A stretch of DNA of 64,000 bases from Candidatus Moraniibacteriota bacterium (GTDB lineage Bacteria > Patescibacteriota > Minisyncoccia > Moranbacterales > UBA1568). Location of the stretch: assembly GCA_016699425.1 (NCBI GenBank), contig CP064975.1, positions 451,212-515,211 of the forward strand, in the 5' to 3' direction. The translations under genes and the position numbers were made by a program. Below are positions 1 through 64,000 of the stretch, in pieces. Every line of letters begins with the position of its first letter. Position 1 is the first letter of the stretch. The notes beneath the pieces are model-generated. The model was not told the origin of the DNA, ran no database searches, and saw only the letters and a program-made list of their open reading frames with translations.

Positions 1-7
1 TACGGAA

Positions 8-679
8 ATGCTGCTCCGGGAGGAATTTCCTGAGGTGCGTTTCTTTCCCCACGCGGAAAATGTCGGCTTCGGCCGTCTCATCAACACGTCTATCCGCGAA
101 TCGGTCGGGCAGTATCTGTTTTTTATCAATGCGGACATCATCCTCCAATCGGATACGATTGGCGTGCTGCTTGCCTATGCGCGGGCTCACCCAGACGTCG
201 GCCTGATCGGGCCGAAGCAACTCAATTTCAATGGTTCGCTCCAGTCGACCTGCCTTCGTTTCTATCGGCCGATGACCATTCTCTATCGCCGCACGTGGTT
301 GAAACATTTCTCGTTCGGTCAGCGACACCTCAACTGGTTTACGATGAGTGACTTCGACCATACGTATGAGCGTGACGTGGATTGGATCATGGGATCAGCA
401 CTCTTTGTTCCGCGCAGTGCTGTCGAGGTGGTCGGTCCGATGGACAATAGGTTCTTCATGTATATGGAGGATGTCGACTGGTGCCGACGTTTCTGGGAAC
501 GGGGGTATCGGGTTGTCTATGTACCCACGGCTTCTGTCTACCACTATCATGCCAAGGGCAGTGCCAAGGGCGGCTTTTTCCGCTCCCTTCTAGCCAATCG
601 TCTTACCTGGTATCATATCGAGAGTGCCCTGCGTTATTTCTTCAAGTATCGCGGGAAACCGTTACCCGAGCATCTCTAG
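8..679 (+). CDS. family 2 glycosyltransferase, 5'-truncated at the window edge
   Basis: The ORF runs in from the edge. It carries GT2-like motifs (FFINADII, DVDWCRRFWERGYRVVYVP). Stop at 677-679. Confidence 0.6.
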   Translation: MLLREEFPEVRFFPHAENVGFGRLINTSIRESVGQYLFFINADIILQSDTIGVLLAYARAHPDVGLIGPKQLNFNGSLQSTCLRFYRPMTILYRRTWLKHFSFGQRHLNWFTMSDFDHTYERDVDWIMGSALFVPRSAVEVVGPMDNRFFMYMEDVDWCRRFWERGYRVVYVPTASVYHYHAKGSAKGGFFRSLLANRLTWYHIESALRYFFKYRGKPLPEHL

Positions 680-683
680 ACCG

Positions 684-1965
684 TATGACTGAACCCGAAA
701 CACTTCCGATGTCTGAATCAGCTGCGCGTCCGAATCGAGCGCGTCGCTTCATCGCAGCGGGGGCGCTGATTGGCCTTGTCCTCTTCGCATTCTATGCCGG
801 ATATCAGAAAGGCAAGTACGGGTCGGCCATGACGGAAACGCCGATATCTCCGAACCAGGCTGTTTTCCGGAATACTACTGAGGGTGGGGATGCGTCCATT
901 GACTTTTCACTTTTTTGGAAAGTCTGGAATCTTTTGAAGGAGAAGTATGTGGATCGTGATCAACTTGATGCCAAGAAGCTTTTCTATGGCGCCATCGATG
1001 GTATGCTTGCGGCGACAGGGGATCCCCATACGACCTTTTTCGATCCGGCGGAAAATAAGGAATTCAAAGAGGGTCTCGACCAATCGTTTGATGGCATCGG
1101 GGCGGAGATGCAGATCAAGGATGGAATTTTGACAGTCGTCGCGCCACTCGAAGATTCGCCGGCCCAAAAAGCCGGGATCTTGGCGGGTGACAAGATCCTG
1201 AAGATCAATGGTGAGTCGACCGAGAATCTCGGACTGAGTGAGGCCGTCGACAAAATCCGTGGTCCACGCGGCACCGAAGTTCAGCTAACCATCTTCCATC
1301 CGGACGAGGACGGTCTCCGGGAAGTGACGGTCCAGCGCGATGTGATAACTGTGAAGAGTGTTCTCTTGGAAATCCGGGAAGGCATCGCTGTCATCAAGGT
1401 GACTCAGTTCGGTGTCGAAACAACGGATGAATTCAGGCATACAGTCGAAGAGATCCGTCGTCAGGACGTGCGCGGCATTCTCCTCGATGTCCGGAATAAT
1501 CCTGGCGGATTCCTCGATGCGGCCGTCGATCTCGCCGGCTATTTCCTGCCCTCTGGGTCAGTCGTCGTCATCGAGGAAGACGCTGACAAAAAGCGCCATG
1601 AGCTGAAAACGCGGGGCGACAATCGCTTCGGATCCTTGCCGGTGGTGATCCTGATGAATCAGGGCAGCGCGAGCGCTTCAGAAATCCTGGCCGCAGCTAT
1701 CCGGGAACACAGAGAAGACTCAGCGCTCGTCGGTGAGACATCCTATGGCAAGGGGTCGGTACAAGAACTCATCCCAGTCTCGAGCACGACGTCGGTAAAA
1801 ATCACAGTGGCGCATTGGCTGACGCCAGAGGGTCATCAGATCAATGGGGTTGGGATTAAACCCGACGAAGAAGTGAAGCTCACGCGGGATGATTTCGAGG
1901 CTGGTCGTGATCCACAGTTCGATCGGGCTTGGGCGGTGCTCATGTCCAAGACATCTCATCAGTAA
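684..1965 (+). CDS. S41 family C-terminal processing peptidase with PDZ domain
   Basis: Start chosen at the internal ATG at 684 (MTEPETLPMSES...); the listed ORF start at 481 overlaps the upstream gene. N-terminal TM helix. PDZ (GIGAEM...ILAGDKILKING). S41 core (LDVRNNPGG, MNQGSASASEI, SYGKGS). Confidence 0.75.
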
Positions 1966-1974
1966 TGTACAAAT

Positions 1975-2301
1975 ATGAGCTCATTTGAAACGTTTGAAGG
2001 AGGGCAAGAGGACCGTCTGGACAGTGCGTATGAGACAGAGCTGGTCCAATCGTCATTGCTCCAGCGAGCGTGGGCGGAACAGCGGACCAGAGAGAGGCTT
2101 GCAGCAGATGAGGATGGAAGCGAAGGGGCCATCATCGAGTGGATCTTGGCCACAGGTGAATGGTTTCGACACAATGTCATGGAATTTAAAAGTGCGCCGG
2201 GGGAGCTAAGTCGGAAGGAACATTTCCTCGGGTTGTTTGATGATGACCCCGAAGCGGCGGTTGAGGAACTCGATGAGCTCTTCAACGCGACCCGTCACTG
2301 A
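1975..2301 (+). CDS. hypothetical acidic protein
   Basis: 108-aa ORF immediately upstream of groES. No recognisable motif. Confidence 0.35.
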   Translation: MSSFETFEGGQEDRLDSAYETELVQSSLLQRAWAEQRTRERLAADEDGSEGAIIEWILATGEWFRHNVMEFKSAPGELSRKEHFLGLFDDDPEAAVEELDELFNATRH

Positions 2302-2307
2302 TCCGAA

Positions 2308-2334
2308 TTAGCACTCACTTGACGAGTCTGCTAA
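2308..2334. promoter_or_regulatory. CIRCE-like inverted repeat (HrcA operator) upstream of groES
   Basis: TTAGCACTC-N9-GTCTGCTAA. The left half is perfect; the right half has 2 mismatches against the GAGTGCTAA consensus. About 70 nt upstream of the groES ATG. Confidence 0.5.
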
Positions 2335-2405
2335 GTCTGCCTACAATTGGGACCAGGGTACACCTGTTCGGTAGTTGGATAAATGGCGTAACAATTTTTA
2401 ACACT

Positions 2406-2687
2406 ATGTCAAAGCTGCAAATTCAGCCCCTTGGGGAAAACGTGCTCGTTCGGATTGGGGCAAAGGAAACAAAGACTGCTTCGGGTCTTTTTCTACCTGA
2501 GAGTGCTTCGGGCGAACGCGAACAGCAGGGGACGGTCGCTGCGGTCGGTTCCGATAAGGCGATCGCGGTCAAGAAAGGAGACACCGTCATATTCAAGCGG
2601 TATGGAACGAGCGAAGAGCTCAAAGTGGGCGATGTCGACCACCTGCTCCTGAATTACAAGGATATCCTGGCCATCGTCATTTCCTGA
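2406..2687 (+). CDS. groES: co-chaperonin GroES
   Basis: Start ATG at 2406 (MSKLQIQPLGENVLVR...). Typical GroES pattern (KTASGLFLPE...GTVAAVG...GDTVIF..Y). Confidence 0.85.
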   Translation: MSKLQIQPLGENVLVRIGAKETKTASGLFLPESASGEREQQGTVAAVGSDKAIAVKKGDTVIFKRYGTSEELKVGDVDHLLLNYKDILAIVIS

Positions 2688-2704
2688 TGCGATTGAATGG
2701 ATGA

Positions 2705-2733
2705 AAAAACAGCCCCGCAGGGCTGTTTTTTCC
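2705..2733. terminator. rho-independent terminator after groES
   Basis: Hairpin AACAGCCC-cgca-GGGCTGTT followed by a T6 run. Confidence 0.6.
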
Positions 2734-2774
2734 CCTCTTGTGTCCTCCTTGCTTACCTGGTAACTGAGGCGCGA

Positions 2775-3614
2775 TTACTTCGCTGCCGGCTCGATTGGGA
2801 GCCCCTTCTCTTTCCAGGCTGCAAATCCTCCTGAGATGATCCGGATACCGATCGATCCCATATCGAAGAGCCGGGCACCGGACTGAAACGTATCGTTTTC
2901 ATCTGTGCCATACACGAATAAGGAGCCGATCGGGATGGACTTCCGATCTTTTTCGAGCCGAGCGAAAGGAATGTTGATTGCGCCTGGGATATGGCCTCGC
3001 ATGTACTCGCTCTCGCTCCGGACATCGACGATGACGCTCTGGACAAGTGTCCGCTGAAGTTCGATGACCTTCTCCGGAGCGATCGTGGTGACCTTGGTCC
3101 GATCGACATATGAGTTTGGATCGCTGATCGCGACCACTCCTCCGCCTTTGGCGACCCATTGCCGGATACCACCTTCGAGGAATGCAAATGTCATCTGCTT
3201 TGACGTGAAGCGGTTATGGATCTCTCGGAGCTGCTGGCTAGAATTTTCGTCGCCGGTGACGATGACGACGAGTTGGCCCGTCGGTGCGCTGTAGGTGGCG
3301 ATTTCTGCTAATCCGAGCCATTCGGAATCGATGAGGTGGTACTGCTCGAAAACCTCTCGGGGACGAACGTCGATCAGGTGAATGTCCTCACTGTGTTTAA
3401 TTCGTTCAAGAATATTTTCTGGACTGATGAAACGGAGTTCTGTGAGGCCTGATGTCTCCGACGTCTTTGTAGAGTTCGTCTGGTGGTTCTTGTACCAGGT
3501 CCGGCCGAGCATCACGATCGCTCCGCCGAACATGAGCACGGCCAGGAGTAGCACAACACGGCCTTCGCTCGAGGCTTTTCGGCGCGAACGAAACGTCCTT
3601 GGAGGGATGCTCAT
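2775..3614 (-). CDS. membrane-anchored tandem rhodanese-domain sulfurtransferase-like protein
   Basis: N-terminal TM helix. Two rhodanese-like modules (HLIDVRPREVFEQYHLIDSEW; VIVDVRSESEYMRGHIPGAINIP). The ATG overlaps the fmt stop (ATGA). Confidence 0.65.
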   Translation of the reverse strand: MSIPPRTFRSRRKASSEGRVVLLLAVLMFGGAIVMLGRTWYKNHQTNSTKTSETSGLTELRFISPENILERIKHSEDIHLIDVRPREVFEQYHLIDSEWLGLAEIATYSAPTGQLVVIVTGDENSSQQLREIHNRFTSKQMTFAFLEGGIRQWVAKGGGVVAISDPNSYVDRTKVTTIAPEKVIELQRTLVQSVIVDVRSESEYMRGHIPGAINIPFARLEKDRKSIPIGSLFVYGTDENDTFQSGARLFDMGSIGIRIISGGFAAWKEKGLPIEPAAK

Positions 3615-4612
3615 ATGAGAATGGTGCCGATGAAATCAGGATAGCCTTTGACAAAATCAGTGATGCTGACCGGATCTTTGCCTTCGAGTTGGAGCGTCAG
3701 AGGAAAGACGACGCCCGCCCCAGTGGTGATACCAATTTGTTCACCAATTTCGAGCACTGTCCCAACCGGATGACTGATCGCGAGCGGAGTTTTCTGAACT
3801 GTCAGCGTGTGCAACTTGATCCGAACTGCTCCTTCAGCTTCGCGATTCCAGTGAGTGAACAGGCCAGGCCAGGGGTACAGGCCACGATAGCGATTGAAGA
3901 TGTTTTCGGCGCTCTCATTCCAGAAAATACGCCCGTCTTCGCGCTCGATGAGCTGACAAAGTGTGGCCCCTTCTTCGGGCTGAGGGGTGGGGGAAATCGT
4001 TCGAGTGATCCAGAGCGGCAAGGTCTTGGCGAGCAGGGTGGCGCCGAGGACTGCGAGGCGCATGAGCAGTTCGGGCGCGCGCTCGTCTAGACTGATGGGG
4101 GTTCGTTCGATAGCTAGGATATCGCCCGTGTCCATCCCTTCATTGAGCTGGATAAGGGTGATTCCTGTCTCGGTGTCGCCCGCCATGAGCGCATTGGCAA
4201 CGGGGGAGGCACCTCGCCAACGCGGCAAGAGCGATGCGTGGATATTGATGCAGCCAAAACCAGGCGCCGTGAGCAGGCTTTTAGGGAGTAGTCTGCCGTA
4301 CGCTGCAACGACAATGACATCAGGTTTCCAAGATTGGATGGTGCTGACAGCCTCCGCATCGAGTTTTTCCGGCTGAAGTATCGGCAGCCCGTGTTTCACG
4401 GCGAGCACCTTCACTGGCGATGGAGTGAACTCTTGTTTGCGGCCGACTTTCCGATCGGGCTGCGTGACGACACCGACGACATTGTACGAGTGTTCGATGA
4501 GGGTGGCGAGGGCAGTACAGGCGAATTCCGGCGTACCCATGAAGACGACGGAAACTTGCGGTGGTTTGAAACCTTCGAGCGTCGCGGCGGGTGCATTAGA
4601 GGGCGTAGACAT
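3611..4612 (-). CDS. fmt: methionyl-tRNA formyltransferase
   Basis: Start at the internal Met (MSTPSNAP...VVFMGTPEFA...); the listed ORF start at 4735 lies inside def. Fmt motifs (HASLLPRWRGASP). The 17-nt overlap with def matches a def-fmt operon. Confidence 0.85.
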   Translation of the reverse strand: MSTPSNAPAATLEGFKPPQVSVVFMGTPEFACTALATLIEHSYNVVGVVTQPDRKVGRKQEFTPSPVKVLAVKHGLPILQPEKLDAEAVSTIQSWKPDVIVVAAYGRLLPKSLLTAPGFGCINIHASLLPRWRGASPVANALMAGDTETGITLIQLNEGMDTGDILAIERTPISLDERAPELLMRLAVLGATLLAKTLPLWITRTISPTPQPEEGATLCQLIEREDGRIFWNESAENIFNRYRGLYPWPGLFTHWNREAEGAVRIKLHTLTVQKTPLAISHPVGTVLEIGEQIGITTGAGVVFPLTLQLEGKDPVSITDFVKGYPDFIGTILI

Positions 4613-5087
4613 GTTTGTTTTTCTGATGTTTATATCGGTCTGAGATGAGCACCCCATCGAGATGATCAAGTTCATGCTGGATGCAGATGGCGAGTAGTCC
4701 GCGGGCCCGAAGCTTCTTATCGCGTCCGGTTTCATCGAGGGAGCGGACGGTCACCTGTTCGGAGCGTTCAATTGCAAAGAATTCTCCTGGGAGACTGAGG
4801 CAGCCTTCTTCGAAAAGGATTTTTTCAGCGCTGGCACTGGTGATTTTTGGATTGATGAGATATCGGAGGACGCCGTCAATTTCAATGACGCAGATCCGGA
4901 GGTTTTGGCCGATTTGTGGGGCGGCAAGTCCGATGCCATCAGCCGCCCGCATCGCCTGGACCATCTCGGGAAGGAGGGCTTGAATTTCCGGTGCGAGTGG
5001 ATCTTTCACCGATGCATTTTCCGCATGGAGAAGCGCGTTATCAGCTCCCGTGATGATTGGGACGGGCGTTTTCATAGAAAGTTTCAT
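4596..5087 (-). CDS. def: peptide deformylase
   Basis: Def motifs GIGLAAPQIG, EGCLSLPG and HELDHLDG. Confidence 0.85.
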   Translation of the reverse strand: MKLSMKTPVPIITGADNALLHAENASVKDPLAPEIQALLPEMVQAMRAADGIGLAAPQIGQNLRICVIEIDGVLRYLINPKITSASAEKILFEEGCLSLPGEFFAIERSEQVTVRSLDETGRDKKLRARGLLAICIQHELDHLDGVLISDRYKHQKNKHVYAL

Positions 5088-7069
5088 CCGAGGAGCGAGA
5101 GGGGATTATGAGTGATACGGATATTCGGACCCAGGGCCGTCAAACAAAGCCGCAGCTTTTCAGGGAGCGCGTGCCCGACAGGATACCGGATAAGTACATG
5201 GTAGCGGTTTTTCCGGTTAAAAGGCAAATATTTCGGTAAAATATCGATCTCTGGGAGCACGAGCCGATGCAGGAGCGCCTCAGCCTGTTCGGCCGCAACC
5301 AGCGAGGTGGAACCTTTCTGGGGATAGCATTCCAGTTGGATGAGATGATAATAGGGCGGGTAGCGAAGCGAGCGGCGTTCTTCGAGCAGACCTTCTGCAG
5401 TTGTCTCAAGTGGTTGCTGTACCCAGGTCGTCCAAAAAGCGGATTCTGGCTCAAAGGTCTGGACGGAAAGTGTTCCGTTGGTCCGGAGCTTTGCTCCGAA
5501 GCGCCGGAGCTCGCGCCAGAGTCGCTCCTCGGTCTGATAGTCGGGATAAAACAGTCCCTGATCCGGTTCGATCAGCGCGATGAGACCAAGCGGAGGCAGG
5601 GGGAGACTATAGGCTGTTTCATAGGTGGCGATAATGATGGGTGGTTGGCTGGGTTCAGTGAGAGCAGCGATGATTTTCTGGAACCCTGACTTGAGTTGCG
5701 TGGTATCTCGGTCGATGACGATTATCGCGTTGTCCAGCCCCTCGCGTTGCAGAGCGCGTTCGATCGCTTGGGTGCCAGCACCAAAACTTTTGAAATGCAT
5801 GTGGCCACAGCTGGCGCAGGCAGGGAAGAGCGCACTCTGGTAGCCACAGGTGAGGCAGCGGAAACGACCGTCCTTCATCTCGCTCAGGATCGTCTGGCAT
5901 TTCGGGCAGCGTTGCGGCGTATGGCATTTGGCGCACAGCGAGAAGCGCGACACCCCACGTTGCTTCACGAGAATCAGTATGGCGGCAGGCTGGGCATGGG
6001 CCCGTCGGATGGCCGCGATCAGGTCCGCCGATAGGACCGGGGACGTGCGGTGACGAGCATAGGACTTGCGGAGATCGATGGTCGTGAGCGCGTGTTTCTG
6101 GGAAAACACGAACGGCTTACCGGTGCGCTTGAGCGGGAGGTCTTCGGCAAAATACCTGATACCGGGAGCCACGGAAAGTTTAATACATGGAATAGCCTGT
6201 CGCTGGGCGATCCATTCTGCTATCTCGACCGCATCGTAGCGCGGCGCCATCTCCCACTGCGTATAGGACAGTTGCTTCTCGCTATCGATGATGACGATAT
6301 TTCCGAGCGAGACATACGGAGCGAAGACAGCTTGTCGGGTGCCGACGACAATATCGAGCGTTTGAGACCGGATGGCCTGGAATATCTCGTACTGTTCTTT
6401 CGGGGTACGACGGCTTGAGAGGCAGCAGACGCGGGCCTGAGGCAAGGCAGTCTGGAGCTTCTTCGTGTACAGTTCGGCAGAGAGGACTTCCGGGACAAGG
6501 AGGCACAGCAGTTTCTGCTTTTTCACGGCCTGACCCCCGAGCGCGATGAGGCGATCCAAGAGGCGCGAATCACTTGGCACAGCTTCCATGAATGACAAGG
6601 GGTGAGTCCGTTTCTTTCGACGAATAGCTTTCCGGAGTGGTTGGGTCGTCTGAGACAGAACATCTACCGCTAGCGATTCCGTGGTCGATTGCGCGGTTCG
6701 TGGTTTCCGCTGGAGCGGGAAGAAAAGCTTGAGGACGATACCGAGCGGTGCGTAGAGACGTTCGCTCAATTCCCAGGCGAGGGCGATCTGATCCGCAGTC
6801 AGCCAGCTAGGGAGGAGCGTCACCCCGACATACTTCATCCACTCGGGTACGGGTCCAGGTAGGCGGGCCGAACCGAGCGTGACACCGATGAGCGTGCGTC
6901 GGCCGAATGAGATCGAGACGAGCGAGCCCGGGAGGATCGGCGTCGGAGAAGCGTAGCTAAAACGTGGATCACGCCGGCCATAGAGCGGAGTGAGCGGGAC
7001 GACTTCGATGCGGTAGACGATCGGGAGTTTCGGCATAGCGGAAGTGCTTTCATTGTAACAGCCTCGCAA
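5084..7069 (-). CDS. priA: primosomal protein N' (replication restart helicase PriA)
   Basis: 661 aa. Helicase motifs and a Cys-rich zinc-binding insert (CAKCHTPQRCPKCQ...CLTCGY...CASCG). Confidence 0.85.
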   Translation of the reverse strand: MRGCYNESTSAMPKLPIVYRIEVVPLTPLYGRRDPRFSYASPTPILPGSLVSISFGRRTLIGVTLGSARLPGPVPEWMKYVGVTLLPSWLTADQIALAWELSERLYAPLGIVLKLFFPLQRKPRTAQSTTESLAVDVLSQTTQPLRKAIRRKKRTHPLSFMEAVPSDSRLLDRLIALGGQAVKKQKLLCLLVPEVLSAELYTKKLQTALPQARVCCLSSRRTPKEQYEIFQAIRSQTLDIVVGTRQAVFAPYVSLGNIVIIDSEKQLSYTQWEMAPRYDAVEIAEWIAQRQAIPCIKLSVAPGIRYFAEDLPLKRTGKPFVFSQKHALTTIDLRKSYARHRTSPVLSADLIAAIRRAHAQPAAILILVKQRGVSRFSLCAKCHTPQRCPKCQTILSEMKDGRFRCLTCGYQSALFPACASCGHMHFKSFGAGTQAIERALQREGLDNAIIVIDRDTTQLKSGFQKIIAALTEPSQPPIIIATYETAYSLPLPPLGLIALIEPDQGLFYPDYQTEERLWRELRRFGAKLRTNGTLSVQTFEPESAFWTTWVQQPLETTAEGLLEERRSLRYPPYYHLIQLECYPQKGSTSLVAAEQAEALLHRLVLPEIDILPKYLPFNRKNRYHVLIRYPVGHALPEKLRLCLTALGPNIRITHNPLSLLG

Positions 7070-7204
7070 GAAATCCGATTATTTTAGAGCTGACGTGTTT
7101 GGAACCCTTTATCTGCAAGAGGGAGCCTATCTATCGGCAATCGGATATGGTAGCTTGCCGGAGACCCAGGAATTCTCTATGATGGGTGGACCACAACTCT
7201 ACCT

Positions 7205-7759
7205 ATGCTCATCACCCGCCGTCTTTTCATCGGTATCCCGCTTAGTCCTCGGCTTCAAAAGAGGCTCGAATCTGAGGTGTCCCGCTTTGAGTCGAGTCCG
7301 ATTATCCCGACCCGAAAGGGGAATTTCCATGTCACGCTGCTTTTCCTCGGGTTTGTCAACGAGGAAGAGATACCGCGGATTACGGATGCGCTCACGGATG
7401 CCGTGGTGGATATCGAACCGTTTGAACTCGACTTTACCGCAATTCAAACCGAACCGAATAACGAACACCCGACGATGGTTTGGCTCACGGGTGAGGCTTC
7501 GGCGGAGCTGGTCCGACTGCGCAATACCGTCGCTCGCGCGCTCGACTATCTGACCCCAGAGTCCAAGACGTTCCGTCCGCATGTGCTCCTCGCCAAAGTC
7601 CGGCGCGGGAAATATGAGGCACTGGATACCAAACCTGAGTTCGCCAAGCTCCTCCATCTCAGTGAATCAGTCGATGTCGTTACACTCTTTGAATCGACGC
7701 TCGAGAACGGCAAACGAGCCTATCTCCCACTGGCCGATTTTCCGCTGGGCGGGGAATAA
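7205..7759 (+). CDS. thpR: RNA 2',3'-cyclic phosphodiesterase (2H phosphoesterase, LigT/ThpR family)
   Basis: Two H-x-T/S-x motifs (HVTLLFLG and HVLLAK) at the spacing typical of the 2H family. Confidence 0.7.
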   Translation: MLITRRLFIGIPLSPRLQKRLESEVSRFESSPIIPTRKGNFHVTLLFLGFVNEEEIPRITDALTDAVVDIEPFELDFTAIQTEPNNEHPTMVWLTGEASAELVRLRNTVARALDYLTPESKTFRPHVLLAKVRRGKYEALDTKPEFAKLLHLSESVDVVTLFESTLENGKRAYLPLADFPLGGE

Positions 7760-7813
7760 CGTGATTCCTCAGTATTGATTGATCCCTCCTTCTATATTCG
7801 ACTCTTAGTAACT

Positions 7814-8512
7814 ATGAATATCTTCGGTATCGGTATCGATAATCTCACACACGCCGCGGTCCTGACGCAGATTGATCATTGGCTGGCCGGGGGCGATGCC
7901 TTTCACCGGATCGCGACGGTCAATCCTGAGTTCCTCCTGCTCGCCGAACGGAATGCGGCTTTCCGCGGTGCGCTCCTCTCGGCTGATTTACGTCTCGCGG
8001 ATGGGAGCGGCCTCCACCTCCCGTTTTTCTTGGCGGGTGAATCCCTCATCGAACGCATACCGGGTGCGGATCTCTTGCCCGAGATACTCCAGCGTGCGAA
8101 TGAACGCTTTCTTTCGGTCGGCCTCATCCTCGCTCCCGATGGACTGACGTCCTTTGAAGACATCAAAAAAGAGCTGCGTGAACACCATCCCAATCTTGCT
8201 ATTTTCAAATTCGCGCCCGAATATTTTTCACCACAAAAACCTATCCCCTATAACCTCGTTTTTTGCAATTATGGTGCGCCGCTCCAGGAAATTGTCCTCG
8301 CTGGGCTGCGTCAAAATGCGGGCGCAATTCGACTGGCCATGGGTGTCGGCGGGGCAATTGATTTCCTCACGGGGCGGATTCCGCGGGCGCCGAAAGCCAT
8401 CCGTACACTTGGCCTCGAATGGTCCTGGCGCCTCTGGCAGCAACCCAAGCGCTTCCGTCGCATCTGGAACGCAGTAGTCGTGTTTCCGGTGAAAGTTCTC
8501 TCACAGAAGTAA
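7814..8512 (+). CDS. WecB/TagA/CpsF family glycosyltransferase
   Basis: Start chosen at MNIFGIGIDNLT; the listed ORF start is 7775. Family-like motifs (DGSGL, GLEWSWRL). Confidence 0.55.
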   Translation: MNIFGIGIDNLTHAAVLTQIDHWLAGGDAFHRIATVNPEFLLLAERNAAFRGALLSADLRLADGSGLHLPFFLAGESLIERIPGADLLPEILQRANERFLSVGLILAPDGLTSFEDIKKELREHHPNLAIFKFAPEYFSPQKPIPYNLVFCNYGAPLQEIVLAGLRQNAGAIRLAMGVGGAIDFLTGRIPRAPKAIRTLGLEWSWRLWQQPKRFRRIWNAVVVFPVKVLSQK

Positions 8513-8585
8513 CGTATAAAAAGAAGACCGCCGAGAGCTCGTGAAAGTCTCGACGGGTAAGTGATCCATTCGGATCGCGAATGTT

Positions 8586-9149
8586 TTAGCGGAGGGTGAC
8601 TCGCGTAAATCCCAGTTTTTCCAATTCCTTGAACTTGGTATACATGTCAGCGATTTGTGCTGGTACGTTCTTGGCTTTGGACATCACCGTTCCGTCCAAT
8701 GTCGCAAGGCTCAGGTCCGTAACGCCGCCGAAGGCCGTCATGGAGTTGTACGATGCTTCGAGCGCTACGCCGTGACCCCACGTATCGCCTGTCGATCGAC
8801 AGACCATGTCGATAGAGATGCGGAATCCTGACTGCCCGGTGGCTCGGACAATTACGCTGGACTGTGCGCTGTGGTCAGCTGTTCTAGCAAGCCGTTCCCT
8901 CATGTCTTCCGGCACCTCGTCCCAGTTATACGGGTAGTTGATGGCGCCAGCTTGTACGAATGCATCAAGGATGTCTTGCGCTGTTTGAACGATCCGAGCT
9001 TTCTGGTTAACATCCTGGTTGCAGTTCTCTGACATCGACGTGCAAATGTACGTCACCAGTGAGGGTGTTGACGGGCCGCATTTTACGAGGAGGTTGGCAA
9101 ACAGTTCTGCTTGCGCGATTGACTTGGCTACGTGGCGGAAATATCTCAT
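8586..9149 (-). CDS. hypothetical protein
   Basis: Start chosen at the internal Met (MRYFRHVAKS); the listed ORF start is 9230. No motif recognised. Confidence 0.4.
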   Translation of the reverse strand: MRYFRHVAKSIAQAELFANLLVKCGPSTPSLVTYICTSMSENCNQDVNQKARIVQTAQDILDAFVQAGAINYPYNWDEVPEDMRERLARTADHSAQSSVIVRATGQSGFRISIDMVCRSTGDTWGHGVALEASYNSMTAFGGVTDLSLATLDGTVMSKAKNVPAQIADMYTKFKELEKLGFTRVTLR

Positions 9150-9319
9150 GTAACTCTCCTGATGATGTGGCTGAATGGGCCGGTTAAAGTACGAATCGAT
9201 ACCAACGGTACCGAAGCGATATATTAGCATATCTTGACTCTAAAGTCAATTGCTAAATATGGCTTAGATAAAGGGCGTGCCTCTATACCAATGCATCGGT
9301 GTAGTGGTATAATCAAGCC

Positions 9320-10891
9320 ATGTCAGACTCCGAGAAAAAGCCGGGTCCGGTTGTTCGAGTACGCTATGCACCCTCGCCGACAGGCCTGCAGCATATCGGC
9401 GGCCTCCGGACGGCGCTCTACAACTATCTCTATGCCCGGCAGCTCGGCGGGCAGTTTATCTTGCGTATCGAGGATACCGACCAGAAGCGTTTTGTCGAAG
9501 GGGCGCTCGAAAACACAATTCAGTTCCTGCGTGACTTCGGACTCCACTATGACGAGGGGCCGATTCTTATCGCCGACAAAGATCCTGACAATGACTCTGT
9601 GGGGATGCTGTCGAGTCGCTATCCGGGTGTGTATGAGCTCGGGCCTCATGCGCCCTATATTCAGTCCGAGCGCCTAGATCGGTATCAACAGGCGGCCGAT
9701 GGACTGGTGAAACAAGGGTTCGCGTACCACTGCTTCTGTAGCGAAGAGCGCCTCGCTGCACTTCGAACGAGGCAAGAGGGTGCGAAGCTCGCGCCGCGCT
9801 ATGATCGCGAGTGCCTGAAGCTCCCGGCGGCCGAAGTGAAAGAGCGCCGCGCGCAGGGCGAGGCGAGTGTCATCCGTTTCAAGATTCCAGAGAGTGGGAA
9901 GTTTACCGTGACGGATATCTTGCGTGGAACGATTGATGCGGACACAGCCGAGCTCGATGATTTCGTCATCTTGAAGTCCGATGGCTACCCGACGTATCAC
10001 TTGGCCAATATCATCGATGATCATCAGATGGCGATCACGCATGTCTTGCGCGCGGTGGAGTGGCTGCCGAGCTTGCCTAAGCATATCCTCCTGTACCAAG
10101 CACTCGGTTGGGAGGCGCCCAAGTTTGCGCACCTCTCCGCCATCCTCGGTCAGGACGGGAAGAAAAAACTTTCCAAGCGCGATGGTGATGTGTCGGTGGA
10201 TTCATTCGTCGCCGGTGGTTACTTACGTGAAGCCCTTATCAACTTCGTCGCGCTCCTCGGTTGGAACCCAGGGAAGGGGAGTACCCAAGAAATCTTCACG
10301 CTCGATGAACTCGTGCAGACATTTTCACTCGAGCACTTGAATAAAGCGGGCGCGGCCTTCGATCGGGCGAAACTTGACTGGATGAATCATGAATACATCG
10401 TCCGGAAATCGGACCACGAATTGCTCGCGCTCATCCGTGCGGGCGGCTTTCTAGAGAAAAAAGACTGGTATGTCAAAGCACTTCCGGACTACAAGACGGA
10501 TGAACACCTCTTGAAAGTCATCACGCTCGAAAAGGACCGGCTCAAAACACTCGCTCAATTCGGCGATGACAATCCTTTCCTCTTTGGTGATGTGCTCGAG
10601 TATCCGGCGGCTCTGCTCCCTTGGAAAGAAAATACGATTGATATGACTCGGGCTTCACTGCAACAAGCCCGATCAATGCTCGCATCCATGGCGGAAATAG
10701 AATGGAGTCGCGAGACGCTCACGACACGCCTCTTGGCTGAGGCTGGGGAGAAGCGTGGGGATTTCCTCTGGCCGCTCCGAGTCGCACTGTCAGGCCGAGA
10801 CCGATCGCCCTCGCCGATGGATATTGCTTGGGTGCTCGGCAGGGAACGTTCCCTGTCACGCCTCGATGTCGCTCTAGGGAAACTGCCGTAA
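9320..10891 (+). CDS. gltX: glutamate--tRNA ligase
   Basis: HIGH-type motif (PSPTGLQHIGG) and KMSKS-type motif (KLSKRDG). An extended -10 (TGgTATAAT) sits 8 nt upstream of the ATG. Confidence 0.9.
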   Translation: MSDSEKKPGPVVRVRYAPSPTGLQHIGGLRTALYNYLYARQLGGQFILRIEDTDQKRFVEGALENTIQFLRDFGLHYDEGPILIADKDPDNDSVGMLSSRYPGVYELGPHAPYIQSERLDRYQQAADGLVKQGFAYHCFCSEERLAALRTRQEGAKLAPRYDRECLKLPAAEVKERRAQGEASVIRFKIPESGKFTVTDILRGTIDADTAELDDFVILKSDGYPTYHLANIIDDHQMAITHVLRAVEWLPSLPKHILLYQALGWEAPKFAHLSAILGQDGKKKLSKRDGDVSVDSFVAGGYLREALINFVALLGWNPGKGSTQEIFTLDELVQTFSLEHLNKAGAAFDRAKLDWMNHEYIVRKSDHELLALIRAGGFLEKKDWYVKALPDYKTDEHLLKVITLEKDRLKTLAQFGDDNPFLFGDVLEYPAALLPWKENTIDMTRASLQQARSMLASMAEIEWSRETLTTRLLAEAGEKRGDFLWPLRVALSGRDRSPSPMDIAWVLGRERSLSRLDVALGKLP

Positions 10892-10923
10892 CACGCCTCC
10901 TCGCAGACCAAAAGAAAAACACC

Positions 10924-12222
10924 ATGTCTCGCAAAAAAACACTCCAGACATCCCTTCTCAGCAGCAGTCTTTGGGCTTCTTTCTGTTTGCTTCTTGTCGG
11001 GACAGTGACACTCAGTGAGCGTGTGCGGGCCGAGGATACATTGGATACGCTCACCGCCGAGCAACAGGACGCGCTCGATGACCGACAGGATGAGCTCGAT
11101 GATATCAAGGCCAGGATTAAGGCTTACAAAGAAATTGTCGGCTTGAAGCAGCGACAGGGAGCCGTGCTCGGTGATCAGATCGAAGGACTCGAGGCGCAGG
11201 CAAAGATGCTCGAGTTGCAGATCGGCCAGAATCAGCAGGCCTTGGCGGAAATCCAATCCGATGTTCAGATCCTCGCCGAACGGATCAGTCAGAAAGAGGG
11301 CTTCATCGTGAAGCAGCGAGACATCCTCTCGGAAATCATGCGGGGCTACTACGCGGATCAGTCGACGCTCATCCCGAGTGAGTTCATCGTGAATGCGTCG
11401 CGCGTCGCCAATCCGCTTCAGGAAAGCGAATGGAAATCGGAAACGGGCGCCAAGGTGAGCGAGGTGCTCTCATCACTCAAGTCATTGCGTGAGGGTCTGA
11501 AGAGCGAACATGCGGCGCTCCTCGACAAAGAGAAGGCGGCTGATACACTTCGGCTTCAACTCGAAGAGCAGGATGCCAGGCTCGACTCGACTAAAGAAAG
11601 TAAAGCCAAGCTCTTGGCCAAGACTCAGTCGGAGGCACAGAAGTACGATGCCCTCGTCGATGACCTAGAAAAACAACGCGAGGAAATCGAAAATGAAATC
11701 GAATCCATCGAATCGGGAAAAATTGATGCGCTCGACACGAAGGATATACCTGCCTTCAGCAAGGGACTCCTGAGTTATCCGCTAAAAAACGCGATTCAGA
11801 CCCAAGGGTATGGCAAGACCAGTTTCGCTAAGAAATCAAACTTCTATAAGTCAGGATTCCACAACGGTATCGACTTTGGAACCGCCACTGGTACGAGTGT
11901 GCTCGCTGCAGCTGACGGCAAAGTCATCGCTATCGGCAACAACGGGCGCTATGCCTATGGCCGCTACATCGCTGTCGATCACGGCAATGGTCTGGTGACG
12001 ATGTACGGGCACCTGAGCTCCGTCACGCGGAAGCTTGGCGACAAGGTGAAGCGGGGAGACACGATCGCGAAGTCTGGCAATACCGGTAACTCGACTGGAC
12101 CACATGTCCATTTCACCGTCTTTTCGGCCAAATCATTTGATATCGTACCATCAAAGATCGTGAGTAGTTTGAAAGACATTCCAGTCGGTGCGACCGTCAA
12201 TCCCAAAGTCTATCTCCCGTAA
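10924..12222 (+). CDS. M23 family metallopeptidase with signal anchor and coiled-coil (EnvC-like murein hydrolase activator/peptidase)
   Basis: Start at ATG 10924 (MSRKKTLQ...); the listed ORF start is 10828. Long coiled coil. C-terminal LytM/M23 motifs (HNGIDFG, HGNGLVTMYGHL, GNTGNSTGPHVHF). Confidence 0.75.
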   Translation: MSRKKTLQTSLLSSSLWASFCLLLVGTVTLSERVRAEDTLDTLTAEQQDALDDRQDELDDIKARIKAYKEIVGLKQRQGAVLGDQIEGLEAQAKMLELQIGQNQQALAEIQSDVQILAERISQKEGFIVKQRDILSEIMRGYYADQSTLIPSEFIVNASRVANPLQESEWKSETGAKVSEVLSSLKSLREGLKSEHAALLDKEKAADTLRLQLEEQDARLDSTKESKAKLLAKTQSEAQKYDALVDDLEKQREEIENEIESIESGKIDALDTKDIPAFSKGLLSYPLKNAIQTQGYGKTSFAKKSNFYKSGFHNGIDFGTATGTSVLAAADGKVIAIGNNGRYAYGRYIAVDHGNGLVTMYGHLSSVTRKLGDKVKRGDTIAKSGNTGNSTGPHVHFTVFSAKSFDIVPSKIVSSLKDIPVGATVNPKVYLP

Positions 12223-12227
12223 GAGCT

Positions 12228-12671
12228 ATGACTACTACGATCAGCGGTGATGATCCCTCGTTGCCACATGCAGTCGCCGGTTTTTTCTTTTGCCCTGGGA
12301 CGGGGAGAGTGCTCCTCCATCAGCGTGATGGTCAGACCACGATCAACCCGCACAAGTGGGCCTTCTTCACGGGTCTCGTAGAATCGGACGAGTCCCCGCT
12401 GGCTGCTTTTGTGAGAGAGATCAGCGAAGAGATCGGCTATGTGCTCTCGAGCAACCTGGTTGAGGCGCTCGATACGTATCTGAATGAAGAGCGGCAGACA
12501 ATGCGCCATGTGTATTGTTGTCGCGTCAAAGAAGAATTCTTACCAGAGCATGTGAACGAAGGGGCGGGTGTTGGTTGGTATTTGCTCTCAGATGCGTTCC
12601 ATCTCGACATGACCGATCTAACTCGGCGCGATCTAGAGAAATTCGCTGCGCGTCTTGATCGAGTGGTCTAA
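12228..12671 (+). CDS. NUDIX hydrolase
   Basis: Nudix box GLVESDESPLAAFVREISEEIG. Confidence 0.7.
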   Translation: MTTTISGDDPSLPHAVAGFFFCPGTGRVLLHQRDGQTTINPHKWAFFTGLVESDESPLAAFVREISEEIGYVLSSNLVEALDTYLNEERQTMRHVYCCRVKEEFLPEHVNEGAGVGWYLLSDAFHLDMTDLTRRDLEKFAARLDRVV

Positions 12672-13011
12672 AAATAAAAAACTGCGCTGGCTCCCCTGCG
12701 GATTTTTTCGGAAAAAGAGGGGAGTGAGGGGTGCATGGATGTACCCAGAATTTCGATGAAATATTGCCAGATAGGGTTGGGCGAATACCATCGGTTACTG
12801 TTCAAAGAAAACAGGCATGCTATTTTCCACTCGTGTGCAGCACATAGATAGAGGGGAGAGGTAGAAGTACGGTCACGATCATCCAGAAGCAAAACGAAAA
12901 GAATAACGGATAGAAGATGGTGAGATGAAGGGAGATACTTTACATACCGAGCCCGACCCGCGATCCTGAGCTCTCTCTAACATGTCTCATAAGTTACATA
13001 AGACGACGTGT

Positions 13012-13056
13012 AAAGTAAAAAGAGCGACCGTCCACTAGTGATACATGTGGACGGTC
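13012..13056 (-). terminator. rho-independent terminator downstream of the GGDEF gene
   Basis: Perfect 10-bp stem GACCGTCCAC/GTGGACGGTC (13026-13056), followed on the minus strand by a T-rich tract. Confidence 0.5.
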
Positions 13057-13090
13057 AATATGCATTCTTATTTCCGAAGGATCAGGGATG

Positions 13091-13873
13091 TCACTCCACG
13101 GTGATGCTATCCGGTGCGGTAGCGATGCAACTGCCGGGACCGACTGCTTGCTTGGCCTCGTACATCGCCTCATCAGCCGCTCGCCTGAGTAGACCAATCA
13201 ATCCCCATGCTCCCCGCTCAGTTCGGAATTTCCCATGAGCGATCCCTATGGAACAGGTGGCGTGGTGACCGGCCATTTTCAGTTCCTCATCGGCCGCCAG
13301 AGCCTTCACCAGATCCTGAGCTCGTTTCAAGATGGCATCTTGTGTTGCCCCGATGGCATAGACGACAAACTCGTCGCCGCCCCATCGGATGACGATGTCA
13401 TCCGCACGCAACTCCCTCCCGAGATGCTTCGCGATAGCTACGAGCACTCGATCTCCGGCATCATGGCCATAGACGTCATTGATTTGCTTGAATTTGTCAA
13501 TATCGACGACAATGACGGAGACATCGGCCCACAGAAGAGTCGCTGGGTCACAATTGTGCTCGTGCCGCCTGTAGGATGCCAAGGCTCGCTCGAACTCATA
13601 TTCACCGCCACGCCGATTGAACAGTCCGGTGAGTGGCTCAAGCATCGCCACTCGTTCGAGTGCGATGTAGGTTTGCTTCCAACCCTTAATCTCCTCCTCC
13701 AGTTTGCTCACTTTTCGAGCAAGAACCCGATTGTCGTAGTCGCGACGATCAAGTTCGACTTGCGACGACGCTTTCTCGATCACCTGCGGACCTGGCCCAG
13801 GAGAGAAATCGTCCCTCCCAAGCAAGGCGTAAAATAGCTGACTGGCGATACTTTCTCTACGAAACGTTGCCAT
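13091..13873 (-). CDS. GGDEF-domain diguanylate cyclase with N-terminal coiled coil
   Basis: Intact RWGGDEF active-site motif. The cyclase core precedes it (DIDKFKQINDVYGHDAGD). Confidence 0.8.
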   Translation of the reverse strand: MATFRRESIASQLFYALLGRDDFSPGPGPQVIEKASSQVELDRRDYDNRVLARKVSKLEEEIKGWKQTYIALERVAMLEPLTGLFNRRGGEYEFERALASYRRHEHNCDPATLLWADVSVIVVDIDKFKQINDVYGHDAGDRVLVAIAKHLGRELRADDIVIRWGGDEFVVYAIGATQDAILKRAQDLVKALAADEELKMAGHHATCSIGIAHGKFRTERGAWGLIGLLRRAADEAMYEAKQAVGPGSCIATAPDSITVE

Positions 13874-13992
13874 GCTGCTCTCCTTCGGTGGTTGAAAATT
13901 GTCAAAGAAACCCTATACTAACATATTAGCATAGCCTAGTCAATAGGCGTTTCCTAGAAGGACTCTTTTCGTCGGTGCGCTATAATACCCTT

Positions 13993-15150
13993 ATGAGACT
14001 CTCGTATTCTAGCCTGGATACATACCAGAGCTGCGCCCTGAAGTACAAATACCGCGAAATCGACAAACTCCCTGAGGAAAAATCCAAGGAAGCCGTGTTT
14101 GGTACACTCATCCACGCGACGATGAAATTCATCCATGAGCCGGCGCTCATCCCGCCGACCGTCGAACAGGCGATCGACCACTTCGGTAAGCATTGGAAGG
14201 GGGATTTGTTTGAAGATGAGCTGGAGGAACGCGCGGCCTTCGTCCAAGGAGTCGAGATGATCCAGCGGTACTACGAAGCGAATAGCATTTCCGAGGCGAA
14301 TCCCCTGGCCCTGGAGAGCCGCTTCTCGATCGAGATCGGCACTGAAGCCACGGGCAAACATATCATCGCGGGCGTGATCGATCGTATCGATCGAACCAGC
14401 AATGGCTACGAGATCATCGATTACAAAACGACGAAGAAAATGCCGAGCCAGGACAAAATCGACAATGACCTGCAGCTCTCCATCTACCTGCGCGCATTCC
14501 TCGACCGCTACCCCAAGGAATGGGAACGGCTCGACCAGATCACGGTCAGTCTCTATTTCCTCAAGCATGGCGTGAAGCTATCCTCCACGCGGACGCGGGA
14601 ACAGCTCGAGGCCCTTGATCAGACCTTCCTCGAAGTCATCCGATCGATCGAGGCAGGACACTTCGCCCCGACGCTCTCCCCGCTTTGTGACTGGTGCAGC
14701 TTCCAACCGATCTGTCCCCTGTGGAAACACAAATTCAAAGTGCTCCCCAAAGACCCAATTGAGAAAAGCGCGGCCGAACGAACGATCGAGGAGTTTCTCG
14801 TACTTCGGTCACAGATGACAAGTGATAAGAAGCGGCTGGCCGAGCTCCAGGAAGAAATCATGAAGTACATGGAACAGGAACAGGTCGAACGACTTTTCGG
14901 TTCGACTGGCATTATCGGGAAATCAGTGCGGACTTCGTACACGTATGATGAGGCGAAACTCCGTGCCCTCCTCTCCCCTATCGGTGAATGGGAAAATGTC
15001 GTGAAGGTTGACGGCGTCGCACTGAAGACGGTGCTCGCGGCATTGCCCGAAGCGGTTCGGAAAGAGGCCGAGAGCTATCGTGAAAAAAAAGAAAGTCTCT
15101 CTCTGTCGGTCAAAGCGGCTCGAGGCGAAACTGCTGAGGATGAAATATAG
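13993..15150 (+). CDS. PD-(D/E)XK nuclease family protein (RecB/Cas4-like, with C-terminal Cys cluster)
   Basis: Start at ATG 13993; the listed ORF start is 13975. TATAAT lies 7 nt upstream, so the mRNA may be leaderless. Nuclease motif (IDRIDR...EIIDYKTTKK). N-terminal Cys (YQSC) plus CDWCSFQPIC suggest a Cas4/AddB-type FeS cluster. Confidence 0.7.
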   Translation: MRLSYSSLDTYQSCALKYKYREIDKLPEEKSKEAVFGTLIHATMKFIHEPALIPPTVEQAIDHFGKHWKGDLFEDELEERAAFVQGVEMIQRYYEANSISEANPLALESRFSIEIGTEATGKHIIAGVIDRIDRTSNGYEIIDYKTTKKMPSQDKIDNDLQLSIYLRAFLDRYPKEWERLDQITVSLYFLKHGVKLSSTRTREQLEALDQTFLEVIRSIEAGHFAPTLSPLCDWCSFQPICPLWKHKFKVLPKDPIEKSAAERTIEEFLVLRSQMTSDKKRLAELQEEIMKYMEQEQVERLFGSTGIIGKSVRTSYTYDEAKLRALLSPIGEWENVVKVDGVALKTVLAALPEAVRKEAESYREKKESLSLSVKAARGETAEDEI

Positions 15151-15222
15151 GGTTTAGAAAATGAAGAGAGGAAGACAGCTCGTGGCGGCCTTCCTCAGTA
15201 TTGCGGAGTGAGGGACGATGCA

Positions 15223-15489
15223 TCACTTCTTCTTGCCTCCCCTCACAGGGGCTACTGTTGGTGCTGCAGTCATTTCAGTCTCGCCGGAAACGTATTTCCC
15301 TGCAGCCGTGTAGACGCCGCCCCCGACTCCAGCCGCCTTTCCGATGAAGGAGTCTGGATCTTTTTGGCTATAGTTGGTGAGTCCACCGCCCACGGCTTGG
15401 GCGAGGCCCCCAACTTGCGCGCAGCCACTAATGGTGATGACCGCTACCACCACCGTCACTCCCCTCAAAAAAGTAATGCTCTTCACTTT
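15223..15489 (-). CDS. glycine-zipper lipoprotein (putative)
   Basis: Probable GTG start (VKSITFL...) 8 nt after AGGAG; the listed ORF start is 15612. Lipobox-like VITISGC. Gly-zipper repeats (GGLAQAVGGGL, AAGVGGGV). Confidence 0.45.
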   Translation of the reverse strand, partial: KVKSITFLRGVTVVVAVITISGCAQVGGLAQAVGGGLTNYSQKDPDSFIGKAAGVGGGVYTAAGKYVSGETEMTAAPTVAPVRGGKKK

Positions 15490-15586
15490 GTGCTCCTTTT
15501 CTCTAAAAATCCGGACCAAGCGCCGGTACTTCAAGTTATAGGATATCTCCCTTATTTCGTCAAGGGATGCTGATTCATGACAATGC

Positions 15587-16768
15587 TTAGGCGGCCATTT
15601 TGAGCGGCTCAAAGTTCGCTCTCCAATCAGGCCAACCTAAATGCCGATTCCGGCTCATATCGAGGAAAGCAGCCAGTGAGGTGTATATCGCACGGTCGCC
15701 AGTGTCCAGCCGAGCTGTCTCTAGCTCCAGCATTTCATCCGCGATCCAGAGGTAGGCGATATAGTCCTGAATCAACCCTTGTTTGGCATGCAGAGCGAGG
15801 ACTTGCAGGGCTTTGAGTGGCGTTCCTCTCTCTTTGTAATGGCGCTTGCTCAGCATCGCATTCTCAACATCGGCGAGATGGATGATGTCGGCCAGATCAA
15901 TTGAAACCCGCATCGTCCCGACGGTAATCCGGTACTTCTTATCCTGGCTCGAGTGCTGGTGATGGGCTCCGGCGATCTCGCCCTCGACACCGTAGCCGAG
16001 TGTAGTGAGGATCTTTTCGGAGTACGCGTCATGGGTCCGCATGATTTTGAGTAGGCTGTCTTCGGGCGAACAGCCGCAGTGAGCGAGCTGCTCGATTATT
16101 TCAGTGTCGAGTGGCTGGTCGAGGAGGAGCCAGACAGGCGTGATCTCTTGAGGGCGGAGATGCAGGGTCGTATAGAGATACTGCAACAAAGTCCGAGAAT
16201 CCTGGATAGCGTCCGGTAATGCGAACTGTTCGCCAAACTTTTCCTTGAGGCGTGGAAGCAACACATCATCTCGGTGTTCGAACAAGATCTCGGCGCAGCG
16301 TGCATCTGGTACGTGATTCCCGAGGACAGCATGTGGTACCTCGATCTTGCCGATATCATGCAGGAGGCAGGCGCGATAAAATTGACGAAGATCAACACTC
16401 TCTTGCCGGAAGGTATCAGCGAGCACCACACCATTCCAGAGCACCTTCTCGACTTTTTCCCGAGCTATCTCATAGGTGCTGATGCAATGCTGCGCCGTCT
16501 CGGGATCGAAGAGCTCGAGCACAGCGAGCAGTTCCCAGCAATCCTCCCCGAAGTCATCTCGCATATCATGCATCTCCTTCTCGAAGCGTTGCTTGACCCG
16601 GTCGACAGCCTCACTGAGCAATCCTTGGTTCTTGAGCGTGTCGAGAATCCTGAGTGTGCGAAACTCGTTCAACTGACCGTGCTCTGGGAGCAGTTCGAGA
16701 TCGCGGGCGATGCCTCGGGCCTTGGTGTACCGGTCTTCGGGTGGTTCCGGGGTCTCCCAGTGATTCAT
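15587..16768 (-). CDS. HD-domain metal-dependent phosphohydrolase
   Basis: HD motif (CLLHDIGK) and a downstream His cluster (AGAHHQH). No clear GYP motif was seen. Confidence 0.6.
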   Translation of the reverse strand: MNHWETPEPPEDRYTKARGIARDLELLPEHGQLNEFRTLRILDTLKNQGLLSEAVDRVKQRFEKEMHDMRDDFGEDCWELLAVLELFDPETAQHCISTYEIAREKVEKVLWNGVVLADTFRQESVDLRQFYRACLLHDIGKIEVPHAVLGNHVPDARCAEILFEHRDDVLLPRLKEKFGEQFALPDAIQDSRTLLQYLYTTLHLRPQEITPVWLLLDQPLDTEIIEQLAHCGCSPEDSLLKIMRTHDAYSEKILTTLGYGVEGEIAGAHHQHSSQDKKYRITVGTMRVSIDLADIIHLADVENAMLSKRHYKERGTPLKALQVLALHAKQGLIQDYIAYLWIADEMLELETARLDTGDRAIYTSLAAFLDMSRNRHLGWPDWRANFEPLKMAA

Positions 16769-16820
16769 ATCGTATATTCAGCGGTCGTATTCTCCCTCTA
16801 TACTCTTGTGAGCGCTTGCC

Positions 16821-17231
16821 TCACAGCGTCGCAGCCTCTGCTCCGATCAGTGGGCGTAAAGTCTGATCCATTCCGGTGATATGCTCAACCCACCATGTTT
16901 CGAGAAAATCGAGAAGCTCTTCAGCTCGGACATGCGAGTCGCCCGTCTTGAGCAGTAGACCATTGAGGTTTTTCTTGTAGGCCTGATGAATAGCGAGATG
17001 CTGTTCCTTTTCCGGATACTCATACCGTGAGAAAAATGTCTCCTCAGTCTGAAAGTGATACTCTCCGTAGTTGACGGCATCCTCGAAGAACTGCGTCAGG
17101 TCGATCTCGGAGGTCGACGTCAGTAATTCCTGAAACAGCGCATTGATAATCTCGATCATATGCTGATGCTGCTCGTCGATCACTTGAATGCCGACACTGT
17201 ACCCGCTATGCCATTGAATGGGGGTTTCCAT
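16821..17231 (-). CDS. hemerythrin-like metal-binding protein (bacteriohemerythrin)
   Basis: N-terminal W-x-x-x-YSVG-x-x-x-ID-x-QH pattern. Conserved His/Glu positions (HFQTEE, HITGMD). Confidence 0.65.
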   Translation of the reverse strand: METPIQWHSGYSVGIQVIDEQHQHMIEIINALFQELLTSTSEIDLTQFFEDAVNYGEYHFQTEETFFSRYEYPEKEQHLAIHQAYKKNLNGLLLKTGDSHVRAEELLDFLETWWVEHITGMDQTLRPLIGAEAATL

Positions 17232-17342
17232 ACGCGCTTCAGACTCATTGGTTTATGTGTAACAAAAAAACCGACGGCTTTCCATAATCCGATTGTAGCA
17301 CACGGATACTACCCCACCTCAACGGAGGGTATGGCTGAAGGG

Positions 17343-18305
17343 CTAGATATCATTCAGGGTATGCCGGATAGTCAGCTTTCCTGTAGCGGGGTCCTTATGG
17401 AGGATGCCAATCACGTTTGACAGTTTCTTTCTTCGAAGGTTCAGTTCATCGAATTCATCTTCCGTGAGGTCGCCCTCTGGATTCCATTGTGAGAGTGGCT
17501 CGGAGAGTGACCCCGATTTGTTTAATCGTATGAGTTCAGGGTAAATAGTCTTCTCGAGGAACGGCTTGGCCAGCGATCTCATCCGCATTGCCTCGTGGAT
17601 GTCCTCCACCTCTTTATAGATGAAAGTCGCAACATCCACGGTTCCAAAGATGGCCTCTGCCTGATCAAATGCCGCGTAAAGCTGTCGCAGTTCGGGGGTC
17701 CTAATACGTTCGATCAAGCCCTCCCCCTCTGGGAATTCCGCCAACTCACCACCAGTAGACAAAGTGGTACGTTCCTTGGCTTCTTCTGCTGTGTGCCCGG
17801 CTGACTCGCTATCGGCGGGCACAAAGGTCAGTCTCTTGGCTCCTTCTGGAGCAACTTCTACAGCGCTGCCCTCGATGATCACTGGCGCTGTTCGATGAGC
17901 GGTAGATGATAGTGTCTCTTGCACCTCCTCATCGGTCCACTGATCGGTCCATTTGCCAGTAGCTTCATCGTACGTAGAAAAAGTAGCACCGCCAGTACAC
18001 CGATCTTCATTGGGATCATCCAGGAATGCGCCCGCATAGTATGCGACTTCGATATTCGTCGACAGGGATCGATCGCCTACCCGTCGGTATGTATAGAGCG
18101 CGTCGTTTCCATCCAGACCGGTTACGGCCACTTCATACAGTAACACTCCACCTTGTTCGTCTTTCTGAACCCGCACCTCCCGGAGGCTTTCTTGTTTGGT
18201 CAATTTCTCAAGTCGGACTCTCAGCTGCTCCTGGATTTCTTGAAGTGTAAGAAACCGTGGGCCTTTTTCTGGGGTCGGTGCTTGGGATGGAATGTCGTAA
18301 TTCAT
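17343..18305 (-). CDS. hypothetical acidic protein
   Basis: 320-aa ORF, Glu/Asp-rich, with no recognisable motif. Confidence 0.4.
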   Translation of the reverse strand: MNYDIPSQAPTPEKGPRFLTLQEIQEQLRVRLEKLTKQESLREVRVQKDEQGGVLLYEVAVTGLDGNDALYTYRRVGDRSLSTNIEVAYYAGAFLDDPNEDRCTGGATFSTYDEATGKWTDQWTDEEVQETLSSTAHRTAPVIIEGSAVEVAPEGAKRLTFVPADSESAGHTAEEAKERTTLSTGGELAEFPEGEGLIERIRTPELRQLYAAFDQAEAIFGTVDVATFIYKEVEDIHEAMRMRSLAKPFLEKTIYPELIRLNKSGSLSEPLSQWNPEGDLTEDEFDELNLRRKKLSNVIGILHKDPATGKLTIRHTLNDI

Positions 18306-18330
18306 AATGTTTGAAATACATTTGCTGCAA

Positions 18331-18356
18331 CTCTGGGACGAAGTTGGAACTTTTAT
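18331..18356. repeat. gene-terminal 24-26-bp motif, copy 1 (CTCTGGGACGAAGTTGGAACTTTTAT)
   Basis: One of four near-identical copies. This copy overlaps the TAA stop of the minus-strand PPase-like gene. Confidence 0.8.
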
Positions 18357-18715
18357 CTCACGACTTCACTATCATATAGATGCTCCTGAAAAGCAACTTG
18401 ATTCATGATTTCTTCATCAGAATAGGCTATTCCTTCTGGAACCACCACAAGCTTATCGTCATCATCATTTCTTCTATGAATTATAGCAATGCAAATTCCC
18501 TCCACTTTTGTGAGTGGTTCATTAGCGCCTAAGAAGTAGGCGTCCAGGTCATCTCCATCAGGAGCTAAAACATGGGGTACATACCCATAATTTACAGGGT
18601 AGGAATCAATTTTATGAGGCTCGTATGAGGAGCCGATTGGTTGGTCAAATTCAAGCTGAACTTTTTTTCCAAGAAAAGTGCGAGCAATTTCTAGTGATTT
18701 AGAGACTTCTTCCAT
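18353..18715 (-). CDS. inorganic pyrophosphatase family I-like protein, N-terminally short (possible remnant)
   Basis: YPVNYGYVPHVLAPDGDDLDAYFLG matches the PPase core YPxNYGYIxxTLxxDGDPxDVLV. Only about 40 aa precede it. Low-GC segment. Confidence 0.45.
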   Translation of the reverse strand: MEEVSKSLEIARTFLGKKVQLEFDQPIGSSYEPHKIDSYPVNYGYVPHVLAPDGDDLDAYFLGANEPLTKVEGICIAIIHRRNDDDDKLVVVPEGIAYSDEEIMNQVAFQEHLYDSEVVR

Positions 18716-18729
18716 TTATTAAATTTATC

Positions 18730-18745
18730 AGCTGGGGAGGAAGGG
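18730..18745. repeat. 16-bp direct repeat GCTGGGGAGGAAGGGA, identical to the tRNA-Gln 3' end (putative attL-type island junction)
   Basis: Exact 16/16 match to 23237-23252, which lies inside tRNA-Gln. Confidence 0.7.
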
Positions 18746-18939
18746 AATCTTACTCGCTTCGCTCTTTGAGAACCCCTCGGTTCTCAACACTCGCAGACTC
18801 GCTGCTCTCCGCCACGGGAAAACTCCCGTTTTCCCGACCCCTGCCTACCGGCAGGCAGGCCTTTCCCTGTTCGATCCCTTACCTTTCCATTATAAACAAA
18901 AACACCCACAAGGGGTATTTCCGTTTACAAAAGCTGAGG

Positions 18940-18965
18940 CTCTGGGACGAAGTTGGAAATTTTAT
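18940..18965. repeat. gene-terminal motif, copy 2 (CTCTGGGACGAAGTTGGAAATTTTAT)
   Basis: Overlaps the stop of the methyltransferase gene. Confidence 0.8.
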
Positions 18966-19711
18966 TTCGAATTTTGACGCTTAATAAATGAAAGCATATG
19001 ACATATTGGTTTTCCGCTTTTAGATGCTGATTTATTCATAATAGGTTTTTCTACGATTAGTTCAAAACCGGCTACGTTTGCTGATTCTCGAACTGATTCA
19101 ACTGGTCTCAGAATATCAAAAATAGTACTGGTAACACCGCCACCGAGGTTCCGTTCTATCTTTACTTCTATGGCTCCATCAGCTAATTGACGGACGATTT
19201 CAGCCATAACAATATGTTTTCCTTGACCGGTCTCAGAAGAGAGTTCATCGTCTTTATCTCCCATAACAAGAATAAGTTTTCCGTTATCCGCAAGAAGTTG
19301 ACTAATTTCTTGAAAAGCAACTTGCAGGTCTTCGATGTGTTCAATGACCATCACCGCAAAAGCCGTGTCGAACTTTTCTTTCGTTGTTTCCGAAAACTTT
19401 TTGAGCGTAGATAGATGTGAAGTTGCCCATGGATATTTTTCTGTACTTGTTTTTATATTTGCTTCTGATGGATCGATACCTTGAATATCGCTAGCCCCTT
19501 TCTCTTTGAGCCAGTTAAAAAGGTGACCTGTTCCTGATCCTATATCTAGTATTTTTTTATCTTTTATCGCATCAATTTCGACAAACGAATCCAAAGACTC
19601 TCGCAAGTATTTGCGAGAAGGTGAATCTTCCGCTCCACGCAAGTGCCACTGCGTCTCAGGAAGATCATATTGTTTCGGATCTGTTGCTTTTGGAAATTCT
19701 CCTATATTCAT
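18962..19711 (-). CDS. class I SAM-dependent methyltransferase
   Basis: Motif I ILDIGSGTGHL plus downstream acidic and aromatic motifs. Low GC. Confidence 0.75.
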   Translation of the reverse strand: MNIGEFPKATDPKQYDLPETQWHLRGAEDSPSRKYLRESLDSFVEIDAIKDKKILDIGSGTGHLFNWLKEKGASDIQGIDPSEANIKTSTEKYPWATSHLSTLKKFSETTKEKFDTAFAVMVIEHIEDLQVAFQEISQLLADNGKLILVMGDKDDELSSETGQGKHIVMAEIVRQLADGAIEVKIERNLGGGVTSTIFDILRPVESVRESANVAGFELIVEKPIMNKSASKSGKPICHMLSFIKRQNSK

Positions 19712-19728
19712 AATTTTATTTGTTGTCC

Positions 19729-19754
19729 CTATGGGACGAAGTTGGAACTTATTT
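19729..19754. repeat. gene-terminal motif, copy 3 (CTATGGGACGAAGTTGGAACTTATTT)
   Basis: Overlaps the stop of the 196-aa gene. Confidence 0.8.
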
Positions 19755-20339
19755 GATTTTCTCTACCTGACTCATAAGTACTCGATACATCAGGGATATA
19801 ATAAACAAAAAACCCTCTTTTTCCGGCATGAACTGATTAAGTCTAATTACAGTATCATCCTTATATTCTGCTGGGAAGTTTATACTCAAATACAGCATCG
19901 TCTTACTTTTTTCCTTCCACATCCGATATTTAATTTCCTTTTCACCCGCAAATCTGGATAAAAAATTATCGATAGATTTCCCAGGTTTTGACCAGTTTAT
20001 CATTTCTTTAGTAAATGCTATTTCATCCCAACTTTTATAAAATGGGAAATGTACAAGGATATTTCTTACAAAAAGTATATATTCTTTTGAAAGCTCTGCT
20101 TCTAGCGGTGGCCTGATTATTTTTAGATTATCCAGAAACCACCCCACTGGTTCGTACTCAAGAATTTCTGAATAGATAAGAATAGCATCTCGCATCCTGC
20201 TTAATCTGTAGTATGGATCTTTGCTCCAAAATGAATCTTTGCTGATTTCCTCGAAAATATCTAAGAAAGCATCATAAGACGACTGTAGAAAGAGCTCCTC
20301 TTTTTTACTAGGTCTTTGATTCATATTGATCCTATTCAT
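19749..20339 (-). CDS. hypothetical protein (island)
   Basis: 196 aa, low GC. Overlaps the upstream gene by 8 nt, implying an operon. Confidence 0.45.
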   Translation of the reverse strand: MNRINMNQRPSKKEELFLQSSYDAFLDIFEEISKDSFWSKDPYYRLSRMRDAILIYSEILEYEPVGWFLDNLKIIRPPLEAELSKEYILFVRNILVHFPFYKSWDEIAFTKEMINWSKPGKSIDNFLSRFAGEKEIKYRMWKEKSKTMLYLSINFPAEYKDDTVIRLNQFMPEKEGFLFIISLMYRVLMSQVEKIK

Positions 20340-21618
20340 ACATCTCTAAATATGGCTTCACCCAGTCTTTCCCGTACACTTCTTCAACAAGTTTTAAATG
20401 TTGCGGTGTCATTTTAGCCTCTATCGAATCAAGGTAACCAAAAATGTCTTCTTTATCGGCAAGTGAAAGAATTTTTGTGTCATACTTAGCTATTTTTCTC
20501 TGAACATCACCAAAGCTAAGGAGACCAGCCATTTCCCTGTCCACAAGCATCGCATCCACATAAGGTAATAGTGTAGAAATCATTTCCACATCACTAGCCA
20601 TACCCCTGTTTGGCGGTAACTTTCGTCCTCCATGCGCAGCCTGATGGGCAATTGCTGCCCACAAAGATGCAGCAATTTCATTAAATGGAATATCTAACAT
20701 TTCTTCTGAGGAAAGAAAGTTTACTACTGCCATAAATTTTTCGTGTCTATCTTTTCCCGGAGCAAATGTTATCAAACTATGGACCAAAACCTGTTCATCC
20801 CAGAACTCAAAAAAAGTTGATGGATCAAATGCTGATGTGCCATTTTCTATGGCTTGTCCGTAGTTTACTAAAGCCTGAGCATACCTCTGTGACATTGCTT
20901 TTCCCCATGCCAGTCCCTCTTCCTTGAACCAATCAGGGAAAGCCATACCCTTTTCTTTTTGCCACCTCTCGAAAGTTGCTTTTAGGGAATCAGCAATCCT
21001 TTCTCTTGCGTTTCTCTCGGCCTCCACATCTTTCGGATCTACTTTAGAGTCAACTGTCACATAGATTCTGCCTCCCCAGCTCCCATGGCTGTTCTCTAAA
21101 ACATCATCTTTTGTTATTTCAGTATCTTTCTCGCCCCCTAATTTTCGAAACTTCGATGCAACTTGAAACCTTCTAATTGTAGGTGCATCTAAAAATGTTG
21201 TCCCACCAGAAAAGTGATCATACATTTTTTTCAAGGGTGCATATTTGCCTAATTTTGATTCAGTTCTGTGAAAAGTAGAATCAGGAATTTCAATTAATTG
21301 TAGTCTATGCAGTCTCTCAAGTTTTTCAAATAGCTTTAACCAAAACTTATCTACCTTTTCTGTTTTCCCAAGCTTCGCATTAAGCGCCAGCATCATATTG
21401 CTTATTGCAAATTGATCGAGATAGATGATGTGTTTTTCAAGTACAGGTAAATCAAACCTTTGGGAATACCAACACTTAGTGCATCGACGGGTATAGTTAT
21501 CATTGCCACCCGTCATAATTAAAACCCCAAAGTTTTTCGTTGAACACTTCGGACAAGTAATATAGGGCTCAGATATGAAAATTCGTGGATCAATGCTTAT
21601 AGCCGCTTCTTCTGCCAT
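20332..21618 (-). CDS. hypothetical protein with N-terminal zinc-ribbon (island)
   Basis: 428 aa. CPKCS...CTKCWY is a Cys4 ribbon. No other motif recognised. Low GC. Confidence 0.5.
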   Translation of the reverse strand: MAEEAAISIDPRIFISEPYITCPKCSTKNFGVLIMTGGNDNYTRRCTKCWYSQRFDLPVLEKHIIYLDQFAISNMMLALNAKLGKTEKVDKFWLKLFEKLERLHRLQLIEIPDSTFHRTESKLGKYAPLKKMYDHFSGGTTFLDAPTIRRFQVASKFRKLGGEKDTEITKDDVLENSHGSWGGRIYVTVDSKVDPKDVEAERNARERIADSLKATFERWQKEKGMAFPDWFKEEGLAWGKAMSQRYAQALVNYGQAIENGTSAFDPSTFFEFWDEQVLVHSLITFAPGKDRHEKFMAVVNFLSSEEMLDIPFNEIAASLWAAIAHQAAHGGRKLPPNRGMASDVEMISTLLPYVDAMLVDREMAGLLSFGDVQRKIAKYDTKILSLADKEDIFGYLDSIEAKMTPQHLKLVEEVYGKDWVKPYLEMYE

Positions 21619-22261
21619 AGCTCTAAATTTAAACTGTTGAAACTTATGTTAGACCTAAAAATGATAATAAACAAATGTCTCGCTTGTTGACATGGGACTT
21701 AAAGTGATGTAGGTTCTACTTGGAAACTTAAAAACCGAAATCCCGCAAATTATATTATTTTTTGCTGGCCACAAAGGGCGGATCAACTATACTAATAAGT
21801 CCCAAAGGAACAACCTATTCTAGGACCCGGGCAGCCCGATCCATTTCAACTCTACTTAAAGGCTCATATTACATATTCCATAGGGAACCTCATGCTGATT
21901 GAGCGCTCTGTGTGATTTTTTAAATCTATTTGATACTTAAGAAACCATCTTCAATTAGGGGTTGGTTTTTTCGTTTCCCAGAATTTTATTCTCTGGGGAA
22001 TGAAGCAAAGATTTATCAAAGAATTACGAGATCGGATAAAAGCGTATTCACAAACACGCTGTGCTTTGGCTATTTCCGATGATGAAGTAGAGCCAAAAAA
22101 GGATTTGTCAGTGCTATTGGTGAACGGAAAACAATTGTTCTGAAAAGGTTACTTTGGAACCTTGAAATCAAAGAGAAAGTTGTGGATACCGTCAGCTACA
22201 AAAAGCCTTACGGCATAACAAAAAAGCACCCAAAACGGGTGATTTTTCGGAAATGCTGAAC

Positions 22262-22287
22262 CTATTGGACGAAGTTGGAACTTATTT
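22262..22287. repeat. gene-terminal motif, copy 4 (CTATTGGACGAAGTTGGAACTTATTT)
   Basis: Sits 7 nt before the stop of the SET-domain gene. Confidence 0.8.
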
Positions 22288-22293
22288 ACTCGG

Positions 22294-23220
22294 CTAATCA
22301 AGCAAACTTTTAAGTTTATCGATAAAACCATTCTTTTTCATTTCTTCGAATAAAATCCAGTCAGCCGTATAGAGGAGATACTTTAATTTGTACTCTTTCG
22401 GGAGTTTCCGCCAGGGGAGAATATCGCCAAAACAATTTTTAGATCCACACAAACATTTGCCACCAGGTACCTGCCAATCGGAATTACAGAAGAGGCTATA
22501 GGAGAGAGTGAGTTGTTCGCCGGGCTCGATGTCTCTCATCGTGCAGACGGAAAACAAATCTTTTACGTAGCAGTTCGGTTCGCACGAATGATTTATTTTT
22601 ACTGCAATAGTATTGAACGCATTTCTATAAAAATACTTACTAAATGGGACGGCGTGATCCTTGGCAGTTTTGTGTGTCTTGGCGATGTCAGATTCTTTCT
22701 CCGCAAAAATGACCTCCCCGTCAATATAGGCGATACTGGTTTCCTTGGGAATAAATTCTTTTGCAAAAACACCCGAACCAAGTAAATCATCTACCTTTTT
22801 TATTTCCACCGCCTTACTATCCTGAAATGGGGATGATTGTGGTAGCTCATGCCAAGTAAATTCACTACATTCAAACTTTTTTGAAACGAAATCAATTATT
22901 TTGTTGGTATCAAAATCAGAACAAGTATAGATGTCTACCGTAAAGAAATTTGTATCATTCCAGACATAGGTACTTACTTCATTTTCGTTCCAAACGATGA
23001 ATCCATCATAGGAAGAATTCTCTTCTACTTTCTTGTTGAAAGCATAATCAAAAACAAAAGGACCTCGTAGTCCTTTGATGATATTATCAGGGTCTTTAAT
23101 CTGCTCGGTGAAATCTAAAAGAAAATTATAAAGAAAATCTAAGCTCGTAATTTTGGCTCCATACTTTCCTTCGATGATGAGCCTCTTTCTAAAAATTTCT
23201 GGAGCTATATTGTGATACAT
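22294..23220 (-). CDS. SET-domain protein (putative lysine methyltransferase)
   Basis: Start at the internal Met (MYHNIAPE). The listed ORF start at 23364 reads through the tRNA and is rejected. SET motifs INHSCEPNCYV and GEQLTLSY. Post-SET Cys cluster CLCGSKNC. Confidence 0.65.
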   Translation of the reverse strand: MYHNIAPEIFRKRLIIEGKYGAKITSLDFLYNFLLDFTEQIKDPDNIIKGLRGPFVFDYAFNKKVEENSSYDGFIVWNENEVSTYVWNDTNFFTVDIYTCSDFDTNKIIDFVSKKFECSEFTWHELPQSSPFQDSKAVEIKKVDDLLGSGVFAKEFIPKETSIAYIDGEVIFAEKESDIAKTHKTAKDHAVPFSKYFYRNAFNTIAVKINHSCEPNCYVKDLFSVCTMRDIEPGEQLTLSYSLFCNSDWQVPGGKCLCGSKNCFGDILPWRKLPKEYKLKYLLYTADWILFEEMKKNGFIDKLKSLLD

Positions 23221-23237
23221 AGAGGTAAAATGATTTG

Positions 23238-23309
23238 CTGGGGAGGAAGGGATCGAACCTTCGCATGGTGGGACCAGAACCCACTGCCTTACCGCTTGGC
23301 TACTCCCCA
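23238..23309 (-). tRNA. tRNA-Gln (anticodon CTG)
   Basis: The reverse complement folds as a cloverleaf. Acceptor stem TGGGGAG/CTCCCCA. D arm GCCAAGCGGTAAGGC, close to E. coli tRNA-Gln. Anticodon loop TT-CTG-GT. T arm GAAGGTTCGATCCCTTC. Confidence 0.8.
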
Positions 23310-23320
23310 ATGTTAGGTGC

Positions 23321-23563
23321 TTAGTTGTTCTCTTGAAACTGTCTCTGTATCGCTCGTCGTCCACTTCGCGACTTCAAGAATAGTTCTCTTTTTCTGGCTT
23401 CAATGAGATTATCATACTCTTCGCTATACGCAAGGATGAAGGGACGGCGATTTTTTGTAGAAATGTTTTTGCCAGCATTATGCTCGTCTAATCGGCGCTT
23501 TAGGTCGGTTGTGGATCCAACGTATGTACGATGATCTTTCTGACTGAGCAATATTATAGACAT
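23321..23563 (-). CDS. GIY-YIG nuclease superfamily protein (small, UPF0213-like)
   Basis: 80 aa. GIY-YIG core ...RTYVGSTTDLKRRLDEHN... Confidence 0.75.
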   Translation of the reverse strand: MSIILLSQKDHRTYVGSTTDLKRRLDEHNAGKNISTKNRRPFILAYSEEYDNLIEARKRELFLKSRSGRRAIQRQFQENN

Positions 23564-23617
23564 GTCCTTTCATAGGGCCCCTGCCTTATCCGTCTTCATT
23601 GCATTCAGCCGAGATAA

Positions 23618-23668
23618 ACCGCTTGGCTTGCCTCGGCTCACCCTAGGGTGAGACGGGCTACTCCCCAA
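23618..23668 (-). pseudogene. partial duplicate of the tRNA-Gln 5' region, interrupted by a 29-nt palindromic insert
   Basis: ACCGCTTGGCT, then a 29-nt insert (TGCCTCGGCTCACCCTAGGGTGAGACGGG), then CTACTCCCCAA. The two flanks match tRNA positions 23291-23310. Confidence 0.45.
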
Positions 23669-23833
23669 TAGCTTCGAATCAAGAATAAGGAATCAAAAAT
23701 CATGAGCTCGGCATCATGATTCTACAGCCATGAGACCCCCTTTCCTCATTCGAACTTCTGTTCAAAAAGACTCCCCTATCCTAGCGGAAAATGATATCCG
23801 AATCAAGTCGGCAGACCGCAAAAACGATAGGCT

Positions 23834-24748
23834 CTACGTCTTCAGGTAACGGTGAATCGCGATGAAGCTCGAAATGACCCCGAGGAAAACACCGAGGCAG
23901 ATGGTTGCGACCGAGAGGGTTGGGAGATAAGCGAGGAAGACCTGGAAAATATTGCCTTGAGGAAAGGCACCCTGGGTGAAACCGGCCAAGCCATACGAGG
24001 CCGAAGCCACGAGGGCTACCGACACGACTCCCGCGAACAGTCCATAGAGGATACCCTCAAAGATGTACGGCATCCGCACATACAGGTTGGAGGCACCGAC
24101 GAGACGCATGATTTCGAACTCTTGGCGGTGAGAGTAAATCGTGATCCGGATCGTATTGAAGGTGATGAGAACCGCGATCAGTCCGAAGGCGCTCCCAAGC
24201 GCGATCCCAAACTTGCGAGCAGCTTGTCCGATAGCGTTCAAGCGCTCGAAAATCCTCCGGTTCTTTTCGAAATTAATCCGGTTAATATCCGCCTGATACG
24301 GAGAGGTTTCGAGAAAGGTCGCGATTTTCTCATAATCAGCTTGGTTTTTGGCTCGGATGACGAGTGATGCGAGCAGCGGGTTCTCCCCGATTTCGTCGAT
24401 CGCTTGGCGGATAACGGGGTCAGCGCCATTGTTGGCGAGGAAGTCTTCGAGCGCCCGTTCGCGAGAGACATACTCAATCGAGGCAATCTCACGCGCCCGT
24501 TCCAGATACTGCTTCATTTCGACCATGCGTTCTTCGGTGACATCCGGATTGAACGAGACAGTGATACTGATCCGATTCTCAAGATTGTTCACGATGAGCC
24601 GCGTACCGATCGTGATCAGACCAGCAAAACTAATGATGAAGAGTGAAAGCGAGAGAATCGTAATCGTCGCAAAAGACAGCCAACCATTGCGCCGGAAATT
24701 CGTCAGTCCCTCTCGAAAGGTGCGCCAGAGTTTCAGTGTCCGTTGCAT
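23834..24748 (-). CDS. ftsX: cell division permease FtsX
   Basis: Four-TM FtsX-like topology with a periplasmic loop. Immediately downstream of ftsE. Confidence 0.8.
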   Translation of the reverse strand: MQRTLKLWRTFREGLTNFRRNGWLSFATITILSLSLFIISFAGLITIGTRLIVNNLENRISITVSFNPDVTEERMVEMKQYLERAREIASIEYVSRERALEDFLANNGADPVIRQAIDEIGENPLLASLVIRAKNQADYEKIATFLETSPYQADINRINFEKNRRIFERLNAIGQAARKFGIALGSAFGLIAVLITFNTIRITIYSHRQEFEIMRLVGASNLYVRMPYIFEGILYGLFAGVVSVALVASASYGLAGFTQGAFPQGNIFQVFLAYLPTLSVATICLGVFLGVISSFIAIHRYLKT

Positions 24749-24750
24749 AA

Positions 24751-25488
24751 TTAGAGTTTGATATTGTATTTCCCGCGCGCTTCATCGTGCCGGAGTCGCC
24801 CCTCGACGAGCGAGATGACGCGCTTGTTGAGTTGGTCGACGACTTCGTTCTTGTGAGTCGCGATGATGACGGTGGTACCGTACGAGTTGATCTCGAGCAA
24901 GAGATCAGTCACCTCACGGGTCGACACGGGATCCAGATTGCCGGTTGGTTCATCGGCACAGATAATCTGTGGGTGATGAATAAGGGCCCGAGCGATCGCG
25001 ACACGCTGCTGCTCCCCACCCGAAAGCTCACGTGGAAATTTGTGGCCCTTGTTCCCAAGGCCGACGATTTCGAGTAGCTCACTTACCTCCTCACGGATTT
25101 CTTTGGCGCTTCGGCCATCGACTTCGAGCGCATAGGCGATGTTCTCAAAGGCTGTTTTTTGCGGCAAAAGTTTGTAGTCCTGGAAAACGGTGCCGATATT
25201 GCGTCGGAAATACGGCAGATGCTTACGATTGATGTCTTTGATCGGTCGCCCTTTGAAGTACACGGTGCCATCGGTCGGTTCCGCTTCAGCATAGATGAGC
25301 TTCAGGAGGGTAGATTTCCCAGCGCCGCTCGAACCCACGAGTGAGATGAACTCGCCCGGAAACACCGTGAATGACACTCCGTACAGCGCATTGACGCCAC
25401 CAGGGTAATCCTTGGTCACATTCTCAAAAACAACTATCGGCTGTCCTTCAGTCTTGGGCATGGAGTTATTTTTTCTGTCTTTGCTCAT
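24751..25488 (-). CDS. ftsE: cell division ATP-binding protein FtsE
   Basis: Walker [18 protein letters not shown] signature and Walker B. An alternative start at 25461 (MPKTEGQ) is possible. Confidence 0.8.
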
Positions 25489-26567
25489 ATTGTAGCTCAC
25501 TTTCGATGAAACTGTCCAAGTCACCATCGAGTACGGCCTGGGTATTGCTCGTCTCAGTGTCGGTCCGATGATCCTTCACCAGCGTATACGGATGGAGGAC
25601 ATAAGATCGGATTTGGTTACCAAAGCCGGCAGACTTGAATTCACCCCGAATCGCTGCCTTACGCTCCTCCTCATCATTTAGACGTTTCTGGAGTAGTTTC
25701 GATTTGAGGAGCTTCATTGCCTGATCGCGATTCTGCAGTTGAGAGCGCTCGCTCTGGCACGCGACGACGATGCCACTCGGCAGATGGGTCAGTCGAACGG
25801 CGGATTCGGTCTTGTTCACGTGCTGCCCACCGGCTCCGGATGCACGCAATGTGTCGACGCGCAGTTCTTCGGGTTTGATCTCGATAGAGCGGTCGGTATC
25901 GGGTAGGACAGGCATGACTTCGACCGAGGCGAACGACGTCTGGCGGAGATTATTGGCATTGAAGGGTGAGAGGCGAACGAGCCGGTGCACCCCCATCTCA
26001 CCGCGCAGATACCCGTAGGCATAGCGTCCCCGGATCTCGACGGTGACGCTTTTCAGACCGGTTTCATTGCCACGGTTTTCATCGAGCACCGTCGAACGGA
26101 AACTGTGGCGCTCAGCATAGCGCAAATACATGCGGAGCAGCATCTCCGTCCAGTCCTGAGCTTCGGTCCCGCCAGCTCCGCTTCGGAGCGTCAGGATTGC
26201 GTCAGCGTGATCATAAACGCCACCGAGCAAGAGTTGGAACTCCCATTCACGGAGCTGTTCCCCGATCGCCTGGACGTCTTGTTCCAATGACTGAATGTCT
26301 TTCTCCTCAAGATCAGCCATGCCCGATAACTCAGCAGCATCTTGAAGTGAGCGAGAGAGAACTTCGAAACGGGCAATTTCCTGCTTCAAACCATCTAGTG
26401 TCTGCATCGTCGCGGCGGCCGCTTCGGGTGTATCCCAAAACCCCGGCTGTTCACTGACCGTTTGGAGTCGGGCGATTTCAGTCCGCTTTCCGTCCCAGTC
26501 AAAGATAGTCCCGCAGGCGGGCGTACTGGGTTTCAAGCAAGGCAATTTGTCGTTTCAGTTCATCCAT
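25466..26567 (-). CDS. prfB: peptide chain release factor 2, with programmed +1 ribosomal frameshift
   Basis: Frame-0 ORF MDELKRQIALLETQYARLRDYL ends at an in-frame TGA (26499-26501) inside CTT TGA C. The +1 frame continues DWDGKR... into the RF2 body (SGAGGQHVN). Confidence 0.85.
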
Positions 26568-26778
26568 AAAGTACACGCTTACATCAATTTCACTTTTATT
26601 TTACCATGTCAGCTTGATTCTTCTCAGATATTTGCTAGGATAAGAGGCGTTATTGCCAGCTTAGCGTTAGGCAGGTACCTGCCCGACACGTTTGACGAGC
26701 AAACGAGTCATGCGGACGGGGAGCGGCGCACTCGCTTGCCCCGTCACACTGATGTTGACAATAATGTTTAGAATTCTC

Positions 26779-26853
26779 TTGCCGATGTAGCTCAGTTGGT
26801 AGAGCGACGCACTCGTAACGCGTAGGTCACCAGTTCAATCCTGGTCATCGGCT
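26779..26853 (+). tRNA. tRNA-Thr (anticodon CGT)
   Basis: GCCGATGTAGCTCAGTTGGTAGAGC...CT-CGT-AA...GGTCACCAGTTCAATCCTGGTCATCGGC. Close to bacterial tRNA-Thr(CGU). Confidence 0.8.
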
Positions 26854-27000
26854 CCGATAAAAGTGTAACAGGGTAATCGCAGGTCTCCAGCTCCCTTCCT
26901 GCCTTGGGAGGGAATCCTCAGACGGTGGCTCAGTTGGTGGATTTAGCCGTCCGAAGCTTCTCTGAAGGTGTACAGATTCTCGAGAGCATGCGTCTGTTCA

Positions 27001-28053
27001 TCATTCGGCGAGAGTCGATTCAATGAGGGCTTTCAGTTCGGCATAGGGTGCCGCTCCAGAGATATATTCCCGATTGACGAAGGTGGCGGGGGCAGATTCG
27101 AGATGGAAATCAGCGGCGAGCTTGGAATCGGCGGTAACTTTCGCAACTGAAGTTTTCTCATCAAGGCAGCGGGTGAAAGCTTGGCCATCCATACCACGCA
27201 CTCGCCACGCATACTCCTTGAAACGTCGTTCGCCGCCAATCTTCCCCCATTCGTTCTGGCGCGCAAAGAGGACGTCGGCGTAGGGCATGAATTGATTTTG
27301 GGCCGCGGCGCATTGGGCTGCCTCGGCTGCTTTGGTCGCCTGCGGATGAATAGCGAGCGGCAGATGCTTCCAGACAAGTCTGAGCCGGTCTCCGTATTCG
27401 GCGAGGAGTTTCTTGTAGGTCGCGTGATATTCCCGGCAGTACTGACATTGAAAATCAGAAAAAACAAGGAGCGTCACCGGAGCGTCCGAGTCCCCGATGA
27501 CGATATCCCCGGCCCCCGTTTCCGGTGCCGTCAGGTAGCGCCCGATAGGCATGCCGATCATGTTCATATCAAAGACGTGTGTCCCGTTGACTTCGTGGAA
27601 GAGCGGTTCGGCTTGAGTATAAAACTCCGTTTCCTTGACCGTATCATCAAATATGAATGCCGGCACGGTCACGAGATGGAGTGACTCCACGAGTTGCTTC
27701 CCTCTCTCAGTCGAGATATCGACACGCTCAGCCTCGACAGTCGGTACGATGCGTCGGAGCCAGAGTAGGGCTTCACTCGGATCACACGTGGCACACTGCT
27801 CATCATTGACGATCCGCAGTGACACCTTGGGTTCGGTATAGCCGACCCAGGTCTTGCCACCCGTGACGAGGATATCGTGCGATCGGATGGCTGGTCCCGA
27901 AAAGCCCGCACCCGTGATGAGCTGGCCGAGATCGACGAAGAGGCTTCCGACGAAGAGACCCGCGAGCAGAACAAGTCCTGCCAACAGATTTTTTGGGTCC
28001 CCTGTCCAACGTCTCCAGCCCTGTTTCACACCTCCCCAATTCATGAAGTTCAT
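27001..28053 (-). CDS. DsbA-family thiol:disulfide oxidoreductase with N-terminal membrane anchor
   Basis: Thioredoxin fold with CQYC active site (LLVFSDFQCQYCREYH). TM helix near the N-terminus. Confidence 0.65.
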   Translation of the reverse strand: MNFMNWGGVKQGWRRWTGDPKNLLAGLVLLAGLFVGSLFVDLGQLITGAGFSGPAIRSHDILVTGGKTWVGYTEPKVSLRIVNDEQCATCDPSEALLWLRRIVPTVEAERVDISTERGKQLVESLHLVTVPAFIFDDTVKETEFYTQAEPLFHEVNGTHVFDMNMIGMPIGRYLTAPETGAGDIVIGDSDAPVTLLVFSDFQCQYCREYHATYKKLLAEYGDRLRLVWKHLPLAIHPQATKAAEAAQCAAAQNQFMPYADVLFARQNEWGKIGGERRFKEYAWRVRGMDGQAFTRCLDEKTSVAKVTADSKLAADFHLESAPATFVNREYISGAAPYAELKALIESTLAE

Positions 28054-28077
28054 AAAGAGAATGTAGCTTACGGTGAT

Positions 28078-28482
28078 TTAGAGTGAAGGAAGCCCCGTTT
28101 CGTCCGTGCAGGCCGGATACTCAGCCCGGGTTTTGACCGTGAGGTTTGCTCCAGCGGCGAGCGCCCGTTCACGCAGTGCATTCAGCGCATAGAGCCGTTC
28201 GGCTGGGACGAGCCGATAATCCTCATGGCCGATCGTGAGGCTGGATTGGGTCAACACTTTCAGACCGAAGCCCGCCGCGACGCTGACCATAAAGAGGGTC
28301 AACCAACCAAGGGTGGCGGTGATTTTCGGCAGCCCGGCGAGAGAGCCCCACAGCTTGGCAAAGATGGTTTGAAAATCATGAAAAACCTCGACCAAGGTAG
28401 GCCGCCAAAGAGAGGCGGTTTCCTGCACACGACTGAGAAATTGGGTGAGCGAGGGTCGATTCATAGCAGCCCACACTAGCAC
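28078..28482 (-). CDS. hypothetical membrane protein
   Basis: 134-aa ORF with one or two predicted TM helices. No motif. Confidence 0.35.
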   Translation of the reverse strand: MLVWAAMNRPSLTQFLSRVQETASLWRPTLVEVFHDFQTIFAKLWGSLAGLPKITATLGWLTLFMVSVAAGFGLKVLTQSSLTIGHEDYRLVPAERLYALNALRERALAAGANLTVKTRAEYPACTDETGLPSL

Positions 28483-28512
28483 ACCCCTCCTGACGGTGAC
28501 AAGTATCTGATC

Positions 28513-29283
28513 TCAGTGGGTGCCGGTCACGACGGCTGGCACGGTGACTGCCGCGGGCGCTCGGAAGGTACGGAATTCTCCATCCGTGTCGCCTTGCCAA
28601 TCGCTCACCCAGCCCTCGCAGTTTGCAGAATGGACACATTGCCCATCCCAGCCATTGTAATCACTCGTTGTATCGCGCCAGTAGTCAACACCAAACTGGA
28701 GCCTGGCGGTCTCGGTGATATTGGCCTCGATTTCCAACACATACGTCATCGTGGGATCTATCGGGAGGCGTGGCTTGGTCCAGGCATGATAGATTCGAAG
28801 CGGTACTTGGCCGAGGTCGAGCGAGAGCCGATCTTCCAGAGGTGATGCGATATTTCGTTCGTCGCGCCCCTTGGTCTCCCCGAACCACTTCGGGACACGA
28901 GGAAAGAGCCGTCCGACAAATGAATGGGGGTCGCGTGGATCAATCTCAGTCAAGATGGTTTCTCGACCAGTGCCGTCTATGGCAATGATGCGGAATACCC
29001 GAATTTCGATCCGGGGTGTGGCAGCGGTCTCATCCGCGCACGGGACGGCAGAGGCTGCATTGACCCAGCCGACCAGGGTGGTGTAGCCGTCCGGAACATG
29101 GTCCCAATGTACGGTCTCTCGCTCCCAGATGGCCCCATGGGGCGTTTCCCCGGGCCAATGGACCGTTTGTTGGCATTTGATCGATAGCGGCATGAAATAC
29201 ACGAGGCGAAGCGTGCTGAGAACGATGAACACGATGATAATGAGTCCAACCCCGGCCGCGGTCTGCTTGAAAATAGCGCGCAT
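28513..29283 (-). CDS. hypothetical membrane-anchored protein
   Basis: N-terminal TM helix. Trp-rich C-terminal domain. Confidence 0.4.
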   Translation of the reverse strand: MRAIFKQTAAGVGLIIIVFIVLSTLRLVYFMPLSIKCQQTVHWPGETPHGAIWERETVHWDHVPDGYTTLVGWVNAASAVPCADETAATPRIEIRVFRIIAIDGTGRETILTEIDPRDPHSFVGRLFPRVPKWFGETKGRDERNIASPLEDRLSLDLGQVPLRIYHAWTKPRLPIDPTMTYVLEIEANITETARLQFGVDYWRDTTSDYNGWDGQCVHSANCEGWVSDWQGDTDGEFRTFRAPAAVTVPAVVTGTH

Positions 29284-29406
29284 GTGGCTTATTTCAGGGA
29301 TTTTGATACATTTCGATTGACAAATATAACATATTCATATAGAATGTTCAAATGGTTTTCTCGTTGTTTTAACAATTTACCAAGACAAGAAAGGTAGGGA
29401 AATAAA

Positions 29407-29946
29407 ATGGCGATTGCCTCTCTCAAGCCGGATCTCAAGACGCATGTGGTAAGAATGGTGTCAAAAGGAGTCTGGTCAGGCACCGCTGTACTCGAACTAA
29501 AACTCCAGGCACTGAAGGAAACATTGAGGGATAACTCCCCGCCTTTGGAAGAGGAGTGGACGTACTACAATTTCATCCAGAATGGAGGAATCATCTTTCT
29601 CGTAACAGACGGTCGACTGCTCGTCGGGGCGGCAACAGTCGGACGTTGCTCCAGTCTCTGGAGTGAGAGCTTCATGGTAGAGGATTTTTGTGTCGCCCCA
29701 CGGATCTCGGTCTTGACAGACCAGGTCTACGGGGCGATGCTGAAAGGCATCGTTTGTTTTGCCCGCTTGATGGCGGCGGGAGGAGAAGAGATGAAACCTA
29801 TTCTGATTCATCTCAGTGCCGGAGATTCTAAACGCCGGCTTCTCAAGAGACTGTTCATGGAGTATGGGTTCCAGGAGGAATCTGATGCGCCCGGGATGTG
29901 GATCGCCCGTGTCAGCCAGAAAGGCCAGGATCAGTTGGCTGCCTAA
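29407..29946 (+). CDS. hypothetical protein (weakly GNAT acetyltransferase-like)
   Basis: 179 aa. An AT-rich promoter region lies upstream. The GNAT assignment is tentative. Confidence 0.35.
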   Translation: MAIASLKPDLKTHVVRMVSKGVWSGTAVLELKLQALKETLRDNSPPLEEEWTYYNFIQNGGIIFLVTDGRLLVGAATVGRCSSLWSESFMVEDFCVAPRISVLTDQVYGAMLKGIVCFARLMAAGGEEMKPILIHLSAGDSKRRLLKRLFMEYGFQEESDAPGMWIARVSQKGQDQLAA

Positions 29947-30109
29947 CGTCATCGGGCAGCATTGCCGAAAGCGCTTCACGGGTATCACTCCGCGGGGCGC
30001 TGTTTTCTTTTCTCGATTCTTCACCGTATCCCCATTACACCCACCTTGACGCACGCTTTGCCGCATGCGATACATGAGTCATGTCCTTTTGAAGTGAGGT
30101 AGTATCACA

Positions 30110-30391
30110 ATGGCTCATGCACCAAAGTTGTTGTATGAATTTCCAGCTGATAGTAAAACCGTCTATCTGCAAATGAATGGGGAACGATATCAGATCCTTC
30201 GTTTTCTCCGAACGGACAAGGCTGGGGTGAAGAAGAGATTTGCTGGTGGAGAGATTTACTCGGGTGATATCGCCATCATCGAAAAGAGTGGCAAGCCAGT
30301 GGAAGTTACACTGAAAATCACGTCTATCATCACCGAGCTCCCAGTCGACCCGCCACCGCCAAAAAAGTCGCAACTCCGCCGTCGCGCCTGA
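30110..30391 (+). CDS. hypothetical small protein
   Basis: 93-aa ORF. Confidence 0.3.
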   Translation: MAHAPKLLYEFPADSKTVYLQMNGERYQILRFLRTDKAGVKKRFAGGEIYSGDIAIIEKSGKPVEVTLKITSIITELPVDPPPPKKSQLRRRA

Positions 30392-30409
30392 TAGTCGAAA
30401 CTCCGACCG

Positions 30410-30991
30410 TCAGGCGCTCTTGTTTTCGAAAATTGCGCTGAGGAGCTCGCTGCGCCCCTCCCCGGTCTTGGCCGAGTGCCGGATGACGCGAGCTGGAGCA
30501 AACTCGGTTTCGAATGAGCGGATATTTTTGTCTACATCCGTCCGCCGTCCCTTGTCGCACTTGTTGGCGAGGATGATGACCGGACGTCCATATTCCATCA
30601 GCAGCCGGAAGATGTCGCGGTCCGAGTCCTTGGCCCCGATTTCGGCATCGACGATCAACACGGCCGCCCGGATATCGATCGACATATCGGCTGCAAACCA
30701 AGAGATATAGCCAGCCATTTTCTTGCGGAGTGGTCCAGGGACATTGGCATAGCCATACCCCGGTAAGTCCGCCAGGTACCAGCTGTCATTTATGAGGAAA
30801 TAATTGATCTCGGTCGTCCGCCCAGCGCGTTTGTTGGCATGGGCCAAGTCTTTTTGTCCGGTGAGTGTGTTGATGACGCTCGACTTGCCGACATTGGAAC
30901 GGCCGAAAAACGCGACCGTCGGCCGCGACGGCTCCGGCAATCCCTCGGAGCCGATGACTCCTTTGATGAATGTGGCGGAACGGATTTCCAT
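30410..30991 (-). CDS. engB: ribosome biogenesis GTP-binding protein YsxC/EngB
   Basis: Start at the internal Met (MEIRSATF); the listed ORF start at 31111 overlaps nothing meaningful. G1 GRSNVGKSS. G3 DLPGYG. G4 NKCD. Confidence 0.8.
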   Translation of the reverse strand: MEIRSATFIKGVIGSEGLPEPSRPTVAFFGRSNVGKSSVINTLTGQKDLAHANKRAGRTTEINYFLINDSWYLADLPGYGYANVPGPLRKKMAGYISWFAADMSIDIRAAVLIVDAEIGAKDSDRDIFRLLMEYGRPVIILANKCDKGRRTDVDKNIRSFETEFAPARVIRHSAKTGEGRSELLSAIFENKSA

Positions 30992-31120
30992 AAGCACTTC
31001 ATCCTGGCAGAATTTCTCCGGAGCTGCAAGTGGGAATGTGTGAGAATTAGGCAGAAAAAAGCCCCGGAGACTGTGAGGCCAGGGGGCAGCAGGACGTGGT
31101 GGAAACTGCAATAATTCCTA

Positions 31121-31444
31121 CTATGCGATCGTGAGGTCATAGCCATGTTCGAGACACCATCCACGAATAGCCGTGTTGATGTCGGCTTGATGCCTCGCGT
31201 TCATTATGAACATGAATCGCCGTGCGGGAGGCGCATGGACGTTGATGTGGATGTGTCCATTTTCCGTTAATCCTTTCACGCAGATCTCTCGCTTGGTACC
31301 ACATTGGCAGTCGTATTTCCGTCCATCGATACGGACATCAAGTCCTGGGAATTCAGACTTGAGCTGCGCTGCCAGGTTAACGACGAGCGATGCAGCGGTC
31401 GGAATTGGGCGTCGCTGGGTGGCAGACGCGGGCATACTGGACAT
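31121..31444 (-). CDS. hypothetical protein
   Basis: About 108 aa from MSSMPASATQ. Contains a Cys/His-containing segment (CQCG...HIHINVH). Confidence 0.3.
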   Translation of the reverse strand: MSSMPASATQRRPIPTAASLVVNLAAQLKSEFPGLDVRIDGRKYDCQCGTKREICVKGLTENGHIHINVHAPPARRFMFIMNARHQADINTAIRGWCLEHGYDLTIA

Positions 31445-31536
31445 GGGAATCCTCCTTTCGGTGTGATGAGTTGTCAAAGTTCAATGGCGTATCCTAGCAC
31501 CATAGGTGACAATGTCAACCGCTAGGCGAGCAGGTG

Positions 31537-32532
31537 CTAGTGAGGATTGGCTGCAGGCAGGGTGTCGAGGAGTTTGAACGCCTGCTCTGGCAGTTTGAGC
31601 GGACTCTGATGGAAGGCACCGTGTCCACCGTTCGGGTCCTCGAGGAGCTTCAAGACATTGGCGCCCATGCCCGTCAGATAGGTCTTTGTCTCGGTCATGC
31701 CTTCGCAACCATCGCGCGTCGGATTGTCGTCCTTCGCTCCACAGGCAAGTATCCACGGCACGCCTTGGTAGAGCCGACCACCCGAGTAGGTCGATTGATC
31801 CGGGGTGAGTGGGAAATCCTTTTGGTATTTGCCCGAGGCTGAGATCACGGCATCGATGACCGGGTGGCCACTGACGACATCATACGCCTTCACAGCATAC
31901 GTGTTGGCACTTCCGCGAGAGAAGCCTTCGAGCACGACGAAATCATCTGCGGCATAACCGTAGGTATCGAGAAAGGCACGGATCGCGGCGAGGACTTCAT
32001 CCGGACGCAAGTAATCTGTCGTTTTCTCGCCCTCCCCGTCCCACCAACCGACGCTCGCCAGTGCATAGTCGCCGCTTATGATATGCGATTGCCAGGCGGC
32101 ATAGTCTTGCTTTGCCGTAGAGCCATGACCAGGAAGAGAAAAGATGATTTTGCGCGGCTGCTTCGAGTTTTGACCCTTCGGCTGACCGACGAGAAACGAG
32201 TGCTGACCATCGCTCGCCATGACGGAAACCGGATTCGCGAGTGTCGACACGCTGTCATCGAGTGACTTGGTCATGACAGCGGCCGAGGCCGTCGTTTCAT
32301 CCGTCGTCACGGCTACCGGCCGACTCCCCGCTGTGGTCGAAGGCTGGGGGCGTTCGGATCCCTTCACCAGAGACTGGTCAGTGAGCGGCCCGCGTTCCGG
32401 CGGACGAGTCGGCGGTTGTACAGCACTTGCTGAGCGATCAATTGTACCCGGGACGACAAATGTCACGATGACGATCGCTCCGAGGATTACGGCCACGAGC
32501 ACGGCGGCACCGATCAAGATATTTTGTTTCAT
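31537..32532 (-). CDS. alpha/beta-hydrolase fold protein (esterase-like), membrane-anchored or secreted
   Basis: N-terminal TM helix and a Pro/Thr-rich linker. Nucleophile elbow GFSRG. Confidence 0.5.
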   Translation of the reverse strand: MKQNILIGAAVLVAVILGAIVIVTFVVPGTIDRSASAVQPPTRPPERGPLTDQSLVKGSERPQPSTTAGSRPVAVTTDETTASAAVMTKSLDDSVSTLANPVSVMASDGQHSFLVGQPKGQNSKQPRKIIFSLPGHGSTAKQDYAAWQSHIISGDYALASVGWWDGEGEKTTDYLRPDEVLAAIRAFLDTYGYAADDFVVLEGFSRGSANTYAVKAYDVVSGHPVIDAVISASGKYQKDFPLTPDQSTYSGGRLYQGVPWILACGAKDDNPTRDGCEGMTETKTYLTGMGANVLKLLEDPNGGHGAFHQSPLKLPEQAFKLLDTLPAANPH

Positions 32533-32649
32533 ATTTCTAGTATATACATAACTCATCACTGATCCAAGGCTTCGACATAAAAAAAACGCCCCGGACGGAT
32601 TGCGTCGCAGGGCAGCTAAGTGGGAAAGCTCTAGTGGCGGACCGTACAG

Positions 32650-32928
32650 TCAAGACGATGTGTCCTCTGCGGTGGGGAAGATGAGCCGGATAGCGGTGAT
32701 AGCACATATCACATCTTTCAGCACTAACATCCTCAATCCTCTCGGTTTCCGCACAGCATCAACGGGGATGACTGCCTTGACTGGTTGACTTCCCACGAAG
32801 AGGATTGACTGTCCTTCGCCGATCGCGATTCCGATCTTGCCGGTCCCCATCACTTCACCGAGTTTCCGCTCCTCCCCAGCTCCGTACAAGAACAATTCAC
32901 CTGGTTGAAACACCTTCATCTTCATCAT
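32650..32928 (-). CDS. hypothetical small protein
   Basis: About 92 aa from ATG 32928, preceded by GGAGAAGG. The listed ORF start at 33045 is unlikely. Confidence 0.35.
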   Translation of the reverse strand: MMKMKVFQPGELFLYGAGEERKLGEVMGTGKIGIAIGEGQSILFVGSQPVKAVIPVDAVRKPRGLRMLVLKDVICAITAIRLIFPTAEDTSS

Positions 32929-33080
32929 CCTTCTCCTGTGGTGTGGTTTTACACGGGATTGAGTATACATGAAATCGCGATTTTGTCGATATGGATGCAG
33001 CAAAAACGCGGTGTGCCGGTCCTGACGGTATTGACCGATGCACATCTCTCGTATCCCAACAGCGGCACGGCTGGAAATCT

Positions 33081-33854
33081 CTAAATTGGATCCACTTTTT
33101 TGTAGTTCATCGGGAAACGCTTGAGGGATTCAATATCACCAATCTCCGTGTAGTGAAGTTCCGCTTCAGCCTTGTCTTGTTTCCCTGGAGTATTCATCAC
33201 TATCGACGAGAAAAGTCCAGTCGTAGGGTCAATATATACTTCGATATCCACCGTGACATTGTCCGGCACATACGCATACGAAAGCAATTTTCGACCACTG
33301 GTCCTGTAGCCGATAGTCTGACGGCCATTCCCAGTACTCTCGGGTATCAGTATCCACGGCGGAGCGATGGGGGTTTCCCCCTGAAGAATGGGGTCAATCA
33401 TCGACCCAACTTTGTAGATAGCGAGTAGACGCTGCGCCTGCGGAGCACTCATCTCTAGCTCAGCGAACGTTTTATCTTTGTTATTCAAAGAATAGAGCTT
33501 CCCATCCTTGATAATCGCACTGGTATCACCGTAGGTATTATGCGTGTCTACTCTAATGAGGACTCCCTTTTGGTAGTAAAACGTGAATGTCGAATTCCCT
33601 TTCCCACTCTGGTCCATGGCTACCTGGTAATCCTTGACAGAAAAGTGTTTGAAGAAATACTCTACCGGATTACTGATTTCAGCCGATAGAGCTGGTTTCT
33701 TTGCTGTGTCATCCGTGACGGGGAGCTCACGTTGGTAGAAGAAAAAATAGTAACCCGTAGCCGTCGAACCCAAGGCAAGTATCACGAACGCGATTGTCAC
33801 AAACAAACCATTCTTCCGCCCAGCTGCTAGCGGCATGGGGGTGTTATTCTCCAT
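33081..33854 (-). CDS. hypothetical membrane-anchored protein
   Basis: N-terminal TM helix. No motif. Confidence 0.4.
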   Translation of the reverse strand: MENNTPMPLAAGRKNGLFVTIAFVILALGSTATGYYFFFYQRELPVTDDTAKKPALSAEISNPVEYFFKHFSVKDYQVAMDQSGKGNSTFTFYYQKGVLIRVDTHNTYGDTSAIIKDGKLYSLNNKDKTFAELEMSAPQAQRLLAIYKVGSMIDPILQGETPIAPPWILIPESTGNGRQTIGYRTSGRKLLSYAYVPDNVTVDIEVYIDPTTGLFSSIVMNTPGKQDKAEAELHYTEIGDIESLKRFPMNYKKVDPI

Positions 33855-33978
33855 AAGTTTTTATATTTGTTGGTGTTATATTCCTATCGTATTCTACACC
33901 TCGCGTCGTCACTGCGCATCGAAGTCGATGGGAACAGTGTTCGGAGAGCATTGACGCTTTGCATCACGCAAGAACCGT

Positions 33979-34488
33979 CTATTGTCCCAGGGAAAGATCG
34001 GCAGAATTGAAGAGCACTGAGAAGTCTTCGCACCAGGTGAGCGCATAGCGATAGCGGGCTATATCGACACCGGCCGGCACGGGGTAATTGATGTTGCCTT
34101 CGGTCCCCCTGATGGGCCCGAGATCAATGTAGTCTGCTGCTTGGAGATCATTGGCTAGATAGATTCGGACATCGGGGCCATTGATGGTTTTGTAGTCTTC
34201 GTAGCGGATGATCGTCTGATCACCATCTTTCACGATGCGTACAAAGCCAGAGGCAGGATGGGCAGGAGTGTCGACGATCGGAATGCGTTTGGAAGGAGGT
34301 GTGATGACATCGGTTTCTTGGCGCGGGTTTTTCGCGGCATCGCCTGTAACGACGAGAGCGTCTTCGGTGGTGACACCCTTTTCCGGTGCTGGATCATTCA
34401 CTACTTTGGTATCGAAAAGCGGTGAGAGGCCATACCAAGCAATTCCTATGAGGACGATGGATGCGGAGATAATAAGGAATGTCTTCAT
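33979..34488 (-). CDS. secreted hypothetical protein (DM13-like domain, tentative)
   Basis: Signal/TM helix at the N-terminus. C-terminal ...GDQTIIRYEDYKTINGPDVRIYL... resembles DM13-type domains. Confidence 0.4.
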   Translation of the reverse strand: MKTFLIISASIVLIGIAWYGLSPLFDTKVVNDPAPEKGVTTEDALVVTGDAAKNPRQETDVITPPSKRIPIVDTPAHPASGFVRIVKDGDQTIIRYEDYKTINGPDVRIYLANDLQAADYIDLGPIRGTEGNINYPVPAGVDIARYRYALTWCEDFSVLFNSADLSLGQ

Positions 34489-34559
34489 ATGCCTACAGTG
34501 TAGCACTGCCGGTCTTTTGATAAAAAGGCCTTTTTATCAAACATTCGCCTCCTTCATAT

Positions 34560-34574
34560 TCGCATGCGTGATGT
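34560..34574. promoter_or_regulatory. shared 15-bp motif ATTCGCATGCGTGAT (copy 1) upstream of gene 33979-34488
   Basis: Identical 15-mer at 35107-35121. Contains the 8-bp palindrome CGCATGCG. Confidence 0.4.
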
Positions 34575-34678
34575 AAATGATGATGAATTTCATAGAAGTA
34601 TTCGATAAAGAAAAAGTGGGTGGCGGAATCAACGACTCCACCACCCTGATCTTATAGGCGGTGCTAACCCCACCGACT

Positions 34679-35020
34679 CTACGATTGCCAATATGCCCTG
34701 ATACGGTAACTTGCAGGATAAGTGCGGCGTATCGTCACTTCCGGATAATCACGCAGATTGGCGATAGCTAGATCCACTCGTCGGCGGCTCGCAGGCAAGC
34801 CAAGATGCATGATGACCTTTGCGGTGCCAGTGGAGTACCAGTCCAGATGGGCACCAGTAATTTCGTGAATGATATTGACGAATGCCTCGACCTGTTGGGG
34901 CGTACCCCAGAAGTCGGCGACATTGTCTCCACATACCCCCATGAGCCAGCTCATCGGGCGGAGCTCTGGCTCTTGGTGAGAGTCTTGCAAAGGAACATCT
35001 CTACGTAACCACATAACCAT
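34679..35020 (-). CDS. hypothetical protein
   Basis: 113-aa ORF lying between the two copies of the ATTCGCATGCGTGAT motif. Confidence 0.35.
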   Translation of the reverse strand: MVMWLRRDVPLQDSHQEPELRPMSWLMGVCGDNVADFWGTPQQVEAFVNIIHEITGAHLDWYSTGTAKVIMHLGLPASRRRVDLAIANLRDYPEVTIRRTYPASYRIRAYWQS

Positions 35021-35106
35021 CTCCTTCTAAAGTTGGTGGTTCTAGTTAATAGCAAGCGTTACTCGTTGTCAATCATCCTGATTAACTCCCTCGAACCCCC
35101 TTCAGA

Positions 35107-35121
35107 TTCGCATGCGTGATA
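35107..35121. promoter_or_regulatory. shared 15-bp motif ATTCGCATGCGTGAT (copy 2) upstream of gene 34679-35020
   Basis: See copy 1. Confidence 0.4.
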
Positions 35122-35142
35122 CTGTTGAGTGGATTAGAATAA

Positions 35143-35904
35143 TCAATGGAGGGACCTCAAGTAACGAGCAAGTCCGTCTTCTTTCACAGATCCGATGATC
35201 TCATCGGAGACATTTTTTAATTCTGGTATCGCATTTCCCATAGCGACCCTATACCCGACAGCATTGAAGAGATGCATATCGTTGTGACCGTCCCCGATAC
35301 CGATAGCATCATCCTTACTCGATCCAAGAATACCCAATAGCTGCGCCACCGCTTGTTCCTTGGTCGCCTCGCTGTTTACGATATGCAAGTCTTTAAGACC
35401 TGGTTTCTGCGATACGACCATCACGCAGGTAATCCCTGCTATGCTGGAAAGTTTTCCGAAAAGCTCCGCGGCCAAGGTATCTGGAACAAATACCTGCTCG
35501 AGGAAATAGACTGGGTCAGGAGTTGAAAAATCTTTCGGAAACACCCCACCGTGGAAATAGTCCTCCTCCGTCCCGTCATTGAAGAGCAGTTTCCACTCAG
35601 GATATTCACAAAAAATTGAGACCACTTGGACGAGGGCTGATGGATCAATATTTTTCTGCCACAAAATGTTTCCGGTGACCGGATTACAAATCTGCGTTCC
35701 GGCAGAGATAATACAGGGATCCGTCAACCCGAGTGCTTGGAGCACTGGCTTTGCGAACGACCACACTCGACCCGTCGCCGAACTCAGAAAATATCTCTCC
35801 TGAGCAGCCCGTATCGCCTGTTTCAGCGATTCGGTCGGGAGTTTCTGAACGGGCGAATCAATGGCCGTACCATCAAGATCAAAAATTATGGCTTTTTTCT
35901 TCAT
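35143..35904 (-). CDS. HAD-superfamily hydrolase (Cof-type phosphatase)
   Basis: Motif I IIFDLDGT. Motif IV GDGHND. Confidence 0.7.
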   Translation of the reverse strand: MKKKAIIFDLDGTAIDSPVQKLPTESLKQAIRAAQERYFLSSATGRVWSFAKPVLQALGLTDPCIISAGTQICNPVTGNILWQKNIDPSALVQVVSIFCEYPEWKLLFNDGTEEDYFHGGVFPKDFSTPDPVYFLEQVFVPDTLAAELFGKLSSIAGITCVMVVSQKPGLKDLHIVNSEATKEQAVAQLLGILGSSKDDAIGIGDGHNDMHLFNAVGYRVAMGNAIPELKNVSDEIIGSVKEDGLARYLRSLH

Positions 35905-35998
35905 AATGTCTTCCACGGGCTTGTATCCTCCCTCTTTAAAGCCTTATCATTCGCCTTGATCTGAATCTGCTGTTGTGGCTGGGTCATAAAAATAATTT

Positions 35999-37036
35999 TT
36001 ATAGACTAAAGAATGACTCTACGCCATTGGTGCTAGCGCGCATAAAATCGGTGAATCCTTTTTTATATAGTTCTATTTTGATTCCCGGAAATTTTTCAGC
36101 AGTGAGATTAGCATTTGGAGATACAATCCCAAAAGGAATTTCGCTTTTCTGAAAATTTTTATTAATTAAATCAACCAGGTAATCATCTCCCGCCTTCCAT
36201 CCAATTATTAAAATTCCGTCAATTTTTTCAAAGGAATCGGTCAATAACTTTACATGTCGTTCTGGGCATACAAAATTTTTCTTATCAGTAATAGGAATTG
36301 CTAGTGAAGGCACGGAGTAACGATGTGTTGTTGTAGTCCCAATTTTAAGAATCTTACGATAATGTCCATCGATATATATCTCCTCATCTAATTCAGTGAT
36401 CTTTAAATCATTGTGAATCCGCTCTGCATGCCTATAAAGGTATTCGTCATTTTTTGGTGCGAGATGTGAATCACTTTCATCGACGATCTGGATCCAATTG
36501 TACGCTCCGTGAATCTTAATAACTTTCAAGTGTGCATCACTAATGTAATCATCAACCCTTTGAAAGCCATTGGAATTGTTATAAAAGCTGAGATTCTTCT
36601 CGAAAAGTAAGTCATAATTAAAATTTACTACAATGGCGTTGCCACCGCAGTAGTCACCCAATCGATCTATAAGTCCACGATAATTGTTGACAGGGCTAAA
36701 ATAGTTATTACTTATCTCCCTAAATAGATCCCTTAAGTACAGTCTTAGGGCAATAAGTTGCTGATATCTCTCCTTATTCCGTGGCGCATATTCGTTTTGA
36801 ATTTTAGTTAAAAATTTCTCAAAATCTCCAATTGCTTCGTCTGTCATGCTTGAAGCAATACCAGAAACTATATTATTTGTTGCGATAAACTGCTTAAATC
36901 TTTCATGAAAGAGATCCTTCGTAAGTGGTGGTTTCAATCTAAAATCAATGCCACCGGCTACACTCAAGGAATTAAACCTATCCTCAACATAGTCGAATGC
37001 GGCGCCTGCTCCCAAAATAATTAGTGGATATTTCAT
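35999..37036 (-). CDS. standalone SIR2-like (SIR2_2/DUF4917-type) protein; candidate NADase defence effector
   Basis: Motifs LIILGAGAAFD, VVNFNYDLLFE, IKIHGAYNW and ILIIGWKAGDD appear in the order and spacing of the SIR2_2 family. GC is clearly lower (~38%) than both flanks. Confidence 0.6.
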   Translation of the reverse strand: MKYPLIILGAGAAFDYVEDRFNSLSVAGGIDFRLKPPLTKDLFHERFKQFIATNNIVSGIASSMTDEAIGDFEKFLTKIQNEYAPRNKERYQQLIALRLYLRDLFREISNNYFSPVNNYRGLIDRLGDYCGGNAIVVNFNYDLLFEKNLSFYNNSNGFQRVDDYISDAHLKVIKIHGAYNWIQIVDESDSHLAPKNDEYLYRHAERIHNDLKITELDEEIYIDGHYRKILKIGTTTTHRYSVPSLAIPITDKKNFVCPERHVKLLTDSFEKIDGILIIGWKAGDDYLVDLINKNFQKSEIPFGIVSPNANLTAEKFPGIKIELYKKGFTDFMRASTNGVESFFSL

Positions 37037-37042
37037 AAATTA

Positions 37043-37069
37043 AGCGGGGCAAAATGCCCCGCTTTTTTA
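37043..37069. terminator. bidirectional rho-independent terminator
   Basis: AGCGGGGC-aaaat-GCCCCGCT followed by T6 on the plus strand. It sits between the membrane-protein gene stop (37073) and the SIR2-like start (37036). Confidence 0.6.
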
Positions 37070-37072
37070 CTC

Positions 37073-38059
37073 TTACTTCTTTTCTTCCTTTGGTGCTTCT
37101 TCGGCTGGCTTCTCCCCGTCTGAAGCCGAGGCAGGCTCTACTTCAACATCTTTCGGCAAGGCTGACGAATCGGCAGGAGTGATCTTCACCGGGGCGGCGA
37201 ATGCTTCTGCTTTGGGGAAATTCGTGAGTGCCACGAGGAACAAGACGAGGGTGAAGAGGAGTGGGACATGGGCAGACGTGGCCGTCAGGAGAAAGCAGAA
37301 GGCGAGCGGAGCCGGGAGGAGATAGAGCGTCGAGAGATAGGCCCGACCATAGGTGAGTTGCTGTTTGCGAATGCTCGCGGCGATCCAGACGACAAGGGCG
37401 CCGAAGAGTGCATACAGAAGATAGGCGATCCAGACGCCCAGGTACATGAGAGCCGGCATGAAGAACATGAGCACCAAGAGCCCCGTCCGAGCCACCGCGA
37501 AGCCGCGCTCCACCCACTCTGCGAACCGGGCCGGGGTCACGATGAGACGGTCATTGAACCCAGCTTCCTTCAGATTGAAGATGCGTGTTTCGCCGCGATC
37601 TGGATTATGAAAGCCAACTTCCTGTGCCCCGAGGATAGCGACCGTATCGAGCTCAGCAAAGTCAGACTGATTGATCGGTTGTTTCGTGTCGATCACGAGG
37701 AGATTTGCTGGTAGCTCTTCTCTGACGCAGCGGCGCATGTCACACTCAGCCATTGCGCGCCAGGCTTCGGGGAGTGGAATCACTACTGGTCCTGCTTGAT
37801 TCGTGGTGACTGTATCGCGATTCACGGTGAGTGTCAGATCATCTGGATAGAGTCCAGCGACGATGCTCTTTTGCACTTGCCACTCTCCCGAACGGATTGA
37901 CTGGATGACCGTCACCGCACTCGGGAGCATGGAAAGCACAGCCATCACAACGAAACAAAGTACCGTCAGCGAGTAAAAGTGCAGACTCTGACCGAAAGTG
38001 AAGGTCTGGGCACGGAAGAAATTCGGCCGATAGAAGATGTCCTTGATACGCTCGATCAT
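37073..38059 (-). CDS. multi-pass membrane protein of unknown function with acidic C-terminal tail
   Basis: Several TM helices. The C-terminus [13 protein letters not shown] is shared with the DnaK tail at both DNA and protein level. Confidence 0.45.
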   Translation of the reverse strand: MIERIKDIFYRPNFFRAQTFTFGQSLHFYSLTVLCFVVMAVLSMLPSAVTVIQSIRSGEWQVQKSIVAGLYPDDLTLTVNRDTVTTNQAGPVVIPLPEAWRAMAECDMRRCVREELPANLLVIDTKQPINQSDFAELDTVAILGAQEVGFHNPDRGETRIFNLKEAGFNDRLIVTPARFAEWVERGFAVARTGLLVLMFFMPALMYLGVWIAYLLYALFGALVVWIAASIRKQQLTYGRAYLSTLYLLPAPLAFCFLLTATSAHVPLLFTLVLFLVALTNFPKAEAFAAPVKITPADSSALPKDVEVEPASASDGEKPAEEAPKEEKK

Positions 38060-38113
38060 AGATTTGTGATTATGAATAGAAGCAGGGCCGAGACCCTGCT
38101 TCTATTCTACTCC

Positions 38114-40099
38114 TTACTTCCCATCTGCCTTCGCATCCGAGGCAGGCTTTCCTTCATCTTTCGGCTTCTCCCCGTCTGAAGCCGAGGTGGACTCTACTTC
38201 GGCGTCTTTGGCCTGGCCTGCATCTGCCGAAGCGTCAGAAGCATTGCCAGCAGGGCTTCCTTGAGCTGCAGAAGCAGCTTGGGCCTCTTGTGCAGCCTTA
38301 TACAGCTTCTCGCCGATCTTTTGGGCGGCCTGGGACAGTTCCTCAGTTGCCTTCTTGATGGCCTCCACATCCTGGCTATCTTTCAGGTTTTTCAAGGCTT
38401 CCAGCTTTTCCAAGACGGGTTTGCGCTCATCATCGGTTAGCTTGTCGCCCGCGTCCTTCATGGCTTTTTCGGTCGAGTAGGACAGCGTGTCTGCCATATT
38501 TTTCACTTCGATCAGCTCTTTCTTTTTCTTGTCTTCTTCGGCGTGGAGCTCGGCGTCCTTCTTCATCTTTTCGATCTCGTCCTTGGAGAGACCAGTACTG
38601 GACTCGATGCGGATAGACTGGGTCTTGCCACTCGCCTTGTCTTTGGCCGTCACAGACAAGATACCCGACGCGTCGATGTCAAAGCTGACTTCAATCTGCG
38701 GGATGCCACGCGGTGCTGGTGGGATACCGTCGAGGACGAAGCGGCCGAGCGATTTGTTGTCGGTGGCCATCTCACGCTCACCCTGGAGGACATGAATTTC
38801 GACTTGCGGTTGATTATCGACCGCGGTGGAGAAGGTCTGGCTCCGTGTTACGGGGACGGTGGTATTGCGATCGATGAGGGGGGTGCGGACACCGCCGAGT
38901 GTCTCGATACCGAACGTGAGTGGCGTCACATCGAGGAGGAGTACATCTTTCACGCTCCCCTCGAGCACGCCGCCCTGGATGGCAGCACCGATGGCGACGA
39001 CTTCATCCGGGTTCACGGTGATGTTCGGCTTCTTGCCGAAGAACTTCTCAACCGTCGCGAGAACAAGCGGCATACGGGTCATCCCACCGACGAGCACGAT
39101 TTCATTGATATCACCGACCGAGAGCTTGGCATCGGCGAGGGCTTTCTTTACAGGCTCAAGTGTCCCTTCAATCAAGTCGTGAACGAGTTCCTCGAGTTTG
39201 GCCCGGGTGAGTTTGATGACGAGGTGCTTCGGACCGTCGGCACCGCTGGTGATGAACGGCTGATTGATTTCGGTTTCTTGCGCGGTAGACAATTCGATCT
39301 TGGCTTTCTCAGCGGCTTCCTTGATGCGCTGGAGGGCAAGCGGGTCTTTGGACAAGTCGATACCCTCCTGCTTCCGGAACTCATCGAGGATCCAGTGGAT
39401 CACTCGCTGATCGAAGTCATCACCACCGAGATGGGTATCACCATTGGTCGACTTTACTTCAACCGTATCAACGGTATCGGTTGAGACTTCGAGGATGGAA
39501 ATATCGAAGGTCCCGCCCCCGAGATCATAGACGGCGATCTTTTCGTCTTTCTTCTTGTTGAAACCATAGGCGAGAGCTGCGGCGGTCGGCTCATTGATGA
39601 TACGACGGACATTGAAGCCAGCAATCTCACCCGCCTCCTTGGTCGCTTTGCGCTGCGAGTCATCAAAGTAGGCCGGGACGGTGATGACAGCATCGGTGAT
39701 TTTCTCACCGAGTTTCTCCTCCGCATCGGCTTTGAGCTTGGCCAGAACCATCGCGGAGAGCTCCTGCGGGCTGTACTCCTTACCGCCCATGACGATCTTC
39801 ACGCCCTCGCCGGCCTGCACGATCTTGTAGGGAAGCGTCTTCATGTCGCGCTTCACTTCGTCGTCATTGAAGTGACGGCCGATGAGGCGCTTCACGGAGA
39901 ATAGGGTGTTCTCGGGATTGGTGACAGACTGGCGCTTGGCGAGGAGTCCGACGAGGCGCTCCCCGGTCTTCGAGATCGCGACCATACTGGGTGTGGTGCG
40001 ATTGCCTTCCTTGTTTTCGATGACACTGGGGGTGCCACCTTCGACGAACGCCATCGCCGAGTTAGTGGTCCCGAGGTCGATGCCGAGTATCTTTGCCAT
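38114..40099 (-). CDS. dnaK: molecular chaperone DnaK (Hsp70)
   Basis: Hsp70 signatures ([26 protein letters not shown]). 661 aa. Confidence 0.95.
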
Positions 40100-40225
40100 A
40101 TGTTTGTACTTAGATAAGTTACGTTGATTACTTACAATTTGTCATTTCGAGTGAGTCCGCGAATCGAGAAATCTTGCTTTTTTGGATTGAGATCCTTCGA
40201 CTCGAAGACTCGCTCAGGATGACAG

Positions 40226-41173
40226 TCACGAGGTGACCGTCACTTTTGCGGGACGGACGAGTTTATCTTTTATCTTGTAGCCTTTCTGGACAACCTTCAC
40301 TATCAAGTGACGACCTACAACCGACGACTCCTGCTCCTGATCACCATTGTCTTTCTCGTCGTGGGTAGTAAGTGGTTGGTTGTTGGTCATTGAGAGCGCT
40401 TCGTGCTGGGTGGGGTCGAACGCGTCGCCTGGTTTCACTTCGAGAGGCGTGACACCGTAATTGGCCAAAACATCCTCAAACTGCTTCTCGATATACGTAA
40501 TACCCGTGACCCAGGGACTGCCCGCCGCATCGGCTGGGACATGCTCGGTCGCGGCGTGGAAATTATCGAGCACTGGGATGAGTTCGGTGACGATTTGGCT
40601 GGTCAGGTGACCATAAAGCTCCTTCTCATCGTTCTTCACCCGTTTCTTGTAGTTCTCGAAGTCGGCGAGGATGCGGAGCACATCACTCGCTCCTTCCTGT
40701 GCCTTGATCCTCATGAGCGCAGCCGCAACCGCATTCTTCAACCACTCCTTGCATTCCGAGTCATTCTCTATCGCTTCGAGGTCTCGCCATTCAAATCGAT
40801 CGTGCTCATCACTGAGTTTCGGTTCACCGCCCGTGTAAAGTGCGAGAGAGAACAGAACTGTCCGGTCGATTACCCGTCCATCGCGAGTGACCTGCATCAG
40901 GCAGCCCGTGACGACTTCCTTCAGTTCATAGGAGACATCACCGATTTCTTCCTGCAACTCACGCCCGATAGCTTCTGCCGGATCTTCACCGGCATGCACC
41001 CGCCCACCCGGCAGATCCCATGGACCATACTTCTTGTAAAATTCAAACTCAGGGTGAGCATCCCGGACCAGAAGGAATTTCTTGGTCATCGCATCGTAGA
41101 GCACCACTTTCTGGCTCAGCTGGAACATGGCGTGATGCTGATGCTGCAAATGGTCATGTTTTTTCTCAGGCAT
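40226..41173 (-). CDS. grpE: NUDIX-domain / GrpE fusion protein (nucleotide exchange factor GrpE with N-terminal Nudix domain)
   Basis: N-terminal Nudix box GGRVHAGEDPAEAIGRELQEEIG. C-terminal GrpE region (ADFENYKKRVKNDEKE...VLDNFHAA...FDPTQHEAL...). Confidence 0.75.
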   Translation of the reverse strand: MPEKKHDHLQHQHHAMFQLSQKVVLYDAMTKKFLLVRDAHPEFEFYKKYGPWDLPGGRVHAGEDPAEAIGRELQEEIGDVSYELKEVVTGCLMQVTRDGRVIDRTVLFSLALYTGGEPKLSDEHDRFEWRDLEAIENDSECKEWLKNAVAAALMRIKAQEGASDVLRILADFENYKKRVKNDEKELYGHLTSQIVTELIPVLDNFHAATEHVPADAAGSPWVTGITYIEKQFEDVLANYGVTPLEVKPGDAFDPTQHEALSMTNNQPLTTHDEKDNGDQEQESSVVGRHLIVKVVQKGYKIKDKLVRPAKVTVTS

Positions 41174-41210
41174 AGATTTTTTGATTAGGATGTTCGGGTG
41201 ATGGTACTCT

Positions 41211-41774
41211 TCACTGCTTCAAATAATTTCTGTCGTTCTTCACGCGCTTCTTGTAATTCTCGAAGTCTGCCGTGAGACGTTGGACATCACTCAGATATCC
41301 TTGTTCTATGAGACGAGTTTGTGCTTTTAGGAAGGCCTCACGCAGAACGGGATATATTTTTTCATCGCTCCAAATCTCTTCAGGTGTCTTCCAAATATAC
41401 TCATTATGTTCTTCGCTCAGTTCAATTTCTCCAGTCTTGTAAAGACCGAGATGTATCACGGAAATTCCCGGGCGAGATGCCCACTGGCTGCGAACCACAA
41501 AAACTGGGCCAAGAAGTTCGTACTGGATATCACCAGCCTCCTCTTCTACCTCTCGGAGTAAAGCTTCTTCAGGTGATTCTTCTCCTTCCATGTGACCACC
41601 GAGCAATACCCAAGGGTCATACTCTGGATGCTTTTTAAAGAAATCAGATTCCGGTTCTTTGACCAGAAGAAATTTCTTAGTTTGCGGATTCCATAGGATT
41701 AATTTCTGAGAAACCGTGAAGAGTCCCCAGGTGAGATCTTCAGTTTTTTTCACAATTTCATTGTGTTTAGACAT
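41211..41774 (-). CDS. NUDIX-domain protein ending in a truncated GrpE N-terminal segment (partial duplicate of the adjacent fusion gene)
   Basis: Nudix box LLGGHMEGEESPEEALLREVEEEAG. The C-terminus LTADFENYKKRVKNDRNYLKQ matches the GrpE start of the downstream gene. The DNA repeats 40630-40665. Confidence 0.55.
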   Translation of the reverse strand: MSKHNEIVKKTEDLTWGLFTVSQKLILWNPQTKKFLLVKEPESDFFKKHPEYDPWVLLGGHMEGEESPEEALLREVEEEAGDIQYELLGPVFVVRSQWASRPGISVIHLGLYKTGEIELSEEHNEYIWKTPEEIWSDEKIYPVLREAFLKAQTRLIEQGYLSDVQRLTADFENYKKRVKNDRNYLKQ

Positions 41775-41952
41775 AGATGATGAGAGTTAGGATAAGCGAT
41801 AATGTTCTTTTTTGTTGGTCATAGGATTTTTTATTACGAGGTGCGGGTCATGGCGCTTTTCGCAGCTTCGAAGAGTTTCTGACGTTCTGCTTCGGTGAGC
41901 GGTTTATCTGTCTCATCTATTTCCGATTTGTCATCTGCTGTTCTGTCAGGGT

Positions 41953-42708
41953 TTACCATACTGGTGCCTGCGTGATGACGATGATGACGAGCGAGGAACC
42001 GAGGAGGCGGCGCATATGCTCGATGAGGGACTTGTTCTTGGCGTACTCCATGCGCTTGGGCCCGATGATCGCGAGGATGCCACGTTCGCCGTGTGCGTCC
42101 CGATACGGTGAGACGACCATCGCACAGTTTCCGATACCCGCGACCGGGTTTTCCCCGCCGATATAGATGCGCGTCTCGCCGTCTTTTAGTCCCGCCATCA
42201 GGGTCTCGATATTCTCATCGAGGGTGTCGAGCGTCTCGACGAGGCGGCAGAGCTCGTCCATCTCCTGGAATTCCGGATTCTCCATGAGGGACTTCATCCC
42301 GAAATCGTACATCTCGTCCTTGCCGACGATACCGGAGATGCCGAGATTGCCGGAGAGGACCGAGAGGAGCCGGGCCGTGGTCCGGACGGTGCGATTGTGC
42401 TTGGCCTGGAGGATGAGGAATTCCTCTTGGAGTTTCAGCTGGTCCTTCTTGGACAGCGGCTTATCCCGCATCATCTCTTCGACATAGTAGCGATACCCTG
42501 CGTCCGTCGGGATGCGGCCAGCCGACGTATGCGGCTGATAGAGGTACCCCGCCTCCTCGAGTGCGAGCATGTCGCTCCTGAGGGTCGCTGAACTCACCGA
42601 AAAATGGTGCTGCTCCAAAAGTGCCTCGGACCCGACGGGCAGGGCAGTCTTCGTATACAGCTCGACCACAGCGGCGAGCACTTCTTTTTGGCGGTCATTT
42701 GTATCCAT
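41953..42708 (-). CDS. hrcA: heat-inducible transcription repressor HrcA
   Basis: N-terminal winged-helix (QKEVLAAVVELYTKTALPVGSEAL). HrcA-family body. A CIRCE element lies immediately upstream. Confidence 0.8.
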   Translation of the reverse strand: MDTNDRQKEVLAAVVELYTKTALPVGSEALLEQHHFSVSSATLRSDMLALEEAGYLYQPHTSAGRIPTDAGYRYYVEEMMRDKPLSKKDQLKLQEEFLILQAKHNRTVRTTARLLSVLSGNLGISGIVGKDEMYDFGMKSLMENPEFQEMDELCRLVETLDTLDENIETLMAGLKDGETRIYIGGENPVAGIGNCAMVVSPYRDAHGERGILAIIGPKRMEYAKNKSLIEHMRRLLGSSLVIIVITQAPVW

Positions 42709-42729
42709 GACTCTAGTATAAAAAATGCT

Positions 42730-42756
42730 TTAGCACTCGTCAAGTGAGAGTGCTAA
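42730..42756. promoter_or_regulatory. CIRCE operator (TTAGCACTC-N9-GAGTGCTAA), perfect consensus
   Basis: TTAGCACTCgtcaagtgaGAGTGCTAA sits 22 nt upstream of the hrcA start. Confidence 0.85.
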
Positions 42757-43623
42757 TTAACGTACAGACTCACAATGATACAAGAAAAGCCCAGAGAGTG
42801 TCTCGGGCTTCTGGATGCATGCCGTGATCATGTCACGACAGCGACCATTATTTATCACTGTGGGCCGCCATGTACAGTCGGCCGCAGGGCCGCCGATGCT
42901 CGCAATCATAGCAGACCAGACTGTTGACGGCTTGGAATTCCGCCGCTATTCCGAGCCGAATCCTCTCACCCCCCGCTATTTCACATGACACGTGGACGTC
43001 GGGATCATCTGAAACCCCTCCACCAGCGTTCGGCTTTTCCCGCAGTGAATTGCCTTTTCGTCGTTTCGGAGACCATTGCATCGCATCACCCCCCTGTCCT
43101 CACTCAATTAACTTGCTTCGTCCTCGTTTCGCCTGATACAGGCATGGGCGCAAACGACACAGAGCCCGCACTGCCTCACATAGTGCTCTCGGGCGACCTG
43201 TCTATCAACAATCGCTGGTCCACCGGCGTGAATCACGGCTTGTAGACACCGTACCTGTCCCGGCTTCAGGGCAGGTGGGGCCACGAGCTGAGGCACAGCT
43301 TTCCGCTGACGTCCCATCGCTTCCTCCTTTCTTCTGTTGAACAGCCAGATTTGCTGCGAGCTACTATTTTTGACCACGCGGACGACACTGGTACTTGCAA
43401 GTGAGTTTACATAGGTCGTTACGTGGGTCATAGTTCTTTCGCGCCAGCTTCGGATCAAGGATGACTTGTCTATCGCCACCACGCCGCAATTCAGCCACGA
43501 GGCACCTCATTTCGAACACCTTCCGTTCTTTCTGTCTCGCGTGGTGACCGTTCTTTCGAAGACTTTTCTTCATGATGACTCCCAGGCAGTGCAACACAGT
43601 GGATGGTCGAATGATAATTGAAA

Positions 43624-43648
43624 GGGGTCCTCTTCGTGAGAGGGCCCC
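43624..43648 (-). terminator. hairpin terminator (9-bp stem GGGGTCCTC/GAGGGCCCC)
   Basis: Strong stem-loop, followed on the minus strand by TTTCAATTAT. Downstream of the small ORF ending at 43682. Confidence 0.45.
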
Positions 43649-43681
43649 CTATCCTGCAATACCCAGTGAGCTCTTAGCCCG

Positions 43682-43810
43682 TTAGCCTCGGCACAGTGGG
43701 TTGTGCTGGCAGTTCTGGCATGTAGGACTTGTTGACATGTAATGCTCCTTGCGCGCTTCGGCCACAGAAATGTGGATCTTATGCTCTGGCAGCACCTGCA
43801 TGCAGCGCAT
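43682..43810 (-). CDS. small Cys-rich (zinc-ribbon-like) protein, hypothetical
   Basis: 42-codon ORF MRCMQVLPEHKIHISVAEARKEHYMSTSPTCQNCQHNPLCRG, terminated by the hairpin above. An upstream extension to 43975 is possible. Tentative. Confidence 0.25.
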   Translation of the reverse strand: MRCMQVLPEHKIHISVAEARKEHYMSTSPTCQNCQHNPLCRG

Positions 43811-44004
43811 CTTTCCAGGCGGAGGCGAGGTTACCGATCTCACTTTCTTTTTCTTCTTCCCCTTTCGAACAACGAGATCACTTCCCGGCACCAGGGGATC
43901 AGATCCCAAGTGATAGCGAGCTTTGCCAGGATGGCGCTGGGGGATTGAAACTGTTGCAACACCACGATGAGGCAAGATATTTCTCCTCTTTATGAAATGT
44001 TAAG

Positions 44005-44310
44005 TCAACGATCTCCCGCGGGCGGCATGACGGGGTCATATCCTCCCTCGGACCAGGGCTGGCAGCGCAGGATTCGTTTGAATCCCATCCAGCCTCCTCG
44101 GAGCACTCCAAAGCGTTTGATGGCTTGATAGGAGTACTCGGAGCAAGTCGGATGAAAGCGGCAGTAGCGCTCGGACACGATGAGGCCCAAGAGGCCGTGA
44201 TTCAATGAAAGCGTCCGCTGATAAAGCCGGATGAGAGCGAGCACTACGGTTCGGAACATAGGAAGAAGATACCCCATGTGCAGATTTTTGTCTAGAGAAG
44301 ACTTCTGCAT
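44005..44310 (-). CDS. yidD: membrane protein insertion efficiency factor YidD
   Basis: YidD signature ([22 protein letters not shown]). Start chosen at MQKSSLDK. Confidence 0.75.
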
Positions 44311-44468
44311 TGGAAACTCTCCCCTATCAAATAAGCTAACAATCTTTGTCATTACGAGGGAGTCTATGACCGAAGCAATCAAAAGCGACAATCGAGAACG
44401 CGGCCTCTATCTTTACATCCCCTTTCCCTCGTGTGGTGGTATACTAAAGTCTACAGACCAACACAAAC

Positions 44469-45380
44469 ATGCGCACGCTTACTCACAAGCATCTCACGTG
44501 GATTGATTTCGAGTCGCCGACGAAAGACGACGTCAGTTATCTGCACGAGAATTTCGATATCCACCCAATTGTCTTGGAAGAGCTGGTCACTCCGACGTAT
44601 CAGCCCAAGGTGCTCCAATACGATCAGTGCATTTTCTTCTCGATCCATATTCCGCTTTTTGATGTGAAGGAGCGGACGACGTATGCCGGCGAACTCGACA
44701 TCATCCTCACTCGCGACTATCTCATCACCGCTCATCGCCACCCCATCTATCAGATTGGAAAATTTTTCGGCGAACTAGAGAAAAGTGAAGGCAAGCGTCG
44801 GATCCACATGGAAGAGACTCCGACGCATCTGGTCTACCGCCTGCTCGAAATCCTCCTGAATTCCTGCTTCCCCAAACTTCGTCATATCTCAGAAAAAATC
44901 GACGGGATCGAAACCGAAGTCTTTTCTGGCCATGAACGCGAGATGGTCTTCGAGATCTCACTCGTCAAACGCGATATCCTGAATTTCCGCCGGACCCTGA
45001 AGCCCCAGCGCTCCCTCATCGAAAGTCTCCTTGCCTCCAAGCATCCGATTATTCCGGCTGAGCTCCACGTCTATTTCCAAGACCTGATCGGCACGAATAT
45101 CCGTGTCTGGAATATGCTCGAAGGCAATAAAGAAACCATCGAAGCCCTCGAAGCGACGAATAATTCCCTTCTCTCGAACAAGATCGAGCAGACGATGAAG
45201 GTGCTCACGGTTTTCTCGGCCGTCATTCTCCCCCTCACGGTCTATTCCAATGCAATGTCGATGAATACCGAGCATCTTCCTTTCGCGGGCAGCCACCTCG
45301 GTTTCTGGCTGCACTTGGGGGTCATGATCTTCATCTCCGCCTTCACTATCGTCCTCTTTCGCTACAAACGCTGGATCTGA
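44469..45380 (+). CDS. CorA-family divalent cation transporter
   Basis: CorA-like cytoplasmic domain and two C-terminal TM helices. The loop carries AMSMN, a variant of the GMN motif. Confidence 0.65.
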   Translation: MRTLTHKHLTWIDFESPTKDDVSYLHENFDIHPIVLEELVTPTYQPKVLQYDQCIFFSIHIPLFDVKERTTYAGELDIILTRDYLITAHRHPIYQIGKFFGELEKSEGKRRIHMEETPTHLVYRLLEILLNSCFPKLRHISEKIDGIETEVFSGHEREMVFEISLVKRDILNFRRTLKPQRSLIESLLASKHPIIPAELHVYFQDLIGTNIRVWNMLEGNKETIEALEATNNSLLSNKIEQTMKVLTVFSAVILPLTVYSNAMSMNTEHLPFAGSHLGFWLHLGVMIFISAFTIVLFRYKRWI

Positions 45381-45478
45381 CGAAGAACCTGGGATAGAGT
45401 ATCAGGGAAGCCGGAAGGTTTATTGCTTTTCGATTAATTCCCGCCTATTCTAGATTCTAGATTCGATATTCTCCTTGA

Positions 45479-46900
45479 ATGCTCTCCCTCCACAATACCC
45501 TGTCCAAGAAAAAAGAAGTGTTCGTCCCCCTCGAGCCACCGCGGGTGAAGCTGTACACCTGCGGTCCGACGGTCTATGACTATGTTCACATCGGTAATCT
45601 CCGCGCCTCTGTCATGGCGGACACGCTCCGCCGTACACTCAGCCTGAGCGGCTTCGAAGTCCAGCATGTGAAAAACATCACCGATGTCGGCCATCTGACG
45701 GCGGATGACGTCGCCCAAGGTGACAGTGGTGAAGACAAGATCGCGAAGAAGGCCCAAGCCGAACACAAGACTCCGGCTGAGATCGTCGCATTTTATACCA
45801 ACTACTATCATCAGACTGAACAGGCCTTGAACATCCTCCCGGCTCATGAGGAGCCGCATGCGACGGCCTATGTGCCGCAGATGATTCATTTCATCGAGGG
45901 ACTCATCGCTAGTGGCCATGCCTATGCCGTGAACGGCAATGTGTTCTTCGATGTGACGAGCTATGCCGAGTATGGCCGGCTCTCGGGTAATACGCTCGAG
46001 CACCTCAAAGTCGGCGCCAGGCTCGAGGAACACCCTGACAAGCGTCACCCTTGGGACTTCGCGCTCTGGCTCAAGGCACCTGAGGGTCACCTGATGCGCT
46101 GGGACTCGCCCTGGAGCGTCGGCTACCCGGGCTGGCATATCGAGTGTAGCGCCATGAACTTAGCCACGCTCGGAGCAACTATCGACGTTCACACCGGTGG
46201 CGAAGACAACATCTTCCCCCATCACGAAGCCGAGATCGCACAAAGTGAGTGCGGTAACCAGGCACCATTTGCTCGCTACTGGGTCCACACTCGCCATCTC
46301 TTGGTCGATGGCCAAAAGATGTCGAAGTCCAAAGGCAATTTCTATCGGCTCGAAGACGTCCTAGAACGTGGCTATAGCGCGATGGATCTCCGCATGTTGT
46401 ACCTCGGCGCGCACTATCGCAGCCAGATGAACTTCACCTGGGAAGCACTCGAGCAAGCCAAGACCAATGTTCAGACCCTGCGTCAGACATATCTGCGACT
46501 GAACGAATACCAAGCCCGCGGGCTGTTCGGCCCCCAGACAGTCACAGACGATTTCAGTATCCATTTCGATGCAGCCATGGATGATGATCTGAATACGCCC
46601 GAGGCGCTCGCCATCGTGCTCCAATTCGCGAAAGAACTCAATCGCCTCATCGATGGGTCCGAACTCGCCGACCCAGCTGCTGATACCCTACCCCTCTTCG
46701 AGCATATCCTCACGGTCTTTGGATTGGATCTCTCTATCAAAGCAACTATCCCCGAAGTCGTCCAAACGCTCGCCCGAGAACGCGAGCTCGCCCGAGCAGA
46801 CAAAAACTTTGCTCAATCAGACGCTCTGCGTGATCAAATCGCAGCACTCGGCTACCTGGTCGAGGACGGCCTGCACGGCCAAACCGTCCGGAAGAAGTAA
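45479..46900 (+). CDS. cysS: cysteine--tRNA ligase
   Basis: HIGH-type motif (CGPTVYDYVHIGNLR). KMSKS motif (KMSKSKGN). Zinc-binding Cys residues. Confidence 0.9.
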   Translation: MLSLHNTLSKKKEVFVPLEPPRVKLYTCGPTVYDYVHIGNLRASVMADTLRRTLSLSGFEVQHVKNITDVGHLTADDVAQGDSGEDKIAKKAQAEHKTPAEIVAFYTNYYHQTEQALNILPAHEEPHATAYVPQMIHFIEGLIASGHAYAVNGNVFFDVTSYAEYGRLSGNTLEHLKVGARLEEHPDKRHPWDFALWLKAPEGHLMRWDSPWSVGYPGWHIECSAMNLATLGATIDVHTGGEDNIFPHHEAEIAQSECGNQAPFARYWVHTRHLLVDGQKMSKSKGNFYRLEDVLERGYSAMDLRMLYLGAHYRSQMNFTWEALEQAKTNVQTLRQTYLRLNEYQARGLFGPQTVTDDFSIHFDAAMDDDLNTPEALAIVLQFAKELNRLIDGSELADPAADTLPLFEHILTVFGLDLSIKATIPEVVQTLARERELARADKNFAQSDALRDQIAALGYLVEDGLHGQTVRKK

Positions 46901-46912
46901 AAAAAAAAAAAC

Positions 46913-46945
46913 GGCGGTTCGACACAAAAGCATGTCTTAACCGCC
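46913..46945 (-). terminator. rho-independent terminator (hairpin GGCGGTT...AACCGCC, then T13 on the minus strand)
   Basis: A13 run at 46899-46911 on the plus strand. The hairpin overlaps the stop of the minus-strand gene 46937-47443. Convergent with the cysS end. Confidence 0.65.
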
Positions 46946-47443
46946 AGGCTGCACTCTCTTGAGAAGCACTAATACCCTCCAGTTGACGCGGTGGGCCGGC
47001 AGATCGCATTGCTCGACATCGCATGCCAGAAGTTTAGTCTGTTCATGCCGCTCGAACTCTTCCGGGTATTCGCCCTGTCGTTCGCGGAGTTTAGTCGAGG
47101 AATCAAATACCAGGGCCTTATCAGCCCAGATAAAGTAATCTCCATGGATCGCTGACCAAGCCAGAATCGGGTAACATCTGAAATCCGGGTCCTCGACGAG
47201 GAAGGTCATCCCGGAGCTAGGTTTTATCCCGAATCGCTTCTTGAATCGAGCGAGTTCCTGGTATGCCTGACGGTGATTGCTCGATGGTTTCGCGTCTTGG
47301 ATCAGAATAATCCGCCGTAACACAAGCTCTTGTGGTTGGAGGACTACGTCCTCGAGGCGTCCGAGCGAAGCCCCTTGTTGATTCGTAGAGTCTCCGGGCG
47401 AAGCGCCACGAAGACGGAGGTGTTCCGGCAGTGGCGCGTTCAT
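46937..47443 (-). CDS. hypothetical protein
   Basis: 168-aa ORF. No motif recognised. Confidence 0.4.
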   Translation of the reverse strand: MNAPLPEHLRLRGASPGDSTNQQGASLGRLEDVVLQPQELVLRRIILIQDAKPSSNHRQAYQELARFKKRFGIKPSSGMTFLVEDPDFRCYPILAWSAIHGDYFIWADKALVFDSSTKLRERQGEYPEEFERHEQTKLLACDVEQCDLPAHRVNWRVLVLLKRVQPGG

Positions 47444-47608
47444 CGGTCATTCTCCAAGGTGAAAACAAGAGTGGTTGGTAAAGAGCAAGAAAATAATAGT
47501 ACATATCAACAATTCTGTCAAGACCGAAAGATATGCACACGTTATCTCCATTGAAGCGAGGCCCGATACCCGGTAGAATAAAGACCTGATACTGATTCCC
47601 TTGTTGCT

Positions 47609-48979
47609 ATGGCCAAATCTTCCCCCACCCCAGAACACGTGCGCATCCCGCCGCATAATCTCGAAGCGGAGCAGTCGGTCCTGGGTTCCCTCATGCTTGA
47701 TAAGGACGCCATCATCAAGATGGCTGATATCGTGAAGGTCGGCGACTTCTACAAGGACGACCACAACCGCATCTATGAGGCGATGCTCGGGCTGTACGAG
47801 GAACGCGAACCAATTGACGTCCTCTCGCTCGCCAACCGCCTCGAGGAAAAGAAGACCCTCGAAGCTGTCGGTGGTTCGGGCTATCTCGCCTCGCTCGTCA
47901 ATGCCGTCCCTTCGGCCTCCAATATCGTCCACTACGCCAAGGTCGTCCAGAAGAAAGCGCTTCTCCGTCGGCTCATCGGTGCTGCCTCGCAGATCGTCGA
48001 GATGGGGTATGACGATGCCGAAGACGTCCAAGCGGTGCTCGATGATGCCGAGCAAAAGCTCTTCGCAATCTCTCAGAAATACATCAAGCAGGACTTCATC
48101 CCGATCAAGTCCATCCTCGAGGCGGCCTTTGATCGGATCGACGAGCTGCACAAGAACGACCATTCGCTGCGCGGCGTCCCGACACACTTCCCTGATCTCG
48201 ACAATATCTTGGCCGGTCTCCAAAAGTCTGACCTCATCATCATCGGCGCCCGTCCTGCGGTCGGCAAGACTTCTTTCGCCCTCGACATCGCCCGCCAAGT
48301 CGGCGTGTATGCCAAGATCCCCGTTGGCATCTTTTCCCTCGAAATGGGCGCAGACCAGCTCATTGACCGCATGCTCGCCGCCCAGGCAGGTGTTGATTTG
48401 TGGCGCCTTCGCACTGGCAAACTCGGAAGTGAGGGGCCCGGCAATGACTTTGAAAAGCTCTCGGACGCGATGGGTGTTTTGTCCGAAGCCCCGATCTTCA
48501 TCGATGATTCAGGCTCGCTCAATATCATGGAGATGCGCACTATGGCCAGGCGTCTCCAGGCCGAGCACAAACTTGGACTCATCATCATCGACTATCTCCA
48601 GCTCATGGAAGGTCGCTCGCGCTCGGGTGACAATCGTGTCCAAGAAATCTCGGAAATTTCACGCGGACTGAAGCAGCTCGCTCGAGAGCTGAATATCCCC
48701 GTCATCGCGTTGTCTCAGCTCTCTCGGGGGATCGAATCCCGACCCGATCAACGACCGAAGCTCTCTGACCTGCGTGAATCCGGTTCCATCGAACAAGACG
48801 CCGATGTGGTCATGTTCCTCTTCCGAGAGGACCGAGTCCGTCCTGATACGCCAAACAAGAACATCGTCGATATCATCATCGCCAAGCACCGTAACGGCCC
48901 CGTCGGCCAAGTCCAGCTCTACTTCGAGGACAATGCAACATCATTCAAGTCCCTCGAGCGATCCCGCGAGGGACAGTAG
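47609..48979 (+). CDS. dnaB: replicative DNA helicase DnaB
   Basis: Walker A GARPAVGKTSFAL. DnaB motifs (SLEM, IIDYLQLM). No intein. Confidence 0.9.
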   Translation: MAKSSPTPEHVRIPPHNLEAEQSVLGSLMLDKDAIIKMADIVKVGDFYKDDHNRIYEAMLGLYEEREPIDVLSLANRLEEKKTLEAVGGSGYLASLVNAVPSASNIVHYAKVVQKKALLRRLIGAASQIVEMGYDDAEDVQAVLDDAEQKLFAISQKYIKQDFIPIKSILEAAFDRIDELHKNDHSLRGVPTHFPDLDNILAGLQKSDLIIIGARPAVGKTSFALDIARQVGVYAKIPVGIFSLEMGADQLIDRMLAAQAGVDLWRLRTGKLGSEGPGNDFEKLSDAMGVLSEAPIFIDDSGSLNIMEMRTMARRLQAEHKLGLIIIDYLQLMEGRSRSGDNRVQEISEISRGLKQLARELNIPVIALSQLSRGIESRPDQRPKLSDLRESGSIEQDADVVMFLFREDRVRPDTPNKNIVDIIIAKHRNGPVGQVQLYFEDNATSFKSLERSREGQ

Positions 48980-49081
48980 ACCATCCTGATGTCGGAAATA
49001 AACCGTTTCCGCTACAATAGAAGACAAAAGCTGCTTATTGTCCCCAATTTTTCATTTTGATTTTTCAGTTTTCCATTTTCT

Positions 49082-49672
49082 ATGCGCTACCCAAAGGCCT
49101 TTGAATCCCTCATTACGCATTTTTCTAGCCTCCCCTCCATCGGTCCCAAGATGGCGGAGCGGCTCGTCCTCTATCTCTTCAAACAGGATGAGGCCAAGCT
49201 CGTCGCCTTTGCCGAAAGTCTCGAAGGCCTGAAGCATCTCTCGAGCTGCCGTGAGTGTTTCTATATCTCCGAGGCCGAGCGCTGTGGGTTCTGCAGCGAT
49301 GCCTCGCGTGATCGCGCCACTATCTGCGTCGTGGAGGAGCCGCTTGATGTCATCGCGATCGAGAGGACCGGGAGCTATCATGGCCAGTACCATGTCCTGG
49401 GAGGGGTCCTCGATGCTGGCCGTGAGGACGCGACACTGCGCATCTCTGAGCTCTTGGACCGCCTCGCGAGCGGGGTGGTTCAAGAAGTCATCCTCGCCAC
49501 CAACCCCACGACCGAAGGCGATATGACCGCGTACTTCCTGAAATCCAAACTCGTCCATCTCCCCGTAAAGGTGACCCGGATCGCCCGCGGCATGGCCACC
49601 GGCGGCGATATCGAATACGCCGACGAAGTCACGCTCACATCGTCCTTGACAAATCGTCAGGAACTAGTATAG
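49082..49672 (+). CDS. recR: recombination protein RecR
   Basis: HhH (LPSIGPKMAERL). C4 zinc finger (CRECFYISEAERCGFC). Toprim domain. Confidence 0.9.
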   Translation: MRYPKAFESLITHFSSLPSIGPKMAERLVLYLFKQDEAKLVAFAESLEGLKHLSSCRECFYISEAERCGFCSDASRDRATICVVEEPLDVIAIERTGSYHGQYHVLGGVLDAGREDATLRISELLDRLASGVVQEVILATNPTTEGDMTAYFLKSKLVHLPVKVTRIARGMATGGDIEYADEVTLTSSLTNRQELV

Positions 49673-49737
49673 TAGATCGTCATTGTTTGTTTGACAACTT
49701 TTTCTCACACCACCCACTCAAGCCAAAGGAGGCAATC

Positions 49738-50250
49738 GTGGACAAGACTCTCGACCCATCCATATCGTCAGCCGATCAGATGATCACCTTGAGGAAACCT
49801 GAGCTTGAACAGGTATTACCGCACCGTGGCAACGCATTACTGATCGAAAGGGTAGACATCTTCCCTTCCCAGGGTCTCGCTATCGGCTTACTCAGATTTG
49901 CCGCTGCTGAAAACGATCCCGTTTTCACCGGCCACTTTCCTGACAACCCAATCATGCCGGGACACTGGCTGGTCGAGTTCGCTAGCCTCACGTGCGCCGT
50001 CCTCTTCACTGTTTCGAGCGGCATCCCGATCACCGGAACGACCGGTGTGCGTATCGTGGGTCTGGATGGTTGCCGTTTCCTCTCCGAGGTTCATCCATGG
50101 ACAGCACTCACGTGTACGGCAAAGCTGGTTAAGCACCGTAACAGCATAGCGGTGTTCCGGGCAATGATTGGAAATACGTATACTGCGGTGTGCCGAATTG
50201 AGAAACTGACCGGGATGATCGTCAAGGAGCGGACTCTCGGCAGCAGTTAG
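49738..50250 (+). CDS. FabZ/FabA-like hotdog-fold dehydratase
   Basis: Start chosen at GTG 49738, 6 nt after AAGGAGG. The listed ORF starts at 49687. Motifs LPHRGNALLIERV and HFPDNPIMPG. Confidence 0.6.
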   Translation: MDKTLDPSISSADQMITLRKPELEQVLPHRGNALLIERVDIFPSQGLAIGLLRFAAAENDPVFTGHFPDNPIMPGHWLVEFASLTCAVLFTVSSGIPITGTTGVRIVGLDGCRFLSEVHPWTALTCTAKLVKHRNSIAVFRAMIGNTYTAVCRIEKLTGMIVKERTLGSS

Positions 50251-50295
50251 TAATAGCGAGAAACTCGACCTCAACCCGCAACCTCAGCCAACGAA

Positions 50296-50324
50296 AAGCC
50301 CGCACAGGAACAACTGGCGGGCTT
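50296..50324 (-). terminator. possible terminator hairpin downstream of rplU
   Basis: AAGCCCGC...GCGGGCTT stem. Only a weak T tract on the minus strand. Confidence 0.35.
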
Positions 50325-50354
50325 TCAACTTTCTCTTGAAACGAAGGCGGGTCT

Positions 50355-50660
50355 TTAGGCGGAGATCTTCGTGATCTCGACAGCCGTGTAATCCTGACGA
50401 TGCCCATAGCGGGTCATTTCACGCTTCTTGGCCTTGTGGCGGATGCCGGTGACTTTGGCATGACGACCATGAGCGACGACTTTGCCCTCGACATGGGTCT
50501 TCAACGCCGGCGTACCGATAGCGACGGACGTCTCATCCCCCGTAAACAGAGTTTCAAATTTTAGGATATTGCCGACTTCCGCCTCGAGCTTTTCGACTTT
50601 GACGATATCGCCCTCAGCGACTTTGTACTGCTTCCCACCGGTTTTGATAACAGCGATCAT
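50355..50660 (-). CDS. rplU: 50S ribosomal protein L21
   Basis: MIAVIKTGGKQYKV...GEKVKV.. is a typical L21 N-terminus. 101 aa. Confidence 0.9.
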   Translation of the reverse strand: MIAVIKTGGKQYKVAEGDIVKVEKLEAEVGNILKFETLFTGDETSVAIGTPALKTHVEGKVVAHGRHAKVTGIRHKAKKREMTRYGHRQDYTAVEITKISA

Positions 50661-50750
50661 AGGTCTCGAAAAATTGATACTGTCTGAGTATAGCCTGAAC
50701 CGAGGTGGCTGTCAACGCTCCGAAATGGCTACAACGTCTACTACAAAGGC

Positions 50751-52551
50751 CTAAGTCAGGATTGCCTTCACTCGACGCACTCCGGCCGAAGAGGCTTCTT
50801 CCTTGGCGATCCGGAAGTGTCCAAAGGCCGCGATCTCAGCAGTTGTCCCAACATGTGGCCCACCACACAGCTCCTGTGAATACACGTTGCCATCCGGTCC
50901 TGTGACCCGATAGACAGTCACTTTTTCCGGGTATTTCTCCCAAAAACTCCCCTCCACTCCGGCAGCTTTGGCCGCACCCTTCTCCATGATGGTCGTGCCG
51001 ACGGTTGCGCCAGACCCGATGGCCTCATTCACATATGCCTCGACCCGATCGAGCACCTCACGCGGGACTTTTTCAGGCCACGTGAAGTCGAAGCGCGTGC
51101 GTTCCTCGGTGATATTCGATCCAGCCTGATGGACGTCATTCCCAAGTTCCCGACGTAACCCGGCGAGCATGAGATGCGTCGCCGTATGCAGTGCCGTCAC
51201 TTTGGCGCTATGGTCCGCCAGCCCGCCTTTGAATTTCCCCGCCGAAGCTGTCCGCGAAAGGTCTTGATGTTCTTTGAATGCCTCACGAAAAGCGCGTTCG
51301 TTAACCTCGATACCCCGCTCCTGTGCAATCTCTATCGTCATTTCGAGCGGAAACCCATACGTGGAAAAAAGGACAAAGGCATCTTCCCCAGAGAGGCTGC
51401 CGAGCGACAAGCGCCGCTCTAATTCTCCCAAACCTTTTCGTAGGGTCTGTCGGAATTTTTCTTCTTCCACTCGGATAACCGTCTCTATTTCTGCTTGTTG
51501 CACGAAGATACTCTCGTATACCCCCCGGTACGGGACCAGGGCCGGACCAACCAGGCTCGAAAGGCTTCCCGATTCAATACCCAACACATCCCCATAGCGC
51601 ACCGCTCGGCGAAGCAGGCGACGCAAGATATAGCCCTGATCGGTATTGGATGGTCGCACACCATCACCGATGAGAAAGATCGCCGTTCGAAGATGGTCGG
51701 CCACGATACGGCTCGCCCGGATATCCTCTCGGGCACTCGCTTCTTTCAGTGTCGCCATGAGGTGACTGAAGAGATCAGTATCGAAAATATTGTCCTTTCT
51801 CTGGGCAGCCATGACCATACGCTCGAGCCCGCCACCCGTATCGACATTCTTCTTTGCGAGTTTCCCGATCACCTTACCGTCCTTTTTCTTGTATTCCATG
51901 AAGACATCGTTCCAGATTTCGACAATCGCTTGAGCCTCATCGGCCTGCTTATATTCTTCCAAAGTCAGGTCGCCCAGACCCTCGGGAGTGACATCGTAGA
52001 ACATCTCGGAATCCGGACCACAGGGACCATTGTCACCCGGGCTCCACCAATTCGGCTCCTTACCTGACGGTTCCGCAGCCAGAAAATAGATGCGTTGCTC
52101 TGGGATGCCAATCGAGCGCCAGACATTAAACGCTTCAGTATCTCGAGGAGCATCAGCGTTGCCTGCAAAGACCGTGACATAGAGTCGCTTTGGGTCGAGG
52201 CCGAGTCCCTCCTCTTTTGAAGTGAGGAATTGATAGCTCCAACGAATGGCCTCCTTCTTTGAAATAGTCTCCGAGTGACCAATTGCCGAGCATTTCAAAA
52301 AACGTATCATGCGTCTTGTCACCCACTTCATCGATATCCTGCGTCCGAACGCATTTCTGGGCATTGGTCAGTCGGACACCAGCCGGATGGGGTTCGCCCA
52401 AGAGGTACGGCACGAGTGGCTGCATCCCGGCGGTATTGAAAAGCACCGAAGGATCATTTTCGGGGACGAGCGGCGCTGACGGGAGAATGACGTGTCCCCG
52501 GGCCTCAAAAAACGCTAGGAAACGTTGTCGGATATCTTGCGAAGTGGGCAT
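50751..52551 (-). CDS. alaS: alanine--tRNA ligase (short form without C-Ala domain), reading frame interrupted by a single-nucleotide frameshift near 52250-52257
   Basis: The N-terminal ORF (52153-52551: ...[15 protein letters not shown]) and the main ORF (50751-52364: ...[11 protein letters not shown]..., editing HTATHLM, CGGPHV) are contiguous in AlaRS. Deleting one G from GAAGGAGGCC restores ...GDYFKEEAIRW... Confidence 0.75.
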
Positions 52552-52569
52552 ACAGTCAATTCTCAGCGA

Positions 52570-52794
52570 CTAACGGAGGGTTTTATCGATACCTTTCTTG
52601 ATATCACGGGACAGCTGCCAAGGCAACAGACGCTCGATCTCGGCCAAAGCGCCCGGAACATCGATCGAACGTGACTCAAATTTCCGGCCAATAGCGCGGA
52701 TCGAGGAACGAAAGAAACTGTTATCCTCTTTCTTAGCGTCTGGACTTTTCAGGATCTCGGCCATGACTATTTTGACAAATTGATCGCTTTGCAT
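52570..52794 (-). CDS. hypothetical small protein
   Basis: 74-aa ORF upstream of alaS. Confidence 0.3.
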   Translation of the reverse strand: MQSDQFVKIVMAEILKSPDAKKEDNSFFRSSIRAIGRKFESRSIDVPGALAEIERLLPWQLSRDIKKGIDKTLR

Positions 52795-52799
52795 ACGGT

Positions 52800-53078
52800 C
52801 TATTTCTTTTTGTAAGAAGAGCGCTTCACCCGGATGATCTCAGCTTCGACATCCTGGGCTTTCTGCAAAATCCGGTTTCGATCTGCCTTCCGAGACTCGA
52901 GCGCAAACGTGCGATCAGCGATGTCCTTCTCCATCATGCGGATCTGTGCATCCAATTCTTCCGACTGCCGCTTGAAACGAGATCCATCAGACTGGAGTAT
53001 GAAGATTTCATTGTCGAGGCGACGCCGGGAGGACCGGTCTGCCTGTGCTTTCTCATTGACGCTCTCATCATCTGGCAT
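52800..53078 (-). CDS. hypothetical coiled-coil protein
   Basis: 92-aa ORF with a charged heptad-like sequence. Confidence 0.3.
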   Translation of the reverse strand: MPDDESVNEKAQADRSSRRRLDNEIFILQSDGSRFKRQSEELDAQIRMMEKDIADRTFALESRKADRNRILQKAQDVEAEIIRVKRSSYKKK

Positions 53079-53090
53079 AGCGGTGAAGGG

Positions 53091-55019
53091 TTATTCGTTA
53101 TCGGCTTCCATGAGATGTACAACCACTCGCTCAGCATCATCCGGAATAGTCGCGATAAACACTTTCGGTTTAAATTCGACTTGGAGCCGTTTGATCTCTG
53201 GATGGTCAGCCAAATATGTCCGGATCCCGCTCTCATTGAGTCCGAGGAGCCCCTGCTTTATGGTCGCGGCCTCGAGCGGAGCACGGAAGAGAACTTTGCT
53301 CTCGACCGTCAGATCGACCCGTTTGGATTCAAAATTCGGCAACACCGTTCCATAATTCACATCATACTGGTATGGGCGCAGGACGACACCGCCGGACTCG
53401 GTTGTCTCACGATCGATGATATTCTTGACGGCTGACTCCATGATAATGAAGCCTTTTACTTGAAAGCGGGCTTCATAATCGAACGCTTCTCCCGCCGCGG
53501 AACCGGTGGCGGGTGCTGTCGGCGTGCCGATAAGACTGGTCTGGAAAGAGGGCTCGAGAACGGATTCACCGGACTTGAGCGTGCTGGCGACCCCTTCGAA
53601 AACCGTTTGCTTCGCCTGCTCAGCCGCTGCCGCCTTTGCACTTTCGAGATCGGTCTCACTCACGCTCCGAGCCGCTGTCGCCACGCCATCACTCCCACCC
53701 GTGAAGGCCCCTTTTACTTCAGCGGTGATCTTCTCAAACTTTGGACTCCCCTTGAATCCCGGGATCGAGAAGGTACCGGACGAGATATTATATTTCGTCC
53801 CAGCACTATCCGCCACGACCCGAGCCTCAATCTTCCCTGGCACTGTTTTTCCATCTTCCGACTTCGTTCCTGGGACGGTCACGCCTCCTACCAAGCGATA
53901 GAGCCGGCCATCGGGCAATTCGAAGCGCGTCGTTGCGACGAGCGACTGGGACACTTCGCTGAATGTATTGGTGATGGTGATGGTGCCACCCGCCTTTGCC
54001 CCGGCTCCCGTGTCTTGACCGGTTGCCTCACGCGCGAGCCGGACGGTCTTCTCCTCTTCGACATACCGAACCGGGATGGCCGATGACCCACCGTCGATGG
54101 TCCCAAAGAGCGAAAGCTTCACCGTCTGTGTAGCCGTCTGCGGTTCGACAGCGATAATTGCTTCTGGCCGGAGGAAAAAATATCCGGCAAACACCGCGCC
54201 GATTAGGACCGCGCCACCGATGACTGTCAGCCAGAGTTTGCGCACCCCCTTTGATTCTGTCGGTCGAGCAACAGAAGATGTCGGAGTAGCTGATACCATC
54301 TGTCGGGGCGGAGTCATCACCGTACTCACCCCCGCGACTCGTCCCTCAAAAAGCCGCCGAAGTCTTTCCTTTTTCTCTGACTCAGCGCGCTCGACCCGAT
54401 CCTGATCAGTCGGGATTGCCACTGGAGATGGCTTCGGTTCCACCGTGGGCGTTACTGGCCGCTTTACCGTCTGTTGCAGAGAATTCAAGGCCGTCAGGAC
54501 CGGCGGAGACGCATTCCGCACTCGCAACGCCTGACGGCGAGGCTCCGACACGATCGGGCGTTCCGGCAGCGTGTTCACAGATGGTTCGGCGCGGCGCGGT
54601 GGCGCGGTCGCAATCTGTGTCGCCGCTCCGTAGAAATTCGCGCTCCCGATTTCACTCGAACGCCTGAGTCCCTCGCGTGTTTCGGCGGGTTCGGGCATCG
54701 GAATCGATTCACCATGCCGGACTGTGAACCGGGCCGAGGCCTCAGAACGGTGCTGACGCAGGGCAGCGTCCTGGTATTCCTGGACCCGGAGGCCGGCTTT
54801 CTCGGCGAGCCGCATGCCCTGTTCGTCTTGGGTCATGATAATCACCGTTTTCCCTAGTTTTTCAGCTTCGCGCCCCAAAAGTTTCAAATTGATAATACTC
54901 TGGAGAATGAGCGCGCGCTTCGGCAGGACGAAGATATTCTCACGATCACCTGACTTCCGGAGACGACTCACTGCGCTGATGATCTCTTCGTCGATCTCGA
55001 TGTAATGGGTTTCGGGCAT
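53091..55019 (-). CDS. large hypothetical protein with cytoplasmic N-domain, Pro-rich linker, TM helix and extracytoplasmic domain
   Basis: 642-aa ORF immediately downstream of ftsA. TM segment LWLTVIGGAVLIGAVFAGYFFL. No catalytic motif. Confidence 0.45.
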   Translation of the reverse strand: MPETHYIEIDEEIISAVSRLRKSGDRENIFVLPKRALILQSIINLKLLGREAEKLGKTVIIMTQDEQGMRLAEKAGLRVQEYQDAALRQHRSEASARFTVRHGESIPMPEPAETREGLRRSSEIGSANFYGAATQIATAPPRRAEPSVNTLPERPIVSEPRRQALRVRNASPPVLTALNSLQQTVKRPVTPTVEPKPSPVAIPTDQDRVERAESEKKERLRRLFEGRVAGVSTVMTPPRQMVSATPTSSVARPTESKGVRKLWLTVIGGAVLIGAVFAGYFFLRPEAIIAVEPQTATQTVKLSLFGTIDGGSSAIPVRYVEEEKTVRLAREATGQDTGAGAKAGGTITITNTFSEVSQSLVATTRFELPDGRLYRLVGGVTVPGTKSEDGKTVPGKIEARVVADSAGTKYNISSGTFSIPGFKGSPKFEKITAEVKGAFTGGSDGVATAARSVSETDLESAKAAAAEQAKQTVFEGVASTLKSGESVLEPSFQTSLIGTPTAPATGSAAGEAFDYEARFQVKGFIIMESAVKNIIDRETTESGGVVLRPYQYDVNYGTVLPNFESKRVDLTVESKVLFRAPLEAATIKQGLLGLNESGIRTYLADHPEIKRLQVEFKPKVFIATIPDDAERVVVHLMEADNE

Positions 55020-55035
55020 ACGCTCGCTGGCAATT

Positions 55036-56301
55036 TTAATTTTTGTCTATCGACTCCATGCTGCGCTGCAAGATACCTGTCAGAATCGGTTCTTCATCAA
55101 GGGCATTCAAGAGTGCCAGGTGAGCGAGGCCCATCGGCGTGATGTCCTGGGGATTGTTGAGCTCACCAGTTTCGTCAACGATACGCGTGATATCGTGCGG
55201 TTGGAGAAATCCAATCTGTGGCGGTTTCGAAAAGGGCAGATTTTTCGCCCAGTCGCCAGAAGCGAGCGACTGCTTGATCCCAGGAAGTCCCGATCCGCCA
55301 CCACACAAGAAGATCTTCGAGGGCATAAAGTCCGTCTCTGCAAACTCGAGAAGTGAAAGCTCGACGCCAGCGAGCCAGACCCGGCAATCATCGGCGAACA
55401 ATGCATTGATCCGCTCCATATCATCCGGCCTCAGCTGTCCGTTGGCGTAATCGATCTTCATCCGTTCCGCCACATCAAATGCCACTTGGTATTCCTGGGC
55501 GAGCCGCTTGGTGAATGCGCGTCCACCGAGCGCAAACATCTTTGTCCCTTCCAAGCCGCCATTCCGGACGACCGCGATGTCCGTCGTCCCGCCGCCGATA
55601 TCGATGAAAATAGCACTGAAATCAAGCATGTCCTCGACTTCGACTGAGCGCGCTACGGCATACGGTTCAGCGACGATCGAGAGCAGGTCGAGATCGAGTT
55701 CGTCCGAAATCGTCTCAATCGCACCGAGATGAGTGAGCGGCGCATACGCATTGAAGACACTCATTGAGACCTCGCGCCCCTGAAAATTGAGCGGATTCAG
55801 GACGCGGTAGCCGTCGATGCGGACGTCGACGATGGCGGCATTGATGAGTTTGATCTCGATCTCTTGGCCTGTTTCCCAGACGAGCTGTTTCTTGATCCGT
55901 TCCAACGCCTTCTCCTGAACCTTGCTGATGATCATCTTGAGCTCGGGCATGCCGATCTTGATCTCGGAATTCACACGCTCATAGTGAACCGTAGTGGTCG
56001 TTCCTTTCACAAGTTCACCGGCGATGCCGATGATGCTTTTTTCGACGCGTTTGATCCCGCACGCCGCTTTGGCGATCTCGATCGCTTCACGGGCCGAACC
56101 GATGACTCCTCGGATATCAGATACTGCCCCGCTCTGCATATTACCGACCTTCTGCCGGGCGCGACCGACGCCGATCACTGTCCCGCGTCGCTGCTCATGA
56201 TCGACACGAAAAACTAGCGCTTTGACCACTTCCGTGCCGATATCAAGCGCCAAAAACAGCTCATCCTGATGCTTCCACGGTAAACGTGAAAAAAGTCCCA
56301 T
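55036..56301 (-). CDS. ftsA: cell division protein FtsA (actin-like ATPase)
   Basis: Actin-fold phosphate motifs (LALDIGTE, IDIGGGTTDIAVV). Confidence 0.8.
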   Translation of the reverse strand: MGLFSRLPWKHQDELFLALDIGTEVVKALVFRVDHEQRRGTVIGVGRARQKVGNMQSGAVSDIRGVIGSAREAIEIAKAACGIKRVEKSIIGIAGELVKGTTTTVHYERVNSEIKIGMPELKMIISKVQEKALERIKKQLVWETGQEIEIKLINAAIVDVRIDGYRVLNPLNFQGREVSMSVFNAYAPLTHLGAIETISDELDLDLLSIVAEPYAVARSVEVEDMLDFSAIFIDIGGGTTDIAVVRNGGLEGTKMFALGGRAFTKRLAQEYQVAFDVAERMKIDYANGQLRPDDMERINALFADDCRVWLAGVELSLLEFAETDFMPSKIFLCGGGSGLPGIKQSLASGDWAKNLPFSKPPQIGFLQPHDITRIVDETGELNNPQDITPMGLAHLALLNALDEEPILTGILQRSMESIDKN

Positions 56302-56327
56302 AACGCGCAGTCTTTTCCTCTAGTATA

Positions 56328-57344
56328 TCACCGAGCGGCCAAAAGTGTCGCATGGATATGCTTCCCGTAATCCTCCGCCACGGTCTGATCCAAAAGTCCC
56401 GTGCTCGCGCCATATGATCCGACGACGCTCCCCGCATTGGCCATGCCATAGCGCAGACACTTTTCAATCGAGTAATGGTACAAGTAGGCCGAAAAAAAGC
56501 CTGAGCCGAAAGCATCCCCTGCCCCGGTCGTGTCGACCAACCCGTGTGGTTCATAGATGTCGCCGTGCCAGATCTCTTGGCCGTCATACACCCAGGCGCC
56601 GCGCTTGCCGTCGGTCAGTGCGACGACCGAGGGACCGAACCCGTGCAACGTTTGAATGAGATAGCGTTCATCATTCAAACGTTCGGGTTGACTCTCGACG
56701 CCACCCGCCAGAAGGAGTTCGAGTGCTTCATCCTTATTCAGAAACAACGCTGCGACATGGGGCAAAGTTTCGAGCAACAGTCGCGGATCCTCTTTCAAAT
56801 TATGCTGTCCGGGATTGAGCGCAATCCTCACCCCGGAACGCTCGGCGACATTCAAAATGAGTTTCAAGTTTTCCTTCCACGCACCGTTGAGCGCACTGAT
56901 ATAAAACCACTCGTGCGAATGTAACTTACTCTCTTCGAGTCGAAGCTGTTCATTGGCATCTCGGTTGTGGAAAATAATCCGGTCCCCCGTTGTCTGCACG
57001 ACGACAATGGCCGACACGTCCGTACTCACAGCCCGGTCGATATCCACCGTATCGGTTTGAACGCCCGCCCCCCGCAAGGTTCGGAGGATCCATTCACCCG
57101 TATCATCCGCACCGATCTTGCTGTACACAGCGGCTTCGTGCCCCATCTGAGCCAAGCCTTGTGCGACATTGGCCGCCACTCCGCCGACGGCTTCGACGCG
57201 CTCGCGACACAGGAATTTCCCACCCAACTCAAAAGCGACCTTGGTCTGCGATCGCAAATCCTCGGGGGTTTCGATGATTACCCCCTCATCAGTCGGAAAA
57301 AAGATATCTTTTGAAGCAGACCCGATGCACAGGACTCGATCCAT
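56328..57344 (-). CDS. PfkB-family carbohydrate kinase (ribokinase-like)
   Basis: N-terminal GG motif region. C-terminal DTTGAGDAF anion-hole motif. Confidence 0.7.
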   Translation of the reverse strand: MDRVLCIGSASKDIFFPTDEGVIIETPEDLRSQTKVAFELGGKFLCRERVEAVGGVAANVAQGLAQMGHEAAVYSKIGADDTGEWILRTLRGAGVQTDTVDIDRAVSTDVSAIVVVQTTGDRIIFHNRDANEQLRLEESKLHSHEWFYISALNGAWKENLKLILNVAERSGVRIALNPGQHNLKEDPRLLLETLPHVAALFLNKDEALELLLAGGVESQPERLNDERYLIQTLHGFGPSVVALTDGKRGAWVYDGQEIWHGDIYEPHGLVDTTGAGDAFGSGFFSAYLYHYSIEKCLRYGMANAGSVVGSYGASTGLLDQTVAEDYGKHIHATLLAAR

Positions 57345-57361
57345 AGACTGAAAATTTGATG

Positions 57362-58624
57362 TTAGATTGAGCGTGATTCGTACAACTCGAGGAGACGATT
57401 GTATTTCGCGAGTCGCTCTCCTCGGGCGACTGAGCCCGTTTTGATATAGTCCGCCTCGGCTGCGACCGCCAGATCAGCGATAAAGTCGTCGCAGGTTTCT
57501 CCGGAACGGTGCGAGATGACGGTCCGTAGACCGTGTTGCTTCGCAAGCGCGATGCAATCCAAGGTTTCGGAGAGCGTCCCGATCTGGTTGACCTTCACGA
57601 GCACCGCGTTGCAGGCATTAGTGGCGATGGCCTGTTCCAAGCGTTTCACATTGGTCACGAGCAAATCATCCCCAATTAGCATAAGCGTCGAACCCATTTC
57701 CTGCGTGAACATACTCCACCCCTCCCAGTCCTCTTCGTGAAATGGATCCTCGATAGAGAAAAGTGGGAACTGAGTGACCCAATCACGATACAGCGCTGCC
57801 ATCCCCGAACGGTCGAGGGTAATACCTTCCGGCTTCAGGTGATAGCGGTCTAATTTCTGATCATAGAACGAGTTGGCCGCTGCATCGATATCCAGCTGAA
57901 TATCCTGCCCCGGGACATACCCACTCTTCTCGATCGCCTGGACGAGCAGGGCAAAGGCTTCGGCATGGCTCTTCAGTCGCGGTGCGAAGCCGCCTTCATC
58001 GCCGACGTCCGTCGTGTAGCCCTCCGAACGCAGCAACTGTTGAAGGCTATGGAAAATCTCGCTCCCGGCGCGCAACTGCTCGGGGTAAGTCTCAATACCC
58101 GATGGAACAATTTTGAACTCTTGAACTGAAAGGCCCGAATCCGCATGTTCGCCACCATTGATCACATTGAACATTGGGATCGGGAAACCGACCTTGGTCC
58201 GCGGATAGGGCAAGAGCGTCTCGAGCTGAGAAGAAAGTCCCACACCTCGACTCATCGCCGCCGCCCGGGCAAGAGCAAGCGAAACACCGAGGATGGCATT
58301 GGCCCCGAGTGCTGACTTGGATTCCGTGCCGTCGAGCGCGATCATCTTTTCATCGAGCGCACGTTGCTCACTCGGGTCCATACCCGTCAGTGCCGAACCG
58401 ATGATCGTATCGATATTACCGATCGCCTTCAGAACCCCCTTCCCCTGATAGCGCCGAGTGTCACCATCGCGCAGTTCGAGCGCCTCATGCGCCCCAGTTG
58501 ACGCCCCTGACGGGACGCTGGCCTTGGCGACGGTGCCGTCATCAAGCGTGACGATCACCTCGACCGTCGGATTGCCTCGCGAGTCGAGAATCTCTCTCCC
58601 GCGGATATATGAAATGAGTGCCAT
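57362..58624 (-). CDS. eno: enolase
   Basis: Start at the internal Met (MALISYIRGREILDSRGNPTVEV). The listed ORF start at 58807 overlaps pgk. Enolase motifs (SHRSGET, KVNQIGTLSE). Confidence 0.9.
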   Translation of the reverse strand: MALISYIRGREILDSRGNPTVEVIVTLDDGTVAKASVPSGASTGAHEALELRDGDTRRYQGKGVLKAIGNIDTIIGSALTGMDPSEQRALDEKMIALDGTESKSALGANAILGVSLALARAAAMSRGVGLSSQLETLLPYPRTKVGFPIPMFNVINGGEHADSGLSVQEFKIVPSGIETYPEQLRAGSEIFHSLQQLLRSEGYTTDVGDEGGFAPRLKSHAEAFALLVQAIEKSGYVPGQDIQLDIDAAANSFYDQKLDRYHLKPEGITLDRSGMAALYRDWVTQFPLFSIEDPFHEEDWEGWSMFTQEMGSTLMLIGDDLLVTNVKRLEQAIATNACNAVLVKVNQIGTLSETLDCIALAKQHGLRTVISHRSGETCDDFIADLAVAAEADYIKTGSVARGERLAKYNRLLELYESRSI

Positions 58625-58667
58625 ACGTTTGTGATTAACGCCGCCTGTCGGCTCCTGTCCTATCATA

Positions 58668-59720
58668 TCATGCAGCGACGAGCGGCAAGAGACCAGGCAG
58701 ATCATTGCCCGCCATATATTCAAGCATCGCCCCGCCACCACTCGAGACAAAACTGATCCGGTGAAAGACACCCGCCTGTTCGAGAACCGCAAGCGATTCC
58801 CCACCACCGATAATTACGTAGGCGTCGGTTTCGAGGATGGCATCCAAAATAATTTTCGTCCCGACATCATACGGCTTCTCTTCGAATTTCCCCATCGGCC
58901 CGTTCCAGATGATGGTTTTCGCCTTCTTGATGATCTCAGCATAGTACGACGCCGTCGTCTTGCCGATATCGAGCCGCGCTGGCGAATCGAAGTCCTGCGG
59001 CAGGAGTACTTTATCTGAAAAGACGATTTTCTGATCGATCGCCTCATTGGCAATTTTGCCGCCGACGAGCACGCAATCATAGGTCGCTTCGAGGGCCCGG
59101 ATGAGTGGAAGTTTCGTCTCGATCTTGGCGCCGCCAATGATCGCCAGGGCCGGTCGGTCGGGATTGAAACGGACCGCATCCAAGCGCTCAGTCTCCTCAC
59201 ATAAGTGGAAACCGGCATACGACGGCAGGTGGGCTGTCACCCCGACCACGGAAGCATGTGCGCGATGGGAGACGCCAAAGGCTTCATTGATATAGGCATC
59301 AAACGGGGCGGCGAGCGCCGCGGCGAAGGCCGGATCATTAGTGGTCTCTCCAGCTGCAAAACGGACATTTTCGAGGAAGAGCACCTCTCCGAGAGTAGCT
59401 GTTGCGACGGCATCTGTGACTACTGGGCCTGAACACTCTGGGACAAACCGGACTATCCGCCCAAGCACACGCATCACTTCTGGAGCGAGTCGCTGGACGG
59501 AGTACTTTGGATCAGCCGCTCCATCTGGTCGCCCGAAATGTGTCACGAGCGCCACTGAGCGCGCACCGGCACTGACTACGTGATCGATGGTCTTCCGTGC
59601 CACCTCAAGTTTGAATCCCTCCTGCACATGCGCCAAATCATCGAGCTCAACATTGAAATCAACCCGGATGAGGACATTCTTTCCGGCCAAATCAGCAGTC
59701 GCGACGCTTCTGAGCTTCAT
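58668..59720 (-). CDS. pgk: phosphoglycerate kinase
   Basis: N-terminal RVDFNV. Hinge/ATP motifs (IIGGAKIETKL, GGGA). Confidence 0.85.
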   Translation of the reverse strand: MKLRSVATADLAGKNVLIRVDFNVELDDLAHVQEGFKLEVARKTIDHVVSAGARSVALVTHFGRPDGAADPKYSVQRLAPEVMRVLGRIVRFVPECSGPVVTDAVATATLGEVLFLENVRFAAGETTNDPAFAAALAAPFDAYINEAFGVSHRAHASVVGVTAHLPSYAGFHLCEETERLDAVRFNPDRPALAIIGGAKIETKLPLIRALEATYDCVLVGGKIANEAIDQKIVFSDKVLLPQDFDSPARLDIGKTTASYYAEIIKKAKTIIWNGPMGKFEEKPYDVGTKIILDAILETDAYVIIGGGESLAVLEQAGVFHRISFVSSGGGAMLEYMAGNDLPGLLPLVAA

Positions 59721-59737
59721 ACAAGTAGAAATAATTA

Positions 59738-60865
59738 TTAACGGCCCATCCCGATAACACCCACCATGACGCCGATGAGGGCGGTCAATGCCGTGAACAC
59801 CCAGGCCCGCATCACAACTTTCGGCTCAGGCCAGCCTTTGGCTTCGAAGTGGTGATGGAGCGGAGCGGCCAGGAAGACTTTGCGTTTCAGATATCGCTTG
59901 GAGAACAGCTGGATCGCGACGCTCCCGGATTCGAGCGCATAGATGAAGACGATGATGAAAAGCACGATCGCTGAATTCGTCAGCATCGCGACCACACCCA
60001 AAGTCGTCCCAAGGGCGATCGCTCCAGTGTCACCCATGAAGAAACGGGCCGGATAAATATTGAACCAGAGGAAAGCCAGGAGCGCACCCGCCACGGCGGC
60101 ACAAAAACTGGAGAGATCAACTTTGTTATGCATGAAAGCAATGAGGGAAAACGAACTGAAGGCAATAAGGAGCACACCCCCGTCGAGTCCATCGAGTCCG
60201 TCGGTTTCATTGGAAGAGATCGCCGCAAAAAGGATGACGAAGATGAAGAGCGGGATATACCACCAACCAATCGAGAAGTCACCGATCGCCGGGACATGGA
60301 CCGCGTCCCAGCCGAGCTTCGAATGGAACCACCAGGCACCGAGGCCCGCGATCGCAATCAGCCACCAGAAACGCGCCAGGAAGCGCATGCCCCCGCCTTT
60401 GTTTGCACCGATACCCCGCACACTCATATAATCATCGATGAGGCCAAGGATACCCGCCGTGACGAGAGTGAAAAGAGGAAGCCAAGTTTGGGAACGCTTC
60501 AGAAAATCGAGCCGGGCAATGAAGTTCGTATCAAAAAGGACTGCCAAAAGTGGGAAGAGCCACTCAGACATGAACGCCAAGAGAAAGACACTGAACCACA
60601 CAATGACACCGCCCATCGTCGGCGTCCCATCCTTCCAGGCATGGAGACGTGAGATGAAGCTTAGCTTGTCACCCGACACTCCGTTCTGCTTGATCCGAAT
60701 CCCAATCTTGTACTTGTACAAGATATGCGTCCAAATGGGGGTCAAGAAGAAGGCGAGGAGAAACGCCAAGAGACCCGTTGCGAGTACCTTCAGTACATTC
60801 ATGACCGTCGGGATCGATTGGATTTGGGCGAGGGCGAGTGAGTCCATAGGTGTATTTATATCCAA
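59738..60865 (-). CDS. mraY: phospho-N-acetylmuramoyl-pentapeptide transferase
   Basis: MraY motifs (PTMGG, NAxNxTDGLDGL, HHH). Confidence 0.9.
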   Translation of the reverse strand: MDINTPMDSLALAQIQSIPTVMNVLKVLATGLLAFLLAFFLTPIWTHILYKYKIGIRIKQNGVSGDKLSFISRLHAWKDGTPTMGGVIVWFSVFLLAFMSEWLFPLLAVLFDTNFIARLDFLKRSQTWLPLFTLVTAGILGLIDDYMSVRGIGANKGGGMRFLARFWWLIAIAGLGAWWFHSKLGWDAVHVPAIGDFSIGWWYIPLFIFVILFAAISSNETDGLDGLDGGVLLIAFSSFSLIAFMHNKVDLSSFCAAVAGALLAFLWFNIYPARFFMGDTGAIALGTTLGVVAMLTNSAIVLFIIVFIYALESGSVAIQLFSKRYLKRKVFLAAPLHHHFEAKGWPEPKVVMRAWVFTALTALIGVMVGVIGMGR

Positions 60866-61893
60866 TCGAATGATTCGAAACTCCAGTCAAACATCGACTG
60901 GATGCTCTGCCAACGGTACGGGTCATTCAAGACGACGGCGATGACTGGATGCTCACCCGATGGGTCCGTCGCGACCGCGAGGAGCGAATACCCAGCAAGT
61001 GGAGTGAAGCCAGTCTTGGTCCCGACGAGATTCGGCATCGATCCGATAAGCTGATCAGTATTGAACACCTCATGGACCAGCGTACCGTCTAGCGAGGTAA
61101 TACTCGCCTTCTCAATCTTCATAATTTCCCAAAGCACTTCGTGCTGGAGCGCCGTACTCGCGATGATCGCGACATCACGCGCCGAAGAGTAGCAACGGTT
61201 CTCCTCCCCATCGATTTCCAGTCCCGACGGCGTACAAAAGAGTGAATTCGTCAGGCCGAGTTCTTTCGCCCGCGTGTTCATGATCTCAGCGAAGCCCGCC
61301 TGCGTGCCTCCGATGTGCTTGCCCAACGCGATCGCTGCATCGTTGGCGCTATTCATAAGCGCTGCCTTCAGGAGGTCGTGCACCGTGACCTGTTCTCCAA
61401 CCGCAAATCGCACACCCGGACAATACCCGGAACGCGGACAACCGATCCGTGTCCCCTGAGTGTACACAGCTTCTTCGTCAATCGTCACCGGCGTCTCCAG
61501 ATTTTCAATCCGTTCCACGACGATGAGCGCGGTAAAAAGTTTGGTGAGTGACGCGATTTGTCGCTGATCAGTAGCATTTCGTCCATAAAGGACCTTGCCC
61601 GACTCAGCGTCCATGATGACCGAAGCATGCGCGGTGGGAACAGAGAGCTGGGGCGCATAGTCCCGGAGCATCGGCTGAAAGGTCGTCGAGAGTGAACGGT
61701 TTTCAACTAGATACGGGACATTGAGCGTGAGACCTGGAACTGGATCAGCCAATTCTGCCTCGCCTCCGCCCGTCCCAAACAGTCGATCAATCGTCTGGCT
61801 CGTGAGAAATGAATACACCAACTCTGGACGCTCCTTGAGTGTCCAGAGGGCGATGGTCGCCACGAGGCCAAAAGTGAGGAGGACTCTCATCAT
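60856..61893 (-). CDS. D-alanyl-D-alanine carboxypeptidase (S11 family, PBP5/6-like)
   Basis: Signal peptide. SxxK (ASLTK), SxN (SAND) and KTG (KTGFT) motifs. Confidence 0.75.
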   Translation of the reverse strand: MMRVLLTFGLVATIALWTLKERPELVYSFLTSQTIDRLFGTGGGEAELADPVPGLTLNVPYLVENRSLSTTFQPMLRDYAPQLSVPTAHASVIMDAESGKVLYGRNATDQRQIASLTKLFTALIVVERIENLETPVTIDEEAVYTQGTRIGCPRSGYCPGVRFAVGEQVTVHDLLKAALMNSANDAAIALGKHIGGTQAGFAEIMNTRAKELGLTNSLFCTPSGLEIDGEENRCYSSARDVAIIASTALQHEVLWEIMKIEKASITSLDGTLVHEVFNTDQLIGSMPNLVGTKTGFTPLAGYSLLAVATDPSGEHPVIAVVLNDPYRWQSIQSMFDWSFESFDWI

Positions 61894-62477
61894 GTTGCGT
61901 GATCTGAAGAAAGTGGCGTATCTTGCACAGCAGTCGGTGTCACGACATGCATCCGTTCATCCGTCGCGAGGGTCGCATAGTCCGGAAGCTCCTCAATCCG
62001 AGCTAATCCCATATGCTCGAGAAAGCGGAATGACGGCCGATAGATATAGCCGCGTGCATCTTCAGGATTCCCCTGCCGCTCGATCAAGCCGCGGATGAGC
62101 AGCGCCCGCAGCGTGTAGCTGCAATTCACTCCCCGAATCGCTTCGATCTCATGCCGCGCGATTGGCGCCCGATAGGCGATAATAGACAGCACCTCCAACG
62201 CTGCTTTGGAGAGGGTCTCCTGAAGTGTCGCCTTGGTGAAAGCATCCACGAGCGTCGCATGTATCGGTTTAGTCGCCATTTCAACCTTCCCCGCATGCTC
62301 AATGAGCATGAGCCCCGAATCCAACTCTCGGACATAGCGCTCGCTGAGCGCGCTGATGACCGCCTTCAAATCAGCGAGCTTGATATCCAAAAGTTCTGCC
62401 AGTCGCGCATGAGCGATCGGCTCGCCGCTCATGAAGAGGAGCGCTTCGAGTTTCGATTGGAGCGAGACTGATTCCAT
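61890..62477 (-). CDS. scpB: segregation and condensation protein B
   Basis: ScpB N-terminal winged helix (LEALLFMSGEPI). Overlaps the dac start (ATGA). Confidence 0.8.
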   Translation of the reverse strand: MESVSLQSKLEALLFMSGEPIAHARLAELLDIKLADLKAVISALSERYVRELDSGLMLIEHAGKVEMATKPIHATLVDAFTKATLQETLSKAALEVLSIIAYRAPIARHEIEAIRGVNCSYTLRALLIRGLIERQGNPEDARGYIYRPSFRFLEHMGLARIEELPDYATLATDERMHVVTPTAVQDTPLSSDHAT

Positions 62478-62489
62478 ATTATGTATCCG

Positions 62490-63242
62490 TTATACTTCCT
62501 CCCTGAGCGCGATGTCTTGAAAGGACCCTGCCTGATCGGCCCGAACAAAGCGCTGTTTCACTAATTCGAGAATCGCGAGGAAAGCGATGATGATCTCAAG
62601 CTTGTCACTCACATCCGACGTCATCTGTCGAAACGACACCGCCATCCGACTCGCCAAGGTCGATCGAAGCTCAAGCATCTTCTCCTCCAGCGAGATGACA
62701 TTCCGAATTTCTTCTTCATCGAGCTTTTCAAGAAGCGGTATCTCACCAAGGACTGACTGAAACGCGGTGGCGAGTGACGCTGCCGTGACTTCAGGATCCG
62801 GCAAGAAGACTATATCTGCTCCGAGGAAGCTCTCGCGCACCACGGCTCGTTCTGTCCGAGCGAACAAGAGACCAAGACCGACGCTCGCATCCCGGAACTT
62901 ACGATATTCGCGCAATTGCCATTCGAGATCCTCGATCGATTCTTCTTCTTCCTCAGAAAACTCCAAGAGTGGCAGCAGCGCCCGAGACTTCAGAAGGAGG
63001 AGGCGCGATGCCACGGAGAGGAACTGGGCCAACTGGGAAAGCGGGACTTCCCCTTGATGAGCGATATATTCGAGGTATTGGTCAGCGACGCTCGCCAAAG
63101 AAACCCGGGTGACGTCGAGCCTATCTCTTTCGATGAGTTGCAAGAGAAGCTCAAGCGGCCCTTCGAACTGCTCTAATCGCACCGCATATGCCATAGGTTT
63201 CAGCCCTATAATACCATGGCCGAGAGGCCCCTGCCTAGCCAA
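62490..63242 (-). CDS. scpA: segregation and condensation protein A
   Basis: ScpA/kleisin N-terminus (FEGPLELLLQLIERDRLDVTRVSLA). Confidence 0.8.
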   Translation of the reverse strand: MARQGPLGHGIIGLKPMAYAVRLEQFEGPLELLLQLIERDRLDVTRVSLASVADQYLEYIAHQGEVPLSQLAQFLSVASRLLLLKSRALLPLLEFSEEEEESIEDLEWQLREYRKFRDASVGLGLLFARTERAVVRESFLGADIVFLPDPEVTAASLATAFQSVLGEIPLLEKLDEEEIRNVISLEEKMLELRSTLASRMAVSFRQMTSDVSDKLEIIIAFLAILELVKQRFVRADQAGSFQDIALREEV

Positions 63243-63292
63243 ATTTACCAGACATACAGCCTCATTGATACTGAGAATAGATTTCCGCTGGT

Positions 63293-64000
63293 TTACTCAT
63301 TGGCATCTATTGGTAAAGATGCAAACTCTGACGTTTGTTTTTGCCACAAGGAGTAGTAACGGCCTTTCAAAGCTACCAACTCATCATGACTACCCGACTC
63401 AATTACCTCACCTGCGTGCATGACAATTATTCGATGAAGTCCTGCAACAGTGCTCAATCGGTGCGCTACAACTATTGCAGTTTGATTCCCAATTATTTCG
63501 GGAAGAGCGCGCTGTATGATCTGCTCGCTTTCACTATCAAGTGCACTGGTAGCTTCGTCGAAAATCATGATGGGCGCTTTCTTGAGTATGGCGCGAGCAA
63601 TTGCGACGCGTTGCTTCTGACCACCACTCAATTTAATGCCTCTTTCGCCGACGATGGTGTCGTAGCCGTCCGGCAATTTTTCTATAAACTCATGGGCGTG
63701 AGCCGCTTTGGCCGCTCTGATAATTTCCGCGTCATCTTCTTTATTGTTGTAGTAAGCGATATTTTCTTTAATACTGCGATGAAAAAGAAGAGGTTCTTGA
63801 GGTACATAGGCAATATTCTTCCGCAGTTCGCTTTGTTTTACTTCTTGAATATTAATGCCGTCTATTTTGATTGAACCACCGTCAATTTCATCAAATCGAA
63901 GTAGTAAATTTGCCAGCGTACTTTTACCGGCCCCACTCAATCCAACGATACCTATTTGTTCGCCACCTTTTATCTTGATCGTGAGGTTCGTAAAAACCGG
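63293..64000 (-). CDS. ABC transporter ATP-binding protein (C-terminal ATPase part of an exporter), continues beyond the window end
   Basis: Walker A (GLSGAGKST), signature LSGGQKQR, Walker B IMIFDEATS and H-loop. The listed start at 63940 is a TTG inside the gene; the reading frame continues to the edge. Confidence 0.7.
   Translation of the reverse strand, partial: PVFTNLTIKIKGGEQIGIVGLSGAGKSTLANLLLRFDEIDGGSIKIDGINIQEVKQSELRKNIAYVPQEPLLFHRSIKENIAYYNNKEDDAEIIRAAKAAHAHEFIEKLPDGYDTIVGERGIKLSGGQKQRVAIARAILKKAPIMIFDEATSALDSESEQIIQRALPEIIGNQTAIVVAHRLSTVAGLHRIIVMHAGEVIESGSHDELVALKGRYYSLWQKQTSEFASLPIDANE

Follow-up and report, generated by a model that had tools for sequence, protein, structure and literature searches.

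We found that the grpE gene of a Candidatus Moraniibacteriota (Patescibacteria/CPR) genome encodes a Nudix hydrolase domain fused to GrpE and is preceded by a second Nudix module, cassette A. This module is probably the captured front of a different grpE allele, in a family in which recombination at the 5' end of grpE would have captured and exchanged Nudix modules time and again. The operon is of the CIRCE/HrcA heat-shock type and lies in a window of 64,000 nucleotides (the whole stretch of DNA that was analysed), with the following features:

42730..42756, no strand assigned: CIRCE operator, TTAGCACTC-N9-GAGTGCTAA, 0 mismatches (0.01 chance matches expected)
41953..42708, minus strand: hrcA, heat-shock repressor, 251 aa (PF01628, E 8.5e-21)
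41834..41959, minus strand: orf3, intact, 41 codons; its ATG overlaps the hrcA stop, the N-terminus is acidic and the C-terminus reads ...ERQKLFEAAKSAMTRTS
41787..41822, minus strand: mini-ORF of 11 codons, MTNKKEHYRLS and stop; IG1 plus ATG aligns with IG2 plus ATG of the fusion gene
41211..41774, minus strand: ORF2 (cassette A), 187 aa; complete Nudix, linker, 19-codon stub of the GrpE start, 6 codons of orf3-tail sequence read out of frame, stop
41233..41239, minus strand: putative recombination junction, 7-nt microhomology AGAACGA, common to the GrpE start and the orf3 tail
41174..41238, minus strand: second copy of the orf3 tail (41185-41238) and spacer IG2; in its own frame the tail would read ERQKLFEAVKSTITRTS and stop
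40226..41173, minus strand: Nudix-GrpE fusion gene grpE (ORF1), 315 aa; Nudix domain 40763-41122, continuous helix, GrpE domain 40232-40714
38114..40099, minus strand: dnaK, 661 aa (PF00012, E 5.5e-252)

The gene order hrcA-orf3-nudix-grpE-dnaK, with CIRCE in the promoter region of hrcA and grpE encoded together with hrcA and dnaK behind it, is that of a CIRCE/HrcA-type operon; the Pfam hits, this order and the operator bear out the original prediction that the fusion gene belongs to an hrcA-grpE-dnaK operon. A promoter scan placed a sigma-70-like promoter at 42715-42743 on the minus strand, overlapping CIRCE, and the position of hrcA was unchanged in all related loci compared. A scan of the locus revealed no convincing terminator in the intergenic gaps of the operon, and Rfam and tRNA scans gave zero matches in or near the locus.

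Residues 18-137 of the fusion protein correspond to NUDIX (Pfam, E 1.2e-15) and residues 154-314 to GrpE (PF01025, E 9e-36), the latter scoring 123 bits (cutoff 25.8) over model positions 23-164 of 165; the PF00293 scores are 58 bits for ORF1 and 56 bits for ORF2 (cutoff 21.1). The Nudix box of ORF1, G57-x5-E63-x7-R71-E72-L-x-E75-E76-x-G78-D79 (40937-41005), is intact, and every catalytic position of GX5EX7REUXEEXGU is present in both ORF1 (G57..D79) and ORF2 (G60..D82), the last hydrophobic position being Asp in both. The Pfam domains and box residues agree with the predicted fusion of an intact-box Nudix to a full GrpE. In the predicted AF2 model, the Nudix domain (pLDDT ~97) is joined to GrpE by a single helix (143-210) that reaches into the latter, and the GrpE fold is complete (helices H143-210 and H220-238, strands 241-314), with a low-confidence insert of 20 residues at 266-286. 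Fold and profile searches gave matches to 1DKG, 4ANI and 3A6M. As in canonical GrpE (G. kaustophilus 4ANI, E. coli 1DKG), the match of residues 154-314 extends over the entire Pfam model, profile matches include 4ANI (3e-29), 3A6M, 8GB3 and 1DKG, a long helix, a helical bundle and a C-terminal beta domain are predicted, and the gene stands between hrcA and dnaK behind CIRCE. The ~140 N-terminal residues of the fusion form a predicted folded Nudix in the position that a short, disordered tail takes in canonical GrpE; in much of the phylum, an apparently catalytically intact small Nudix would replace that tail. A structure-profile search found no solved chain combining Nudix and GrpE. The N-terminal tail of E. 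coli GrpE contacts the substrate-binding domain of DnaK and, to our knowledge, this nucleotide-exchange factor of DnaK is seen as acting by structure alone, without being an enzyme.

The fused Nudix shares the Nudix box and an alpha/beta/alpha fold (TM 0.75-0.84) with small Nudix pyrophosphohydrolases (3I7U, 1VC8, NUDT2, MutT/MutT2, NudI/NudG and BdRppH 3EES), with E 2e-9 by sequence (3EES) and 5e-18 by profile (3GRN). It differs from them in being only 18-28% identical, in its LSxEHxExxW motif and in its covalent attachment to a co-chaperone. The best folds in Foldseek were the Aquifex Ap4A hydrolase at the top (TM 0.83), M. mazei MutT and BdRppH, whereas the profile search placed 3GRN, NudI, BdRppH and NudG above Ap4A hydrolases; none of the NCBIfam equivalogs compared with the Nudix reached its cutoff. 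The original prediction suggested that the fusion may connect the hydrolysis of ADP/ATP derivatives with the DnaK cycle; in sequence and structure comparisons the domain resembles NTP/ApnA pyrophosphohydrolases, not ADP-ribose enzymes. Its structural neighbours cover several specificities (MutT, NudI, RppH and ApnA).

A Nudix-GrpE fusion had been described as unusual, which does not apply within this phylum: the PF00293+PF01025 fusion is present in 117 of the 120 best database relatives, mostly Candidatus Moraniibacteriota, and in at least about 12 representatives of GTDB species, for the most part under the labels Moraniibacteriota or Patescibacteria and in four cases under others, the window's own species not being among the GTDB matches listed. 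Other GTDB representatives have a plain GrpE without Nudix. The catalytic residues are conserved; across 80 fusions (38-96% identity), G56, G57, R71, E75, E76 and E123 are invariant, and the conserved LSxEHxExxW motif is specific to this Nudix family. Literature searches on the Nudix-GrpE fusion or Moranbacteria GrpE returned nothing relevant, and the fusion appears to be undescribed in the searchable literature.

In ORF2, residues 25-144 are NUDIX (Pfam, E 4e-15), the box (41529-41597) is intact, 17 of 17 family-conserved residues are retained and a full, confident Nudix fold is predicted (AF2 pLDDT 92). The ORF runs on into SDVQRLTADFENYKKRVKND, and its GrpE-start stub (41233-41291) is matched by the GrpE profile (24 bits) and by NCBIfam GrpE models (E 0.003-0.008). 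At the DNA level, 41233-41291/2 is 80% identical over 60 nt, or 47/59 in a second alignment, to the place where GrpE begins in the fusion gene (40629-40687/8), slightly above the ~75% first estimated. The original description of this ORF as a Nudix domain ending in the first ~20 residues of GrpE was correct for the Nudix and 19 GrpE codons but not for the final ...RNYLKQ, which is the orf3 tail read out of frame (orf3 profile E 4e-9), the DNA from 41239 downstream being orf3 tail. Self-comparison showed both flanks to be repeated, in keeping with the proposed tandem-repeat architecture, and the units lie head to tail, as in a tandem duplication, with one novel junction, at which the GrpE start reads GTGAAGAACGAtgag and the orf3 tail GCAGAACGt/aCAGAAA. 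The second orf3 tail, the spacer and the start of the fusion gene include ~55 nt identical to L007, a relative with a single copy, and the intact orf3 is of the L001/L011 type. Upstream of ORF2, the start of the mini-ORF resembles a Nudix-GrpE start in position and sequence type (MPEKKHDH in the fusion), and the mini-ORF is probably a vestige of the start of an earlier occupant of this slot.

The segment at about 41858-41900, initially taken for a third remnant of the GrpE start, lies within orf3 and matches 41185-41238 (41/54 nt), not the GrpE 5' segment; this homology and the profile match of the tail copy rule out a GrpE remnant and identify the segment as the parental copy of the duplicated orf3 tail inside an intact gene. 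The orf3 protein is identical in L001-L006 and has homologues in L007-L011, L018, L022 and L096-L100, and it is present even where GrpE carries no Nudix (L011). We also considered orf3 as the original GrpE N-terminus, split off by Nudix insertion, and ruled this out because in L011, L018, L022 and L096-L100 orf3 is followed by a complete, Nudix-less GrpE with an acidic N-terminus of its own. With orf3 intact and conserved in relatives, and the upstream Nudix keeping every conserved residue, the term "progressively decayed" fits neither.

It is hardly credible that the repeat is an assembly artefact, whether through collapse or expansion or through the chimeric joining of two strains. The genome was assembled from a metagenome and cassette A stands on a single contig, but this contig spans 1.22 Mb, and the longest exact word common to both units is 11 nt and the junction just 7 nt, which we take to exclude collapse, duplication or joining by the assembler. 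Furthermore, equivalent tandems were assembled independently, in six contigs bearing a different cassette (cassette C) and several times elsewhere.

The original prediction read the locus as successive tandem duplications with divergence. A model in which the front of the resident Nudix-grpE gene was duplicated in place and the upstream copy then diverged for a long time and decayed would account for the head-to-tail order, the clean microhomology junction, the repetition of both flanks, the truncated GrpE of the upstream copy and the disrupted start before it, but we consider it very unlikely, since the two Nudix copies are not each other's closest relatives. The Nudix of cassette A is 34-42% identical to that of ORF1 and 61-64% identical to that of P0072, a fusion from another lineage; in neighbour-joining trees, built on ~150 columns only, cassette A paired with P0072 in 200/200 bootstraps and never with the group of its own neighbour, and the two copies were mutual closest relatives in 0/200. 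Nor is divergence even along the repeat: the flanks are 76-80% identical in nucleotides, whereas the full gapped alignment of unit to unit gives 54% identity when gaps are counted. If a duplication had had time to diverge to 34% identity, many relatives should share it, yet L007-L010 and the other fusion loci surveyed lack it (in a database search, cassette A was seen in one assembly only), and sister strains carry another cassette in the slot. The composition of cassette A is also foreign, with a GC3 of 38% as compared with 59-66% for ORF1, 79% for hrcA, 69% for dnaK and 60+-10% for the long ORFs of the window, although relaxed selection in an outgoing gene could be partly behind the low value. 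Of the differences between the duplicated flanks, 18/25 affect the third base of a codon in the functional frames (P ~9e-5 relative to an even distribution), suggesting that the copies diverged largely as functional alleles and not as a decaying remnant; dN/dS of cassette A against P0072 or ORF1 is uninformative owing to saturation of synonymous sites. A database search found no donor above 66% nucleotide identity, so the case for transfer is built on phylogeny and composition, which point to a heterologous origin of cassette A.

Comparison with related loci shows that the slot is polymorphic. Strains 97-99% identical in the flanking genes carry cassette C at the same spot; homology between the window and L001 stops at 41818 and resumes at 41174, the cassettes that separate these points being unrelated, and the cassette C of L001 has no GrpE stub at all. 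In L007-9 the slot holds no cassette. Besides the sister strains with cassette C, an hrcA-Nudix-Nudix::GrpE arrangement was found in three further lineages, L172, L174 and L176, independent of that of the window; in L176, the 3' tail of hrcA is repeated after the standalone Nudix. The five standalone Nudix copies are 27-38% identical to one another, and each is 55-63% identical to the fused Nudix of some other lineage. A single ancient paralogue family of standalone Nudix genes was ruled out by this low mutual identity and by the nearest fused Nudix differing each time. Excluded from the standalone copies were P0123, P0125, P0126, P0134, P0136 and P0145, which break off in or just before GrpE and look truncated by contig ends. 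Among the matches listed in a scan of metagenome contigs, there were distant relatives only and no new tandem cases.

Within the fusions themselves, the two halves have discordant histories across the family. Relative to ORF1, the GrpE halves of P0013/18/28/31/36/39 are 72-78% identical and their Nudix halves 30-37%, whereas P0012/14-16 display the reverse pattern; the Nudix and GrpE distance matrices have a Spearman correlation of 0.21; and between the window and L001, dS is 0.01 in the Nudix half and 0.25 in the GrpE half.

For the capture of cassette A, we propose that the incoming piece came from the front of a different, divergent Nudix-grpE allele and comprised that allele's start, Nudix, linker and first 19 GrpE codons; it would have lodged by recombination between orf3 and the resident fusion gene. 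The downstream join may have arisen by illegitimate crossover, in which the GrpE start of the incoming piece met the tail of the resident orf3 at AGAACGA, truncating the incoming grpE and leaving a second orf3 tail, while the upstream join would lie within the conserved region of orf3, spacer and start. These events could have occurred in one step, by homology-facilitated illegitimate recombination (HFIR), or through an old local duplication in which one of the copies was later replaced by another allele. HFIR is known in naturally competent bacteria (PMC3240628), and the locus would resemble it in having a foreign segment with one join in conserved sequence and the other at a microhomology, inserted beside a homologous anchor; the microhomology join and the heterologous insert are seen here, and the upstream anchor is plausible. 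Unlike the events in that study (PMC3240628), the one at this locus is deduced from its scar, and local duplication with allelic replacement would leave the same one.

We lean towards the standalone Nudix copies being expressed, functional enzymes. ORF2 could instead be a non-functional leftover of allele replacement, whatever its origin, with only the fusion gene mattering. This is possible but seems rather unlikely. Its stub is truncated and ends in out-of-frame sequence, the 11-codon mini-ORF lies upstream, no ribosome-binding site is visible by eye and a promoter scan gave no promoter-like site in front of it; moreover, its codon composition is atypical, it occurs in one genome only, and the comparable standalone copy of L176 has lost the conserved SxEH motif, suggesting that some captured modules do decay. 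However, the 187-codon frame is intact with its conserved residues and predicted fold, the neighbours ORF1 and dnaK likewise have no obvious ribosome-binding site, and such an arrangement is seen again in four or more other lineages. In the analogous cassette C, the 5 substitutions between L001 and L003 are all synonymous (5/5, P ~6e-4).

Another reading regards upstream cassettes as a standing reservoir, in which recombination between stub and resident gene would switch the Nudix fused to GrpE. The 60-nt stub similarity in the same orientation, the shuffling of Nudix and GrpE halves across the family and the different cassettes of sister strains would suit such a switch, which we nevertheless deem highly improbable: homologous recombination would have little to work with in 60 nt at 80% identity, where no run exceeds 11 nt, cassette C of L001 lacks the stub, each locus has a single spare copy, and switching within a population is without evidence. 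Orphan tips of Rhs/CdiA are a comparable case of displaced modules. T6SS effector/immunity genes of Vibrio cholerae are reported to be displaced sequentially (PMC5361080). The locus is like such displaced modules in that a variable domain with a stub of the conserved part lies beside the full-length gene, cassettes differ in the same slot of close strains, and the phylogenies of module and core are discordant. Unlike in those systems, the variable part here is the N-terminal, upstream one; it is a hydrolase of housekeeping type, attached to a cofactor of a chaperone, and not a toxin, and it exists as one spare copy. No immunity or other accompanying gene was found beside the cassettes in the loci compared; with a Nudix hydrolase as the module, the locus does not conform to a polymorphic-toxin system.

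With regard to function, Ap4A builds up in heat shock and binds DnaK, an old, unresolved observation; it crosslinks to DnaK, GroEL and ClpB, and Nudix enzymes degrade it (PMC10148737). We tentatively suggest, as a minority possibility, that the GrpE-borne Nudix may hydrolyse an NTP- or Ap4A-like stress nucleotide beside DnaK during heat shock. Nudix-GrpE would then offer a concrete handle on the question of Ap4A, heat shock and DnaK and, the proteins being small and easily expressed, the hypothesis is directly testable; if the Nudix is active, it would physically connect the Hsp70 cycle with the turnover of nucleotides or alarmones, unexpectedly and across the phylum. It is more doubtful that this Nudix is a rapidly exchanged specificity module coupling the destruction of stress or conflict nucleotides to the DnaK cycle, with lineages repeatedly gaining alternatives and keeping a free-standing second enzyme under the same CIRCE. 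In that case, cassettes would differ owing to diversifying selection on the range of substrates and not to neutral mosaicism. Such a module might act on an alarmone resembling Ap4A, on the capped 5' end of an RNA or on a phage- or host-derived signal. If, on the other hand, the Nudix serves mundane house-cleaning and the mosaicism is neutral, the finding shrinks to an annotation correction.

The locus is an unusually clean record of a domain swap between lineages in an essential housekeeping gene, preserving the junction, spare modules and strain-level polymorphism in a group, the CPR, whose recombination biology is little known. In the databases, genes of this kind are named merely "GrpE" and "NUDIX hydrolase".

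The original prediction placed a Nudix-GrpE fusion gene and a second Nudix ORF in the hrcA-grpE-dnaK operon, which is laid out as follows:

42730-42756, CIRCE operator, perfect match, overlapping a promoter-like site
41953-42708, minus strand, hrcA
41834-41959, minus strand, orf3, 41 codons, its ATG overlapping the hrcA stop
41211-41774, minus strand, ORF2 (cassette A), the extra Nudix ORF, 187 codons
40226-41173, minus strand, ORF1, the resident Nudix-GrpE gene, 315 codons
38114-40099, minus strand, dnaK

Both genes were confirmed by their Pfam domains (in ORF1, NUDIX at residues 18-137, then GrpE at 154-314; in ORF2, NUDIX at residues 25-144) and by Nudix boxes that are intact in each (ORF1, G57..D79; ORF2, G60..D82). 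The core observation thus holds and the prediction is largely right, but its evolutionary interpretation, progressive decay of local duplicates, needs to be replaced.

Although it had been called unusual, such a fusion is common within its phylum: among the 120 relatives of ORF1 that ranked best in the database (reaching down to 37% identity), 117 carried PF00293 together with PF01025, and the named relatives with the fusion were Candidatus Moraniibacteriota or unclassified Patescibacteria, annotated merely as "GrpE". When one genome per species was scanned, it turned up in about a dozen species representatives, mostly labelled Moraniibacteriota or Patescibacteria (four had other labels, taken as given), while other Moraniibacteriota had plain GrpE. 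Full-text literature searches found no paper on such a fusion, which is apparently undescribed, and no chain among solved structures combines the two domains. Across 80 aligned fusions, G56, G57, R71, E75 and E76 of the Nudix domain and the downstream E123 were invariant, and E63, E72 and G78, as well as S121 and H124 of the LSxEHxExxW motif, were at least 90% conserved; such conservation of catalytic residues points to an enzyme that is active and kept so by purifying selection. In the AlphaFold2 model, the Nudix domain had a pLDDT of about 97, and one unbroken predicted helix (143-210) joined the final helix of the Nudix domain to the long helix of GrpE, an arrangement that would mount the enzyme rigidly on the tip of GrpE, where the canonical protein bears a disordered tail. 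The solved structures nearest to the fused Nudix were small NTP/ApnA-type pyrophosphohydrolases, the best by Foldseek being Aquifex Ap4A hydrolase (TM 0.83), M. mazei MutT, BdRppH, MutT2 and Thermus Ap6A hydrolase, and the best by profile 3GRN, NudI, BdRppH, NudG and Ap4A hydrolases; none of the curated equivalog models scored above threshold. Two relatives, P0103 (L011, 2738-3301, in the same synteny) and P0078, have a 69-71% identical GrpE half without Nudix, preceded by an acidic N-terminus of roughly 60 residues ending ...EW..KAEEYL.DLKR.QADFENYKKR. This end resembles the last part of the C-terminal Nudix helix together with the linker, suggesting that the Nudix domain may have been lost by internal deletion.

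The repeat reported at the start of GrpE is real (40629-40688 versus 41233-41292, 60 nt, 80% identity). A gapped local alignment between the two units, together with a direct look at the joins, revealed a single tandem unit. It begins within the orf3 tail (AGAACGtCAGAAA..., about 41889), passes through the spacer, the region of the start codon and the Nudix domain, and ends at the GrpE start (...GTGAAGAACGA). In ORF2, the match to the GrpE frame ceases past ...KRVKND, and the terminal RNYLKQ, previously read as GrpE, is not GrpE, because the DNA from there on is that of the orf3 tail, shifted by one base relative to the reading frame. The two parts meet at a 7-nt microhomology, AGAACGA (41233-41239), and the second orf3 tail (41185-41238) would read ERQKLFEAVKSTITRTS and a stop in its own frame, with an orf3 profile match at E 4e-9. 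Likewise, what had been taken for a third GrpE remnant at 41858-41900 turned out to be the parental orf3 sequence, the tail of which is repeated downstream of ORF2. Since orf3 is intact, identical in sister strains (L001-L006) and conserved in more distant relatives, even beside a GrpE without Nudix (L011, L018, L022 and L096-L100), it is an independent small gene and not debris. In several Moraniibacteriota, with or without the fusion, a gene of this kind with 41-42 codons lies between hrcA and grpE; its N-terminus is acidic, its C-terminus is conserved (...E(R/Q)Q.(L/Q)FE..K....TR(T/S)S), and it has no match in Pfam or NCBIfam. An assembly artefact is not a credible source of the repeat, because the longest exact word common to both units is 11 nt and equivalent arrangements have been assembled independently many times.

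ORF2 is not a diverged local copy of ORF1. The two shared 42% identity over 175 residues, whereas identity reached 64% between ORF2 and P0072. P0072 is a Nudix-GrpE fusion from a different lineage and itself matches ORF1 at only 43%; no closer relative of ORF2 emerged when 1.8 billion representatives were searched exhaustively. By neighbour-joining of the Nudix half, ORF2 paired with P0072 in 200 of 200 bootstraps and never with the resident clade. Third-position GC was 38% in ORF2, compared with 59-66% in ORF1, 79% in hrcA, 69% in dnaK and 60±10% in the long ORFs of the window. Between the repeated flanks there were 25 differences, and 18 of these hit the third base of a codon as read in the functional genes' frames (P about 9e-5), as would be expected of copies that diverged largely as working alleles and not as a decaying remnant. 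The affinity to P0072, the foreign third-position GC and the flank differences all speak against progressive decay, and the pattern is one in which heterologous Nudix modules have been captured and exchanged time and again. In addition, about 55 nt of remnant orf3 tail and spacer were identical to L007, a single-copy relative, and the intact orf3 of the window is of the L001/L011 type.

The slot occupied by cassette A is polymorphic. In the sister strains, whose fusion proteins were 96% and 88% identical to that of the window and whose flanking DNA was up to 98% identical (hrcA only about 83%), orf3 is followed by an entirely different 152-aa Nudix gene (cassette C) and then by the fusion gene; homology to the window ends at 41818 and picks up again at 41174. 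In a 74% relative, the fusion gene comes directly after orf3 with no cassette between. Cassette C, 33% identical to cassette A and likewise to the resident Nudix, clustered with the fused Nudix of another database relative, P0018 (198 of 200 bootstraps). Three more lineages (L174/175, L176/177 and L172/173) had a free-standing Nudix between hrcA and the Nudix-GrpE gene; in L176 the hrcA 3' end is repeated past the standalone Nudix, directly behind the linker motif REYLSE, and in L172 the repeat comprises the leader and first six codons. The five standalone copies shared 27-38% identity among themselves and each was nearest (55-63%) to a fused Nudix from elsewhere, indicating independent captures. 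Descent from an old standalone paralogue was rejected on the same identities, each copy being nearest to a different fused Nudix. The spacer between the two genes in L176 (about 2860-3030) also contains a G/C-rich imperfect inverted repeat, CACCCCCACCTTTGCGAAGGCGGGGG ... CCCCTTCGCAAAGTGGCGGGGG, which may represent a hairpin or else a small insert resembling a mobile element.

Histories of the Nudix and GrpE halves were discordant across the family. Some relatives of ORF1 were 72-78% identical in GrpE but 30-37% in Nudix, others the reverse, and the rank correlation between the two distance matrices was 0.21. Synonymous divergence between the window and L001 was 0.01 over the Nudix half but rose to 0.25 over the GrpE half, and in L003 an L007-like Nudix is joined to a window-like GrpE.

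For cassette A, we infer that the simplest account would be recombination of DNA carrying a divergent hrcA-orf3-Nudix-grpE locus with the resident locus, the upstream exchange point lying within conserved sequence and the downstream exchange being resolved illegitimately at AGAACGA. A conserved-side exchange with a microhomology join, as envisaged here, is the signature of homology-facilitated illegitimate recombination, known from naturally transformable bacteria (PMC3240628). The same scar would be left by another order of events, in which a local duplication came first and one copy then underwent allelic replacement. Capture of cassette A may also have been one of several steps, as the 11-codon mini-ORF at 41787-41822 has a start resembling that of a Nudix-GrpE gene, suggesting an earlier occupant of the slot.

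On balance, ORF2 probably encodes a functional free Nudix enzyme. It keeps 17 of 17 family-conserved residues, and its model shows a full Nudix domain plus a C-terminal helix stub in a confident fold (pLDDT 92); against function are its atypical codon composition, its lack of evident translation signals (absent, by eye, from neighbouring genes too) and the loss of the SxEH motif from the L176 standalone copy. Cassette C had five substitutions between L001 and L003, all synonymous (P about 6e-4), which is direct evidence for purifying selection on a standalone copy. Given the perfect CIRCE upstream of hrcA, both Nudix proteins are likely to be produced with DnaK under heat stress. Substrates of this domain class are NTP-like or dinucleoside polyphosphates. 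Heat shock raises the level of Ap4A, which crosslinks to DnaK, GroEL and ClpB and is broken down by Nudix enzymes (PMC10148737). Together, CIRCE control, domain class and the Ap4A-DnaK data make attractive the idea, held with low confidence, that the GrpE-borne Nudix might hydrolyse Ap4A or NTP derivatives beside DnaK, a notion akin to the original suggestion of ADP/ATP-derivative hydrolysis; RppH-like RNA 5'-end processing or simple house-cleaning would be equally compatible with the computed results.

A second CIRCE-like inverted repeat, with two mismatches, was found at 2308-2334, between an S41 peptidase/PDZ gene (481-1965, plus strand) and a rhodanese gene (2775-3614, minus strand) and just before a 122-codon TTG ORF (2319-2687, plus strand); no chaperonin gene was beside it among the ORFs inspected. 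A four-gene low-GC block on the minus strand (18962-23364; GC3 27-40% versus about 60% elsewhere) looks like a horizontally acquired island. It encodes a class I methyltransferase, two ORFs without a Pfam match and a SET plus AdoMet-decarboxylase-like protein, and adjoins the tRNA-Gln gene (23237-23309), with which the last ORF overlaps at its 5' end. Between the hrcA promoter and yidD lies a stretch of about 1.2 kb (about 42760-43960) in which no long ORF was convincing and neither Rfam nor tRNA matches occurred; homology to L001 is broken here at 43227-42921, though the flanks are 98% identical. Directly downstream of the DUF1189 gene, a 345-codon ORF (35999-37036, minus strand; GC3 32%, no credible Pfam match) may be another strain-variable insert; in L003 the gene called after DUF1189 is shorter (174 aa). 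DnaK (38114-38215) and the next-encoded DUF1189 membrane protein (37073-37160), both on the minus strand, have similar low-complexity C-terminal tails, and the ends of their genes cross-match at the DNA level too.
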